Made by a program: the position numbers and the translations under genes. This document shows, piece by piece, positions 1 through 64,000 of a DNA stretch of 64,000 nt. The notes beneath the pieces were generated by a model, which worked only from the letters and a program-made list of their open reading frames with translations, was not told where the DNA came from and did not search any database. The stretch comes from an uncultured Acidobacteriota bacterium. GTDB taxonomy: Bacteria; Acidobacteriota; Thermoanaerobaculia; Multivoradales; UBA5704. Where the stretch lies: positions 2,048,001 to 2,112,000 of the forward strand of contig CAVYRF010000002.1 of NCBI GenBank assembly GCA_963770895.1, read 5' to 3'. How positions within the stretch are numbered: position 1 is the stretch's first letter; the number at the start of each line of letters is the position of its first letter.

Positions 1-2
1 TG

Positions 3-854
<852 letters not shown>

Positions 855-867
855 GGCCTGCGCGGAA

Positions 868-897
868 TTGACAAAGGCGCGGCAAGGCGCCTAACAT
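868..897 (+). promoter_or_regulatory. Putative sigma-70 promoter for the tRNA gene
   Basis: TTGACA (868-873), 18-nt spacer, TAACAT (892-897), about 50 nt upstream of the tRNA. Confidence 0.6.
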
Positions 898-945
898 GCG
901 CGATCCCGGGCATGCCCGGTGGGCCATGCCCAGTGGGTTTTCTGT

Positions 946-1020
946 TCCTCGGTAGCTCAGTGGTAGAGCGATCGGCTGTTAACCGATTGGTCGGGGGTTC
1001 AAGTCCCTCCCGAGGAGCCA
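946..1020 (+). tRNA. tRNA-Asn (GTT)
   Basis: Cloverleaf: acceptor TCCTCGG/CCGAGGA, D arm GCTC-AGTGGTA-GAGC, anticodon arm ATCGG-CTGTTAA-CCGAT, T loop TTCAAGT, encoded CCA. Confidence 0.97.
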
Positions 1021-1036
1021 TCTTCCCTTCGTCTTC

Positions 1037-3145
1037 TCAAGCCTCAGCCAGGATGCGCCGTAACAGGGCCAGCAAGCCGCAGACTGCCACTGCCAGGGTT
1101 GCGGGCAGCGCCCAGCGGCTCCACCAGGGGGACGTCGGTTCGCCGGCGTCGGCGCTCGGGTCCAGCTCGGCCGTTTGCGCCGGCAGGGCGGGGAGCACGT
1201 CGGCCAGCTCGGCCAGGTCGTAGGCGGGCGGGGTCACCTCGGGAGCGCCGGCGAGCAGGCGCACGGGGCCTTTTTCGGGCCACGCGAACAGCAGGACGTC
1301 GCCACGGCGCCAGACGGTGGCGTCGACGCTGGCGAGCGGCGGGTTGTCGCCGTCGGCGAAGCGGATCGCGACGTGGCGCGGTGCCGGGCCGTCGAGCGGC
1401 AGGGCCAGCCGGCAGGGCAGCGGCGGCTCGGGCAGGCAGTCCCAGCTCAGCCGCGCCACCAGCCGCTCCTCGCGCGGGGTGAGTCCCGGCGGCCCTGGGT
1501 CGGGATAGCGCACGCCGATCGGCCGCCGCAGCGGCGCGGCGGGCGCCGCCAGGTCGATCTCGGTCACCGGCAGGCCGGCGGCAGGCAGCGGCAGGTCCAG
1601 GTGGCTGTAGCGGCGGCCCTTTTCGGCGACCGGCCGCTGCTCGCCGCGCTCGACGACCCGCACCGGGTCGGGCGGGCTCCAGCGCACGTAGGGGAGCTGG
1701 CGGCCGCCGGCTGCCAGGCGCAGGTCGCCAAGATCCGGTCTTGCCTGGGCGTACACCAGGTCCGGCAGCACCAGGCGCACCAGGTCGCCGGCCGCCGCGC
1801 CGGTTGCGGCGACGGCCCACGAAGCGCGAAAGCGGCCGGTGGACAGGCTGGCACCGAGCGCCGCGGCGGCCGGCAGGGTGAGCGGACGCCCCGGTTGCTC
1901 GGGGCCCGGAGGCACCCAGGCAGCCTCGACGCCGGCGGCGACCGAGCGCGCTTCCGGCTGGCCGGATCCGCTGGCCCCGGAGCCGCTGGCGCCGGCGCCG
2001 GCCGGGGGCGCCGGCATGCCGCCGTAGGACAGCGTGTAGCGTCCCGGCGCTTCGGCATAGAACAGGACGGTCTCGACCGCCAGGTCGAAGCTGTGGCTGA
2101 GCAGGCGCGGCGCCTCGTCGGACGGGGTGGTGGCCAGCTCGAGCCGCAGGTGGTCGCCGGCGAGCGGCGTGCCGGGCAGCTGGATGACGTGCCGCCCGGC
2201 CTTGCCGCCGCGCCACACCCCGGCGGCCAGCGGCTGCCAGGTGCCGGCGCGCGGTTGGAACAGGCGGTAGCCGACGGTGGTGCCGGCCGCCAGCTCGACG
2301 GTCAGGCGGCGCACCGTCTGCCCGGCCGCCGGCAGCGGCAGGCGGCACGCCAGCGTGGCGGTGGACGCTCCGGGCTGGCAGGGATTGTTGGGCGAGGTGA
2401 CGGTGAGCGACCGGCCGGGGACCGTGGGCTCGACCACCGCGCTCGTCAGCTGTGGCTCGCCTGCCGAACGCGGCCAGGTGAGGCGCAGGTAGCGCGCCGT
2501 CGAAGCGGGGTAGGGGAGCGCGCCCCGCACCAGGCCGTCGGCGCGGCTGAGGACAAAGATGTCGCCCGCCACCAGCTGCTCCCAGCTCTTGCCGTCGTGG
2601 CTGGCCTCCAAGGTGACGGCCGGCGGTGCGCCCAGCGTGGCCAGGTCGAGCAGCAGCCGTTCGTGCACCAGCGGCTGGGGGCCGGCGTCCAGCTGCAGCG
2701 TCCAGCCCTGGACGTCCTGCTGCACGCTCAGCACCTTGACCGGCCGGCGCTCGCTTTCGGCGATGAAGGGGACGGTCCAGCGGGCGACGTCTTCGCCGTC
2801 GGGCGCGGTGATGCGCAGGCTGTCGGGCGGCCCCAGGTGGCGCAGCGCCGCCAGGTCGAGCGGCACCCGCACCCACCCCGCCGCGGCGATGTCCACCTGG
2901 CGGGCGAAGGGCATCCCCTGCTGCCGGGAGCCGTCGGCGGCGCGCTCCTTGGCGGCGGGCGCCGATCCGCCGGTGGCAGGGGCGGGAGCGCCCGGCGCCG
3001 GCGCTGCTGGCACACCGGCGCCCGTTGCGGCAACGGCGGGGGGCGGGGCGGCCCGCGCCGCGGCCAGGGCAACCGCGGCAGCGACGGCCGTCACCGTCAT
3101 CGCCAAGGCCAGCGCGGTGCGCCGCGCCGCCGGCAGCCGCTTCAC
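1037..3145 (-). CDS. Exported, C-terminally anchored protein (DUF3999-like, internally duplicated)
   Basis: N-terminal signal peptide, two similar modules (WVRVPLD...DSLRI and LVRLVLPD...GDLRL), C-terminal TM followed by RR. The GTG start overlaps the acs stop (GTGA). Confidence 0.6.
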
Positions 3146-5103
3146 GAGGACTGCTGGCTCCGCCTGCCCTCATCCTGGCGGTGGTCGGCCACCAGCTTGT
3201 CGACCACGCCGGGATCGGCGAGCGTGGTCACGTCTCCCAGCTCTTCGTATTCGCCGGCGGCGATCTTGCGCAGGATGCGACGCATGATCTTGCCCGAGCG
3301 CGTTTTGGGCAGGCCGGCCACCAGCTGGATGCGGTCGGGCGTCGCGATCGGACCGATGGCGGTGCGGACCTGCTCCTTGAGCATCCCCACCACCTCCGCC
3401 GGATCGTTCTCTTCGAAGGCCGGGACCAGGTTGACGTAGGCGAAGATGCCGGTGCCCTTGATGTCGTGCGGGAACCCCACCACCGCCGCTTCGGCGACCG
3501 CGGCGTGCGCCACCAGGGCGCTTTCGATCTCGGCGGTGCCCAGGCGGTGGCCGGCGACGTTGAGCACGTCGTCGACGCGGCCGGTGATCCAGTAGTAGCC
3601 GTCCTGGTCGCGCCGGCAGCCGTCGCCGGTGAAGTAGAGGCCGGGGAAGCGCGAAAAGTACGTTTCGCGGAACCGCTCGTGATCGCCGTAGATGGTGCGC
3701 GCCTGGCCCGGCCAGCTGCCGGCGATGCACAGGTTGCCCGACACGTCGTTGCCTTCCAGGACCTTGCCGTTCTCATCCAGCAGCAGCGGCCGCACGCCAA
3801 AGAACGGCAGCGTCGCCGAGCCCGGTTTGGCCGGGGTGGCGCCGGGCAGCGGGGTGATCAGGATGCCGCCGGTTTCGGTCTGCCACCAGGTGTCGACCAC
3901 GGCGCAGCGGCCTTCGCCCACCACGTCGTGGTACCACATCCAGACTTCCGGGTTGATCGGCTCGCCGACCGTGCCCAGGATGCGGAGCGAATCGCGCTTG
4001 TAGCGTTTGACAAAGGAGTCGCCGGCGCGGGCGATGGCGCGGATCGCGGTCGGCGCGGTGTAGAACTTGGTGACCTTGAGGTCGTCGACGATCTGCCAGT
4101 AGCGCCCGGCGTCCGGATAGGTGGGGATCGATTCGAACATCCCGGTGGTCACGCCGTTGGCCAGCGGCCCGTAGACGATGTAGCTGTGGCCGGTGACCCA
4201 GCCGACGTCGGCGGCGCACAGGTAGATGTCGTCGGGCTGCACGTCGAACACCAGCTTGTGGGTGAGGGCGGCGTAGACCATGTAGCCGCCGGTCGTGTGC
4301 AGCACCCCCTTGGGGCGCCCGGTCGAACCGGACGTATACAGGATGAAGAGCGGGTCTTCGGCCGCCATCCATTCGATGGCGCAGGTGCCGCGGTGCTTCG
4401 CCATCTCTTCCGCCAGCCACAGGTCGCGGTCCTTCTGCATCGGCACGTCGCGATCGGTGCGCCGCACCACCAGCACCCGCTCGACCATGTCGATCCCTTC
4501 GATCGCCGCGTCGACCGTGGCCTTGAGCGGAATGCGCTTGCCGCCGCGCAGCCCTTCGTTGGCGGTGACCACCAACCGGCAGCCGGCATCCAGGATGCGG
4601 CCGCGCAGCGATTCGGCGGAAAACCCCGCGAAGACGATCGAATGCACCGCGCCGATGCGGGCGCAGGCCAGCATGGTGTAGGCCAGCTCGGGCACCATGG
4701 GCAGGTAGATGCACACCCGGTCGCCCTTGTTCACCCCGTGGGCACGCAGCACGTTGGCCACCCGCGCCACGTTGTGCAGCAGCTCGCGGTAGGTGATGCT
4801 GCGGTATTCCCCCGGCTCGTCGCCCACCCACAGGATCGCCGTCTTGTCGGGCTGCGTCGCCACGTGCCGGTCGACGCAGTTGTAGGAAGCGTTCAGGCGG
4901 CCGCCCGAGTACCACGAAAAGTCCGCCACCTCGTTGGGGTCCTGGTCGAAGATCCGCCGCGGCGGATAGAACCAATCCAGGATGCCCGCCTGCTCGCCCC
5001 AGAACTCCTGCGGCTGCTCGATCGAGCGGCGGTACATCTCGTGGTACTGCTCCATGCTCTTGACGTGCGCCCTGGCGGCGATCGCGGGTTTGACGGGGAT
5101 CAT
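3142..5103 (-). CDS. acs: Acetyl-CoA synthetase (AMP-forming)
   Basis: [37 protein letters not shown]; 653 aa; GGAGG RBS. Confidence 0.97.
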
Positions 5104-5333
5104 GGGATGCCCTCCCTCCGTTCGTGGTTGACCGCGCCCCGACGGGCGCGAGCGGCCGGCCCGGCCGACCGGCGCTGAGCAGCCGTTTTGCGCGCCGATT
5201 GTACCTCCGCGCCCGGCACAGGTCGCTGGCGGCCGTCCACCGGGCCGAGAGTCCCGGTCGAGTGCCCGGTCTGCCGGCGGCCAGGCCAGGGCGCCGCGCC
5301 GGGCGCCGCGATGCCGCGGTATGCTCGCCGGCG

Positions 5334-8300
5334 GTGGCTTTTTTGCGCACGACGGCCCGGTTCTGGCTCCGCCTCCTGCTGTCCCTGCTGGTCGGCACCG
5401 CCCTGCCGCGCGGCGCCTGGGCGCAGGGCCCCGACGCCTCCTGGCGGACCCTGACCACGCCGCACTTCCGGCTGCACTACCCCGAGCCGTACGCCGCCTG
5501 GGCGCAGCGCGCGGCAGTCTGGCTCGAAGCGGTGCGCGAGCGCGACATCGCCGAAGTTGGTTTTGCCCCGGCGGACGTCGTCGACGTGGTGATCTCCAAC
5601 CCGCTGGCGGAAGCCAACGGCGAGGCGGTGCCGCTGCGCGGCTGGCCGCGCATGGTGCTGTGGACCAGCCCGCCGCCGGCCGATTCCGAAACCGGCCACT
5701 ACCGCGACTGGATCGAAGACCTGGTGGTGCACGAAGAAGCCCACCTGGTCCACCTGCTGCGGCCGTCGCGCAACCCGCTGCTCGCCAAGCTGCTGCCGGT
5801 TTCGTCGATCGCGCTGGCGCCGCGCTGGGTGGTGGAGGGCTATGCGACGCTGATCGAAGGCCGCCTCACCGGCTCCGGGCGCCCCAACGGCGACATGCGG
5901 GCGGCGATCCTGCGCCGCTGGGCGCAGGCCGGCCTGCTGCCCCCCTACTCCCGGCTGGCCGCCGACGCGCACAGCTGGCGCGGCATGTCGATGGCCTACC
6001 TGCTGGGCTCGGCCTACCTGGAATGGCTGGAGCAGCGCGGCGGGACGGGCAGCCTGCGCAAGCTGTGGGCGCGCCTGACGGCGCGCACCGTGCGCAGCTT
6101 CGACGACGCCTTCGTCGGCGTCTGGGGCGAGGCGCCCGACAGCCTCTACAACCGCTTCCGCGCCGAGCTCACCTGGCGCGCCATGGAGGCCGAGCGGCGG
6201 GTGCAGGCGGTGGGGCCGCTCGCGGTGCGCGAGGGCCCGCTGTGGCAGGCCCTCACCTGGACCACCGGCGCGCCGGCGGTGTCGCCCGACGGCAGCCAGG
6301 TCGCCCTGGTGCGCCGCTACCGCGACCGGCCCGGCGAGCTGGTCGTCTGGTCCACCGCCCCCAATGCCGCGGCGGAGCGGCGCTGGCAGGCCGAGCAGGA
6401 CCGCCAGGTGGCGCACGACCCCCAGGACGTGCCGGCGGTGCGCATCCGGCCCCTGCCGCGCCAGCCCCTCTACACCTGGGCGCCCGCCGCAGGGGGCGAG
6501 CCCGACCAGCCGCGCTTCCTGCCCGGCGGCAGGTCGCTGCTGGTCACCCGCTTCCTCCCCGACCGCGAAGGCTTTCTGCACCCCGACCTCTTTCAATGGT
6601 GGCCGCAAGCCGGCAGCGAGCGCCGCATCACCCGCCAGGCCGACCTGCACGACGCCGACCCCGCGCCCGACGGCACCTGGGCGGTGGCGGTGCGCGACCG
6701 CTACGGCCTGTCGCAGCTGGTCGCCGTCGACCTGGCGAGCGGCGCCGTCCACCCCCTGACCGAGCCCTCGGTCGAGCTCGTCTACGACCGGCCGCGCCTG
6801 GCCCCCGACGCCCGCCGCGTCGCCTTCGGCCTGCACACCGGCGCCGGCTGGCAGCTGGGCCTGCTCAATCTCAACCCCGACCACACGCCCGCCGGGCGCA
6901 CGGACCTGCCGCCGCCCCCCGGCGCCAGCGTCTCGGCCCCCGCCTGGAGCCCCGACGGCACCACCCTGTACGCCGTCGTCGGCAAGAACGGCTTCCTGGA
7001 CCTCTACGCCTTCGCGACCCCGCCGCTCGCCGGGAGCGCCGTCGCCGCCGGTGCTGCCGGTGTCGCCGCCCCCGGTGCCGCCGCCATCACCGCCGGGGCG
7101 CCAGCCGCCAATCCGACGCCCCCGCCGCGCGCCCTGACCCGCACCCAGGGTGCAGCCCTGGCGCCCGCGCCCACCCCCGACGGCAAGGCGCTCTTCTATC
7201 TCAGTCTGGAGCCGGACGGCCTCAGCCTCCACCGGCTGGACCTCGTGCCGGCCAGGCCCGCGCTGCCGGAAGTCGATCTGCCCGCCAGCCTGGCCCCCGC
7301 CGTGCGCCCGGCCCCGCCGAATCCCGTACCGCCCATGGTGCCGTCCGCAGCGCCAGCCGGCCCCGCAATGCCGCCGCCAGGTGCCGCATCGGGTTTATCG
7401 GTCGCCTCTCCACCAGCTGCGGCTGCCGACAAGCCCTATGGCGCGGGCCGCCAGGAGCTGCTGCCTTTGCTGGCCGGCGGCGTTGGCAATGCGGGGGAGG
7501 CGCTGGTGGTTGGGGTGCGGAGCGGTGACCTGATCGGCCGTCTGGACGTGCTGGCGCTGGGCGCGGTCGGCAGCCCCGGCGCGGCGCGCGGCGGCACCTT
7601 GGCTGGCGCCTGGCGGGGGTGGCCGGTCGCGACCGGGTTGCAGGTGTTTGATGTCGTGGATGCGCCTTCGCGGCAGGCCGGCCCGGTGGCGGCCCCGGCC
7701 GCGCTGGACCTGGAGCGCCGCGGCATCGCCGCCACCGGGGAGTGGGAGCGCGCCGGCGCCGGCGACCGCTTGCAACTACGGGGTAGCTTGCTGTGGCAGC
7801 GGCTGCTGCCCAGCGATCTTGGGATGGCCGCCGCGGTGGCCGGTGTGGATCTGGCCAGGGCGCGAGCGATCGCTTCGGCCACGCCGCCGCCGGGGGCCAG
7901 CGACGAAGAGGCGGTGGCGACCACCGCCGACTACCGGCTGAGCCGTCGCTTTGGGCTGTGGCGGCTGTCCGCCGACCTGGGGGGGCGCTTCGACGGGGGG
8001 CACACCGGTGGCGATGCCGGGACGCAATGGGCCGGCGGCCGTGATGGCAGCGGTTCCTGGACGCGGTTCGGCGGAAGCAATACGGAGAGCGATTCCTGGA
8101 CGCGCTACGGGAGCGTCGCCGGGTTGGCTGTGGCGCGCGATCACGACCGGTTGAGCGTGGCGTGGCGGCGCGACGGCTCGCGGCAGGTGGCGCATGCTTT
8201 CGATCTGTATCAGCTGGGCGGACCGGACTCCGGCCTGCTGCCGGCGGCGGCGCAGGACGCGCGCATCGTGTCGCCGGCGCTGCCGGCGGGGACGCTGGTC

Positions 8301-8567
8301 GGCGCTGAGCACGAAGAGGAACGGGCCGAGCTGAGCCTGGGGTTTCTGCCGGCGCCGCTGTTCTTCGAGCGCCATCGGTTGTGGGACGGCCTGCTCCTGC
8401 GGCCGCAGACGATCACCCTGGCTGGTCTTGAATACCGCGCCGACCTGGCGCCGCTCCCGCTGGGGCGGCTGCCGGCGCTGGAGCTGCGCCTGGGGGTGGC
8501 GCGGGTGTTCTCCGATCCGCTGGAGGACGGCTTGCGCTGGTGGCTGCTTACCGTGGTAAGGCCTTGA
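5334..8567 (+). CDS. Exported multidomain protein: zinc-metallopeptidase-like domain, TolB/PD40 propeller, possible C-terminal beta-barrel
   Basis: Signal peptide ending AWA-Q, HEEAH plus downstream WVVEG, repeated PAVSPDG/PAWSPDG. Start uncertain (ORF open from 5124; GTG at 5334 chosen). Confidence 0.65.
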
Positions 8568-9105
8568 GCAGCTGCTCGGGATCGACCCCCTGCGCCGTCG
8601 CGGCGCTTTCCAGCAGCGCCCGGAAACGCTCCTGCGGCAGCTCGATGAACAGGCCGGTGGCGCTGGCGAAGGCGACTCCCTGGGCGTCGAGCAGGCGCGC
8701 CGCGGTCCAGATCTTGCGCCCCTCTTCCCGCTCGACCCACGCCTCCAGCAGGGCGTCGGTGCCGAGCGGCAGCATGCGCTTGAAGCTGGTGTCCAGCTGC
8801 GCCGCGACGGCGACGTGACCCGCCACCCAGGCCGCCGCCCCCATCGCCTCGTCCAGCACCGCCGCAATGCTGCCACCGTGCGCGTGGCCGGGAGGCCCCT
8901 GCGCCCCAGGCCCGAACCAGGCCCGCCCTACCAACCTCCCATCCCCATCGCGCAGGAAATACCGCACCCGCAACAGCGCCCCCCTGGCCTCCCCGCTGAC
9001 AAACGAACCCCGCCCGCCCTCCAGCCGGAAAGGATTGATCGGCCGCCACCCCGCCTCCGCAACCACCTCCGGGGCCTCCTGCAAACCATCCAGCGCGTCG
9101 CTCAT
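8548..9105 (-). CDS. PaaI/hotdog-fold thioesterase
   Basis: QGPPGHAHGGSIAAVLDEAMG motif. ATG at 9105 is preceded by TATAGT. Confidence 0.85.
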   Translation of the reverse strand: MSDALDGLQEAPEVVAEAGWRPINPFRLEGGRGSFVSGEARGALLRVRYFLRDGDGRLVGRAWFGPGAQGPPGHAHGGSIAAVLDEAMGAAAWVAGHVAVAAQLDTSFKRMLPLGTDALLEAWVEREEGRKIWTAARLLDAQGVAFASATGLFIELPQERFRALLESAATAQGVDPEQLLKALPR

Positions 9106-9431
9106 GCCCCCGACTATACCCAACCACCCCGGCCCCCAGCCGCCGCCCGCCCTCCTGCCCCTGCCCCAGCCCGTTCCCGCTGCCTGCTCCCGTGCTCATG
9201 TGCCCGCTCCACCTCCCCCCCTGGACCTGGAATGGTGAAAAAACGCTGGCGAAGGTCGGGGGCCAGGACAGGGTGGCTGGGAGGAGGGGGACGGGGGCGC
9301 CGGAGGGGGGCAGGGTGCATGGGGAAGAGGAAGGGGTGGGCAGGAGATCAAATCTTCCTTGGTGTGGTTTTTGCTTTCAGAATGGATGTCTCGGATTGAC
9401 GGAGGAGGTTCCCTTGTTGGCTGAAGTCACC

Positions 9432-11147
9432 ATGTGCAGCGATGCCACCACCCTGGACCTGGATGCGCAGCGGCGCGAGCTGGAGCGCGCGGCGGCGACG
9501 CTGGCGGCGATCGGCGACGGCGTGATCCGCACCGACCTGATGGGCATTATCGATTACCTCAACCCGGCGGCGGAGGCGCTCACCGGCTGGAGCGCCGAAA
9601 CGGCGCTGGGCCATGCCGTGGGCGACGTGTTCTGCCTGTTCGACGAGCTGACCCGCAGGCCGCTGCCCGACCCGGTGACGCGCTGCCTGCGCGAGGGGAT
9701 CGTGGCGCGCTCGCCGGAGCACGCCATGCTGCGCAGCGCGACCGGCGCCGAATACGCGGTGCGCGATTCGGCGGCGCCGATCCAGGACGATATGGGGGTG
9801 GCGTTGGGGGTGGTGCTGGTCTTTCGCGACGTCACCGAGATGCGCGGCATGGAACGCAAGATGACCTACCTGGCCAGCCACGACACGTTGACCGGTCTGG
9901 TCAACCGCCGCGAGTTCGAGCTGCGCCTGGAGCGTGCGATCGCCAGCGCGCGCGGCGAAGCGCGCGAGCATGCGCTGCTCTATCTCGACCTGGACGAATT
10001 CAAGCTGGTCAACGATACCTGCGGCCACTTGGTGGGCGACGAGCTGCTCAAGCAGGTCGCCGGACTGCTGCGGGCGAGCGTGCGCCGCAACGACGCGCTG
10101 GCGCGCCTGGGCGGCGACGAGTTCGGGCTGCTGCTGGAGGACTGCCCGACGTTGCGCGCCCGCAAGACCGCCGAGGACATCCGCGGCGCGGTGCGCGACT
10201 ACCGGTTCACCTGCGGCTCCCAGGTGTTCGAGGTGGGGGCGAGCATCGGCCTGGTGCCGATCCGCGACGGCAGCGGCGACCTGTCGCAGGTGATGAGCGC
10301 CGCCGATGCCGCCTGCTACGTCGCCAAGGACCGCGGCCGCAACCGCGTGCACATGTACGAACCGGACGACACCGCGGTCGCCAAGCGCAACGGCGAGATG
10401 CAGTGGATCCATCGCATCCACGACGCCTTCGAGCAGCGCCGCTTCCGCCTGGTCTACCAGATGATCGAGCCGCTGCAGGACGCCTGTGCCGGCGACGGTC
10501 CGCTGTGCGAGATCCTGGTCCGCATGCTCGACCGCGACGGCCGGCTGGTGGAGCCGGCGGCGTTCGTCAGCGCCGCCGAGCGCTATCACCTGATCGATTC
10601 GCTCGACCGCTGGGTGGTGCAGACGGCGCTGGCCGCCGTCGCCGAGGCCCAACGCGATGGCACCAAGGCGGTGTTCGCGGTCAACCTGTCAGCCCAATCG
10701 CTGTCCGACGACGGCTTCCTGCCCTTCGTGCTGGCGCGCCTGGATGCCAGCGGCGTCGATGCGCGCGGCGTCTGCTTCGAGATCACGGAGACGGCGGCGA
10801 TGACCAGGCTGGACAGCGCCGTGCGCTTTCTGGCGACGCTGCGCGAGCGGGGTTGCCGCTTCGCGCTGGACGATTTTGGCAGCGGCCTGTCGTCGTTCAC
10901 CTACCTGCGCAACCTGCCGCTCGACTTTCTCAAGATCGACGGCGCCCTGGTGCAGGACATGGTGGCAGACCCGGTGAAGCGCGCCATGGTCGAGGCGATC
11001 AACCAGATCGGCCACGTCATGGGCCTGCGCACGATCGGCGAATGGGTGGAGAGCGAGGAGATCGCCGACGCCCTCAAGAGCGCCGGCGTCGATTACGGGC
11101 AGGGCTACTGGCTGTCCCGCCCGCAACCCCTGATCCACGACCGCTAA
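9432..11147 (+). CDS. PAS-GGDEF-EAL c-di-GMP signalling protein
   Basis: PAS (IGDGVIRTD, NPAAEALTGW), HDTLTGLVNR, RLGGDEF, EAL-type EILVR, FEITE, ALDDFGSG, LKIDG. Start uncertain (ORF from 9192). Confidence 0.92.
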   Translation: MCSDATTLDLDAQRRELERAAATLAAIGDGVIRTDLMGIIDYLNPAAEALTGWSAETALGHAVGDVFCLFDELTRRPLPDPVTRCLREGIVARSPEHAMLRSATGAEYAVRDSAAPIQDDMGVALGVVLVFRDVTEMRGMERKMTYLASHDTLTGLVNRREFELRLERAIASARGEAREHALLYLDLDEFKLVNDTCGHLVGDELLKQVAGLLRASVRRNDALARLGGDEFGLLLEDCPTLRARKTAEDIRGAVRDYRFTCGSQVFEVGASIGLVPIRDGSGDLSQVMSAADAACYVAKDRGRNRVHMYEPDDTAVAKRNGEMQWIHRIHDAFEQRRFRLVYQMIEPLQDACAGDGPLCEILVRMLDRDGRLVEPAAFVSAAERYHLIDSLDRWVVQTALAAVAEAQRDGTKAVFAVNLSAQSLSDDGFLPFVLARLDASGVDARGVCFEITETAAMTRLDSAVRFLATLRERGCRFALDDFGSGLSSFTYLRNLPLDFLKIDGALVQDMVADPVKRAMVEAINQIGHVMGLRTIGEWVESEEIADALKSAGVDYGQGYWLSRPQPLIHDR

Positions 11148-11155
11148 TCCAGCTG

Positions 11156-12778
<1,623 letters not shown>

Positions 12779-13054
12779 GCCCACCTCGGAGAGTTGAAAT
12801 ACGAAAAGACCGCGCCGGACCCAAGGATTTCCCCTCCCCGTCCCGCGAGGCCGATCGAGCGCACAGCGGCAAGAGTGTATAACGGGACAGCTGCGTGACA
12901 AGAGTGGGACGATGTTGCGGCGGCAACCCTCGCGCCCGCCAGTCGCCGGCGGGCATTACAATTCGCCGTCCTTCGTCGTCCCCCTCCCCGGCCGCCGGCG
13001 CCGGCATGGGGACGTGTGTGCCTTGGCCCTGATCGGAGAAGAGGAGAAGCCGCT

Positions 13055-14686
13055 TTGAACATCGACAACAAAAAGATCCTGGTGCTGGGTGGGTACGGCC
13101 TGGTCGGCACCGCTGTCTGCCGGGAGCTGCTGGCCCGCCGGCCGCGCGAACTGCAGATCCACAGCCTGCGTCTCGAGGAATCGGAGCGGGCGCGGGCGGA
13201 GCTGGCCGGCGAGGCGCAGTCGACCGTCCTGTCGGTGTCGGCGGGGGACGTCTTCGGCCAGATCGAACGCGGTACGCAGCGCGACCAGATCCGCGCCCAG
13301 CTGCTGCCGCTCGACGACGCCGACCTGCCGAAGTTCCGCCTCTACCAGCTGCTGGTCGAGTCGCGTCCCGACGCGGTGATCGACTGCGTGAACACCGCCA
13401 CCGGCATCGCCTATCGCGACCTGTTCAGCGCCGCGGGCGACCTGCTGGCGCAGCTCGACGCCGCCGGCAGCCCCGACACCGCGGCGGCGGAGGGCCTGCT
13501 GGAGGCGCTCTACATGCCGCGTCTCATCCGCCACGTCCAGATCATGTACCGCGGTCTGACCGACGCCGGCGTCCGCGTCTACGTCAAGGTCGGCACCAGC
13601 GGCACCGGCGGCATGGGGCTGAACGTTCCCTACACCCATTCCGAAGAGCGTCCCAGCCGCATGCTGCTGGCCAAGAGCGCCATCGCCGGCGCCCAGTCGA
13701 TGCTGCTCTTCCTGATGGGCCGCACCCCCGGCGCGCCGATCACCAAGGAGATCAAGCCGGCCGCCGCCATCGCCTGGAAGCGCATCGGCTACGGGCCGAT
13801 CCACCGCCGCGGCGCACCCCTGCAGCTGGTCGAGGCGCTTCCCTTGCCGATGCCGGCACGCTTTTCGAGCCGCGACCCGCAGGCCGCGCGCGTCCGCCCC
13901 GAAACCTACGACAACGTGTTCATGGACACCGGCGAAAACGGCGTCTTCAGCCTCGAAGAGTTCGTCACCGTCACCGCCGCCGAGCAGATGGAGTTCGTCA
14001 CCCCCGAGGAGATCGCCAGCTACCTGGTGTTCGAGATCGAGGGCGGCAACACCGGCCACGACATCGTCGGCGCCCTGGACGGCGCCGTGCTGGGGCCGAC
14101 CTACCGCGCGGGCCTGCTGCGCCACGGCGCCATCGAGCAGATGCGGGAGCTGGAGCGCCGTTACGGCGTCCACAGCGTCGCCTTCGAGATGCTGGGGCCG
14201 CCGCGCAATTCGAAGCTGCTCTTCGAGGCGCACCTGCTGCGCCTGGCCTTCAGCACCATGCAGGAGGTGCGTCAGGCCACCCCGGAGGCGGTGCGCGACG
14301 CGCTCGATCACCTGGTGCGCGCCACCCCCGAGGTCGCCAACCGCGTGGTGTCGATCGGCCTGCCGATCCTGCTCGATTCGGGCGAGGTGGTGCGCGGCGT
14401 CGAGGTGCTGATCCCCGCCGGCGCCGACGACGAGCCGGTCACGCCGGAGAAGCTGGAGCAGTGGGTGCGCGACGGATGGGTGGACCTGCGCCTGGCCAAC
14501 TGCGCACGCTGGATCGCGCGCTTTCAGGCCATCCACGCCGAAGTCGAGGCGGTGCCGGTGGAGGACACCTCCAGCCGGCGGGTGCGCGACCGCCGCTTCT
14601 GGCGCGAGGACACCGGCATCCTCCCCGGCCAGGTGCTCAGCTGGCTGCTCACCAGCGAAGAGCAGGGTAGCCGGATGAAGCGCTAG
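13055..14686 (+). CDS. Uncharacterised Rossmann-fold (SDR-like) protein
   Basis: ILVLGGYGLVG nucleotide-binding motif at the N-terminus; GAGGAG RBS before TTG at 13055; VKVGTSGTGGMG motif. Confidence 0.7.
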   Translation: MNIDNKKILVLGGYGLVGTAVCRELLARRPRELQIHSLRLEESERARAELAGEAQSTVLSVSAGDVFGQIERGTQRDQIRAQLLPLDDADLPKFRLYQLLVESRPDAVIDCVNTATGIAYRDLFSAAGDLLAQLDAAGSPDTAAAEGLLEALYMPRLIRHVQIMYRGLTDAGVRVYVKVGTSGTGGMGLNVPYTHSEERPSRMLLAKSAIAGAQSMLLFLMGRTPGAPITKEIKPAAAIAWKRIGYGPIHRRGAPLQLVEALPLPMPARFSSRDPQAARVRPETYDNVFMDTGENGVFSLEEFVTVTAAEQMEFVTPEEIASYLVFEIEGGNTGHDIVGALDGAVLGPTYRAGLLRHGAIEQMRELERRYGVHSVAFEMLGPPRNSKLLFEAHLLRLAFSTMQEVRQATPEAVRDALDHLVRATPEVANRVVSIGLPILLDSGEVVRGVEVLIPAGADDEPVTPEKLEQWVRDGWVDLRLANCARWIARFQAIHAEVEAVPVEDTSSRRVRDRRFWREDTGILPGQVLSWLLTSEEQGSRMKR

Positions 14687-14773
14687 CCGGCCGCCGCCGC
14701 TGCCATACGTGCCGGCGCCCCTGCACGGCCGGTAGCCGCACAGGGGCGCCGGAGCCCGCCGCCGCGCCGCCGA

Positions 14774-17700
14774 TCAGTCGCTCTGCCGCGGGATGGGCGG
14801 CACCTGCACCGCGACCGGCGGATGCTTTTGCAGCTGGTCGAGCAGGTAGGCCACCGCCCGTTCGAGGCTCGGGTCGTGCCCCTTGGAGATCTCGTCTGGA
14901 CGATCGACGACTTCGATGTCGGGCAGCACGCCGACGTTTTCGATCCCCCAGTGGCCCTCGGTGTCGAGGAAGCGGAACTGCGGCGTCGACAGGTTGCCGC
15001 CGTCGACCAGGCTGGGGTTGCCCGTCAGGCCGATGAGGCCGCCCCAGGTCTTGGTGCCGATCAGCGGACCCAGCCCGAGCTTGCGGAAGTAATAGGGGAA
15101 GGCGTCGCCGCCCGAGCCGGCGGTGCCGTTGATGAGGCACGCCTTGGGGCCGGTGTTGACGAAGCCCGGCGTGGTGACGGGCGCGATGCCGCGCCGCACC
15201 CAGTAGTTGAGCAGCGGCCGGCTGAGCAGCGCCACCATGTGCTCGGGGATGAAGCCGCCGCCGTTGTAGCGGTCGTCGACGATCAGCGCCTGCTTGCTGG
15301 CCTGCGGGTAGAAGTACTTGAACAGCTCGCGGTTGCCGGCGATCGCGGTGTCGGGCATGTGGATGTAGCCGATCCGCCCGCCCGAGGCCTTGTCGACCCA
15401 CTCCCGGTTGGCCTTGACCCAGGCGATGTAGCGCAGCATCTGCTCGCTTTTGACCGGCCGCACCTTTTCGTCGTGCGCGCCGGCGCCGCCGGGGTCGGGA
15501 CCGACGCGCAGCGACACCACGCGGTCCGCCTTGTTCAGCAGCAGGCGATAGAAGTTGTCGACACCCCGCGTCGGCTGGCCGTCGACCGCCAGGATGTAGT
15601 CGCCCTGGCTGACGTGCACGCCCGGCTCGGTCAAGGGCGACCGCGTGTTGTCGTGCCAGTTCTCGCCGGGGAAGATCCTGGTGATGCGGAAGACGCCGGA
15701 ATCCGCCTCGATCTCGGCGCCGAGCAGGCCGCTCTCCACCCGCGGCACCGCGGTTTGGTCGCCGCTGGTGACGTACACGTGCCCGGCCGAGATCTCCGCG
15801 CCCAGCTCTTCGAGCAGGAAGTCCAGGTCGCTGCGGCAGGCGACGTACGGCAGCAGGGCGCCGTAGCGGTCGCGCATCGCCGGCCAGTCGAGCCCGTGCA
15901 TGGCCGGGTCGTAGAACCAGTCGCGCATGATGCGCCAGGCGTCGGTGTACATCTGCCGCCATTCCTCGCGCGGATGCACTTCGACCTGCAGGCGGTCCAG
16001 CTTGAGGCGGCCGTCGGCGGCCTTCTGGCCGGGCTTGGCGTCGACGATGGCCCAGCTGTCGCCGTGCTTGACCAGCAGCTTCTTGCCGTCGGCGGAGAGC
16101 TTGTAGTCGGCGACGCCCTCCATCACCTGGCTCTCTTTTTGATCCTTGAGGTCGTACATCTTGAGCTGCGCCGCGGGCGGCGTGCCCGCCAGGTAGAAGA
16201 CCGCCTGGGCGCTGGCCTGCAGGTTGGAGTAGATGCCGGCCGCGGCGGGCAGCGTCCGCACCCGGTCCTCGAAGCCGGCGACGTCGATCCGCACCTGCGC
16301 CGGGGTGTGGGGGGCGGAGGGCGCAGCAGCCGCGGCACCTTCGGCCGGCTTGGCGGCGGGCGTGCTGTCGCCCGTCGCGGGCTCGTCGTCGCTGCTCGGC
16401 ACGAACAGCGCCGGGCCGTCCTTGGCCAGCAGGGCGACGTAGATGCGCGTGGGGTCGGTGTACAGGTAGGAGGTTTCGTAGCCGCTGAAGGTGAGGTTGT
16501 AGTCGCGGTTGGACAGGAAATAGAGGTAGCGGCCGTCCGGGTCGAACACCGGCTCCGCTTCGCCGGCCAGGTCGCCGGACAGTTGGGCTACCTTGCCGCT
16601 GTCGAGCGAATACAGCCAGATCGTTGAAAGGTTGGCGCCGGACAGCTTGGAGAACACGATGTACCGGCCGTCGGGCGACCACGAGTAGTTGGTGATCTCG
16701 CTGTAGCCGGCATGGTCGACGTCGGTCACCTTGCCGGTCGCGACGTCGATCCAGCGCAGCCGCTGTCTGCGGTCGGCAAAGGCGAGCTTGCGGCTGTCGC
16801 GCGACCACACCGGCGGGAAGCGCCAGATGTCGCCGCCGGTCGACACCTGCCGCTCGGGCGCCGCGCCGGTGGCGTCGCGCACGTAGAATTCGTATTCGCC
16901 GCTCTTGTCGCTCAGGTAGGCGACCGACTTGCCGTCCGGCGACCAGACGGCGTTCATGGCGCGCACGCCGGGCGCGCCGGCCAGCTCGACGATTTCGCCC
17001 TTTTCGGCCGGCACGGTCAGGACGTGGCCGCGCGCGGTGAAGAGCGCCCGCTTGCCGGTCGGCGAGATGCCGTTGGCTTCGATCTCGGTGCTGACGTTCT
17101 TGACGTAGGGGATCGTCTCCGGCAGGTCGCTGCCGACGCGGATCGGCACCCGCGCGCTCTTGCCGCTGGCGTCGTCGAACAGGTACAGGTAGCCGCCGTT
17201 TTCGTACACGATCTTGCCGCTGCCGGCGCTCGGCCACAGCACGTCATAGGTGTCGTGGTTGGTCAGCTTGCGGACCTGCTTCGAGCCCAGGTCGTAGACG
17301 TACAGGTTGAGGGTGTGCTCGCGGTCGGAGGTGAAATAGATCTTGTCGCCGACCCACATCGGCTGGTTGTCGGTCGATGGGTCCTTGATGATGCGCTCCG
17401 CGGTGTTCGCCCGGAGGTCGTAGATCCAGATGTCCTGGATGCGCCCGCCGCGGTGGCGCTTCCAGCCGCGGAACTCCGATTGCAGCGGCGTATAGACGAA
17501 CTTCGTGCCGTCGGGCGAAAAGGTGCCGTTGCCGGTTTCGGGGATGGGCAGCGCCCGCTCCATGCCGCCGGTGGCCGCCACCAGGAAGGGGCGGCCGTTG
17601 CGGTCGCTCCAGGCGACGCGGTTGGAGCGGAAGACGACGTCCTTGCCGTCCGGGGTCCAGCCCAGGACCTGGTTGTCGAAGCCGCCGCGCAGCGGCAGCG

Positions 17701-18067
17701 TGCCGATGTCGTTATGGAACGTCAGCTGGCGCGGCGTGCCGCCGTCGACGCTGATGACGTAGACCTGGCGGTTGCCGCCGTATTCGCCGGTGAAGGCGAT
17801 GGACCGGCCGTCGGGCGAAAACTTGGGAAAGAGCTCGAGCCCCGGCCCCGAGGTCAGGCGCCGCGCGTCGCCGCCGCCGGCGTCGACCAGCCAGATGTCG
17901 CCGGCGTAGACGAAGGCGATCCGGTTGCCGTGAATGTCGGGAAAGCGCAGCAGGCGCGCCTCGCCGGGCGGCGCCGGCTGCTGCGCGTGGGCGGCGAGCG
18001 GCGGCAGCAGCAGGAGGAGGGCGACGAGGGCAGCCAGGGCTCTGACGGCTCTGACGGTGTGGGGCAA
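14774..18067 (-). CDS. Tricorn-like S41 protease with PD40 propellers and PDZ domain
   Basis: Signal peptide, LLRFPDIHG, PKFSPDG repeats, IGYIHMPD, DDRYNGGG, catalytic AGSGGD, TWGGLIG. AAGGAG RBS before TTG at 18067. Confidence 0.93.
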   Translation of the reverse strand: MPHTVRAVRALAALVALLLLLPPLAAHAQQPAPPGEARLLRFPDIHGNRIAFVYAGDIWLVDAGGGDARRLTSGPGLELFPKFSPDGRSIAFTGEYGGNRQVYVISVDGGTPRQLTFHNDIGTLPLRGGFDNQVLGWTPDGKDVVFRSNRVAWSDRNGRPFLVAATGGMERALPIPETGNGTFSPDGTKFVYTPLQSEFRGWKRHRGGRIQDIWIYDLRANTAERIIKDPSTDNQPMWVGDKIYFTSDREHTLNLYVYDLGSKQVRKLTNHDTYDVLWPSAGSGKIVYENGGYLYLFDDASGKSARVPIRVGSDLPETIPYVKNVSTEIEANGISPTGKRALFTARGHVLTVPAEKGEIVELAGAPGVRAMNAVWSPDGKSVAYLSDKSGEYEFYVRDATGAAPERQVSTGGDIWRFPPVWSRDSRKLAFADRRQRLRWIDVATGKVTDVDHAGYSEITNYSWSPDGRYIVFSKLSGANLSTIWLYSLDSGKVAQLSGDLAGEAEPVFDPDGRYLYFLSNRDYNLTFSGYETSYLYTDPTRIYVALLAKDGPALFVPSSDDEPATGDSTPAAKPAEGAAAAAPSAPHTPAQVRIDVAGFEDRVRTLPAAAGIYSNLQASAQAVFYLAGTPPAAQLKMYDLKDQKESQVMEGVADYKLSADGKKLLVKHGDSWAIVDAKPGQKAADGRLKLDRLQVEVHPREEWRQMYTDAWRIMRDWFYDPAMHGLDWPAMRDRYGALLPYVACRSDLDFLLEELGAEISAGHVYVTSGDQTAVPRVESGLLGAEIEADSGVFRITRIFPGENWHDNTRSPLTEPGVHVSQGDYILAVDGQPTRGVDNFYRLLLNKADRVVSLRVGPDPGGAGAHDEKVRPVKSEQMLRYIAWVKANREWVDKASGGRIGYIHMPDTAIAGNRELFKYFYPQASKQALIVDDRYNGGGFIPEHMVALLSRPLLNYWVRRGIAPVTTPGFVNTGPKACLINGTAGSGGDAFPYYFRKLGLGPLIGTKTWGGLIGLTGNPSLVDGGNLSTPQFRFLDTEGHWGIENVGVLPDIEVVDRPDEISKGHDPSLERAVAYLLDQLQKHPPVAVQVPPIPRQSD

Positions 18068-18171
18068 GGTGAGGCTCCTTTCTGGGTCGGTTGCGGCGGC
18101 GCAGGCCACTTGGTACGTGCGCTGGGGTCTGATGTTTGGCACTGGCGGACGAGGGCGGGAGAGCGGCCGGT

Positions 18172-19362
18172 TCAGCGGGCGCCTGACACCGGGCTGAGCG
18201 GCTGGGCAAGGTGGATGCCCTGGGCGGCGAACGACCGCAGCAGCGCCAGCAGCAGCGCCTGCTGGGCGTCCATGTAGACCTTGTAGTCGGGGTCGCTGAT
18301 GGAATAGACCGCTTCGAAGTCGAACGTGCCCTGGCCGAGGGCCTTCAGGTGGGCGCGGTCGAAGCGCAGCGCCGCCTGTGCCGCGATGGCGTCGCGCACC
18401 AGCGCCGGCACCTTTTCCAGCTGGTCGGGGGTGGTCCCGCCGTCGAGCCCGAAGGCCAGCACCAGCTGCCTGCCCTGCTGGCGCGCCAGGTTGCGGATGC
18501 GGCTCTTGAGCAGGTCGCCGTTGGCGAAGATCAGCTGCTCGCCGGTCGGGCTGCGCAGGCGGGTGGTCTTCAGGCCGACGTCTTCGACCTTGCCGACCAG
18601 CGCGTCGACCTGGATGGTGTCGCCCAGCACGAACGGCTTGTCGATGGCGATCGACAGCGAGGCCAGGATGTCGCCCAGGATGTTTTGCAGCGCCAGCGCG
18701 ACGGCGATGCCGCCCACCCCCAGGCCGGTCACCAGGGCCGACACGTTGACCCCCATGTTTTCCAGCGCGATGACGCCGACCAGCACCCACAGCAGGAGGC
18801 GGAGAAAGAAGCTGATCGAGCCCAGCAGCGTCGCCCCCGCGGCGTCCACCTGCAGCCGGCGGCGGCGTTCGCGCAGCACCCAGACGTCGATCGCCGCCGT
18901 CGTCCACAGCGCCGCCTGCAGCAGCGAGGCGAGGATGGCGAGCGAGCGCAGCACGCCGCGGGCGCCGGGCGACAGTTCCAGGACGAGCGTCCCCAGGTAG
19001 ACCGCCGGGACCATCAGCAGGCCCCAGCGCGTCTGCCGCAGCAGTGACAGCGACAGCTCGTGGATCTGCTCGTTGCGCGACCCGATCTCGATCATGCGGC
19101 GCAGCCGGCGCCGCAGCACCCACGCCGTCGCCGCGGCCAGCAGCAGCAGCAGCACGGTGACCCCGAGCGCTTCCAGCCAATCGCCGGTGCGGTTGCCCAG
19201 CCAGTGCGCCGACAGCGCACGCTCCCAGCTGCCGGCGCCGGACAGGTGCGGGTGCGGCACGCCGCCCGGCGGCGGCGTCGCCTTTGCCGCGTAAGCGGCG
19301 GACACCGCGGCCGTGGCTGGGAGCGCCGGGGCTGGGGTTGGGGTCGGGGTTGGCAGATGCAT
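18172..19362 (-). CDS. MscS-family mechanosensitive channel
   Basis: TM helices, [41 protein letters not shown]. Start uncertain. Confidence 0.9.
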
Positions 19363-19489
19363 CCGGGGGTTGCAGGCTGGGCGCAAGAATGCTATCACTG
19401 CACCGTTTGTCCAGATCGCAGGCGCCGTGCGCAATTTGTCGCCTGTCGACCACCGCCGATCAACGTTCCGACCGCCAGCAAAGAGCCCA

Positions 19490-20905
<1,416 letters not shown>

Positions 20906-20979
20906 CTTCCCCCCACCCTGGAGGCGGCGCTGGCGTCCGCCGGGCTGCCGGCGCGGTGCCCGCCGAGCTGCCGGCGCCG

Positions 20980-22071
20980 CTACCGGGCGCCCAGGCGCAC
21001 CGGCTGGCGGCGGGCGCCCCAGCGGCCGGGCGGGCCGGAAAAGCGGCCGGCGCAGGCGGTGCCGCAGCGGTCGCAGGCGCCGGCGGCGGTCAGGTGCCAG
21101 TCGGTCAACTCAAACCAGTCGCGCCCGACCAGCCGCTGGCCGCAGCCGTGGCACCAGGTGCTGCCGCCTTCCGCGTCGTGGACGTTGCCGGTATAGGCGT
21201 AGCGCAGGCCGTTGGCGAGCGCGATGCGGCGGGCGCGCGTCAGGGTCGCGGGCGGCGTCGGCGGCGTCGTCAGCATCTTGTAGTCGGGGTGGAAGGCGGT
21301 GAAGTGGATCGGCACGTCAGGCCCCAGCTGATCCGCCACCCAGCGGGTCATGGCGTCCAGCTCCGCATCCGAGTCGTTCTCGCCGGGGATGAGCAGGGTG
21401 GTGATCTCGAACCAGACCGCGGTTTCGCGCTTGAGGTAGCGCAGGGTGTCGAGCACCGGCGCCAGCTCGCCGCCGCAGATCTTGCGGTAGAAGCTGTCGG
21501 TGAATCCCTTGAGATCCACGTTGGCGGCGTCCAGGTGGGCGAACAGGTCGCGGCGCGGCTCATCGCAGATCTCGCCGGCGGTCACGGCGACCGTCTGGAT
21601 GCCCGCCGCGCGGCAGGCGTCCGCCACGTCCACCGCATACTCCAGAAAGATCACCGGATCGTTGTAGGTGAAGGCGACGCTGGCGCACCCCAGGCGCGCG
21701 GCGGCGGCGGCGATCTGCTCCGGCGAGGCCCCGTCGGCCAGCGTATCGACCTGGCGCGACTTGCTGATGTCCCAGTTCTGGCAGAACTTGCAGGCCAGGT
21801 TGCAGCCGGCCGTGCCGAACGACAGCACCGGCGTGCCGGGCAGGAAATGGTTGAGCGGCTTCTTTTCGATCGGGTCCACACAGAAGCCGCTGGAGCGCCC
21901 ATACGTCTTGAGCACGATCTGATCGCCTTCGCGCGCCCGCACGAAGCACAGCCCACGCTGCCCCTCCAGCAGCTTGCACGCCCGCGGACACAGGTCGCAC
22001 TGCACCCGGCCGTTGTCCAGCCGGTGCCAGTACCGTGTCGGCACGGTGTCGCTGAGCTCGACGGTGCCCAT
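20980..22071 (-). CDS. amrS: AmmeMemoRadiSam system radical SAM enzyme
   Basis: CDLCPRAC...GLCFVR N-terminus, DPIEKKPLNHF, CNLACKFCQNWDIS, FTYNDP, AFHPDY, C-terminal CxxC...CxxC. Confidence 0.9.
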   Translation of the reverse strand: MGTVELSDTVPTRYWHRLDNGRVQCDLCPRACKLLEGQRGLCFVRAREGDQIVLKTYGRSSGFCVDPIEKKPLNHFLPGTPVLSFGTAGCNLACKFCQNWDISKSRQVDTLADGASPEQIAAAAARLGCASVAFTYNDPVIFLEYAVDVADACRAAGIQTVAVTAGEICDEPRRDLFAHLDAANVDLKGFTDSFYRKICGGELAPVLDTLRYLKRETAVWFEITTLLIPGENDSDAELDAMTRWVADQLGPDVPIHFTAFHPDYKMLTTPPTPPATLTRARRIALANGLRYAYTGNVHDAEGGSTWCHGCGQRLVGRDWFELTDWHLTAAGACDRCGTACAGRFSGPPGRWGARRQPVRLGAR

Positions 22072-22130
22072 CCCTCTGTCCGACAGCGCTGAGGGCGGCT
22101 TTATTCCACAAAAGCTGGGATACTTCGGAC

Positions 22131-23324
22131 ATGGGCGCGACAGGGCGGTGGTCGGGGAGGTTTGGCCGTTGCGGTCGCCGTGGCTGGCTGGCGTCGGCGG
22201 TGCTGTCGGCGGCCTTGCTGGCGTCGCTCCTGCCGCGGCCGTCGGCGGCGCACGAGCTGGGAATGTTTCAGGTCTTCGGCACCTTCCAGCGCGACGGCAC
22301 CTTCCGTTTCGACGTCAAGGTGGACCAGGAGCACCTGCCCGGCGACCGCCAGGGCGGCCCGGCGCGCGCCACCCGCTACGGCCCCATCCAGGGGATGGGC
22401 GGCGCCGCCGAAAAGCAGTTCGGCCGCTTCCTCTGCGACTTGGCCGACGCGCTCACCCTGCGCTTCGACGGCCGCCCGTTCGCGCCGGTCCTGGCCCTGG
22501 ACCCGCAGGCCGCGGCCGACGCCGCCCTTACCGGGCGCGTGGTGATGCGGGTCGAAGGCTGGACCCCCCCCGGCGCCCATACCTTCACCCTGACCAGCGG
22601 CCTGCCCGGCAAGCCCTATCCGCTGGTGCTCAACAACGAAGGCGACGAGCTTTCGGTGTGGAAGTGGATCGACAGCGGCGCCACCAGCCAGCCCTTCCGC
22701 CTGGCCCCCGCCGTCGTGCCGCCCGCGTCCGCCGCCGTCGCCCGCATCTTCGCCCTGCGCGGCGCCGCCGGCGTCCTGCCGCACGGCCCCGCCGCCCTCC
22801 TGCTGGTCGCCGCCCTCTTCCTGCTCGCCAGCCGCCCGCTTGTCGCCGCCGCCCAGCTCGCCGGCCTGACCCTCGCCCAGCTCGCCGGCCTGGCCCTGGC
22901 CGTCTCCGGCGGCCTCACCCCCTCGCCCGCCTGGACCGCCCCCCTCCTGGCCCTCGCCGTCACCTGCCTGGCGCTTGCCGCCCTGGTGCCAGGGTCGGAG
23001 CGGCGCCCTATTGCGGCGTGGCTGCCCCTCCTGATCCTGCCGGTGGGCCTGCTCTACGGCCTGGCCGCGGCGCCGGTCTTTCCCCGCGCCGCCGCTCCGG
23101 CCGCGTCGATGCTCGCCGGCCACGCGCCGCCCTGGCTCGCTCCCGCCGTCGCCGCCTTTGCCCTGGGCACCCTGGCCGCCGAGCTGGCCGTCACCGCCGC
23201 CGCCTTCGCCCTGATCGGCCTGCCCCTGGGCCGCCACTCCTGGTATCGCTCCCGCGTCGTGGTCCCCGCCGCCGCCCTGATCGCCGTCATCGGCCTCTAC
23301 TGGTCCCTGGCCGGCCTGCTGTAG
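22131..23324 (+). CDS. Membrane protein, HupE/UreJ-like (degenerate)
   Basis: Signal ending AAH-E, soluble domain, then about 6 TMs ending VVPAAALIAVIGLYW. The His residues usual in HupE/UreJ are mostly absent. Confidence 0.55.
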   Translation: MGATGRWSGRFGRCGRRGWLASAVLSAALLASLLPRPSAAHELGMFQVFGTFQRDGTFRFDVKVDQEHLPGDRQGGPARATRYGPIQGMGGAAEKQFGRFLCDLADALTLRFDGRPFAPVLALDPQAAADAALTGRVVMRVEGWTPPGAHTFTLTSGLPGKPYPLVLNNEGDELSVWKWIDSGATSQPFRLAPAVVPPASAAVARIFALRGAAGVLPHGPAALLLVAALFLLASRPLVAAAQLAGLTLAQLAGLALAVSGGLTPSPAWTAPLLALAVTCLALAALVPGSERRPIAAWLPLLILPVGLLYGLAAAPVFPRAAAPAASMLAGHAPPWLAPAVAAFALGTLAAELAVTAAAFALIGLPLGRHSWYRSRVVVPAAALIAVIGLYWSLAGLL

Positions 23325-23340
23325 CCGGCTGTGTAGCCGG

Positions 23341-23393
23341 TTGACTTCCTGGGGGGCACTGGTATCATGCGGAATTAGTACTCTCTGAGTACT
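23341..23393 (+). promoter_or_regulatory. suf operon promoter with candidate Rrf2 operator
   Basis: TTGACT (23341-46), 16 nt, TGn-extended TATCAT (23363-68), then perfect inverted repeat AGTACTC-TCT-GAGTACT (23377-93). Confidence 0.7.
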
Positions 23394-23441
23394 GTTTTGT
23401 CTGGTGAAGGGCGTGTGGCACGAGGGAAGGCGGCGGCAAGC

Positions 23442-23954
23442 ATGATTCGAATCACCAAGCAGACCGACTATGGGATCGTCCTGCTGACCCAGATGGCGGG
23501 GGGTGGGGAGCGCCGTTACAATGCGCCGGATTTGGCGGCGGAGGCGCGGCTGCCGCTGCCGATGGTGAGCAAGATCCTGAAGCTGTTGACGCGCGAAGGG
23601 GTGCTGACGTCGCATCGCGGGGTGAAGGGGGGGTACAGCCTGGCGCGGCACCCGGCGTCGATCTCGATGGCGGGGATCGTGGCCGCCCTGGAAGGCCCGA
23701 TCGCGATCACGGAGTGCATCGACGAAGAGGGCGATTGCGCGCACGAAGCGCTCTGTCCGGTGCGCAGCAACTGGCACCGGATCAACGAAGCGGTGCTGGT
23801 CGCTCTGCAAGGCATCACGCTGGCGGAGATGGCCGTGCCGATGGCGCCCCTGGTGTCGCTGGCCGCCCGGTCGTCCAAGCTGGTGACCCTGGGGCGCGGC
23901 GGGGCGGCCACGGCGGCGGCAGTGAATGCCGGGCCCCAGTCGCACCAGGCATAG
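23442..23954 (+). CDS. Rrf2-family SUF system Fe-S assembly regulator
   Basis: MIRITKQTDYG, SHRGVKGGYSLAR, three Cys (TEC...C...CP); leads the suf operon. Confidence 0.9.
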   Translation: MIRITKQTDYGIVLLTQMAGGGERRYNAPDLAAEARLPLPMVSKILKLLTREGVLTSHRGVKGGYSLARHPASISMAGIVAALEGPIAITECIDEEGDCAHEALCPVRSNWHRINEAVLVALQGITLAEMAVPMAPLVSLAARSSKLVTLGRGGAATAAAVNAGPQSHQA

Positions 23955-24038
23955 GCCCTCCCTGGCAACAACCGAACCGAGCCGACGACGGCACGCGGCA
24001 CTCCGCGGCCGAGCACGACAGGAAGGATCGAAACGCCA

Positions 24039-25484
<1,446 letters not shown>

Positions 25485-25545
25485 CGCCGGCCGCGTCCAG
25501 GGCACAAACAGCCGGGAACTGACAGCAAGGAGTGGAACGCGAGCG

Positions 25546-26372
25546 ATGATGCTTCAGATCAAGAATTTGCACGCCGCAGTCGAGGGCACGGAGATCCTGC
25601 GCGGCATCGACCTCGACCTGCCGAGCGGTGAGGTGCACGCCATCATGGGGCCGAATGGCTCCGGCAAGAGCACGCTGGCGCGGGTCCTGGCGGGGCAGGA
25701 AAGCTACCAGGTCACCGCCGGGCAGGTGCTGTTTCAGGGCCAGGACCTGCTGGACATGGATCCCGAAGAGCGGGCGCGGGCCGGCGTCTTCATGGCGTTC
25801 CAATATCCGGTTGAGATTCCCGGCGTGAGCAACACCTATTTTCTCAAGGCGGCGCTCAACGCGGTGCGCAAGCATCGCGGCCTGCCCGAGCTCGAAGCGG
25901 TGGAATTCCTCAAGCTGGTGCGGCGGAAGATGAAGCTGGTGCAGATGGACGAATCGCTGCTCAACCGGCCGGTCAACGAAGGTTTTTCGGGCGGTGAAAA
26001 GAAGCGCAACGAAATCTTCCACATGGCGGTGCTCGAGCCGCTCCTGGCGGTGCTGGATGAAACCGACTCCGGCCTCGACATCGATGCGCTGCGCGTCGTT
26101 GCCGAGGGCGTGAACGCCCTGCGCCAGCCCGAGCGCGCATTCCTGCTCATCACCCACTACCAGCGGCTGCTCAACTACATCACTCCCGACCGCGTGCACG
26201 TCCTGGTGGACGGCCGCATCGTCCGCTCGGGCGGCAAGGAGCTGGCGCTGGAGCTGGAAGAGAAAGGCTACGCCTGGCTGGAAGCCGCCGTCGCCGCCGT
26301 TCCGGCGACAGCGGGTGGCTCGCCGGCCGCGTCCGCCCCCGGCGCCGCCGGAGGCGCCGGAAGCGTCGGAGG

Positions 26373-26376
<4 letters not shown>
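25546..26376 (+). CDS. sufC: Fe-S cluster assembly ATPase SufC
   Basis: GPNGSGKST, AFQYPVEIPGV, GFSGGEKKRNE, LDETDSGLDIDA, ITHYQRLL. Confidence 0.97.
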
Positions 26377-27944
<1,568 letters not shown>

Positions 27945-27946
27945 CC

Positions 27947-29209
27947 ATGACCGTCGCAGCCGCAGAAACCTCCGCCGCGTCGGGCTACGACCTGTCGCGG
28001 GTGCGGGCGGATTTCCCGCTGCTCGCCCATTCGTTGCACGGCAGGCCGCTGGTTTACCTGGACAACGCCGCGTCGACGCAAAAGCCGCGCGCCGTGCTGG
28101 ATGCGATCGGCGCCTGCTACCGCGACTACTACGCCAACGTCTCGCGCGGGGTGCACACCCTGTCGCACCGGGCGACCGAGGCGCGGGAGCGCGCCCGCGC
28201 CACCGTCGCCTCGTTCATCGGCGCGGCGAGCGCCGACGAAATCGTCTTCGTCCGCGGCACGACCGAGGCGATCAACCTGGTCGCCGCAAGCTACGGGCGC
28301 AGCCGGCGCGCCGGCCTCCAGGAAGGCGACGAGATCGTCGTCACCGCCATGGAGCATCACTCCAACCTGGTGCCCTGGCAGATGCTCTGCCGGGAACGCG
28401 GCGCCCGGCTGCGGGTGGCGCCGATCGACCGCCGCGGCGACCTGAACCTGGCGGCGTTCGGCCGGCTGCTGTCGCCGCGCACGCGGCTGGTGGCGGTGGC
28501 GCACGTCTCGAACGTCCTGGGCACGGTCAACCCGATCGCCCAGATCACCGCCATGGCGCACGCCCGCGGCGCCGTCGTGGTGGTGGACGGCGCCCAGGCG
28601 GCGCCTCACCTGGACGTGGACGTGGCGGCGCTGGGCTGCGACTTTTACGCCTTCTCGGCGCACAAGGTGTACGGCCCCAGCGGCATCGGCGCGCTCTACG
28701 GGCGCGCCGAGCTGCTGGCCGAGATGCCGCCCTGGCAGGGCGGCGGCGGCATGATCGAAACCGTCACCTTCCAAGGCGCCACCTACGCTCCGCCGCCCTA
28801 TCGCTTCGAGGCGGGCACCCCCAGCATCGAAGGGGCGATCGGCTTCGCCGCGGCCCTCGACTACCTGACCACCCTGGGCCTGCCGGCGGTGGCGGCGTGG
28901 GAACGGCACCTGCTGCGCCAGGCGGCTGAGCGATTGAGCGCCATCCCCGGCGTGCACCTGGTGGGCGACCCCGGCGAGCGGGCCAGCGTCCTCTCTTTCG
29001 TCGTCGACGGGGTGCACCCCCACGACGTCGCCACCGTTCTGGACGGCCTCGGCATCGCGGTGCGGGCGGGCCATCACTGTGCGCAGCCGCTGATGGAGGT
29101 GCTGGAGCTGCCTGCCACCACGCGCGCTTCCTTCGCGCTGTACAACACCAGCGACGAAGTGGAAGCGCTGGCGGCGGCGGTCGGCAGGCTGCGCGAGGTG
29201 TTCGCATGA
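27947..29209 (+). CDS. sufS: SufS cysteine desulfurase
   Basis: YLDNAASTQKP, EHHSNLVPW, FSAHKVYGP, FEAGTP, VRAGHHCAQPL. Confidence 0.96.
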   Translation: MTVAAAETSAASGYDLSRVRADFPLLAHSLHGRPLVYLDNAASTQKPRAVLDAIGACYRDYYANVSRGVHTLSHRATEARERARATVASFIGAASADEIVFVRGTTEAINLVAASYGRSRRAGLQEGDEIVVTAMEHHSNLVPWQMLCRERGARLRVAPIDRRGDLNLAAFGRLLSPRTRLVAVAHVSNVLGTVNPIAQITAMAHARGAVVVVDGAQAAPHLDVDVAALGCDFYAFSAHKVYGPSGIGALYGRAELLAEMPPWQGGGGMIETVTFQGATYAPPPYRFEAGTPSIEGAIGFAAALDYLTTLGLPAVAAWERHLLRQAAERLSAIPGVHLVGDPGERASVLSFVVDGVHPHDVATVLDGLGIAVRAGHHCAQPLMEVLELPATTRASFALYNTSDEVEALAAAVGRLREVFA

Positions 29210-29742
29210 CCGCGGGCCGCTCTGCCGGCATGGCCGGCGCCGGCGGCGCCGCGGAGCGGCAGGATGCGTTGACCGAGATGTACGGCGAGATGATCCTGGA
29301 TCACAACCGCAGGCCGCGCAACTTCGGCCGGCTCGATGCCGCCAGCCACAGCGCCCAGGGCAACAATCCGCTGTGCGGCGATCGTGTCGCCGTCTACCTG
29401 CTGCTGGACGGCGACCGCATCCAGGACATCGCTTTTGACGGCGCGGGCTGCGCCATCTCGACAGCCTCGGCCTCGATGATGACCGAAGCCCTGCGCGGCA
29501 AGCCGGTCGGCGAGGCGCGCCAGCTGTTCGAGCGCTTCCGCGCCCTGCTCACCCAGGACCCGGCCGCCACCGACCCCGACCTGGGATCGCTGATGGCGTT
29601 CGCCGGGGTTCGTCAGTATCCAATGCGCGTCAAGTGCGCGACGCTGCCGTGGCACGCCTTGGTGGCGGCCCTCGGCGCGCCGGCGGCGGGCGGCGCCGGC
29701 GCCGCAGCGGCCGCGGACCATGGCGAATCCGGCCGCGATTGA
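29206..29742 (+). CDS. sufU: SufU (NifU-like) sulfur transfer protein
   Basis: ILDH..PRNFG, NPLCGD, GCAISTASAS, RVKCATLPW. Confidence 0.93.
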   Translation: MTAGRSAGMAGAGGAAERQDALTEMYGEMILDHNRRPRNFGRLDAASHSAQGNNPLCGDRVAVYLLLDGDRIQDIAFDGAGCAISTASASMMTEALRGKPVGEARQLFERFRALLTQDPAATDPDLGSLMAFAGVRQYPMRVKCATLPWHALVAALGAPAAGGAGAAAAADHGESGRD

Positions 29743-30259
29743 AGCACCTGGCGCCGGCGGCGGCGCCTCCAGCAAGGAGACAGCGATGGAAGAGCAAAGC
29801 GCAACAGCAGCACCACCACTGCCGGGCGCACCGGTGCCGGCGCCGGCAAGCGATGCCGGGATGGCGGAGCAGATCGCGGCGCCCTCGCCGGGCGCGGCGG
29901 AGCCGGCCCTGGATGCCGCGACGGCGAAGCCAGCCGCCGCATCTCCCGCGGGCGAAGATGCCGTCGAGCTGAGCATCGTCGAAGCGCTCAAGACGGTGTT
30001 CGATCCCGAGATCCCGGTCAACATCTACGAGATGGGTCTGATCTATGACCTGCACGTCGCGCCGGACGGCCAGGTGCAGATCAAGATGACGCTGACCTCG
30101 CCCGCCTGCCCGGTCGCCGGCTCGCTGCCGGGAGAGGTGAAGACCAAGGTCGAGGCGGTGCCCGGAGTGGTCGCGGCCGACGTCGAGCTGGTGTGGGACC
30201 CGGTGTGGAATCCCTCGATGATGTCGGAGGCGGCGCGGCTCGAGCTCGGCATGTTCTGA
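29720..30259 (+). CDS. sufT: DUF59/SufT Fe-S maturation protein
   Basis: VFDPEIPVNIYEMGLIY, MTLTSPACP, ELVWDP.W...MMSEAARLELG. Start may be 29786. Confidence 0.88.
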   Translation: MANPAAIEAPGAGGGASSKETAMEEQSATAAPPLPGAPVPAPASDAGMAEQIAAPSPGAAEPALDAATAKPAAASPAGEDAVELSIVEALKTVFDPEIPVNIYEMGLIYDLHVAPDGQVQIKMTLTSPACPVAGSLPGEVKTKVEAVPGVVAADVELVWDPVWNPSMMSEAARLELGMF

Positions 30260-30332
30260 ACCGGCTGTGGCATAGTTGTCGTGGCCGCGCGGCGCTTGGG
30301 CGCGAGCGGCCGGCGGAGGAGCAGGAACCTGT

Positions 30333-31025
30333 ATGAGATCTCCCTTGCGTCACCTCGCATCGGCGCTGGGCCTGGCCGCCCTGTTGCTGGTGCTCGTGCC
30401 AGCCGGGCGCGCCAGTGCGCAAAGCACCGACGAAGACTTCCACTACCACTGGCAGCTGCGCAACGTCGTGGGCGTCATCCTCGGTTTTTTCTTTCCTCGC
30501 CAGGGCAACGGCGAGCTGGCGTTCAAGCTGCAAAAAGACGGGCATCTGCGCGGCGAGCTGATGATCACCTCGCCCGAGAGCCGCGAAGGCGAATACTGGC
30601 GCTACGGTTCCGAGATCGATCCGCGCACCCTGCAGCCGATCCGGGTGTGGAGCTCCTACCAGTGGCGCGGCAAATCCAAATCGAAAACGGACGAGGTGGA
30701 TCAAAAGGGGGTGCTCGACATTTCGTGCGCCATCTACTCGATCCGCCACGCGCCGCCGCACCAGGCCACGGACATGGAAATCTGGTCGGACGGCAAGATC
30801 TATCCGGTGACGGTGTTCCCGATGGGCGACGAGGTGCGGCAGGTCTCCGATCGCAACGTCGAGACCCGCCACTTCGCGATCCGCGGCCGCGATCTGCCGG
30901 ATCGCCGCCACTGGACGGCCAAGGTCGATTTCTGGCTGTCCAAGGACGCGATCGCCACGCCGGTGGAAATCCAGATCTCGCGCAACCTGGCCGACGTGAA
31001 GCTGGAGCTGCTGCCCAACGCATGA
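30333..31025 (+). CDS. Exported hypothetical protein (possibly DUF3108-like)
   Basis: Signal peptide ending ASA-Q, beta-rich, C-terminal FWLSKD...PVEI pattern; coding-like codon usage. Confidence 0.55.
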   Translation: MRSPLRHLASALGLAALLLVLVPAGRASAQSTDEDFHYHWQLRNVVGVILGFFFPRQGNGELAFKLQKDGHLRGELMITSPESREGEYWRYGSEIDPRTLQPIRVWSSYQWRGKSKSKTDEVDQKGVLDISCAIYSIRHAPPHQATDMEIWSDGKIYPVTVFPMGDEVRQVSDRNVETRHFAIRGRDLPDRRHWTAKVDFWLSKDAIATPVEIQISRNLADVKLELLPNA

Positions 31026-31073
31026 AGCTGCCGCCGGCGACTGCCGGCACTTTCGACTGAAGGAGGAGCTGCC

Positions 31074-31709
31074 ATGAAGCAAGCGCAACGTGGTTGGATT
31101 GTCCTCGCCACGGTGGTGTCGGCCGGCCTGATGCTTGCCGGTTGCGGCTCCACCGCCACCGGCACGTCCAGCGCCTCGGCCGGCGGCGACAAATCGATGG
31201 GCTCCGCCAAAATGGCCGCGGGCGGCGGCGGTCAGGTCGCCCGCGCGGTGTTGCAGCCGGGCGCCGACACCCCCGGATTCTCGGGCACCGTCACCTTCAC
31301 CCAGCAGGGCGACCAGGTGCACGTGGTGGCGGACCTGGCGGGAGTCTCGCCGGCCGGCAACCACGGCTTCCATATTCACGAAAACGGCAAGTGCGAACGC
31401 GATCCGGCCGGCAAGCATTTCACCACCGCCGGCGGCCACTTCAATCCCGGCGGCGTACCGCACGCCTGTCCCGACGCGTCCCAGCACCACGCCGGCGACC
31501 TGGGCAACGTGGTGATCCAGGCCGATGGCACCGGCCATGTCGACATCACCACCTCCCAGCTGTCGCTCACCGGTCCCAATTCGGTGATCGGCAGGGCGGT
31601 CATTCTGCACGCCGGCGTGGACGACTGCACCAGCCAACCCTCGGGCAACGCCGGCGGCCGGCTGGCATGCGGCGTGATCACGGCGCCGGCGGCGGCCTCG
31701 GGACACTGA
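31074..31709 (+). CDS. sodC: Cu/Zn superoxide dismutase, lipoprotein
   Basis: Lipobox LAGC, HGFHIH, GGHFNP, HHAGDLGN, AVILHA, RLACGVI; AGGAGG RBS. Confidence 0.93.
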   Translation: MKQAQRGWIVLATVVSAGLMLAGCGSTATGTSSASAGGDKSMGSAKMAAGGGGQVARAVLQPGADTPGFSGTVTFTQQGDQVHVVADLAGVSPAGNHGFHIHENGKCERDPAGKHFTTAGGHFNPGGVPHACPDASQHHAGDLGNVVIQADGTGHVDITTSQLSLTGPNSVIGRAVILHAGVDDCTSQPSGNAGGRLACGVITAPAAASGH

Positions 31710-31758
31710 TCGCGCTGCCGCTGCCGCCACCGCGGCAGGCGTCCAAGGATTGCGCACC

Positions 31759-33501
31759 ATGAGACACCCCGCCTCCCAGCGGGAGCTGTGGGCGACGCTC
31801 GTGCCGACGGCGGGCGCGCTGGTGGCGCTCGCCGCGGCGGCGAGCGCCCGCGGCCTGTCCGACCTCGACCGGCTGGGCGGCTCGTGGGCCAGCTTCGGCG
31901 GCCCGGCGTGGGCGCTGGCGCTCCTGGCGGTCGGCGCCGCCGGTGCCTTCCACCGGCCCTTCAATCGCTCCACCCTGGCGCTGGGCGCGGCAACCCTCGC
32001 GCCGGCGGTGCTGCTCTTCGGCGTCGCCGGCGCCGGCGGGCTGGCCGGCATGTCGCTGCTGACCGCGGAGATCGGCTGGCGCCTGGTGCGCAATCTGGGG
32101 GTGGTGACGCTGCCGGACCGGCGCCGCCTGCTGCGCAGCCTGGAAGCGGCGGGGCAAGCGGTGTGGGCGGCGCTCGCCGCCGGGGCGGCCTGGGCGGGGC
32201 TGGCGCGCCTGCGGCCGGCGGCCGGCCTGCCGGCGCGCGTGGCCGTGGCGGCCGCCGCCTACCTGGTGGTCTGGCTGGTCCTGCTGGCGGTCGAGCAGAA
32301 GCTGCGGCGTCCGGACCAGGCGCTGCGGCCGAAGCTGGCGCTGCCCCTGGTGGCCGACGTCGGCGGCTGGCTGGCCGGCGCCGGCGTGGCGCTCACCGGC
32401 GTGCGCGCCGGGTGGGGCATCGCCGCGCTGGTCCTCACCGCTTTTCTGCTGGTGGCGCTGGAGGCCGGCCGCAACGGCTTCCTGCTCGCCAAGGCGCGGC
32501 GGCGCGCCGGCGACCTGGAGCGGCTGCGCCGCGCCGGCACGCGCATGACGACGCCCGAACAGGAGATGGCCGGCGTTGCCGAGCGCATCCTGGCCGAATG
32601 TGAGGTGGTGAAGTTTCAGTGGTACCAGTTCGAGACCCTCACTCCGGGCAGCGAATTCAAGAGCTGGTGGGCGGGGCCCGACCGCGAGCTGCACGAAGGC
32701 GTGCCGGAGCCGGACCTGTACCCGCCGGCCCTGCCCGGATTTCACCGCCGGTCCAACTGGCAGGTGCAGGAGCGGCAGCTGCGGGGCGAAGGCGGCCTCC
32801 TGGCCCGTCTGCGGCTGTGGTGCGACCCGCGGCTGGTCGAGCCGCCGACGATCCAGATGCTCGATCGGCTGCTGCCGCAGATGACCGCTTCGGTGCGCCG
32901 CTGCCTGCTGGATCGCGAAGCGCGCGAAGACCCGCTCACCGGGCTGGCGATGCGGCGCGTGCTCGAAAAGAGCATGCACGAAGCGCACGCGCGGGCGATC
33001 GACGAAGGCGGCAACCTGGCGGTGGTGCTGTGCGACCTGGATCACTTCAAGCGCATCAACGACACCTATGGCCATTCCGCGGGTGACGCCGCGCTGGTCG
33101 CGGTCAGCGCCTTGCTCAAGCAGGAGCGCCGCGAAGGCGACGTGTGCTGCCGCTACGGCGGCGAGGAGTTCGTGCTGCTGATGCCGCGCGCCGACGGCCA
33201 GGCCGCCCTGGCCTTCGCCGAGGGCCTGCGCGCCCGCGTCGAGGCGCTGCGCTTCGAGGTCGACGGCACGGCCGTGCCGCTGACGCTGTCCGCCGGCGCC
33301 GCCTGTTTCCCCGAGCTGTACATCAAGACCGCCGCGGAGCTGCTGCTGTTCGCCGACGAAGCCCTCTACGAGGCCAAGCGAACCGGCCGCAACCGCTGCC
33401 TGCTCGACCTGGGCCAGGGCCGCTATCTCGACGTCGCCGGCAGCGTGCATGCCGTCGAAGAAACGCCGCCGGCCGCCGTCGCGCCGCGCATCTTCGCCTG
33501 A
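31759..33501 (+). CDS. Membrane-bound diguanylate cyclase
   Basis: Multi-TM N-terminus, DPLTGL, DLDHFKRINDTYGH, RxxD (REGD), RYGGEEF, ADEALYEAK..GRN. Confidence 0.9.
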   Translation: MRHPASQRELWATLVPTAGALVALAAAASARGLSDLDRLGGSWASFGGPAWALALLAVGAAGAFHRPFNRSTLALGAATLAPAVLLFGVAGAGGLAGMSLLTAEIGWRLVRNLGVVTLPDRRRLLRSLEAAGQAVWAALAAGAAWAGLARLRPAAGLPARVAVAAAAYLVVWLVLLAVEQKLRRPDQALRPKLALPLVADVGGWLAGAGVALTGVRAGWGIAALVLTAFLLVALEAGRNGFLLAKARRRAGDLERLRRAGTRMTTPEQEMAGVAERILAECEVVKFQWYQFETLTPGSEFKSWWAGPDRELHEGVPEPDLYPPALPGFHRRSNWQVQERQLRGEGGLLARLRLWCDPRLVEPPTIQMLDRLLPQMTASVRRCLLDREAREDPLTGLAMRRVLEKSMHEAHARAIDEGGNLAVVLCDLDHFKRINDTYGHSAGDAALVAVSALLKQERREGDVCCRYGGEEFVLLMPRADGQAALAFAEGLRARVEALRFEVDGTAVPLTLSAGAACFPELYIKTAAELLLFADEALYEAKRTGRNRCLLDLGQGRYLDVAGSVHAVEETPPAAVAPRIFA

Positions 33502-33528
33502 CCCGGCCCATCCGCAAGCGCCACCCCG

Positions 33529-35121
33529 ATGCATCCGTTCCGCTGGCAGTGGCTGGACAGCGTTTTGGTGGCGGTGGTGGTGGCGCTCGCCGCGATGCTC
33601 GCCACGTACCGCCTGGGGTCGCGCGCCCTGCTCGGCGACGAGGCCATCTATGCCAACGTCGGGCGCCAGGCGGCGGTGCATGGGCACTGGTATCCGCTGG
33701 TCGGCCGCCACGGCACGTACTTCCTCAACAAGCAGCCGTTCGCCCTGTGGCCGGTGGCGATCTCGTTCCGGCTGCTGGGCGTGAACGAGACGGCGGACCG
33801 CCTGCCGTCGGCGCTGTGCGCCGTGGCGGTGGCGGCCCTGGTGTACGGCTTCGCCGCCTGGCTGCTGAACCGCTGGGCGGCCTTCCTGGCGGCGGCGCTG
33901 CTGGCGTCGTGCCGCCCGTGGCTCTTCCGGCACGGCGCCCGCGACGGCGTGGCCGATTCGCTGCTGACGCTGCTGGTCGCCGGCGGGCTGCTGCTCTACC
34001 TGCGATTCCGTTCGACCGGCCGGCGCCGCTGGCTGCTCGCGGCGGGGGTCTGCGCGGCGGCCACCGGTCTGATCAAGGGGGCGCTGGGGCCGGCGATGCT
34101 GCTCGCCATCACCCTGCTGTGGGAGCTGCTGTGCCGGGTCGCGCCGCCGCCCGCCGCCGTCGCCGGCCTCGGCGACGCCGTGGCGGCAGACGCCAGCCCG
34201 CCGCCGGCAAGGGCGCGCGCGGCGGCGGTGGTGGCGGCGCCGCTGGCGCTGGGCTGCATGGGCATGACCGGCTACCTGGCCTGGTGCGCCGACATGGCGC
34301 GCCGGCACGTGGGGCTGGCCCACCGGACGTATGAAGACATCGTGGTGCGGGCGACCGTCGGTCTTTCGCCCTACCACGTGCACGACGCCTGGTACTACCC
34401 GGACGTGCTGCGCGAAGCCTTCGGCCACTGGTGGATCGGGTTGCTGCCCGCGGGCCTGGTCCTGGCCGGACTGTGGCGCGCCGGCGGCGCCAGGGCGCGC
34501 GCCATGCTGATGGTCGTGGTATGGCCCCTGGTGGTGATCGGGGGCATGTCGCTTTCGGTGTCGACTCTCAACTGGTATCTCTATCCCGCGATGCCCGCCA
34601 TCGCCATCCTGCTGGCCGCCGGCTGGAGCGAGCTCGCCCGGCGGCTGGCGCGCTGGCCGCCGGCGCGCGCCGCGCTGCTCTGCGCCGTCGCCGTCCTGCT
34701 GGGCCTGCGGGTGACGTATGCCTGGCGGACCCTGGCGGAGTCGGTGCACGTGAGCCAGATGCAGCGGTTCGTGCAAGCCGTCCGGCAGATGCCGGGAGCG
34801 CGGCTGTACGTGGACATGGCGGCCGGCAACGTGATCCGTGAGTGGAACGCCTTCTACCTCAGCCTGCTCGAAGACGTCTGGAAGCCGGTGCCGCCGGCGC
34901 GGGCTCCCGGCGGGTGCGACCTGGTATACACCTACCGCATGCCGGAGATCGCCGCCCGCCCAGGGTTTGCGCATGCCGTGCTGATCCCGGTCGAGCACCT
35001 GGCACCGATGGAAGAAGGTCTGTACATCATGGACTTCTGCGGCGGCGAAATGGCGCGCCGCCTGCAGGCGGCCAGTCCCAAGGCGGTCGCTGGCATTGCC
35101 GGTTCGCGAGCCGGCGGGTGA
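33529..35121 (+). CDS. ArnT/PMT-like GT-C glycosyltransferase
   Basis: GDEAIY, NKQP, FRLLGVNETADRLPS, LIKG; many TMs. Confidence 0.8.
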   Translation: MHPFRWQWLDSVLVAVVVALAAMLATYRLGSRALLGDEAIYANVGRQAAVHGHWYPLVGRHGTYFLNKQPFALWPVAISFRLLGVNETADRLPSALCAVAVAALVYGFAAWLLNRWAAFLAAALLASCRPWLFRHGARDGVADSLLTLLVAGGLLLYLRFRSTGRRRWLLAAGVCAAATGLIKGALGPAMLLAITLLWELLCRVAPPPAAVAGLGDAVAADASPPPARARAAAVVAAPLALGCMGMTGYLAWCADMARRHVGLAHRTYEDIVVRATVGLSPYHVHDAWYYPDVLREAFGHWWIGLLPAGLVLAGLWRAGGARARAMLMVVVWPLVVIGGMSLSVSTLNWYLYPAMPAIAILLAAGWSELARRLARWPPARAALLCAVAVLLGLRVTYAWRTLAESVHVSQMQRFVQAVRQMPGARLYVDMAAGNVIREWNAFYLSLLEDVWKPVPPARAPGGCDLVYTYRMPEIAARPGFAHAVLIPVEHLAPMEEGLYIMDFCGGEMARRLQAASPKAVAGIAGSRAGG

Positions 35122-35146
35122 ATCGGCGGAGGGGAAGGGTATCTCC

Positions 35147-36391
35147 ATGGACGACGCAAAGGTTCGAGCCTGGTGGGCGGCGCGACAGGGGTTGGACGGG
35201 AGCCTGGCGGGACGGTCGCCGGCGGCGGTGCTGGAGGCCGCGGGTTGGGCACGGTCGGTGGGCGGGGGCGGACCGTACGTCGGACTGTTCGCTCGCTGCG
35301 GCGCCGGGCGGGCCGCGGTGGACCAGGCCGTGGCGCAGCTCGCGGTCCACGAGCTGCCGAGCGCGCGCGGCTGTACCTACGTGGTGCCTGCCGCCCACTT
35401 CGGGCTGGCGCTGCGGGCCGGACAGAGCTTCGGCGCCGAGCCCGAAATGAAGGTGGCGCGCAAGCTGGGCGTCACCGATGCCGAGATCGATCGCCTGTGC
35501 GCCGCGGTCCTGGCCGCGCTCGAGGCGGCGCCGCTGGTGCCGGAGGAGCTGCGCGCCGCGGTCGGCGGCGCCGCCCGCAGCCTGGGGGAAGAGGGCAAGA
35601 AGAAAGGGCTGTCGACGACGCTGCCGATCGCCCTGGGGTCCCTCCAGGCGGCCGGCGAGATCCGGCGCATCTCGACCAATGGGCGGCTCGACAACCAGCG
35701 CTACCGCTACGCGCTGTGGCGGCCGAACCCTCTGGAGGCGCCGGACGTGCCGTCGCCGGATCAGTGGCTGGCGGTGCTGGCCGAGCGCTATTGGAGCTGG
35801 ATCGGCCCGGCACGGCTGGCGGACTTCCGCGTCTTTGCCGGGGCGACCGTCAAGGCGGCCAAGGCGGCGGTCGAGCCGCTGGGGCTGGCGCCGTTACCGC
35901 AGGCCGCGGCCGGCGACGAGCGCCTGGTCCTGCCGCACCAGGCGGCGGAGATCGCGGAGCTCGCGGTGCCCGAGGCGCCGCGCTACTCGCTGGTCAGCGC
36001 CCTGGATACTCTCCTGTTGCTGCAAGGCGTCCGGTCGCTCCTGGCGCCCCAGGATTGGGAGCGCCCGGTGCCCACCGTCAAGGGCAGCGTCGCGGCCGGG
36101 GGTCTCACGGAAACCCTCCACCATGCGATCCTCGACCGCGGCCGGCTGATCGGCCTGTGGGACTACGATCCACAGGCGGGCCAGGTGGTGTGGTTCTGCT
36201 TTGCCGGTACGGTTGCCGGCGCCGCCGCGGCGGCGGCCTTGCGTCAGCAGGTGGCCGCGACCGAAACGATGATCCGCGAGCAGCTGCAGGACCTGCGCAC
36301 CTTCAGCCTGGACAGCCCCGCCAGCCGCCAGCCGCGCCTGGCGGCCTTGCGCGCCGCGCAGGCGGCGAGCGGTGGCGGCCCAGGCGGATAG
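35147..36391 (+). CDS. Winged-helix (HTH_42, AlkZ/YcaQ-like) protein
   Basis: PYVGLFAR, SARGCTYVV, ERYWSWIGPARLADF, ILDRGRLIGLW. Confidence 0.7.
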   Translation: MDDAKVRAWWAARQGLDGSLAGRSPAAVLEAAGWARSVGGGGPYVGLFARCGAGRAAVDQAVAQLAVHELPSARGCTYVVPAAHFGLALRAGQSFGAEPEMKVARKLGVTDAEIDRLCAAVLAALEAAPLVPEELRAAVGGAARSLGEEGKKKGLSTTLPIALGSLQAAGEIRRISTNGRLDNQRYRYALWRPNPLEAPDVPSPDQWLAVLAERYWSWIGPARLADFRVFAGATVKAAKAAVEPLGLAPLPQAAAGDERLVLPHQAAEIAELAVPEAPRYSLVSALDTLLLLQGVRSLLAPQDWERPVPTVKGSVAAGGLTETLHHAILDRGRLIGLWDYDPQAGQVVWFCFAGTVAGAAAAAALRQQVAATETMIREQLQDLRTFSLDSPASRQPRLAALRAAQAASGGGPGG

Positions 36392-36458
36392 GCGCCCGCC
36401 ATGGCGGCTCCGCCTTCCGTTGGTAGGATCGCGGGGACGCGTCCACCTCAGAGGAGAG

Positions 36459-37310
36459 ATGCTGATGACACGAAGCAAAGAGCAATCGGTGCGGAGGGCG
36501 GTCCGGGCCTGTGTTCTGTCGGGGACGTGCCTGACGCTGGCGGCGCTCGGCGCCGCTCCGGGCCGCGGCGCCGAGCCGCAGCACCCGAGCCTCGCGGGCT
36601 CGTGGGTGTTCAATGCGCAGCTGACGGCGAATCTGGCCAAGGACCAGCAGGCGGACTCCGGCACGACCGACGATGCCCTGGGCGACAAGGGGCACCACCA
36701 TTCGGGCATGGGAGGGGGACAGGGGCCGCAGGGCGACATGGACGTGGGCAGCGGCACCGGCAAGAAAGCCAAGCCCGAAGACGACGAAAAGAAGAGCCAG
36801 AGCGCGCTGTTCGAGGCGCTCGACACCTTGACCATCGCGCAGCAGCCCGGCCAGGTCACCATCACCGACCGCACCGGCCACGCCCGCGTGCTGAAAACCG
36901 ATGGCAGCAAGGTGCGCGACGCGTCCGGTCCGGGCGGCGGCGCCGACTTGCGGGCCGGCTGGAACAAGGACAACGACCTGGACGTGCAGGTGAAACCCGA
37001 CAAGGGATCCAAGCGCACCGAGTCGTACGCCGTGTCCCACGACGGCAAGCACCTCTACCTCACGTTCACCAACAGCCGCTTCGTCAAAACGATCCGCGCC
37101 TACGACGTGGCGCCGGCCACGACCGGCACTGCCGGGGCGCCGGCCGACCCCGCCGCGTCCGCGGTGCCGGCACCATCGTCACCGCCCGCTGCCGCGCCGC
37201 CGCCCACATCCACGCCGCCGCCCGCCGCCGCTCCGGCGGTGCCGCCGCCCGGCGCGGCGCCAGGGGAGCGTCAGGTGGCACAAGGGGCGCTGGTCGAGGG
37301 CCACTACTAG
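36459..37310 (+). CDS. Exported hypothetical protein
   Basis: GAGGAG RBS, signal peptide, lipocalin-like LAGSW start, Gly-rich insert, Pro/Ala tail. Confidence 0.6.
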   Translation: MLMTRSKEQSVRRAVRACVLSGTCLTLAALGAAPGRGAEPQHPSLAGSWVFNAQLTANLAKDQQADSGTTDDALGDKGHHHSGMGGGQGPQGDMDVGSGTGKKAKPEDDEKKSQSALFEALDTLTIAQQPGQVTITDRTGHARVLKTDGSKVRDASGPGGGADLRAGWNKDNDLDVQVKPDKGSKRTESYAVSHDGKHLYLTFTNSRFVKTIRAYDVAPATTGTAGAPADPAASAVPAPSSPPAAAPPPTSTPPPAAAPAVPPPGAAPGERQVAQGALVEGHY

Positions 37311-38785
37311 ATGTGCCAGATGCGCCGGCGCAGCGCGGCGGCGGCGCATGCCGCCACGCAGAGCCATCCGAACCAGTCGCCCAGGCGCGCATAGGGCGTC
37401 GGGCGACCAGGGCCGAGCGGGGCCGCGGCCAGCAGGGTGGCGGCCGGCGCGTCGGCGCTCCCGGCGGCGCCGACGACGCGGCCGTAGCGGTCGACCACCG
37501 CCAGCTCGCCGTTGCGGGTGGCGTGCACGACGGTGAAGCCGCTTTCGACGCTGCGCAGCACGGCGATGCCGACGCGCGACCAGCCGTCGACGTCGAAGTC
37601 CCAGGCGGGCTGCAGCACGACGCTGGCGCCGGCGCGGGCGTAGCGGCGAGCCAGGGCGGGGTAGTCCAGATCCTTGCAGATGACGACGCCGAAGCTGCCG
37701 CCCGCGACCTGGCGCACCATGTCGGTGTGGCCGGGTGCGTAGGCGGCCTCAAGGCCGGGGACCGGGTGCTGCTTGGCGTAGTCGGCGAGCAGCCGGCCGT
37801 TGGGGTCGAACAGCCAGGCGCGATTCTGCCGCCGGCCGGCGGCTGGGTCCGCGGTGACGTCGACGCCGGCGATCAGGTAGACCGCGTTGGCCCTGGCCAC
37901 GCCGCCCAGCACCTGCTGCAGCCGGGCGGCTGCTGCCGGCTCGACGACGGCGATCTTTTCGGGCAGCGCGACCAGCCGCGCGCCGCGTGCGGCAAGCCCG
38001 GCGACGGCCCGCCCGTAGTCGGCCCACATCGCGTCGGCGTCGCGCCCGCGCGGCTCGGCTGTCTCCATCGCCGGACCGCGGTCGATCGCGGCCAGGCCCA
38101 CCGACAGCTCCGGCGCGGCTGGGCGGGCGGCCAGGCGTGCCGTGCCGTAGCCGAGCGCCAGCAGGATCAACGCCGCCGGCAAGCCGTACGCCAGCCAGGG
38201 ACGGTCGATGTCGCGGCCCCGGTAGCAGGCGATCGCCACCGTCGAGGCGAACAGGCTGAAGAGGAAGATCACCCCCGCCGCGCCGGTCCAGGCGGCGACC
38301 TGCAGCACCGGCAGAGCCGCCACCTGGCTGAACACCATCGTGCCGGCCGAGCCGTGCGGCGACAGCTCGGTGACCAGGGTGTCGAGGCCGGCCCACAGGG
38401 CCGGGTACAGAAAGACGATCGACCAGCGACGCGATCGCACCACGGCGTCGCGCGTCTGGCCCACCACCAGGCCCCACGCCAGGGCGCGCAGGACGGCGAT
38501 CGCGATCGTCGCCACGGTGCCGGTGACCAGCAGGTAATAGGACGCCGTCGCCGCGGTGACGGCCAGGCCCGCCGCCATAGCCATCCACCGCGCCGGGCGG
38601 CCGCCGGAATGGAAGGCGGCGATCAGCAGCGGGATGGGCGCCAGCCACGCCGCCCACCACCAGGGATCGAGCATCGCCGCGCAGTAGAGCAAGGCTGCCG
38701 CCGCCATCGTCGCCGCCACCCGCCATGCCCAGCCGCGCCGGCCGGCGCCCGCCCGGTCCACCGTTCGGTCCATGGTTCGGTCCAT
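37307..38785 (-). CDS. Carbon-nitrogen hydrolase with N-terminal TMs (Lnt-like)
   Basis: Glu-Lys-Cys triad (LPEK, YAKQHP, ICKD), RSVESGF, TPYARLGDWF. Start uncertain (ORF open to 38881). Confidence 0.8.
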   Translation of the reverse strand: MDRTMDRTVDRAGAGRRGWAWRVAATMAAAALLYCAAMLDPWWWAAWLAPIPLLIAAFHSGGRPARWMAMAAGLAVTAATASYYLLVTGTVATIAIAVLRALAWGLVVGQTRDAVVRSRRWSIVFLYPALWAGLDTLVTELSPHGSAGTMVFSQVAALPVLQVAAWTGAAGVIFLFSLFASTVAIACYRGRDIDRPWLAYGLPAALILLALGYGTARLAARPAAPELSVGLAAIDRGPAMETAEPRGRDADAMWADYGRAVAGLAARGARLVALPEKIAVVEPAAAARLQQVLGGVARANAVYLIAGVDVTADPAAGRRQNRAWLFDPNGRLLADYAKQHPVPGLEAAYAPGHTDMVRQVAGGSFGVVICKDLDYPALARRYARAGASVVLQPAWDFDVDGWSRVGIAVLRSVESGFTVVHATRNGELAVVDRYGRVVGAAGSADAPAATLLAAAPLGPGRPTPYARLGDWFGWLCVAACAAAALRRRIWHI

Positions 38786-38875
38786 CGCCAGGTCGTTGCT
38801 ATCGGGCGCCACGGCAGGAAGATCCACGCCCTTGGTACGGTGCGGCCTGGGCGCAGGTTTATGCGGGCGACATGG

Positions 38876-38903
38876 TTGCAACTATAACCATGATGGCTAT
38901 AAT
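38876..38903 (+). promoter_or_regulatory. padR promoter with overlapping palindromic operator
   Basis: TTGCAA (38876-81), 16 nt, TATAAT (38898-903). Palindrome TATAACCAT-G-ATGGCTATA (38883-901, one mismatch) covers the spacer and -10. Confidence 0.7.
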
Positions 38904-38946
38904 CACTCCGGTACAAGCAGGGGTGCCACCCGGGAGAACCGTGCCG

Positions 38947-39309
38947 ATGACCAAGGAGACCGTCGAATCGCTGCAGCAGCTGCCGCTGGCGCCGGCAACG
39001 TTCCACGTACTGCTGTCGCTGGCCGATGCCGACCGGCATGGGTACGCCATCCTGCAGGAGGTCACGGCGCGCACCGCCGGTGAGATGCGGCTGAGCGCCA
39101 CGACGCTCTACCGCACCATCCATCGCATGCTGGAAGACGGCCTGGTGGTCGAGCTGCGCCAGCGGCCGCCCGCCCCCGGCGACGACGAGCGCCGGCGGTA
39201 TTACCGGATCACCCCGCTGGGGCTGGCGGCGGCTCGTGCCGAGGTGGGGCGGCTGCGCCAACTGGTCGAGCTGGCGGGCGCCAAGGGGCTGGCGCCGGGG
39301 AGGGCGTGA
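38947..39309 (+). CDS. PadR-family transcriptional regulator
   Basis: FHVLLSL...RHGYAI.QEV, TLYRTI.RM..DGLV, RRRYYRIT..G; overlaps the permease start. Confidence 0.9.
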   Translation: MTKETVESLQQLPLAPATFHVLLSLADADRHGYAILQEVTARTAGEMRLSATTLYRTIHRMLEDGLVVELRQRPPAPGDDERRRYYRITPLGLAAARAEVGRLRQLVELAGAKGLAPGRA

Positions 39310-41897
39310 TGCAAATCTACCGCGCCTTGCTGCATCTCTATCCGGCGGCGTTCCGCGCCGAATACGGCGGCGAGATGGCAACCATTTTCGCGCAGCGGCG
39401 GCGGGATGCCGCAAGCCCCTGGGCGATCGCGGCGCTGTGGGTCGCAACCGCCTGCGAAGCGCTGGCCGGCGCCGCCGCGGTGCACTGGGAGATCCTGCTG
39501 CGCGACCTGCGCTTTGCGGCGCGTTCGCTGCGGCGCTCGCCGGGATTCGTGCTCACCGCGATCCCGGTCGTGGCGCTCGGCATCGGTGCCAACACCGCGG
39601 CGTTCTCGATGGCCGACTTCGTGCTGATCCGCCCGCTCCCCTATCCCGCGGCCGACCGCCTGGTGGACATCTGGGAGACGGTACCCGGCTATCCCCACCT
39701 CGAACCGTCGCCCTCCAACTACCGCGATTGGCACCGCCTTGCCAAGGTGTTCGACGGCATGAGCGCCTCCTACCGCGTCGCGGTCAACCTGGTGGGGCAG
39801 GGGGAGCCGCAGCGCGTCCAGGTGGCGGCGGTCACTGCGGACCTGGCGGCGACCCTGCGCGTGCGGCCGCTGCTGGGCCGCTTCTTCACCGCGGCGGAAG
39901 ACCGCGCCGGCGCCGGCGGCACCGTGCTGCTTTCGTGGGGGCTGTGGCAGACCGTCTTTGCCGGCGATCCGCACGTTCTGGGTCGGCGTCTGCTGCTCGA
40001 CGGCGAGCCGTGCGAGGTGATCGGCGTCATGCCGCGCGACTTCAACTACCCCGACCGCGAAGCTCAGGTGTGGATGCCCGCCCGCTTCCCCGCAAACGCG
40101 TTCGACGACCGCACCAACACCTATCTCCTGGTGGTTGCCCGGCTGCGGCCCGGCGTCTCCCTGGAACAGGCCCAGGCGCAGATGAGCCTGGTCGCGGCGC
40201 AGCTGGAGCGCCAGTTCCCCAAGGAGAACGAGCACACCGGCGCCGCGCTGGTGCAGTTGCGCGACGAGCTGTCGGAGCGCTCGCGCATGCTGCTGTGGGC
40301 GCTGTGCGGCGCGGCGCTGTGCGTGCTGCTGATCGCCTGCGCCAACCTGGCCAACCTGCTGCTGGCGCGCGCCATGGCGCGGCAGCGCGAGCTGGACGTG
40401 CGCACCGCCCTGGGCGCCGGCCGCGAGCAGCTGGCGCGCCAGCTGGCGACCGAGAGCCTGAGCCTGGCCTGCATCGGCGGCCTGCTGGGCGTCGCGGTGG
40501 CCCACGCCGCGCTGCCGCTGTTCGCGCGGCTGGTGCCCACCGCGCTGCCGGTCGCCGGAGCCCCCACCATCGACCTGCGCGTGCTGGCTTTCGCCGGCCT
40601 GCTCACCGCCCTGACCGGCATCGGCTTCGGCATGCTGCCGGTGCTGCGCTTCGGCGGCGGCGGCGACCTGAGCGGTCTGCGCCAGGGAGTGCGCTCGGGC
40701 GGCGGTCGCCGCCAGCGCCTGCGCTCGGCGCTGGTGGTGGCCGAAGTCACGGTTTCGGTGGTGCTGCTGGTTTCGTCGGGCCTGCTGCTGCGCGCGCTGC
40801 TGCACCTGCAGGCGCGCGATCCCGGCTTTCAAGCCGCCGGGCTGATGACCGTGCGCACCGAGCTGCCGATGCCCAGATACGACCCGACGGCGCGCCGCGC
40901 CGCGTTTTACAACCGCGTCCTGGCCGACGTGCGGGCGCTGCCCGGCGTCTCCGCCGCCGGCTACACCTCCGCGCTGCCGATGGTGTGGCACGGCGGCATC
41001 TGGTCGGTCGGCGTCGCCGGCCGCCTGCAGAACGTGGCGGACCCGGACAAGGCGAGCCTGCGCTACGTCACCCCCGGCTACTTCGCCGCCATGCGCATCC
41101 CGCTGCGCCTGGGCCGCGACGTGGGCGACGGGGATGCGACCACGACGCCCTGGGTGGCGGTGGTCAGCGCCTCCTTCGCCCACCGGTACTGGCCGGGCCA
41201 GGACCCGCTGGGCCGGCATTTCGATCTGGCCTTCCACGACCGCGCGGTGGTGGGCGTGGTGGGCGACGTGCTCACCCGCGGCCCGGAGCGCGACAGCGAG
41301 CCGCAGGTCTACATCCCCTACCGCCAGGTCCCCGACGGCTGGCTGGTCGCCTACTCCCCCAGGGACCTGGCGGTACGGTCGACGCTAGGGCCCTCGGCGC
41401 TGCTGCCCGCGCTGCGCCGCATCGTCCGCGCCGCCGATCCCCAGCAGGCCATTTCCAGCGTGCAGACCATGGACCAGGTGGTGGCCGACGAGACGGCGCC
41501 GCGCACGGTGCAGGTGCGCGCCCTGGTGGGCTTTGCCGCCGTCGCCTTCCTGCTCGCCGGCGTCGGTATTCACGGCCTGCTCGCCTTTGGCGTCTCGCAG
41601 CGAGCGGGCGAGATCGGCGTGCGCATGGCGCTGGGCGCCCGCCGCCGTGCCATCCTCGCCATGGTGGCGCGGCAAGGTCTGCTGCTGGGCGCGGTGGGCG
41701 CCGCGGCCGGCCTGGCGGCGGCCTATGCCTCCGCGCGCACCATGGCAGCCCTCCTGGCCGGCATCCAGCCCGCCGACGCCACCACCTACGTCGCCGCCGC
41801 GGCGCTCTGCATCGCCATGACCGCGACCGGCAGCCTGCTCCCCGCCGCCCGCGCCGCCGGCATCGATCCCGCCGCCATCATCCGCCGCGAGTCGTAA
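39306..41897 (+). CDS. ADOP-type duplicated MacB/FtsX permease
   Basis: LLHLYPAAFRAEYGGEM, DLRFAARSL, LGIGANTA, LIACANLANLLLAR, EIGVRMALGA; no ATPase gene adjacent. Confidence 0.92.
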   Translation: MMQIYRALLHLYPAAFRAEYGGEMATIFAQRRRDAASPWAIAALWVATACEALAGAAAVHWEILLRDLRFAARSLRRSPGFVLTAIPVVALGIGANTAAFSMADFVLIRPLPYPAADRLVDIWETVPGYPHLEPSPSNYRDWHRLAKVFDGMSASYRVAVNLVGQGEPQRVQVAAVTADLAATLRVRPLLGRFFTAAEDRAGAGGTVLLSWGLWQTVFAGDPHVLGRRLLLDGEPCEVIGVMPRDFNYPDREAQVWMPARFPANAFDDRTNTYLLVVARLRPGVSLEQAQAQMSLVAAQLERQFPKENEHTGAALVQLRDELSERSRMLLWALCGAALCVLLIACANLANLLLARAMARQRELDVRTALGAGREQLARQLATESLSLACIGGLLGVAVAHAALPLFARLVPTALPVAGAPTIDLRVLAFAGLLTALTGIGFGMLPVLRFGGGGDLSGLRQGVRSGGGRRQRLRSALVVAEVTVSVVLLVSSGLLLRALLHLQARDPGFQAAGLMTVRTELPMPRYDPTARRAAFYNRVLADVRALPGVSAAGYTSALPMVWHGGIWSVGVAGRLQNVADPDKASLRYVTPGYFAAMRIPLRLGRDVGDGDATTTPWVAVVSASFAHRYWPGQDPLGRHFDLAFHDRAVVGVVGDVLTRGPERDSEPQVYIPYRQVPDGWLVAYSPRDLAVRSTLGPSALLPALRRIVRAADPQQAISSVQTMDQVVADETAPRTVQVRALVGFAAVAFLLAGVGIHGLLAFGVSQRAGEIGVRMALGARRRAILAMVARQGLLLGAVGAAAGLAAAYASARTMAALLAGIQPADATTYVAAAALCIAMTATGSLLPAARAAGIDPAAIIRRES

Positions 41898-41963
41898 CCG
41901 CAGCCGCGGAGCAACGCCGGTGCACGCCGGAGAGCCCGCGCCGCCGGCGTGCCCCCGCGCGCA

Positions 41964-42575
41964 TCATGGCGCCGCGCTGGCCAGGTGGGCGGCCAGGGCC
42001 GCGGTGATGGGCAGCCCCGCCGCCTGTTCGACATACAGGAACTGCCCCGCCGGGTTGACCTCGAAGAACACGTATTCGCCCTCGGGGGTGACCCGCATGT
42101 CGATGGCGCCGTACTCCAGCCCGAGCCGGCGCATGAAGGCCAGGAGCTTTGCCGACACCGCGTCGGGCAGCTGGTGCGGGCGGTAGGTGATGTTGGTGTT
42201 GAAGCGCACGTCGACCTTGTATTCGCCGTTCTCCAGGTTGGCCTCGGCAGCCAGCACGCGGTCGCCGATCACCGTGATGCGCAGGTCCAGCACGCCGGGC
42301 ACGTAGCGTTGAAAGATCACCGGCGCAAAGCGAACCGCGGCCGCCAGCTCCTCCTCCTCCGGGCGCAGCAGGCGGGTTTCGCGCCACGCGTTGTAGGTCT
42401 GCAGGAACGGCTTGTAGATCACCGCGCCGGGGTGGCGCCGCCAAAACTCGCGCGCCTCGTCGGGGTCGTTGGTCATCAAGGTTTCGGGCAGCACCAGCCC
42501 CGCCTGCTTGGCCAGTTTGAGCTGCCACGGCTTGTGCGCCGCGGCGCCGTCGCGCACCGGATCGTTGATCCAAAG
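41964..42575 (-). CDS. MvdC/MvdD-type ATP-grasp peptide ligase, N-terminal domain missing (possible pseudogene)
   Basis: LWINDP...AAHKPWQL, PETLMTND, IYKP, PVIFQRYV, DLRITVIG, YGAIDM, FFEVNPAGQF. Homology runs upstream of the GTG at 42557 almost to the in-frame TAG at 42603-05. Confidence 0.8.
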   Translation of the reverse strand, partial: LWINDPVRDGAAAHKPWQLKLAKQAGLVLPETLMTNDPDEAREFWRRHPGAVIYKPFLQTYNAWRETRLLRPEEEELAAAVRFAPVIFQRYVPGVLDLRITVIGDRVLAAEANLENGEYKVDVRFNTNITYRPHQLPDAVSAKLLAFMRRLGLEYGAIDMRVTPEGEYVFFEVNPAGQFLYVEQAAGLPITAALAAHLASAAP

Positions 42576-42602
42576 CGATCGCAGGATCGATCCGGTCTGG
42601 GG

Positions 42603-43319
42603 CTAGGTCTGGGACGGGCCGCCGCCCGGATTGAAAACGTTTTCCGCCAGCGTGCCACCGGGCTCGACCAGCGTCGCGCCGCCGACGTCGGTGATGGGAT
42701 CCTTGTAGTGTTCCTTGAGGGTGTCGGTGATCGGGTCCTTGTAATGTTCTTTCAAGGTATCCGTGGGGCCGTCCTTGGACACCTCCTTGAGGGTCTCGTA
42801 AATGCCCTTTTCGACCAGCGAGTGGGGGCTGAGCTGCTGTTGCAGGCCCGCCGCCTGGTACGCCAAAGGCGCCTGCGGCGCGTGGTGAGGCGTCGCCAGC
42901 ACAAAAGGCGCAAATCCGCCGCCCACGCCCAGCTCGCCGATCCGATCGTCCGGCACGTCCTTGCGCACCTTGTGGATCGGGTCGCCGGAGATCGGGTCCT
43001 TGGCCGCGGACTTGTCGGAGATCACCTTGGGAACCCCGCCAAACCGCAGCTCGGGCGCCACGTCCGCGTGGGCGCCATCCAGCTCCAGCCTGACCACCGC
43101 CTGGGCCGGCACGGTGTACAGCACGTGATGGTGCCTCACCGCATCCACCGGAATCTCGCGCGACGGACCGCCCCCGGCAGGAGTGAACAGAAACGACTCC
43201 GCCTTCCCCCCGCGCGCCACGGTGCCGACCACCGACACCGTGCCGCCGCCTTCCGGCAGATCGCGCAGGAAGTCGCCAAAGCTCGATCCCCGCGAGTTTT
43301 GATGCAGATCTTCACTCAT
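42603..43319 (-). CDS. Candidate graspetide precursor with repeated cores
   Basis: AGGAGG RBS, PFVLATPHHA motif, three tandem T-L-K-E-x-x-K-D-x-x-T-D units, two TLxE units; directly upstream of the ATP-grasp gene. Confidence 0.75.
   Translation of the reverse strand: MSEDLHQNSRGSSFGDFLRDLPEGGGTVSVVGTVARGGKAESFLFTPAGGGPSREIPVDAVRHHHVLYTVPAQAVVRLELDGAHADVAPELRFGGVPKVISDKSAAKDPISGDPIHKVRKDVPDDRIGELGVGGGFAPFVLATPHHAPQAPLAYQAAGLQQQLSPHSLVEKGIYETLKEVSKDGPTDTLKEHYKDPITDTLKEHYKDPITDVGGATLVEPGGTLAENVFNPGGGPSQT
42687..42794 (-). repeat. Three 36-bp coding tandem repeats
   Basis: 42759-94 TLKEVSKDGPTD; 42723-58 and 42687-722 both TLKEHYKDPITD, with 6 nucleotide differences, all synonymous. Confidence 0.9.
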
Positions 43320-43534
43320 GATGCCGCCTCCTCGGGGCGCTCAGCCCCACCAGCAGACGGCGCCATCCGCCGTCATGCCTTATAGAAGGCGAAGAAGCCA
43401 AAGAATTGTTACGATGGGATCGCCTGCGTTTCCCAGCGAAATGGTCGTAGCGCGTCCGTCTATGGGGTAGTAAGGCGAAGATGGGGATTTGTGGTTGACG
43501 GTGGTCACTCCTCCCGCCGGCAGCCTGAGGATTC

Positions 43535-46500
43535 TTGAGCCTGCTATCGATGCATGCCTCAACTTGCGAGAGCGCGCTTGCTGCTCGTGCCAACTGCCGG
43601 TCGGCCACTACCGGTGGTGCACGGCGGCCGGTCGGCCATCGAACACCGTCGCGGGACCGTCTGATTCGATCCCTCGGCACCGCCTTCGGAGTTGCCGTCC
43701 TTGCGGCCGCCGGATGCCAGAGGTCGCAACGCTCCGGGCTTGGGGACTTGGTGGCGGCCCTGGGCTCGCGCCGCGCGGTCGAGCCGCGCCTGACTGGTGG
43801 ATTCGCCTCTGCTCCGTGCCGGCCGGCGCCAGCCTTGGACCACCTCCCGACACCCGACTGCTCGCCACCGCCGCCGCAGCTATCGGACGCTGGCCGCCTG
43901 GCCGCCGCGCACGCCCTCGCCAACTTGCGCAAGCGGGAGGCGATGAGCCCCACGGCTGCCGCGGAATCGCTGCAGGCGCAGGCAGTCGTGCATCTCGTGG
44001 TGGGTGGAGCGAGCGATGCCGCCGATCGCGCCGTGGCCGAGTTGGAGCGGGCAACGGCCTTACCGAGCGCCGGCGGGCCAGAGCGTAGTGCTCGCCTGTG
44101 GAGCGACCTCGCGGCGGCCTACCTGGTGCGAGCCGGACGCAAGGACTCTGCGATGGACCTCATCCGATCGCTGGAAGCCGCGGGTGCGGCGCTGGCGGCG
44201 GATCCCCAACTGCCCGAGGCGCGCTTCAACCGTGCCTTGGCGCTGGAACGACTCGGTTTGCGCTTACAGGCGACCGTTGCGTGGGAGGAAGTCCGGCATA
44301 CCGATCATGCTGCCGGTTGGGTGGCCGAGGCGCGGCTCCATCTCGCCGATCTGCGGCAGCTTCGCGGCCGGGGAGCTTGGCAGGAGCGACGCGCCGACCT
44401 GGACCGCGCATCGCTCACCGGCGATGCCGCGACCGTGCGCCGGCTGGTTGCCGCCGCTCCCCAAGCGGCGCGAGAGTACGCGGTCGAGGATCTGCTGGGG
44501 CGTTGGGGTGCGGCGTGGCTCGACCGGCAGAGCGGGTTGGAGGGTGACGACGAGCGGCGGTCGTTGCAGATCGCCCGGGTCGTGGGCCGGGCGCTGGCCG
44601 ACGGGGGCGGCGACGCCACAGCCGCCGGCGCGGTGAGCGCTATCGATCGCGCCGGCGGAGCCGGCGGGTCACCAGGAACCGGCCGAGGGGCCGAGGCCCG
44701 GCTGGAAGCCCTGGCCAGAGGTCATCGAGCCTACAGCACAGGCATGGCGCTGAGTCAACGGCTGGCCATCGAAGACGCCGGCCCTCTTCTGGTGGACGCC
44801 CGCCGATGGCTGGAGCGCGGCGCCAGTCCGGTGGCAGGTTGGGCGGCTGTGGCCCTGGCAGGGATCGCGGGGTACCGAGCGAGGCTTGGCGAGGCCGCCG
44901 CGGAGTTCCACGACATCCTTCGCGAGACTGCGCCGGACCGGCTGCCGGCGCTGATCGGGCGCGCCCGCTGGGGCCTTGCCTGGCTGGAGGGGCGCCAGGG
45001 GCACCTGGACGTAGCGTTGGACCTCTACCGCCAGGCGGCAGACAGCTATCGGGCGGCCGGCGAGACCGAAAACGTCGGTGCGGTGGAAGGTTTGATCGGT
45101 GAAAGCCTGCAGCTGCTCGGCGAGGACCCGCTCGCCTGGCGGCATCGCTACCTGGCTTTGGCCCGTCTCGAAGACGACCTGTCGTCACTCCACCTGCATT
45201 CGGCGCTGCTGGAGGCGGCACGGAGCGCAGCCGAGGAGGGGGCGCCGCGGGCGGCGTTGGAACTGGCGAGCGAGGACGAGGCCGTGGCTGCCCGCTCGGG
45301 CGATCCGCTGAACCTCGCTGAGGTGCTGCTCTGGCGTAGCCGGATCCAGCTGCGGGCGGGCAGGCCGGCGAGCGCTCGGGAGGATCTGGCTCTGGCCCGG
45401 CAGCAGGTCGCTCGCGGCCCGGCAGGCCTGATGCGGCTGCGCTCCGAGATCGACATCGAGTATGCGGAGGCCGATCTGATGCGGCGCTCGCAGCCCGCCG
45501 CGGTGCTTGCTCCGCTGTCTCGCGCCGTCGCGTTTTATGCCGCCGGGGGGCTGGTCTGGTCGCTGATGCCCGCGTATGCAAGCCGCGCCCGCGCCGAGAT
45601 CGCTGTGGGCCGGCAGGCCGCGGCCGACGCCGACTTCGCCGCCGCCGTCGGGCTGTATCAACGCGAGGGCCGCTCCACGACCCTACGGGCGCAGCGTCGA
45701 GCCTTCGCCGCGGAGGCACGGGAGCTCTGTGAGGCGATGATCGCCTGGCGGGCAGACCACGCACCGCCGCCGGCGCTGGCAGCCCTGGCCGCCTCCGAGC
45801 AGGCGCGTGCCCTGGCGCTGCCCTACCTGCCCGCTGCGGCGGCAGCGCCGGTCTACGTCCTTCCTCCAGGCGTGGCGGTGCTCGAATATGCAGCCCTTCC
45901 CGATCGGCTGCTCATCTGGTTGGTCTCCTCGGGCGGCGTGCAGCTCTTCGAGCGCGCACTGCCGGCGGCGGCGCTCGCCGAGCAGGTGCGCCTGTTCGAC
46001 GCGACTCTCCTGCGTCGCTCCAGTGGCGAGCTTGATGCAGCGGCCAAGAGGCTCTATGCCGAGCTGATGCCTGCGGGTCTGGACGCGGTGGCGGGCGGCG
46101 CCGAGCTGGCGATCGTGCCGGATCTGTCGCTCAACCAGCTGCCCTTCGCGGCGCTGGTGAATCCGCGCACCGGCCGCTACCTGGTCCAGGAACACGCCCT
46201 GGCTCTGGCGGCAAGCGTCGCGTCCTATGCCGCTGCCGGCAGCGGCGCTGTGGACAGGGGCGGCCCTTCCGCCTGGTCGGCACTGCTGGTCGGCGACCCT
46301 GCGTTCGACGGGCGAGACTTCCCCTGGCTTTCCCGGCTCCCACGAGCCGAGGCCGAGGTTCGGACGCTTGGCGCGATCTACCCACGGTCGACGACCCTGA
46401 TGCGAGAACGGGCCACCAAGAGCGCCGTGCTGGCTGAAATCCCGGCGCATGAAATCCTCCACTACGCCGGGCACGCGGTTGCCAATGCCGAGGAGCCAGG

Positions 46501-46912
46501 ATTGTCGTATCTGCCACTCGCTACAGCGCCCCAAGCGGCTGGCGGCGGCTCAGGCGCCCTCTTTGCCGAGGAACTGGAGGGACGTCGCCTTGGCCGGCTG
46601 CGTCTGGTCGTGCTCTCCGCTTGCAGCACCATCAAGCCGAGAGACACCCGCGCCGGTGGTCCGGCAGGTTGGGCGCAACCCTTCCTCGAGGCCGGTGCCG
46701 CGGCAGTCCTGGGCACTCTTTGGAACGTGGACGACCGCGCCGCCGAGCGCTTGCTGACCGATTTTCACCGCCGCTTCCGGCGCCAGGGAGATGCCGCGCA
46801 GGCCTTGCGCGAAGCGCAGCTCGCCATGCTGGCGGATCCCGACGGTTCATTCAGTCACCCTGCGACATGGGCCGGCTTCGCTTTGGTCGGCCGCTTACAT
46901 CAGCAACCCTGA
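43535..46912 (+). CDS. TPR-CHAT (caspase-like) protease
   Basis: TPR-like helices (LPEARFNRALALE), LAIVPD..L..LPF.AL, catalytic HYAGHA and VVLSAC, FLEAGA..VLGTLWNVDD, ALREAQL, WAGF. Start uncertain. Confidence 0.9.
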   Translation: MSLLSMHASTCESALAARANCRSATTGGARRPVGHRTPSRDRLIRSLGTAFGVAVLAAAGCQRSQRSGLGDLVAALGSRRAVEPRLTGGFASAPCRPAPALDHLPTPDCSPPPPQLSDAGRLAAAHALANLRKREAMSPTAAAESLQAQAVVHLVVGGASDAADRAVAELERATALPSAGGPERSARLWSDLAAAYLVRAGRKDSAMDLIRSLEAAGAALAADPQLPEARFNRALALERLGLRLQATVAWEEVRHTDHAAGWVAEARLHLADLRQLRGRGAWQERRADLDRASLTGDAATVRRLVAAAPQAAREYAVEDLLGRWGAAWLDRQSGLEGDDERRSLQIARVVGRALADGGGDATAAGAVSAIDRAGGAGGSPGTGRGAEARLEALARGHRAYSTGMALSQRLAIEDAGPLLVDARRWLERGASPVAGWAAVALAGIAGYRARLGEAAAEFHDILRETAPDRLPALIGRARWGLAWLEGRQGHLDVALDLYRQAADSYRAAGETENVGAVEGLIGESLQLLGEDPLAWRHRYLALARLEDDLSSLHLHSALLEAARSAAEEGAPRAALELASEDEAVAARSGDPLNLAEVLLWRSRIQLRAGRPASAREDLALARQQVARGPAGLMRLRSEIDIEYAEADLMRRSQPAAVLAPLSRAVAFYAAGGLVWSLMPAYASRARAEIAVGRQAAADADFAAAVGLYQREGRSTTLRAQRRAFAAEARELCEAMIAWRADHAPPPALAALAASEQARALALPYLPAAAAAPVYVLPPGVAVLEYAALPDRLLIWLVSSGGVQLFERALPAAALAEQVRLFDATLLRRSSGELDAAAKRLYAELMPAGLDAVAGGAELAIVPDLSLNQLPFAALVNPRTGRYLVQEHALALAASVASYAAAGSGAVDRGGPSAWSALLVGDPAFDGRDFPWLSRLPRAEAEVRTLGAIYPRSTTLMRERATKSAVLAEIPAHEILHYAGHAVANAEEPGLSYLPLATAPQAAGGGSGALFAEELEGRRLGRLRLVVLSACSTIKPRDTRAGGPAGWAQPFLEAGAAAVLGTLWNVDDRAAERLLTDFHRRFRRQGDAAQALREAQLAMLADPDGSFSHPATWAGFALVGRLHQQP

Positions 46913-46929
46913 ACCGAGAAAGGAGCTCT

Positions 46930-47808
46930 ATGCCTCATGCCAGGCCGTTCACGCTGCGCCTCATCTTCTCCGGCGTCTGCCTGTTCACCCGCGCCGAGGA
47001 CGCCGATTGTCTGGAGGACGGGATCTGCGTGTTGATGCCGGGCGCGACACCGGGCCCCCGGTGCGCCGCCGACAAGAAGACCCAGCTCACTCCACACCAG
47101 GCCCAATTACGGTTCAGGATCAAGAACATCCTTGGCGCGCGTGCGGTTCCCGAGTTCACGGCGTCGATGCCGCTGTTGCGCCGGAGGGTGGAGCTGCGGC
47201 TGTGTGAGACACCTGATGCCGACAACTGCCTGCGCATCACCAGGGAAGGTGAGGGGAGCTTCGATTTTGTCCCCAACTTGCAAAAAGTCGCGCCGGGATA
47301 CGGCGACATCGACCCGCAGGATCTGACCTTCAATCCGAGCCACGACATTCAGTCCCAGATCCTCCTCGACAAGGGCCGGGTCTACACCCGCGCCGACGAG
47401 CGCATGTGGAGGTTTCCCAATGACCTGGCGCCAGAAGAAGTCCGGCAGCGGATCGCCCACCAGGTGATCGTGGAGTTTACGGACATCGTTAGGGCCAAGC
47501 TGGTGCTCACTCCACTGCCGGGGAAGCATCCCCGCCCATATTTCATCGAAACTCTACGCGTGGCGCCGGCTCCCTATGACGAAGACCTCGTAGAGCTCAC
47601 GATTTGGAACTTTGAAGCCCCCGGCGTGCCGAAGCAACGCACCCTGCCGGACCAGCCCGACTTCGATTTCATGTGGTTTTACGAGCTGCTGTCGTGCAAG
47701 GAGTACGGGGATCTGCAAAAGAAGGGAGTATGTCCAGTCCCATATCCGATCAGATATGCCGAAGACGCATCACTCGGCCGCGACTGCTTCGCGGCGCAAT
47801 CCGATTGA
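46930..47808 (+). CDS. Hypothetical protein, CHAT-associated
   Basis: AAGGAG RBS, ATG 17 nt after the CHAT stop; 292 aa, beta-rich, no signal peptide. Confidence 0.75.
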   Translation: MPHARPFTLRLIFSGVCLFTRAEDADCLEDGICVLMPGATPGPRCAADKKTQLTPHQAQLRFRIKNILGARAVPEFTASMPLLRRRVELRLCETPDADNCLRITREGEGSFDFVPNLQKVAPGYGDIDPQDLTFNPSHDIQSQILLDKGRVYTRADERMWRFPNDLAPEEVRQRIAHQVIVEFTDIVRAKLVLTPLPGKHPRPYFIETLRVAPAPYDEDLVELTIWNFEAPGVPKQRTLPDQPDFDFMWFYELLSCKEYGDLQKKGVCPVPYPIRYAEDASLGRDCFAAQSD

Positions 47809-47911
47809 GCACCTGAAAGGGTCAAAGCGACGGCGGCACCTTCAGGAATGCGCTGATTTCAATCGGTGACGACGCGTCTTGCCGCGGCACGCGTGACGCC
47901 GCTTTGCCCGT

Positions 47912-48907
47912 TCAGCGGGGCAGGAGAATGGCGGCCAGGATGGCGAGGCCGAGCAGGGCGTAGAGCACGCGGTAGCGGGATTGCAGGCGGCGGATGCTGG
48001 CGAAGGTGAGGTTGTCGCGGAGGGCGGCGAGCGAGCTGTAGAGGTGGAGGGCGTAGAGGGGCAGGGCGACGGCGGCGAGCCAGGTGGGCAGGACGTGGCG
48101 GGTGGCCAGGGCGATGAGCAGGGCGTACGCCAGGGTGAAGCCGGCCAGGCCGGCCAGGAAGGTGGGGGTCTTGCCGAAGGTCACGGCGTTGGTCCTGATG
48201 CGGTTGCCGGCGTCGCCGTCGAAGTCCCGGACTTCCTGGTTGAGGTGTCCGGCCGCAAAGGTCAGGCCGAAGAACGCAGCCAGGGTGAGGTCGGCGGCGC
48301 CGCAGGTGCGGAAGAGGGCGACGCCGAGCAGGAAATGGAGCGTGCCGCCGGCCAGGTGGAGGAGCGAACCGAGCACCGGGATGCCCTTGCCCGCCGATCC
48401 GGGTTGCGAATAAATGTAGCCGAGGGCGGCGATGGCGGTGGCGATGCCCAGCGGGCGCGCGCCCAGGGCGGTGAAGAGGGTGAGGCTGAGGGCCGCAAGG
48501 GCGATCCAGGTGAGGCGGATGGCGTCGCTGCTGATGCCCTTGGCGGCGAAGACACTGGCCGCGCGGTTGGCGTCGTTGAGGTCGGCTTCCAGTCCCGCCC
48601 AGTCGTTGAGGGCGAAGACGTAGGCGACCAGCAGGCAGCTGGCGATCAGGAGGACGCCGAGCGCGGCCAGCTTGCCGACGCTGGGCGCGCCGATGGCGAA
48701 GGCGGCGCCGAGCAGCGGCGACCCCTGCAAGATCAGGATCTCGCGATAACGCAGGCACGAGAGGTAGCGGCGAACGAGCCCGGCGGTGGGAGGGATCGAA
48801 GCGCCCGGAGCGGTCCGCTCGCGATCGCCCGCCGGCTGCGCCGGAAAGCCTTGCGGTGCGGCCAGGCGGTTATCGGAGACCTGCATCGCCACCTTGCCGC
48901 CGCTCAT
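47912..48907 (-). CDS. UbiA-family prenyltransferase
   Basis: About 8-9 TMs, NDWAGLEADLND, YIYSQP...K, NQEVRDFDGD...RT. Start 48907 or 48886; overlaps the upstream gene's end. Confidence 0.82.
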   Translation of the reverse strand: MSGGKVAMQVSDNRLAAPQGFPAQPAGDRERTAPGASIPPTAGLVRRYLSCLRYREILILQGSPLLGAAFAIGAPSVGKLAALGVLLIASCLLVAYVFALNDWAGLEADLNDANRAASVFAAKGISSDAIRLTWIALAALSLTLFTALGARPLGIATAIAALGYIYSQPGSAGKGIPVLGSLLHLAGGTLHFLLGVALFRTCGAADLTLAAFFGLTFAAGHLNQEVRDFDGDAGNRIRTNAVTFGKTPTFLAGLAGFTLAYALLIALATRHVLPTWLAAVALPLYALHLYSSLAALRDNLTFASIRRLQSRYRVLYALLGLAILAAILLPR

Positions 48908-51446
48908 GTTCTAGATACAACCTGAGCCAAAGCGCATACCCGAAGTCCTCCGACCAATAGAAGCGAGGTGTGTGCGCCGTGAAATCGTTGTGATAGAGGA
49001 GCGGCGGGTTCAGCCGCACCGATGCGAAGTCATCTTGCGCCAGGTTGCGCAACAGCGCAAGGGTCTGGCTGGATGCCGCCGCGGCGGGGGAATTTGTGCC
49101 GCGCAGGGCGGTCAGCAGGCGCCCCGCGTCCAGCCAGATCTGCTGGCCTGCCTCCGCCATGTTCAACCGTTGCTCGGGGATGCGCAACGGGCATCCCGCC
49201 AGCGGCAGGTCGGCCTGCCGCAGCAGCGGCACCAGGGGCGCGGCCTGGTAGTAGACCCACAGCCGCGGCTCCGCGATCGTGCGGCGCAGGGCGTCGCACA
49301 GGGCGGCGGCGGCCGGCGGGTCGGCCTGGGCGAGCAGCAGCAGCACGTGCATCTGGATGCCCACGTCGGCAGGGTCCGGGTCCGTCCCCGGATCGAGGCA
49401 CTGGTAGCGCTCGCGTGGCGCGAGCCAGGTGCGGTACAGGCCGTCGCGGGTGCGGTATTGCGCCAGGACGGCCAGCGCCCGCGCCAGCAGCTGGCGGTCG
49501 CCGGTTCCCGCCAGCCGCCACGTCAGCGCGGTGTCGTCGGCGTCGGGGGTGATGACGCAGCCAAGGGTGTGGATGGTGGGGCCGTCGGGCCGGCCGTGAT
49601 AGCGCACCAGCCCGCTTTCCTCGATCTGGCCGCTCAGGTGCGCCCGCGCGCGAGCCAGGTTGTCGTCGAGCCCCGCCGCCGCCGCGACCGGCGCCAGCAG
49701 GTCCAGCATCATCGCCGTCAGATAAGTGTTCATCTCGGCGTGCGGTTGAGTGAAGCGCGGCGCCGGCGTGTGCCAGGTGAGCCAGAAGCCTGCCGGCCGC
49801 TGGTCGCCCGCGATGCGCCGCGCCGCCTGCCGCGCCGCCGCGGCGAGCCCGCCGGCGTCGCTCCGGCGCAAGGTTCCGCCCGCCGCACCGGCGTCCGGCG
49901 GCGGCTGCTGCTGCGGAGCCGCGACCGGTGCTCCCGGTCCGGCGGGCGAAGCCGGATCGCGCCGCGCCACCGGCGCCGGCACCAGGGTGGCGCCGTGATC
50001 TGCCGGCGGCAGGGTGACGCCGTTGCGAGCCGGCGGGGCCGCCGGCCGCACGGCCGGGCGGTCGCCGCCGTGGAACGGCAGGGTGAAGGCGGCCGGCTTG
50101 TGGCGCGGCTCGACCAGGAAGGGGATGTTGTGGGGATCCCAGGTGGCGCGCATCTCTCCGGGCGCTCCGGGGCGCACGGCGAAGATCGCGGCATCGCTGG
50201 CGCCGCCGTACCAGAAAGCGCCCACCGCCTGGATGGCGATCGAGACGGCGATCGCCGCGGCGAAGGCGGCGCGGCCGGCGCCGCGCAGGGCGGCGAGGGC
50301 GGGCGGCAGCATCCACACCAGCAACGGCACCAGGTCGGTGAGCCAGCGCTGTCCCCAGGAACGGCCGCCCCGCCAATCGGCCTTGGCGTAAAAGAGGATC
50401 TGGACGGCCATGGCGATGGCGACGGCGATGGTCAGCCAGCGCGTGCGCGGGTCGCGCAGGGCGCGGCGGAAGCCGGCCGGGACCAGCAGCAGGAACGGCG
50501 AGAAGACCAGCAGGCCTCGCGTCGGGCTGACCAGCATGCCGGCGACGCCGGCCAGCAGCTCGTTGCGGAAGAAGTCCGACTGCTTCTGCCTGGGGATGCC
50601 GTAGGCGCCGATGAGCTTGCCGGTCACCGCCAGGTTGTAGATCACGACCAGGCAGATCGGCACCGCCGCGCCGGCCGCCAGCCAGGCTGCCCGGCGGTAG
50701 CCGGCCCAGCGCAGGGCGTACAGCCCGAGCGCCGCCGCCAGCAGGGCGTCGGGCGGGCGGTTGCCGGCGATCAATCCGCACAGCACGCCCACCGCCAGCG
50801 CCCGTCCGGCGGTGCACGGACCGGTGAGCAGGAGCAGCGCGCCGACCAGCAGCAGCTCGGCAAGCCCATGCTGCCACAGGGCCTGGCTGCCGATCATCCA
50901 GGTGTCGGTGCCGAAGGCGAAGGCCGCCGTCAACAGCAGGGCGTCCGCGGGCTCGGCGCGCCGCCGCAGCAGCAGGTAGAACAGCGCCGACGCCGCGGCG
51001 GCAAGCAGCGACGAGACGCCCTTTTCCATCGCCGCCGCCGTGTGCAGCAACCGCGACGCCGTCCAGCCGCGGTGGTTGAGATAGGCGACCGCGGGCAGGT
51101 AGAGCGGCGCAATCAGCACCGGGAGCACCACCGGGTAGAGGGAGATCGAATGGTCGTCGCGGCCCTGCACGATCCAGTAAGGCTGCGGATGGCCTTCGGT
51201 CGTGGCCTGCAGGATGGGGTCGAGCAGGAGGGTGCCGTACCGCCACATGGCGAACGGCTGATAGCGCGCGGGCAGCGAGTCGCCGGTGCCGACGACCCGC
51301 AGGTTTGCGTTGTAGACCACCAGGCAGAGCAGCCCCACCAGCAGGCTGATGCGCAGGTCGCGGCGCCGCCGCGCCGGCTCCGGGGCGCCGGCGGGGATCG
51401 ACACTCCGGCGCCTGCGGGAGCTGGCTTTGCTTGCGAGTCCGTCAA
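48870..51446 (-). CDS. Fusion of a GT-C-like membrane domain and a class II terpene-cyclase-like domain
   Basis: N-terminal multi-TM domain (YNAN...GD, SQALWQH, WGQRWL.D), Ala/Pro linker, C-terminal domain with QW-like segments and PDADDTA. Start uncertain (TTG at 51446). Confidence 0.65.
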   Translation of the reverse strand: MTDSQAKPAPAGAGVSIPAGAPEPARRRRDLRISLLVGLLCLVVYNANLRVVGTGDSLPARYQPFAMWRYGTLLLDPILQATTEGHPQPYWIVQGRDDHSISLYPVVLPVLIAPLYLPAVAYLNHRGWTASRLLHTAAAMEKGVSSLLAAAASALFYLLLRRRAEPADALLLTAAFAFGTDTWMIGSQALWQHGLAELLLVGALLLLTGPCTAGRALAVGVLCGLIAGNRPPDALLAAALGLYALRWAGYRRAAWLAAGAAVPICLVVIYNLAVTGKLIGAYGIPRQKQSDFFRNELLAGVAGMLVSPTRGLLVFSPFLLLVPAGFRRALRDPRTRWLTIAVAIAMAVQILFYAKADWRGGRSWGQRWLTDLVPLLVWMLPPALAALRGAGRAAFAAAIAVSIAIQAVGAFWYGGASDAAIFAVRPGAPGEMRATWDPHNIPFLVEPRHKPAAFTLPFHGGDRPAVRPAAPPARNGVTLPPADHGATLVPAPVARRDPASPAGPGAPVAAPQQQPPPDAGAAGGTLRRSDAGGLAAAARQAARRIAGDQRPAGFWLTWHTPAPRFTQPHAEMNTYLTAMMLDLLAPVAAAAGLDDNLARARAHLSGQIEESGLVRYHGRPDGPTIHTLGCVITPDADDTALTWRLAGTGDRQLLARALAVLAQYRTRDGLYRTWLAPRERYQCLDPGTDPDPADVGIQMHVLLLLAQADPPAAAALCDALRRTIAEPRLWVYYQAAPLVPLLRQADLPLAGCPLRIPEQRLNMAEAGQQIWLDAGRLLTALRGTNSPAAAASSQTLALLRNLAQDDFASVRLNPPLLYHNDFTAHTPRFYWSEDFGYALWLRLYLEHERRQGGDAGLR

Positions 51447-51608
51447 CGGCGGCTGTCCAGAGGTTGTAAGGGTACCATGCGCGCCCGCGCCGCCGGCAGC
51501 TCCCACCGCCTTGGCCGCCGGCAGGGTTCCGCCGCGAAGAAGAGTGCCGGCGCGCCCGGCACCTGTGGCAAGATCTGGCAAAACGCCGCAAGATCTGAGG
51601 AGAGCGGA

Positions 51609-52040
51609 ATGTCCAAGGTCAACACCGGCCGGGTGCTGGTTGCCGGGCTGGTCGCGGGTCTGGTCATCGATGTCGTCGATTTCGTGGTCAACGTCCCGAT
51701 CCTCGGCCAGCAGTGGAAGGACGGTACCGCGGCGCTCGGGGTCAGGGAGGGGTCGGTGGCGATGCAGTCGGCCCTGGGCTGGATCTGCCTCGACCTGTTC
51801 GCCGGCCTCTTCACCGCCTGGCTGTACGCCGCCATCCGGCCGCGCTTCGGCGCGGGGGCGAAGACCGCCCTGTGCGCCGGCTTCGCGGTCTGGTTGCTCG
51901 AGCACTTCGCGCTCGGCAGCCTCTTCTGGAACGGTCTCTACCCGCTGGCGCTGGTCGTTTCGTCGTCGGTGGGGGGGCTGGTGGCGAACCTTGCCGGCGG
52001 TTGGGTCGGCGGCAAGCTCTATCGGGAAGACGCCGCCTAG
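51609..52040 (+). CDS. Small 4-TM hypothetical membrane protein
   Basis: GAGGAG RBS, MSKVNTGRVLVAGLVAG, WLYAAIRPRFGAG.KTAL; 143 aa. Confidence 0.75.
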   Translation: MSKVNTGRVLVAGLVAGLVIDVVDFVVNVPILGQQWKDGTAALGVREGSVAMQSALGWICLDLFAGLFTAWLYAAIRPRFGAGAKTALCAGFAVWLLEHFALGSLFWNGLYPLALVVSSSVGGLVANLAGGWVGGKLYREDAA

Positions 52041-52046
52041 CCAGCG

Positions 52047-53057
52047 TCAGCGAGCTGCCGGCGACCCTGGGGGCCGGCCACTCGCAGCCAGCCGCTGCTG
52101 GATGCTCTGCCGCCACAGCTCGAAGAGCGGCGTGGCGCTGCCGTCCGCTGCGGCAGGCGGCGCCGCGCTAGGCAGGTCGAGCGGCGAAGCGGTGGCGGGC
52201 AGCGCTTCGTCGGTCACCTCCGCCGCCCGTTCCGCCGTCATGCCGCACAGGACCGACGCGGCCAGGGCAGTGCCGGCGGTCGGGATGCCGGCCCGCAGGC
52301 GCGCCTTGACGGCAAAGGCCGCACCTTGGGCCAGGGCGGCGGCGGCGGGGCCGGCCGCCTGACGCAGGCTTGCCACGCCGGCGCGCTCGATGCCGCCCGC
52401 ATAGGCGCAGGCCAGCCCGACGCCCGACCACAGATCCGCCTGGCGGGCCTGGGGAAAGGCGGCGATGTCGGCGGCGATGCGCGCCGGATCGGCGCCTTCG
52501 ACAAACCACAGGCTCCTGCCGACTCCCTGGTCGAAAACCCGCCGCGCATATCCCTTCAGGCGCTGCGGCACCTGCTGGCGGGCGACCGCCTGCGGCCAGT
52601 GGAAAAAGCCCTGGTGGAAGCCGTAGCCGTCGAGCGCCAGCCAGCCATAGACCGGGTGCAGCCTGCCCAGCAGCCGCTCGACCGGCAGCGGCAGCCGCGC
52701 CAGCGCCCAGCCGGCGCCGACGTGGATGATGTAGACGTGGGCGTCGCCCGCCGCGGACGCCAGCAATCGCTGCAACCGGCCGCTCCGCCAGGGCGTCAGC
52801 GTGTCGAGCACGGTGAGCGCCATCGCCGCCCCTTCGAAGGCGAATCCCTGCCATTCGCGCGGCACCTCGGCGCCGATCCGCGCCGCCAGGGGTTCGGGCT
52901 GGTCCACCTCCAGGGCCGTCATGTAGCCCCGCACGAAGCACTGCCCGACCTGCTCCAGGTGGCCGCGCAGCGACGCGGAATCGCAGCGAAAGCCACGCCG
53001 CTCAAACGACGTCTCGCGCGGCGAGATCCCCAGCAGCCTTCGCCTCAGAGCGCTCAT
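52047..53057 (-). CDS. DUF1702 family protein (enediyne E3/UnbL-like)
   Basis: ETSFERRGF, GFAFEGAAM, YIIHVGAGWALAR, LALDGYGFHQGFF, DQGVGRSLWF, DLWSGVGLACAYAGG. Confidence 0.85.
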   Translation of the reverse strand: MSALRRRLLGISPRETSFERRGFRCDSASLRGHLEQVGQCFVRGYMTALEVDQPEPLAARIGAEVPREWQGFAFEGAAMALTVLDTLTPWRSGRLQRLLASAAGDAHVYIIHVGAGWALARLPLPVERLLGRLHPVYGWLALDGYGFHQGFFHWPQAVARQQVPQRLKGYARRVFDQGVGRSLWFVEGADPARIAADIAAFPQARQADLWSGVGLACAYAGGIERAGVASLRQAAGPAAAALAQGAAFAVKARLRAGIPTAGTALAASVLCGMTAERAAEVTDEALPATASPLDLPSAAPPAAADGSATPLFELWRQSIQQRLAASGRPPGSPAAR

Positions 53058-53179
53058 GCTAAGGAATTGTACCGCCGAACGGCGGCGGACGTGGGCGCGT
53101 GGGCGGCCTGCCGCCCGCGGCCCTTGGGGCGGTGGCGGGCTGCCGGTATGATCGGCGCACCTTGGAAGAGGAGCCCGCG

Positions 53180-54223
53180 ATGTCTCCGACCGCGACCACC
53201 CAGCCGGCGCTGGCGGCGCCCGATCTGACGCAGATTCGCGAAGCGCGCCAGCGCTTGCGCGGCCTGGCGATCGAAACGCCGCTGCTGCGGCTCAATTGGG
53301 AGCCGCCGGCCGGCCCGGCCGGCGCTGCCGGCGCGGCGGCCTTCCCCGAGATCTATCTCAAGCTGGAAAACCTGCAGCCGATCGGCTCTTTCAAGGTGCG
53401 CGGCGCCGCCAATGCCATGCTGCTGGCGGGGCGCGAGCGGCTGGCCGCCGGCGTCTACACCGCCAGCGCCGGCAACATGGCGCAGGGTGTGGCGTGGAGT
53501 GCGCGGCGCCTGGGCGTGCCGGCCACGGCGGTGGTGCCCGACCACGCGCCGGCGACCAAGCTGGCGGCGATCGAGCGCCTGGGCGGCACCGTGGTCAAGG
53601 TGCCGTTCGAGCGCTGGTGGCAGGTCATCACCGACCATTCGTACCCCGGCATCCCCGGCCTGTTCGTGCACCCGGTGAGCGACACCGCGGTGATGGCCGG
53701 CAACGGCACCATCGCGCTGGAGATCCTGGAGCAGCTGCCGGACGTGGATGCCGTGCTGGTGCCCTACGGGGGCGGCGGTCTGTCCTGCGGCATCGCCGCC
53801 GGGCTGCGCGCGCTGCGGCCGCAGGCGGCGGTGTACGGCTGCGAGGTGACGACCGCCGCGCCGCTCAGCGCTGCGCTCGCCGCCGGCAGCCCGCAGGTGA
53901 TCGACTACCAGCCGACCTTCGTCGACGGCATCGGCGGCAAGAGCCTGCTGCCCGAAATGTGGGCCCTGGCGCAGGGCCTGCTGGCCGGCGCCCGGGTGGT
54001 GCCGATCGCCGCGGTCGCCGCCGCCGTGCGCCTGCTCGCCGAGCGCAACCGCGTCATCGCCGAGGGGGCGGGCGCCTGCGCGCTGGCCGCCGCCCTGGCC
54101 CCCTGGACGGGAGACGCCGGCGCGCCGCCGCCGCTCGCGGCGCGCAAGATCGTCTGCATCGTGTCGGGCGGCAACATCGACGCCGCCAAGCTCGCCACCA
54201 TTTTCGCCGGCGCCGTGCCCTGA
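53180..54223 (+). CDS. PLP-dependent threonine/serine dehydratase
   Basis: LKLENLQPIGSFKVRGA, SAGNMAQG, PYGGGGL, EGAGA, SGGNID. Confidence 0.9.
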   Translation: MSPTATTQPALAAPDLTQIREARQRLRGLAIETPLLRLNWEPPAGPAGAAGAAAFPEIYLKLENLQPIGSFKVRGAANAMLLAGRERLAAGVYTASAGNMAQGVAWSARRLGVPATAVVPDHAPATKLAAIERLGGTVVKVPFERWWQVITDHSYPGIPGLFVHPVSDTAVMAGNGTIALEILEQLPDVDAVLVPYGGGGLSCGIAAGLRALRPQAAVYGCEVTTAAPLSAALAAGSPQVIDYQPTFVDGIGGKSLLPEMWALAQGLLAGARVVPIAAVAAAVRLLAERNRVIAEGAGACALAAALAPWTGDAGAPPPLAARKIVCIVSGGNIDAAKLATIFAGAVP

Positions 54224-54343
54224 GCCGCCTGGTCCGCCCGGCCGGCGCCCGGCAGACGCGCGCCCGGCGGCAGAAACCTGGCGGGTGTCGGGGAGGTAGT
54301 ACGGTGCGTAGGAGTCGGCGATTCCAGGGAGGCCACCGGCGCC

Positions 54344-56803
54344 ATGCATCGACTAGCCGCCAAGTTCCACTCGCTGGGCGGGTCCGTGATCCAGGACCTG
54401 CGCTGGAGCGTGCGCACGCTGGCCAAGAACCGGGCGTTCACCGCCGTGACGGTGATCACACTGGCGCTTGGCATCGGCGCCAACACCGCGATCTTCAGCG
54501 TCGTGCATGCGGTGCTGTTGCAGGATCTGCCCTATCCGCACCCCGAAACGCTGGTGCGCATCATCGAGCACGACAAGAACAACGGCGACATGATGGCGGC
54601 GTATCCCGACTTTCTGGACTGGCGGCAGAGCCCGGCCCTGGCGGCGCTCGCGCCCTACCATTTTGACGATTACAACCTGACGGGCGTCGACCCGCCGGTG
54701 CGCCTGCGCGGGGTGCAGGTTTCGGCCGACTTCTTTGTCGCCACCGGCCTGGGCGCGGCGTTGGGGCGCACGTTCGGCGCCGCCGAGGACCGGGCGGGCG
54801 GCGCGCCGGTGGCGTTGCTGACGCGAGGCTGCTGGCGCTCGCGATTCGGCGCCGACCCGCAGGTGCTCGGCCGGTCGCTGGTGCTCAACAGCGTGAGCAC
54901 CACCGTGATCGGCGTCCTGCCGGCGGAATTCTGGCTGCCGCAGGCGGTGGACGTCGTGGTGCCCTTCGGCCCGGTCGTCGCCAGCTCCGCCGACTGGATG
55001 AAGCGCGGCGAGCACGACGGCTTGCGCGTCCTGGCGCGGCTGGCGCCCGGCGTGTCGCTGACGCAGGCACAGAGCAGCGTCACCGCCATCATGGCTCGCC
55101 TGGAACGCCAATACCCGCGCACCAACAGCGGCGAAACCGCCTACGTCAGGACTTTCCACGAAACGGTGGTGCGGGACGTGCGCCCCATCTTGTACGTGCT
55201 GCTGGCGGCGGTCGGCTTCGTGCTGCTGACCGCTTGTGCCAACGTCGCCAACCTGCTGCTGGCTCGCGCCGCCGAGCGGCAAAAGGAGATGGCGGTGCGG
55301 GCCGCGCTGGGATCGGGCCGGCGACGCCTGGTGCAGCAGGCGCTGTGCGAAAGCGCGGTGCTGTCGGCGCTCGGCGGCGGCCTCGGCCTGGCGGTGGCCG
55401 CGGCGGCGATGCGGCCGCTGCTGGCCCTGGCGCCGGCCGACATTCCGCGCCTGCACGACGCGCAGCTCAACCTGGGCGTGCTGGCCTTCGTCACCGCCGT
55501 GTCGCTCGTCGCCGGGCTGCTCTTCGGCCTGGTGCCGGCGCTCGACGCTTCGCGGCCGGAAGTGGTGGCCAGCCTCAAGCAGGCGACGCGCGGCGCCAGC
55601 GCCGGGCGCGGCGGGGCGCGGTTGCGCAACGGCGTGCTGGTGACGGAAGTGGCCCTGGCGCTCGTCCTGGCGACCGGCGCCGGCCTGATGATCCGCAGCA
55701 TCGTGCGGGTACAGCAGGAGCCGCCGGGATTCCGCCCCGACCACGTGCTGACCTTCGGCGTCCGCCTGCCGGACGGCCGCTACCCGCATCCCGAGCAGCA
55801 GGCGCGCTTCTTCGCCCAGGCCCTGGAGCGCCTGGCAGCGGTGCCGGGCGTGCGGTCGGCAGCCACCGTGCGCTGTCCGCCGATGGCCGGGGACTGCTGG
55901 GATTCGGGCTACACCCTGGGGGACCGCCCGGTGCCGCCGCCGGCCGAGATGCTCGACTTCGACTCCAACATGGTAAGCGCCGACTACTTCCAGACCATGG
56001 GCATCCCACTCATCGCCGGGCGCGTCTTCACCCGGCTGGACGACCTCAAGTCGCCGCCGGTGGTGGTGATCAACCAGACGCTGGCGCGCCGGATGTGGCC
56101 TCACGGCAACCCGATCGGCCAGCGCCTCAAGCAGGGACTGCCCGGTGAACCGGACCCCTGGCGCGAGATCGTCGGCGTGGTCGGCGACGTCCGGCGCGCC
56201 GGGCCCGACGCCAAGCAGGCCATGGAGGTGTTCATGCCGATCGCCCAGCACGGTTTCTGGCAGGGGCAGGCCAGCTTCGTGGTGCGCACGGCGGCGGCGC
56301 CGATGAGCGCCGTCAAGGCGGTCGCGTCGGCCATCGCCCAGGTCGATCGCGATCAGCCGCTGGAGGACGTGCAGCCGATCACGCAATACATGAGCGAGTC
56401 GCTGGCGCGGCGCAACTTCGCGACCCTGCTGCTCGGCCTGTTCGGCGCCATCGCCCTGGCTCTCGCCACCGTCGGCACCTACGGCGTCATGGCGTACGGG
56501 GTCAGCCTGCGGCGGCGCGAAATGGGCATCCGCATGGCGCTCGGAGCCCAGCGCGGCGACATCCTGCGCCTGGTGGTGGGCCAGGGGCTCGGCCTGGCCG
56601 GGCTCGGCATCGCCGCCGGCCTGGCGGGGTCGTTCGCCTTGACCCGCTTCGTGTCCAAGCTGCTGTTCGGCATCTCCGCCACCGACCCGGTGACCTTCCT
56701 CACCGCGGCGCTGCTGGTGTGCGCCGTCGCCGGATTGGCCAGCTTCGTGCCGGCGCGCCGCGCCACCGAAGGAGACCCCGCCGCGGCGCTGTTCGTGGAA
56801 TGA
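54344..56803 (+). CDS. ADOP-type duplicated MacB/FtsX permease
   Basis: QDLRWSVRTL, LALGIGANTAIFS, ACANVANLLLAR, REMGIRMALGAQ; no ATPase gene adjacent. Confidence 0.92.
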   Translation: MHRLAAKFHSLGGSVIQDLRWSVRTLAKNRAFTAVTVITLALGIGANTAIFSVVHAVLLQDLPYPHPETLVRIIEHDKNNGDMMAAYPDFLDWRQSPALAALAPYHFDDYNLTGVDPPVRLRGVQVSADFFVATGLGAALGRTFGAAEDRAGGAPVALLTRGCWRSRFGADPQVLGRSLVLNSVSTTVIGVLPAEFWLPQAVDVVVPFGPVVASSADWMKRGEHDGLRVLARLAPGVSLTQAQSSVTAIMARLERQYPRTNSGETAYVRTFHETVVRDVRPILYVLLAAVGFVLLTACANVANLLLARAAERQKEMAVRAALGSGRRRLVQQALCESAVLSALGGGLGLAVAAAAMRPLLALAPADIPRLHDAQLNLGVLAFVTAVSLVAGLLFGLVPALDASRPEVVASLKQATRGASAGRGGARLRNGVLVTEVALALVLATGAGLMIRSIVRVQQEPPGFRPDHVLTFGVRLPDGRYPHPEQQARFFAQALERLAAVPGVRSAATVRCPPMAGDCWDSGYTLGDRPVPPPAEMLDFDSNMVSADYFQTMGIPLIAGRVFTRLDDLKSPPVVVINQTLARRMWPHGNPIGQRLKQGLPGEPDPWREIVGVVGDVRRAGPDAKQAMEVFMPIAQHGFWQGQASFVVRTAAAPMSAVKAVASAIAQVDRDQPLEDVQPITQYMSESLARRNFATLLLGLFGAIALALATVGTYGVMAYGVSLRRREMGIRMALGAQRGDILRLVVGQGLGLAGLGIAAGLAGSFALTRFVSKLLFGISATDPVTFLTAALLVCAVAGLASFVPARRATEGDPAAALFVE

Positions 56804-56831
56804 GCGACGCGCCGCCGGCGGCCGGCGCGGC

Positions 56832-58382
56832 TCAGCGCGCCGCCGGCGGGTCCTGTGCGGCGCCCGTGTCTGTTGCCGGTGCTGTGAGGGCGAGCCGGCT
56901 GTGGCGCCGGCCGTAGCCGAAGTAGATCGCCAGGCCGAGGGCGAGCCAGCCGACCAGGCGCAGCCAGTTGACGGCGGGCAGCGAGAACATCAGCAGCAGG
57001 CAGCTGCCGATGCCGCACAGCGGCACCAGCGGCATCAGGGGCACGCGAAAGGGGCGGGCGGCCCGCGGGTGGGTGCGGCGCATGACCAGCACGGCGCCGC
57101 AGACCAGCACGAAGGCGAGCAGCGTCCCCATGTTGACCAGCAGCAGCAGGATGTCAATCGGCAGGAAGGCGGCCAGCAGGGCGACGAAGGCGCCGGTGGC
57201 GAGGGTCGATTTCCACGGCGTGCCGAAGCGCGGATGCACGGCGGCGAAGAAGCGTCTGGGAAGCAGCCCGTCGCGCGCGATGGCGAGCAGGATGCGCGTC
57301 TGGCCGAGCATGGTCACCAGCAGCACCGAGGTGATGCCGGCGATGCCCGCCAGGGCGATGACGAACTGCGCCCAGCGCAGGCCGACGCGGCGGAAGGCGT
57401 CGGCGACGGGCGCGCTGACGTCGAGCTGCGCGTAGGGGACCATGCCGGTCAAGACCGCCACCACGGCGATGTACAGCGCCGTGCAGATCAGCAGCGAGGC
57501 CAGGATGGCGATCGGCACGTCGCGCTGCGGCCGCCGCGCCTCCTCGGCCTGCGTCGCGACCGAATCGAAGCCGATGTAGGCAAAAAAGGCGAGCGCCGCG
57601 CCGGCCAGCATGCCGACCGGCTGGCCGGCGGCGTCGGTGCGTCCAGCCAGGGTGTGGCCGAAGAAATTGATGCCGGTCAAGCCGAACGGCGCGAACGGAT
57701 GCCAGTTGGCGGTCTTGACGTAGAAGGCGCCCACGGCGACGACGAACAGCACCGCCGTCACCTTGATCGCCACCAGGACGGAATTCAGGCCGGCGCTCTC
57801 GCGGATGCCGGCGACCAGGACGGCGGTGATCACGATGACGATGGCGAACGCGGGGAGGTTGATCAGCGCGTGCGCCGGCGTCATCGCGCCGGGGACGCCG
57901 GGGGCGCCGGGCGGTCCGCCGCCGATCGCCGGCCCGCGCAGCGCCGCCGGCAGCGCCAGGCCGAAGATGCCGAGCACGTTCTGAAAGTACCCCGACCAGC
58001 CGGTGGCGACGGTGGCGGCGCTGACCGCGTATTCGAGCGTCAGGTCCCAGCCGATGATCCAGGCGAACAGCTCGCCCAGCGTGGCGTAGGCGTAGGTGTA
58101 GGCCGATCCGGCGACCGGCACCATGCCGGCGAACTCGCAGTAGCACAGGGCGGCGAACAGGCAGGCCAGCCCGGCGACCACGTAGGAGAGCATCAGCGCG
58201 GGGCCGGTCGTCTGGCGCGCGATGGCGCCGGTGGTGACGAAGATGCCGGCGCCGATCACCGCGCCGATGCCCAGGCTGGTGAGCTGGACCGGTCCCAGCA
58301 CGCGGCGCAGGCGACCCTCCTCCTGCTGCGCATCGGACAACAGCTGGGCCAGCGGCTTGACGGCAAACAGGGATCCGGCCAT
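56832..58382 (-). CDS. APC-family amino acid permease
   Basis: GIGAVIGAGIF, PVAGSAYTY, GWDLTLEY, FFAYIGFD, RPFRVP. Confidence 0.93.
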   Translation of the reverse strand: MAGSLFAVKPLAQLLSDAQQEEGRLRRVLGPVQLTSLGIGAVIGAGIFVTTGAIARQTTGPALMLSYVVAGLACLFAALCYCEFAGMVPVAGSAYTYAYATLGELFAWIIGWDLTLEYAVSAATVATGWSGYFQNVLGIFGLALPAALRGPAIGGGPPGAPGVPGAMTPAHALINLPAFAIVIVITAVLVAGIRESAGLNSVLVAIKVTAVLFVVAVGAFYVKTANWHPFAPFGLTGINFFGHTLAGRTDAAGQPVGMLAGAALAFFAYIGFDSVATQAEEARRPQRDVPIAILASLLICTALYIAVVAVLTGMVPYAQLDVSAPVADAFRRVGLRWAQFVIALAGIAGITSVLLVTMLGQTRILLAIARDGLLPRRFFAAVHPRFGTPWKSTLATGAFVALLAAFLPIDILLLLVNMGTLLAFVLVCGAVLVMRRTHPRAARPFRVPLMPLVPLCGIGSCLLLMFSLPAVNWLRLVGWLALGLAIYFGYGRRHSRLALTAPATDTGAAQDPPAAR

Positions 58383-58488
58383 GGCGCCTCCTCCTCGGTG
58401 CGGCGCCGCGCCGGCGGCGGCCGCGTACGCTGCCGTCAGCGTAGAAAGGACGCGGGGGGAGGATCTATGCCGGGGCCTCCGGCCACCT

Positions 58489-59607
58489 TCAGCTGGGCGC
58501 GCGGGGTGCCCGGAGGTGGGGTAGCGCGTGTCCCACCGACAGGCGATCGCTCAGCCGGTAGGCGTGGTGCGCGGTGACGATGGCGGCCGGATCCTTGAGG
58601 CGCGAGCGCAGGGTGTGGATGTGGCGGGCGGCGGCGTTGGTCACCTCGGCCCGGCCGGCGCCGGGCGGCGCCACCCGCGCCCCGACGTCCAGCACGTCCA
58701 GGCCGGGGCCGCCCGCCAGGCGGTCCGCGACCAGGGCGCTCCAGGTGAGCGTTTCGTGGTTGCCCGCCCGCAGCGCCACGCGTCGGCGCGGCGCCTCGCG
58801 CTCCGCCAGGCCGCTGCCGCCCAGCTCGACCAGGCCGTCGCCCTGGTCCCAGATCAGCAGGTCCAGCTCTGCCTCGACCTCGCCGCGCTCGCCGTCGCAG
58901 CGCGCCACCCGCAGCTCGCCCGCGTCGCGTCCGGGCGCTGCCAGGCGCAGGACCAGCGGAAAGGCGCGATCCAGGAAGCTGGTGAGCAGCGGCACCGCCG
59001 CGCGCACGATCTCCGCCTTGTCGATCACCTCGCGCGGATCGAAGCCGGCGTCCAGCAGATCGCGGCCAAAGGTGGCTTCATAGCCGCGCTTGTTGGAGAC
59101 AAAACGGCAGGTGGGCAGCCGCTCGGCGAACATGCCGCGCACCGTGCTGGCAAGGTAGATCGATTCCCACCAGCGGTCGGCCGGAATGAAGGACAGCGTT
59201 GCCAGCTGGATGTCCTGCAAAAGCAGGCCGCCCGGCCGCAGGGCCGCGGCCACCACCTGGCAGAGGCGGTGGGCGCTGGCGAACGCGGCTGCCGGCAGCG
59301 GCCGCACGCGGGGGCCGGCGCCCGCGCCTGCTCCGTCTCCGGCGTCGCGCGCCGGCGCGTCGTCACGCTCCTTGTCCTGGCCGTCGTCGAGCGCCGCGAC
59401 CACCTGCAGGCCGGGGCAGGCCGCCAGCCACTCCGCCACGGTGCGGCGGGTGTCGGGGCCGGGGCGATCCAGGCAGACGACGGTCAGCTGGGCGTAGATG
59501 TCGGGGGTGCCGCCCAGCCGCTCCAGCAATTCCGTCATGTGGTACAAATGATCTTCCATCACCACGAGCGGTCGCCGCGCAAACCCTGCCTCCAGGACCC
59601 AGGCCAT
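58489..59607 (-). CDS. Atypical response-regulator-like protein (REC-like start, insert, winged-helix end)
   Basis: LVVMEDH and VVCLDRPGPD resemble REC strands 1 and 3. C-terminal RHIHTLRSRL...IVT...AYRL resembles the OmpR wHTH. Confidence 0.55.
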   Translation of the reverse strand: MAWVLEAGFARRPLVVMEDHLYHMTELLERLGGTPDIYAQLTVVCLDRPGPDTRRTVAEWLAACPGLQVVAALDDGQDKERDDAPARDAGDGAGAGAGPRVRPLPAAAFASAHRLCQVVAAALRPGGLLLQDIQLATLSFIPADRWWESIYLASTVRGMFAERLPTCRFVSNKRGYEATFGRDLLDAGFDPREVIDKAEIVRAAVPLLTSFLDRAFPLVLRLAAPGRDAGELRVARCDGERGEVEAELDLLIWDQGDGLVELGGSGLAEREAPRRRVALRAGNHETLTWSALVADRLAGGPGLDVLDVGARVAPPGAGRAEVTNAAARHIHTLRSRLKDPAAIVTAHHAYRLSDRLSVGHALPHLRAPRAPS

Positions 59608-62206
59608 GGGACGATCTTACCGGCTGTCCGGCCCGCCCGCCGACGATCCGGCGCCGCGGCGCCACCCTCGCGAACCCCGCGGGCATCGCGGCGGCGGCCG
59701 CCCCGCGCCCAGGTTGCTGTACCTGGGCATCGTCCTGGTCGTGGCGGTGGCCGCCGTGGCGGTGCTGTCGGTGCGCCGTGAATGGCTGCGGCAGATCGGC
59801 CAGAGCCGCGGCCAGGCGATCTTCGAGCTGGTCCAGGACACGGTGCCCAGCCGGCCGACCGCAACCCCCGGCGTCGTCGCCTGGCTGCACGTCGAGCTCA
59901 AGCGCTACAGCAGCCATCTTGCCGATCCGGCCAAGGCGCGGCTGTACAGCGACGTGACCGACTGGCACGACGATCAGAGCCTGCCGGCGTTTCTGGGCGG
60001 CCTGCGCGCGGCGCTCCTGCTGCCGCCGCCGCGGCCGGCAGCGGCCGACGTGCCGCGGCCGCTCACCGGCGCCGAGCTGGCGGCGCCGGGGACAGGAGCA
60101 GCGGCGGACGGCGCCGCCATGCGGGTGCAGCGCTGGGTCGCGCTGCGCGACCGCTGGTTCGCGGTGACGCGCCGCCGCACGCTGGACGCGGCCGATCCCG
60201 GCGACCTGTCGCTCCCGTCCAACCGCTTTCTGCTGTTCGCCACCCACCATCTGCTGGCGGTAGCCGGCGCCCTGCGCGAGACGCTGGCGCGGCGGCCGCT
60301 GCCGGCGGTCCCCGGCGACCGACCGCCGCGGCTGGTGCGGATCTACGCCGTGTCCGAAGACGGCACCCTGGTGTCGGCGCCGCTGGCGGGCGATCCGGCG
60401 GACGCCGCGGCGCGGCGGGGTGCGGCGCTGGCGGAAGGGCGCGAGTTCCGCAAGCTGCCCGAGCTGCCCAACTTCGTGCCCAACGAATTTGTCTTTCGCT
60501 TCGACCCCGCCGCGGCGCGGCCGCAGGTCTACTACTCCGGCCTCTACCCCGACCTGGGCGGCCAGGGGATCGTGGCGACGTTGATGGTGCCGGTGCGCGA
60601 CGCCGCCACCGGCTACCAGGCGGTGGTCGCCCTGGACCTGGCCTTCGACATCGACTGGCAGGACCTTGCCGCCCACATCGAGCCGCCGATGAGCGCCGAG
60701 GTGGTGCGGCTGGGCGAGCCGGCGGGCGCCGCCTGGCAGCCGTGGAGCGCCATGGCGGCGCGCGGACCCGCCGGTGCCGCCGCCGACCTGCGCGCCGCCG
60801 TCGCCGCCCTGGCCGCCGCCGAGGCCCGCACCGGCCGGCCGATCAATCCGTTCTACCTGTACCACGGCACCGTCGAGGGGCGCGGCGCGGTGGCGGCGCT
60901 GCAGGTCACCGCCACCACCTGGCTGGTGACGCTCTTTCCCGCCACGCGCTCCGGCTTCGCGCTGCTGCCCGCGGCGCTGCTCGCCGTGCTGGTGGTGCTG
61001 CTGCTGGCCGCCTTCGACGCCAGCCGGCGGCGCACCGAACGCGCGCAGCACGAAGCCGAGCGCGCCCTGCAGGAGAAGCAGAACCTGCTCAACACCATGC
61101 AGGTGCCGCTGATGGTGGTCGATCCCAACACCGACGAGGTGATCTACGGCAACCAGGCCGCCGCCAACCTGGGCCTGACCAGCGGCACCCGCGCCGGCGA
61201 CCTGGTCAGCGACGACCCGCGGGCGCGCGACCACTACGCCCGCATGCAGTCCGCCGAACGGGGATCGCGCCGCGCCTACGGCGTGCCGCTCACCGTGCGC
61301 GGGCCGGCGGGCGTCGCCGAAACCCGCTACGCCATCGTGCGCTCCGTCGCGGTCACCGCCCCGATCGAGGCGCTGCACGCCGACGAGCGCCACCGCCTGG
61401 GCGTGCTGTTCCTGCTCGAGCCCGAAGCCGACCTGGCGCTCTACAGCGGCAACCTCGAAGCGAGCACGCGGGCCGACGAACGCCGGCGCCTGGCCGGCCT
61501 GCTCGCCCACGGCGTCGACACCCTGGCGCGCGTCCTGGCCCACTGCCTGGCCGCCGAGACGTCCCCGGACGGCTCCCAGGCGGCTTTCAACCGCTGGCTC
61601 GCCGCCTACCTGGAACGCCGCGTGCTGGCCACCTCCTGGCTGCTGGAGCATTGGGACGCCGAGCCGCCCCTGCCGCCCGACTGCTCCATCGAAGCTGCCC
61701 AGGCGCGCGCCACGATCGACAGCTTTCGCGCCATCTTCGCGCGCGTCCGCGCCGACCCGCGCCTGCGCTCGCGCCTGCATTGGGACAACGGCGTGCTCGC
61801 CAGCGCGCCGCCCGGCGCCGCCGAGGAGCTGCGAGTGCAGATCGACTGGCCCGATGCCTACTGGTTCGCCGCCCCGGTGCGCGGCGGCTTCGGCTTCTTC
61901 CTGGGCGAGGTGCTGATCAACGCCATCCGTCACGGCCGCCCTGGCAGCGTCCCGTACCTTTCCATCCAGCTGGACCCCGTGCGGCGCGAGCTTCACTTTG
62001 CCCTGGACAACGACCTGCCGGCCGCCGCCGCCGGCGCCCACACCGCCGAACGCCGCGGCGAAACCTACGGCGGCCGCCGCCTGCTGGAGCGCCTGGCCCA
62101 CCTCTGCGACTGGCAGGACCTCCGCTTTGAGCGCCACGCCGCTCACTTTCACGTCGCATGGCGCATTCCGGTCAGCGAACGCGGCGACCCGCGCGCCGCC
62201 GACTGA
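59606..62206 (+). CDS. Sensor histidine-kinase-like protein (TM, Cache-like, TM, PAS-like, degenerate kinase core)
   Basis: Two TMs, YYSGLYPDLGGQG Cache-like motif, VPLMVVD...YGNQAA PAS-like segment, ERRRLAGLLAH, EVLINAIRHG N-box. Start uncertain. Confidence 0.65.
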   Translation: MGRSYRLSGPPADDPAPRRHPREPRGHRGGGRPAPRLLYLGIVLVVAVAAVAVLSVRREWLRQIGQSRGQAIFELVQDTVPSRPTATPGVVAWLHVELKRYSSHLADPAKARLYSDVTDWHDDQSLPAFLGGLRAALLLPPPRPAAADVPRPLTGAELAAPGTGAAADGAAMRVQRWVALRDRWFAVTRRRTLDAADPGDLSLPSNRFLLFATHHLLAVAGALRETLARRPLPAVPGDRPPRLVRIYAVSEDGTLVSAPLAGDPADAAARRGAALAEGREFRKLPELPNFVPNEFVFRFDPAAARPQVYYSGLYPDLGGQGIVATLMVPVRDAATGYQAVVALDLAFDIDWQDLAAHIEPPMSAEVVRLGEPAGAAWQPWSAMAARGPAGAAADLRAAVAALAAAEARTGRPINPFYLYHGTVEGRGAVAALQVTATTWLVTLFPATRSGFALLPAALLAVLVVLLLAAFDASRRRTERAQHEAERALQEKQNLLNTMQVPLMVVDPNTDEVIYGNQAAANLGLTSGTRAGDLVSDDPRARDHYARMQSAERGSRRAYGVPLTVRGPAGVAETRYAIVRSVAVTAPIEALHADERHRLGVLFLLEPEADLALYSGNLEASTRADERRRLAGLLAHGVDTLARVLAHCLAAETSPDGSQAAFNRWLAAYLERRVLATSWLLEHWDAEPPLPPDCSIEAAQARATIDSFRAIFARVRADPRLRSRLHWDNGVLASAPPGAAEELRVQIDWPDAYWFAAPVRGGFGFFLGEVLINAIRHGRPGSVPYLSIQLDPVRRELHFALDNDLPAAAAGAHTAERRGETYGGRRLLERLAHLCDWQDLRFERHAAHFHVAWRIPVSERGDPRAAD

Positions 62207-62222
62207 TCCCCGGCGCCGCCGG

Positions 62223-62834
62223 TCAGGCGAGAGTCAGCGCCTGGAGCTTGGCGAGCGGCCCGTTCAGCAGGTCCAGGTCGACGGACCCGGTGATGCCGGA
62301 AACGACGCCGCTCTCCGATTGCTGCCAGATCAGCCAGCTGTCCCATCCCTGGGGCAGGGTGGGTTGGGCGACATCGTAGTCGGCGATCCACAACGGATAG
62401 GCGGCAAGGCTCGCGGGGATCTGGTTGGCGTCGGCGAAGACCGGATCGACGTACAGGAAGGGCGGCGCGCCGATGGCCGCCGCGACCGCTTGCAGCCAGG
62501 TTTCGACGCTCTCCCACAGAGCGGAGCAGCTGCTGCCGGGCATTTCGACGTCGAGGGTGGGCGGCAGGTCGCCGGCCGCCGGCTGCACGGTCTGCAGGAA
62601 GAATTCCGCCTGTGCGGTGGGGTCGTCGGCGGGTTCGAAGAAGTGGTACGCGCCGCGCAGCAGTCCCGCGGCCTTCATCGCCGGCCAGTTGGTGGCAAAT
62701 TGGGGGTCGGTCCAGGTGAGGCCGTCGGTCGCCTTGGCAAAGGCGAACGCGATGTCGGCCTGGTAGACCTCCGGCCAGCTCACCGTCCCCTGGTAGTGGC
62801 TGACGTCGATACCCTGGGCGTTGCCGTTGGACAT
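62223..62834 (-). CDS. GH25 muramidase (lysozyme)
   Basis: GIDVSHYQG, KATDG, GAYHFF, LDVE, LWIADY, WQ, VDLD; AGGAG RBS. Confidence 0.92.
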   Translation of the reverse strand: MSNGNAQGIDVSHYQGTVSWPEVYQADIAFAFAKATDGLTWTDPQFATNWPAMKAAGLLRGAYHFFEPADDPTAQAEFFLQTVQPAAGDLPPTLDVEMPGSSCSALWESVETWLQAVAAAIGAPPFLYVDPVFADANQIPASLAAYPLWIADYDVAQPTLPQGWDSWLIWQQSESGVVSGITGSVDLDLLNGPLAKLQALTLA

Positions 62835-62948
62835 CTCGCTCCTCTCTGCGGGGTCCGCGGGATCCCCGACACTTTCAGATGGTACGTCAATGATATCCCG
62901 CCGCCCGGCAGCGGCGCCCAGGCCGGGGGGGCTGGTGGGCTGGTTGGC

Positions 62949-63998
62949 TCAGAAGCGGGGTGAGAGGGTGATCAGCTTGAGCGCGAAGGCGAGCCAGGTG
63001 AGGTCCAGGAAGGCCAGGGCGAGGGCCAGCGAGGATGCCTTGGCCCACCAGCCGCGCGTGCCGTGGCGCCAGACTTCGACCAGGTCGAGCAGGGCGAGGG
63101 CGGCGCCGCCAGGGCCGGCTGCCAGGGCCAGGGCCTGCACCAGCCGCAGGCGGGGGTCGGCGGTGGCGTTGAGCAGCGAGCCGTCGGTTGCCAGCGCGCC
63201 CAGGAAGGCAATCCAGCCGGCGACCGCCGCCACGGCGACGACGGCTGCGACGCGCACCAGGCGGTGACGCCGCGCCGCCCGGCCCGCCAGCGGAAACGGC
63301 GCGCGGTAGTGCCGGCGCACCGCCGCAGCGATCGGCCACTGCGCTGCCGCCAGCGCCAGGACGGCGATCGAGCAGAGCAGGACGGTCATCTGGAAGGGCG
63401 CGTAGATCCCTGTCGCACGTTGATATTCGAAGATCGCCGGCGCGTCGTCGTTGAGCGCCGTCACCCGGTTGTGATCCATCTTGGCCATCAGCCGGGCGGT
63501 GCCGCCGACCTCTTGCCAGAGCAGGGGGCCGATCTCGCGCCAGCGCTTGACGGCCCCGCCGGCGGTGGTGAATTGATCGATCTGCAGGATGCCGCCGGCG
63601 CCGGCCCGCACGTGGATCTCCCCCAGCGCCGCGACCAGGCTGAGAAAGCTCGACTCGCCCCGCCGGGTGGACACGTAGGCGCCAGCCACCAGGGCGGCGT
63701 CGCGCTCGGCGCGGGCGGCTGGCAGCGCCGCCGGCTGGGGCGCCGCGGGCGCCGGGAAGTATCGGTCGGTGAACCGCTCAAACAGCAGGTGGCGCACCGT
63801 GCCGGCAGCGCCGTCGCGGCCGGTGCTGTTCATGGCGACGTACAGGCCCGCTCCTTCGCTCAGGAAGAGATGCAGGTCGGCATGGAACAGCGCCGTGTCG
63901 CCGCTGTGGCCGACGATCGCGCGCCCGTTGCGGTCCGCGCGATAAAACCCCAGGGCCATGCCCGGAAACGGCGCGTAGGGTTGGAAGGCGGTGGCATG
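62949..63998 (-). CDS. Beta-lactamase-like serine hydrolase with C-terminal TMs (5' end outside window)
   Basis: MALGF...VGHSGDT..FH triad region, then GAY...R domain and about 3-4 TMs. Confidence 0.7.
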   Translation of the reverse strand, partial: HATAFQPYAPFPGMALGFYRADRNGRAIVGHSGDTALFHADLHLFLSEGAGLYVAMNSTGRDGAAGTVRHLLFERFTDRYFPAPAAPQPAALPAARAERDAALVAGAYVSTRRGESSFLSLVAALGEIHVRAGAGGILQIDQFTTAGGAVKRWREIGPLLWQEVGGTARLMAKMDHNRVTALNDDAPAIFEYQRATGIYAPFQMTVLLCSIAVLALAAAQWPIAAAVRRHYRAPFPLAGRAARRHRLVRVAAVVAVAAVAGWIAFLGALATDGSLLNATADPRLRLVQALALAAGPGGAALALLDLVEVWRHGTRGWWAKASSLALALAFLDLTWLAFALKLITLSPRF

Positions 63999-64000
63999 CA

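Follow-up and report, generated by a model that had tools for sequence, protein, structure and literature searches.

The microviridins (group 1; MdnA with MdnB/MdnC) are graspetides with the leader helix PFFARFL, a core of the TxKxPSD type and two ligases, and plesiocin and thuringinin (groups 2 and 3) are multi-core members with the cores TTxxxxEE and TxxTxxxExxD, respectively, made from short precursors and cross-linked exclusively by esters. Corallotide (group 15; CorA/CorB from Corallococcus), according to the available text of PMC13097080, has a precursor of ~22 kDa consisting of an N-terminal part and five Lys...Asp repeats—with the unit VKIVADDP—each closed to an isopeptide by an ATP-grasp enzyme of the TIGR04187 type. 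The same 2026 survey mentions, in its available text, the uncharacterised RODEO graspetide groups 34 and 35 with long repetitive precursors, group 35 being composed of a synthetase and a precursor only (PMC13097080). As far as recognition is concerned, the leader signature is given as Phhx(1,2)h and the precursors surveyed had a length cut-off of ≤150 aa in the available text of PMC8939145, and the engineered leader-to-follower graspetides ThfA/ThfB, in which the recognition sequence functions C-terminal to the cores, are called unnatural in that of PMC13003496.

The locus in focus is found in a 64,000-nucleotide stretch of DNA from an uncultured Acidobacteriota bacterium, the whole of which is referred to as the window. 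It is likely, in our judgement, that it encodes a graspetide-type substrate which in relatives is served by a dedicated ligase, and that in the source genome a deletion removed the first third of the ligase gene and orphaned the precursor. The features are as follows, all on the (-) strand:

43327–43333 (-): Shine-Dalgarno-like GAGGAGG, 7 nt 5' of the precursor ATG, read from the sequence
42603–43319, including the stop codon (-): gene of the 238-aa putative graspetide-type substrate protein, from the ORF list, homologues and GC3
43077–43280 (-): predicted folded N-terminal domain, residues ~14–81, one helix and five strands forming a small beta-barrel (AlphaFold2)
42942–43031 (-): K/D-rich units 5' of the motif, residues ~97–126, K103 and K120 having Asp at +5
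42876–42908 (-): PFVLATPHHAP, presumed leader-like ligase-recognition motif, residues 138–148, invariant in alignment A2
42687–42794 (-): three tandem 12-aa core units, residues 176–211, with nine [K/T][E/D] dyads at a 4-residue period
42759–42794 (-): first 12-aa unit, TLKEVSKDGPTD, residues 176–187
42723–42758 (-): second 12-aa unit, TLKEHYKDPITD, residues 188–199
42687–42722 (-): third 12-aa unit, TLKEHYKDPITD, identical to the second, residues 200–211
42642–42674 (-): TLVEPGGTLAE tail units, residues 216–226, conserved as TLVEGGGTLAEG in relatives (alignments A1 and A4)
42578–42602 (-): the 25 nt from the precursor stop to the breakpoint, unique to the deleted allele, from contig comparison
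41964–42577 (-): 5'-truncated ATP-grasp maturase gene with the central and C-terminal domains, stop at 41964–41966

The 238-aa ORF with a strong ribosome-binding site, pointed out by the earlier note, proved correct, with an ATG start and the GAGGAGG sequence in front of it. Its in-frame GC3 reaches 0.84, the other two frames having 0.71 and 0.45, which indicates a genuine gene, although this GC-rich DNA holds many spurious ORFs. The region 41700–43700 contains no promoter-like site in a promoter scan and two terminator-like sites, with 1.2 expected. The AlphaFold2 model, built on a 15-row alignment, has a pLDDT of ~90 at residues 30–80 and below 50 across most of 95–238; judging from this model, the substrate differs from an ordinary short precursor peptide in its length of 238 aa and in having an N-terminal domain predicted with confidence to be folded. 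Concerning the fold of this domain, the comparison by VIA-align (wide) yielded weak SH3/Sm/OB-like matches—SH3, eIF5A, EF-P and Hfq-like small barrels among them—the top Z of 4.0 (rmsd 2.7, 53 aligned) being too low for a fold family to be named. Neither Pfam nor NCBIfam assigned the protein to a family, Foldseek with the AlphaFold2 model gave no match in the PDB at E ≤ 1e-3, and the ESM Atlas search gave no usable match.

The PFVLATPHHA sequence, the three 12-aa units and the TLVE and TLAE units (starting at residues 216 and 223) noticed earlier are all present in the protein. The dyads of the core units begin at residues 178, 182, 186, 190, 194, 198, 202, 206 and 210, and an Asp is located at +5 from all six Lys of the three units; beyond the N-terminal domain as a whole, this holds for 8 of the 12 Lys. 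The K/D-rich units on the other side of the motif have their counterpart in the relatives in KDPIxD arrays, also situated upstream of it. The two identical units differ in 6 of their 36 bases, in five codons, every change being synonymous, and only 4 of 200,000 random variants of the unit with six substitutions preserved the peptide in a Monte Carlo simulation; the selection on the peptide claimed by the earlier note thus holds. The same twin units occur in P0002, a protein 70% identical to that of the window. Since Tandem Repeats Finder detected no array at a score of ≥30 in the window DNA, the repeat is conserved solely as a peptide.

The family to which the protein belongs turned out to be larger and odder than the earlier note had seen. 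A profile search (E ≤ 1e-3) retrieved 335 clusters at 50% identity, next to 22 word-indexed homologues, from Acidobacteriota and Alphaproteobacteria, and no Pfam or NCBIfam model covers them. Their lengths span about 170–640 aa—168–407 aa in the relatives and up to 636 aa with a fused protease—the N-terminal module being either the small beta-barrel or, instead of it, a subtilisin, an astacin or a chymotrypsin-like protease; L021, L023, L029 and L031 are such protease fusions. The supply of Thr/Lys donors and Glu/Asp acceptors by the units, suggested from the single protein, is seen as a regular spacing in the entire family: 82% of the 1192 repeat-region Lys in 154 family proteins are followed by D/E at +5 (12% in shuffled sequences), and 73% specifically by Asp (8% in shuffled sequences).

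The best-conserved stretch of the family proteins is the P-F-[VAI]-[LM]-A-T-P-H-like motif, present in 122 of 164 of them; it is internal in 113 of these 122 and close to the C-terminus in seven. Its PFVLA part matches the pattern Phhx(1,2)h given in the available text of PMC8939145, yet it is positioned at residue 138. By analogy with known leaders, PFVLATPHHAP would represent a putative docking site through which the ligase is presumed to bind. A complex of the intact ligase from one relative (locus L008) with residues 180–316 of its own precursor was predicted with a score of 0.54, which is weak, the best of three controls being 0.00 and one of the three runs giving 0.12; contacts between the runs agree by at least 20% and the partner pLDDT is at least 28. 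Of 80 solved complexes, 58 reach the mark applied, as do 2 of 110 mismatched pairs; scores of ≤0.60 belong to just 7 of those 80 complexes plus both mismatches that passed. Because ligase-plus-leader complexes have already been solved, the passing score may also reflect memory. The motif variants FVLATPH, FALATPH and FVMATPH and the repeats TLKEHYKD and KDPITD are absent from the main texts of the literature searched.

Compared with the systems above, the family resembles corallotide, in the available text of PMC13097080, by its large precursor with Lys...Asp repeats and the TIGR04187-type ATP-grasp enzyme, and the repeats of protease-fused relatives, KLKVADDP (L021) and TLKFADDP (L023), resemble VKIVADDP. 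It differs in having KxxxxD (i→i+5) where corallotide has KxxxD (i→i+4), as well as in its hosts, i.e. Acidobacteriota and Alphaproteobacteria versus Corallococcus, and that text does not mention the PFVLATPHH motif or the beta-barrel N-terminal domain for corallotide. The 2OG-Fe(II) oxygenase and beta-lactamase, which it reports as corallotide neighbours, are not encoded by the two genes flanking the window pair (a CHAT protein and a MacB/FtsX permease according to Pfam), nor were they seen in the ORF list of L008. The divergent upstream CHAT-domain gene and the MacB-like permease were also considered as members of the system and were rejected, since they are not found beside the pair in L008. 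With microviridin the family shares a core unit that opens with T-x-K, donors of both the Thr and the Lys type, and, in the PFVLA.. sequence, a parallel to PFFARFL; unlike it, there is one ligase and a multi-copy precursor of 238 aa with the motif at residue 138 instead of within the first 30 residues, and neither the TxKxPSD core nor PFFARFL was found by eye in the 238-aa sequence. The tandem cores and the one ATP-grasp enzyme are common to plesiocin and thuringinin, whereas TTxxxxEE and TxxTxxxExxD are absent from the window protein, in which Lys donors dominate.

The earlier idea that the core matches none of those known was therefore borne out for TxKxPSD, TTxxxxEE and TxxTxxxExxD, but the novelty of the family cannot be fully upheld against groups 34 and 35, to which it is likened on the basis of their main-text description (PMC13097080), sharing the two-gene set with group 35. 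The follower-type layout, engineered in ThfA/ThfB according to the available text of PMC13003496, would occur here naturally, the presumed recognition motif being internal or near the C-terminus. With regard to the usual graspetide features, the adjacency and the donor/acceptor spacing were found, and a complete ligase and a precursor of ≤150 aa—the limit in the available text of PMC8939145, exceeded by the 238-aa protein—were not.

The earlier note had asked for an ATP-grasp gene beside the precursor homologues, and such a gene was found. At 11 of 11 assessable loci reached through the precursor (L008, L009, L010, L016, L017 and L019–L024), a full-length ATP-grasp gene, i.e. one spanning residues 1–15 to 314–325 of the 325-residue query, follows downstream on the same strand. 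These represent eight distinct cases owing to the near-duplicates L008/L017, L019/L020 and L021/L022; L018 was left out of the count, its sequence ending 405 nt past the match. Starting from the ligase (E ≤ 1e-60), 3 of 400 other genomes of the phylum had a match, and all three loci contain a full-length MdnB/MvdD-like ligase with a K/D/T/E-repeat protein carrying a PF[AI].. motif directly upstream. The adjacency thus extends over 14 of 14 assessable loci in two phyla with very different repeats and N-terminal modules, each locus having a single ligase gene. The closest solved structures to the intact L008 ligase are those of MdnB (5ig8; E 1.7e-44), AMdnB (7m4s) and 9bou, followed by MdnC (5ig9), CdnC and PsnB.

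In the window itself, the ATP-grasp gene reported by the earlier note does lie downstream and co-directionally, its homology beginning 25 nt past the precursor stop; it is, however, just a C-terminal remnant of ~195 residues (keeping about residues 122–311), matching positions 119–311 of 312 in TIGR04187 (E 1.8e-52). The ORF covers 41964–42557 and its frame is open from 42602 (212 codons); no Shine-Dalgarno-like sequence was seen by eye before its first in-frame start, GTG at 42557. The remnant is 76.7% identical to residues 124–315 of the L008 ligase frame, the 325-residue query, which includes 14 extra N-terminal residues. What is missing is PF21068, the MvdD pre-ATP-grasp domain, occupying residues 1–116/117 in the L008 and L024 ligases and kept, as such or as an equivalent region, by all 14 relatives. 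With L008 and L024 as rulers, a deletion of roughly 0.4–0.5 kb, with the breakpoint at 42577/42578, appears to have taken out ~120 codons at the start of the ligase gene together with the intergenic region. The possibility that the precursor N-terminal domain stands in for the one missing from the ligase was rejected, because both are present in the intact relatives and the precursor domain is modelled as a small barrel, unlike a pre-ATP-grasp domain. The ligase being truncated and its N-terminal domain gone, the window copy is probably a non-working system, the precursor of the source genome having most likely been orphaned and left without cross-links. It should be noted that the remnant has diverged no more than intact orthologues (70.6% identity to L024, the same as between L008 and L024), which, together with its open frame, would fit a very recent deletion, continuing selection or some residual function.

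As to the reality of the deletion, record 9 of metagenome X2 (151 nt, one mismatch) bridges the junction at 42464–42614, whereas record 3 of X1 and record 16 of X5 depart from the window sequence past 42577. X1 is the best-matching metagenome (0.79 of words, with pieces identical to the window); its 432-nt contig follows 42517–42577 without a mismatch and continues for 371 nt, reading by eye as a ligase peptide with FAGAWQSTAA before LWINDP, where L008 has FHGAWQSTKA, and X5, from a separate study, has the same continuation into the intact 5' part of the ligase. No junction-bridging contig was present among the X1 contigs listed. An odd joint in X5 (43030→42491) probably comes from another organism. 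These continuations could be taken to mean that the deletion arose as an assembly error or represents a minority allele, and that the real genome has an intact ligase in a complete two-gene system; we regard this as improbable, given that the X2 record is independent of the assembly, the assembly itself is near-complete in three contigs and a soil population can hold both alleles, a small residue of probability being left for a mis-join at the junction. The X1 contig, running into an intact 5' part of the ligase, rather implies that the population of the organism also holds a working allele.

Somewhat less probable still is that the window locus itself works, the truncated ligase or a paralogue cross-linking the 238-aa protein. 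It would accord with a remnant as conserved as its intact orthologues, with the intact precursor gene and its strong ribosome-binding site, and with five further ATP-grasp maturase (TIGR04187-like) genes, L001 and L003–L006, in the genome; open frames of this length, however, often arise by chance in this GC-rich DNA, the remnant is devoid of the whole PF21068 and of a visible Shine-Dalgarno-like sequence, and the paralogues are merely 28–34% identical to the cognate-type ligase. Moreover, the precursor was found in a single copy in the source genome, and among the loci of the five paralogues the motif pattern has a single near-match, PFALAG, in an L006 frame that is not homologous. The protein could, finally, be no ATP-grasp substrate but a disordered K/D-rich repeat protein for metal binding or scaffolding, with incidental adjacency; the failure of Pfam, NCBIfam and the Atlas to match it and the disorder predicted for most of it fit such a role, which nevertheless seems very improbable in the light of the adjacency at all 14 loci, the strongly conserved donor/acceptor spacing and the leader-type motif. 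The graspetide reading of the earlier note is accordingly retained for the family—by linkage, spacing and motif fit—and not for the window locus with its truncated ligase.

Based on the preferred reading, i.e. a graspetide-type substrate orphaned by loss of its ligase, the 238-aa protein would be a large substrate comprising the beta-barrel domain, the internal docking motif and a disordered stretch of short units that supply Lys/Thr donors and Asp/Glu acceptors. In the intact relatives, the dedicated MdnB/MvdD-like ligase encoded immediately downstream would bind the motif and, by analogy with the microviridin, plesiocin and corallotide enzymes, phosphorylate the side-chain carboxylates of Asp/Glu with ATP, the activated residues then forming isopeptides with the amines of Lys or esters with the hydroxyls of Thr. 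Given the spacing K(i)–D(i+5) throughout the family, Lys–Asp lactams are the most likely main cross-link, and the nine dyads, one per four residues, would close either into i→i+5 rings that overlap along the chain or into small successive i→i+3 rings. The deletion of ~0.4–0.5 kb would leave the precursor of the source genome un-cross-linked. Going further, and with rather less than even confidence, the family may constitute an undescribed protein-scale graspetide class defined by the motif PF[VA][LM]ATPH as a natural 'follower', one MdnB-like ligase and K(i)–D(i+5) arrays, with Thr–Asp/Glu units in some members, closed to a lactam/lactone ladder. Equally tentatively, the array, carried on a beta-barrel or on proteases, could act as a built-in cross-linked inhibitor or a protease-proof stalk, and its ring topology, whether overlapping i→i+5 or consecutive i→i+3, would perhaps be new.

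Graspetide mining has mostly examined short neighbours of ATP-grasp genes, and a filter of ≤150 aa, as in the available text of PMC8939145, hides substrates of 170–640 aa. Should the cross-links be confirmed, the family would provide a recognition tag that is compact, natural and active within the substrate or behind it, along with a highly regular pattern of Lys–Asp stapling for use in peptide and protein engineering and natural examples of graspetide arrays fused to members of three protease families. The known graspetides being, to our knowledge, protease inhibitors, these fusions would bear on what graspetides do for their producers. Soil populations carry this locus in both an intact and a ligase-deleted form, and an intact precursor beside a maturase fragment should therefore not be counted as a working cluster.

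The precursor gene, single-copy in its own genome, has the following surroundings in the window:

38725-41897, plus strand: PadR-family regulator (PF03551), then an 863-aa MacB_PCD/FtsX permease, convergent with the ligase remnant
41964-42557, minus strand: ligase remnant ORF, frame open from 42602, the next ORF downstream of the precursor
42578-42602: stretch specific to the deleted form, between precursor and breakpoint
42603-43319, minus strand: precursor ORF of 238 codons (ATG start, from the ORF list), with a Shine-Dalgarno-like GAGGAGG 7 nt ahead of the ATG
Precursor residues 138-148: PFVLATPHHAP
Precursor residues 176-187: 12-aa unit TLKEVSKDGPTD
Precursor residues 188-199 and 200-211: two copies of the 12-aa unit TLKEHYKDPITD
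Precursor residues 216 and 223: starts of TLVE and TLAE
43535-46912, plus strand: CHAT-domain protein of 1125 aa (PF12770 at the C terminus, E 9e-57), divergent from the precursor gene
47912-51905, minus strand: UbiA-family prenyltransferase (PF01040), overlapping the end of a 1011-aa ORF without a Pfam match

The ORF, ribosome-binding site, motif, repeat units and synonymous twin differences described in the earlier note were all confirmed by ORF and codon analysis. Six of the 36 bases, in five codons, distinguish the twin units, every change being synonymous, and their peptide was kept by only 4 of 200,000 variants carrying six random substitutions; since Tandem Repeats Finder detected no DNA-level array at the gene, the repeat is conserved as peptide and not as DNA. 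The frame-specific GC3—0.84 in the precursor frame versus 0.71 and 0.45 in the remaining frames—counts here because long chance ORFs abound in the window's GC-rich DNA. A metagenome contig (run X2) covering 42826-43122 differs from the window at 10 bases and lacks three bases at 42916, inside the gene, so that a close precursor variant coexists within the same study. Another (run X5) jumps from 43030 back to 42491 across 21 foreign letters; it may come from a rearranged relative or be chimeric. The CHAT gene is probably unrelated to the precursor-ligase pair, because it was not seen beside that pair in L008, the intact locus of the same genus.

Concerning the family, the protein belongs to no Pfam or NCBIfam family. 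A word-indexed search gave 22 homologues, and a profile search 335 clusters at 50% identity (211 at E<=1e-10, 31 at E<=1e-30); among relatives, two of nine further genomes of the genus have the precursor, and none of the 31 others of the family and order. Pattern scans yielded three loci in species genomes and eight in metagenomes, the same-genus genome adding one more. In all 11 assessable loci, tblastn with the L008 ligase as query places a full-length ATP-grasp gene downstream of the precursor, on the same strand (L018, ending 405 nt past the match, is not counted). After collapsing near-duplicates these are eight distinct cases, drawn from one Thermoanaerobaculia and two Alphaproteobacteria MAGs plus further metagenomes. 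In the reverse direction, the ligase search at E<=1e-60 matched three of 400 other genomes of the phylum, and each of the three ligases directly follows a gene for a K/D/T/E-repeat protein that carries a PF[AI].. motif. The adjoining ATP-grasp gene sought beside homologues was found from both sides, which supports the graspetide reading for the family; among the assessed loci, an intact ligase is missing in the window only. In L030 (reverse complement), the family member (351-1478) has dozens of FDPKxSDPKQ units and, C-terminally, a GPFILTT motif; the ligase (1462-2460) comes next and then a B12-binding radical SAM gene (2423-3919; PF04055 and PF02310), the last hinting at extra tailoring.

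AlphaFold2, with 15 aligned relatives, predicts a small domain of one helix and five strands at about residues 14-81 (pLDDT about 90) and gives pLDDT below 50 for most of residues 95-238; fold searches returned weak small-barrel matches only (best Z 4.0). Of 164 family proteins scanned, 122 carry a PF[VAI][LM]ATPH-like motif: 113 in the middle of the protein, seven in the last fifth and two in the first 30%. This motif agrees with the 'Phhx(1,2)h' leader signature, related by Makarova et al. (PMC8939145) to the microviridin PFFARFL helix, although that signature typically lies inside the first 30 residues. The repeats vary highly among members (TLKExxxD 8-mers, the window's 12-mers, DKxPPx, TSVYADxxx, FDPKxSDPKQ, KHPIxD), and the N-terminal module is exchangeable, being a protease in the following members:

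L021, 440-2347, and L022, 1993-3903: subtilisin S8 (PF00082, E 3.8e-27)
L023, 659-2233: GDSG chymotrypsin-like domain (weak Pfam matches only)
L029, 177-1484, and L031, reading frame on the reverse complement at 118-1485: astacin (HExxHxxGxxHE, by eye)

Astacin also occurs in the Pfam-labelled homologues P0015, P0020 and P0021. Most of the five protease-fused members end in a coiled-coil-like tail.

Counted over the repeat regions of 154 proteins, 82% of the 1192 lysines are followed at +5 by Asp or Glu and 73% by Asp, against 12% and 8% in shuffled backgrounds. In the window precursor, 8 of the 12 lysines past the N-domain obey this rule, and residues 178-211 hold nine donor-acceptor dyads (KE, KD and TD, three times over) spaced exactly 4 residues. 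Two members of 450-469 aa (L019:611-2020 and L020:760-2112) carry about 30 TSVYAD(x3-4) units interspersed with HTIKEMAKDPIQD units; their donors are Thr/Ser only, so their cross-links would be ester-type.

The best solved relatives of the intact ligase are MdnB (5ig8, E 1.7e-44)—the microviridin lactam ligase—AMdnB, 9bou, MdnC, CdnC and PsnB, from which we infer the standard graspetide mechanism. The PFVLATPHHAP-type motif would dock on the ligase, which would activate Asp/Glu carboxylates as acyl phosphates, to be attacked by Lys amines or Thr hydroxyls. Since Lys and Asp are the sole possible partners in several relatives (e.g. DKFPPQ and FDPK arrays) and K->D at +5 dominates, a first guess for the dominant bond would be Lys-Asp isopeptides spanning six residues, while Thr-Glu/Asp esters would form a second kind. 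Complex prediction for the L008 ligase with its own precursor residues 180-316 scored 0.54 (best of three controls 0.00), the runs sharing at least 20% of contacts at a partner pLDDT of at least 28. Among solved complexes 58 of 80 reach the mark applied, and so do 2 of 110 mismatched pairs; only seven of those 80 score 0.60 or lower, as do both passing mismatches. The prediction thus weakly supports docking and may reflect likeness rather than binding, because similar ligase-leader complexes are already solved.

The co-directional ATP-grasp gene claimed downstream of the precursor is present, but only as a fragment. It matches just positions 119-311 of 312 of TIGR04187 (E 1.8e-52, below the family cut-off), ahead of the MvdD and MvdC models, and aligns with residues 124-315 only of the 325-residue L008 frame (76.7% identity). 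PF21068, the MvdD pre-ATP-grasp domain found at residues 1-116/117 in the L008 and L024 ligases, gave no Pfam match in the remnant, whose homology to orthologous ligases begins at ..LRSLWINDP. The remnant shares the precursor's frame, one TAG between them, and no Shine-Dalgarno-like sequence was seen by eye ahead of its first in-frame GTG. It has diverged no further than intact orthologues among themselves (remnant-L024 70.6%, L008-L024 70.6%, remnant-L020 69.2%, L008-L020 68.0%), so either the truncation happened recently or what is left remains under constraint.

Contigs from public soil metagenomes were placed on window positions 41700-43600. X2 record 9 (151 nt, one mismatch) covers 42464-42614 and bridges the junction, whereas X1 record 3 (432 nt) follows 42517-42577 without mismatch and then leaves the window sequence for 371 nt; X5 record 16, which comes from a separate study, departs in the same way. 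Read by eye in reverse complement, a 30-letter loose end encodes ..FAGAWQSTAA directly ahead of LWINDP, close to the L008 counterpart FHGAWQSTKA-LWINDP. This peptide is the missing upstream ligase part, which places the breakpoint at 42577/42578; with L008 and L024 as rulers, roughly 0.4-0.5 kb appears deleted. X1 and X2 come from a single study and may include the genome's source sample, and depths are low (2-6); a real deletion allele is the likely explanation, an assembly artefact at the junction being a minor rival.

The 8.16-Mb genome (G000) encodes five paralogues, 28-34% identical to the cognate-type ligase, each a full-length TIGR04187-like ATP-grasp maturase gene:

L001: C2:203414
L003: C2:4465948
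L004: C1:379543
L005: C1:1837807
L006: C1:851388

The small ORF upstream in L001 (1033-1383; internal Met, MKKHAQSSKG...) resembles a conventional short precursor. Given the lost PF21068, the GTG lacking a Shine-Dalgarno-like site and such distant paralogues, the 238-aa protein is expected to stay unmodified in this genome. The graspetide reading holds for the family by linkage and repeats but probably not for the window copy, which is most likely a decayed locus with an intact substrate gene and a ligase stump.

Tandem cores are known from plesiocin and thuringinin. Large precursors also have a precedent in corallotide's 22-kDa CorA, whose five KxxxD isopeptide repeats are made by a TIGR04187-type enzyme, as described in PMC13097080, which also gives 43 graspetide groups in an updated RODEO survey, some of them uncharacterised and having long, repetitive precursors. 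The earlier survey kept neighbours of <=150 aa only (PMC8939145) and would have missed this family. A leader behind the cores, shown by engineering and termed unnatural in PMC13003496, is in this family a natural arrangement. None of five family motif strings was found in the literature searched, nor, judging by titles and abstract openings, were protease-fused graspetide precursors the subject of any paper found. Graspetide chemistry would in this family act on whole proteins, which combine a putative docking motif inside the chain, K(i)-D(i+5) spacing and fusions to proteases; the comparison with the RODEO groups covers their main-text description. The family would be less notable as a member of RODEO group 34 or 35, and more notable should the ladder of cross-links and the connection to proteases be confirmed.
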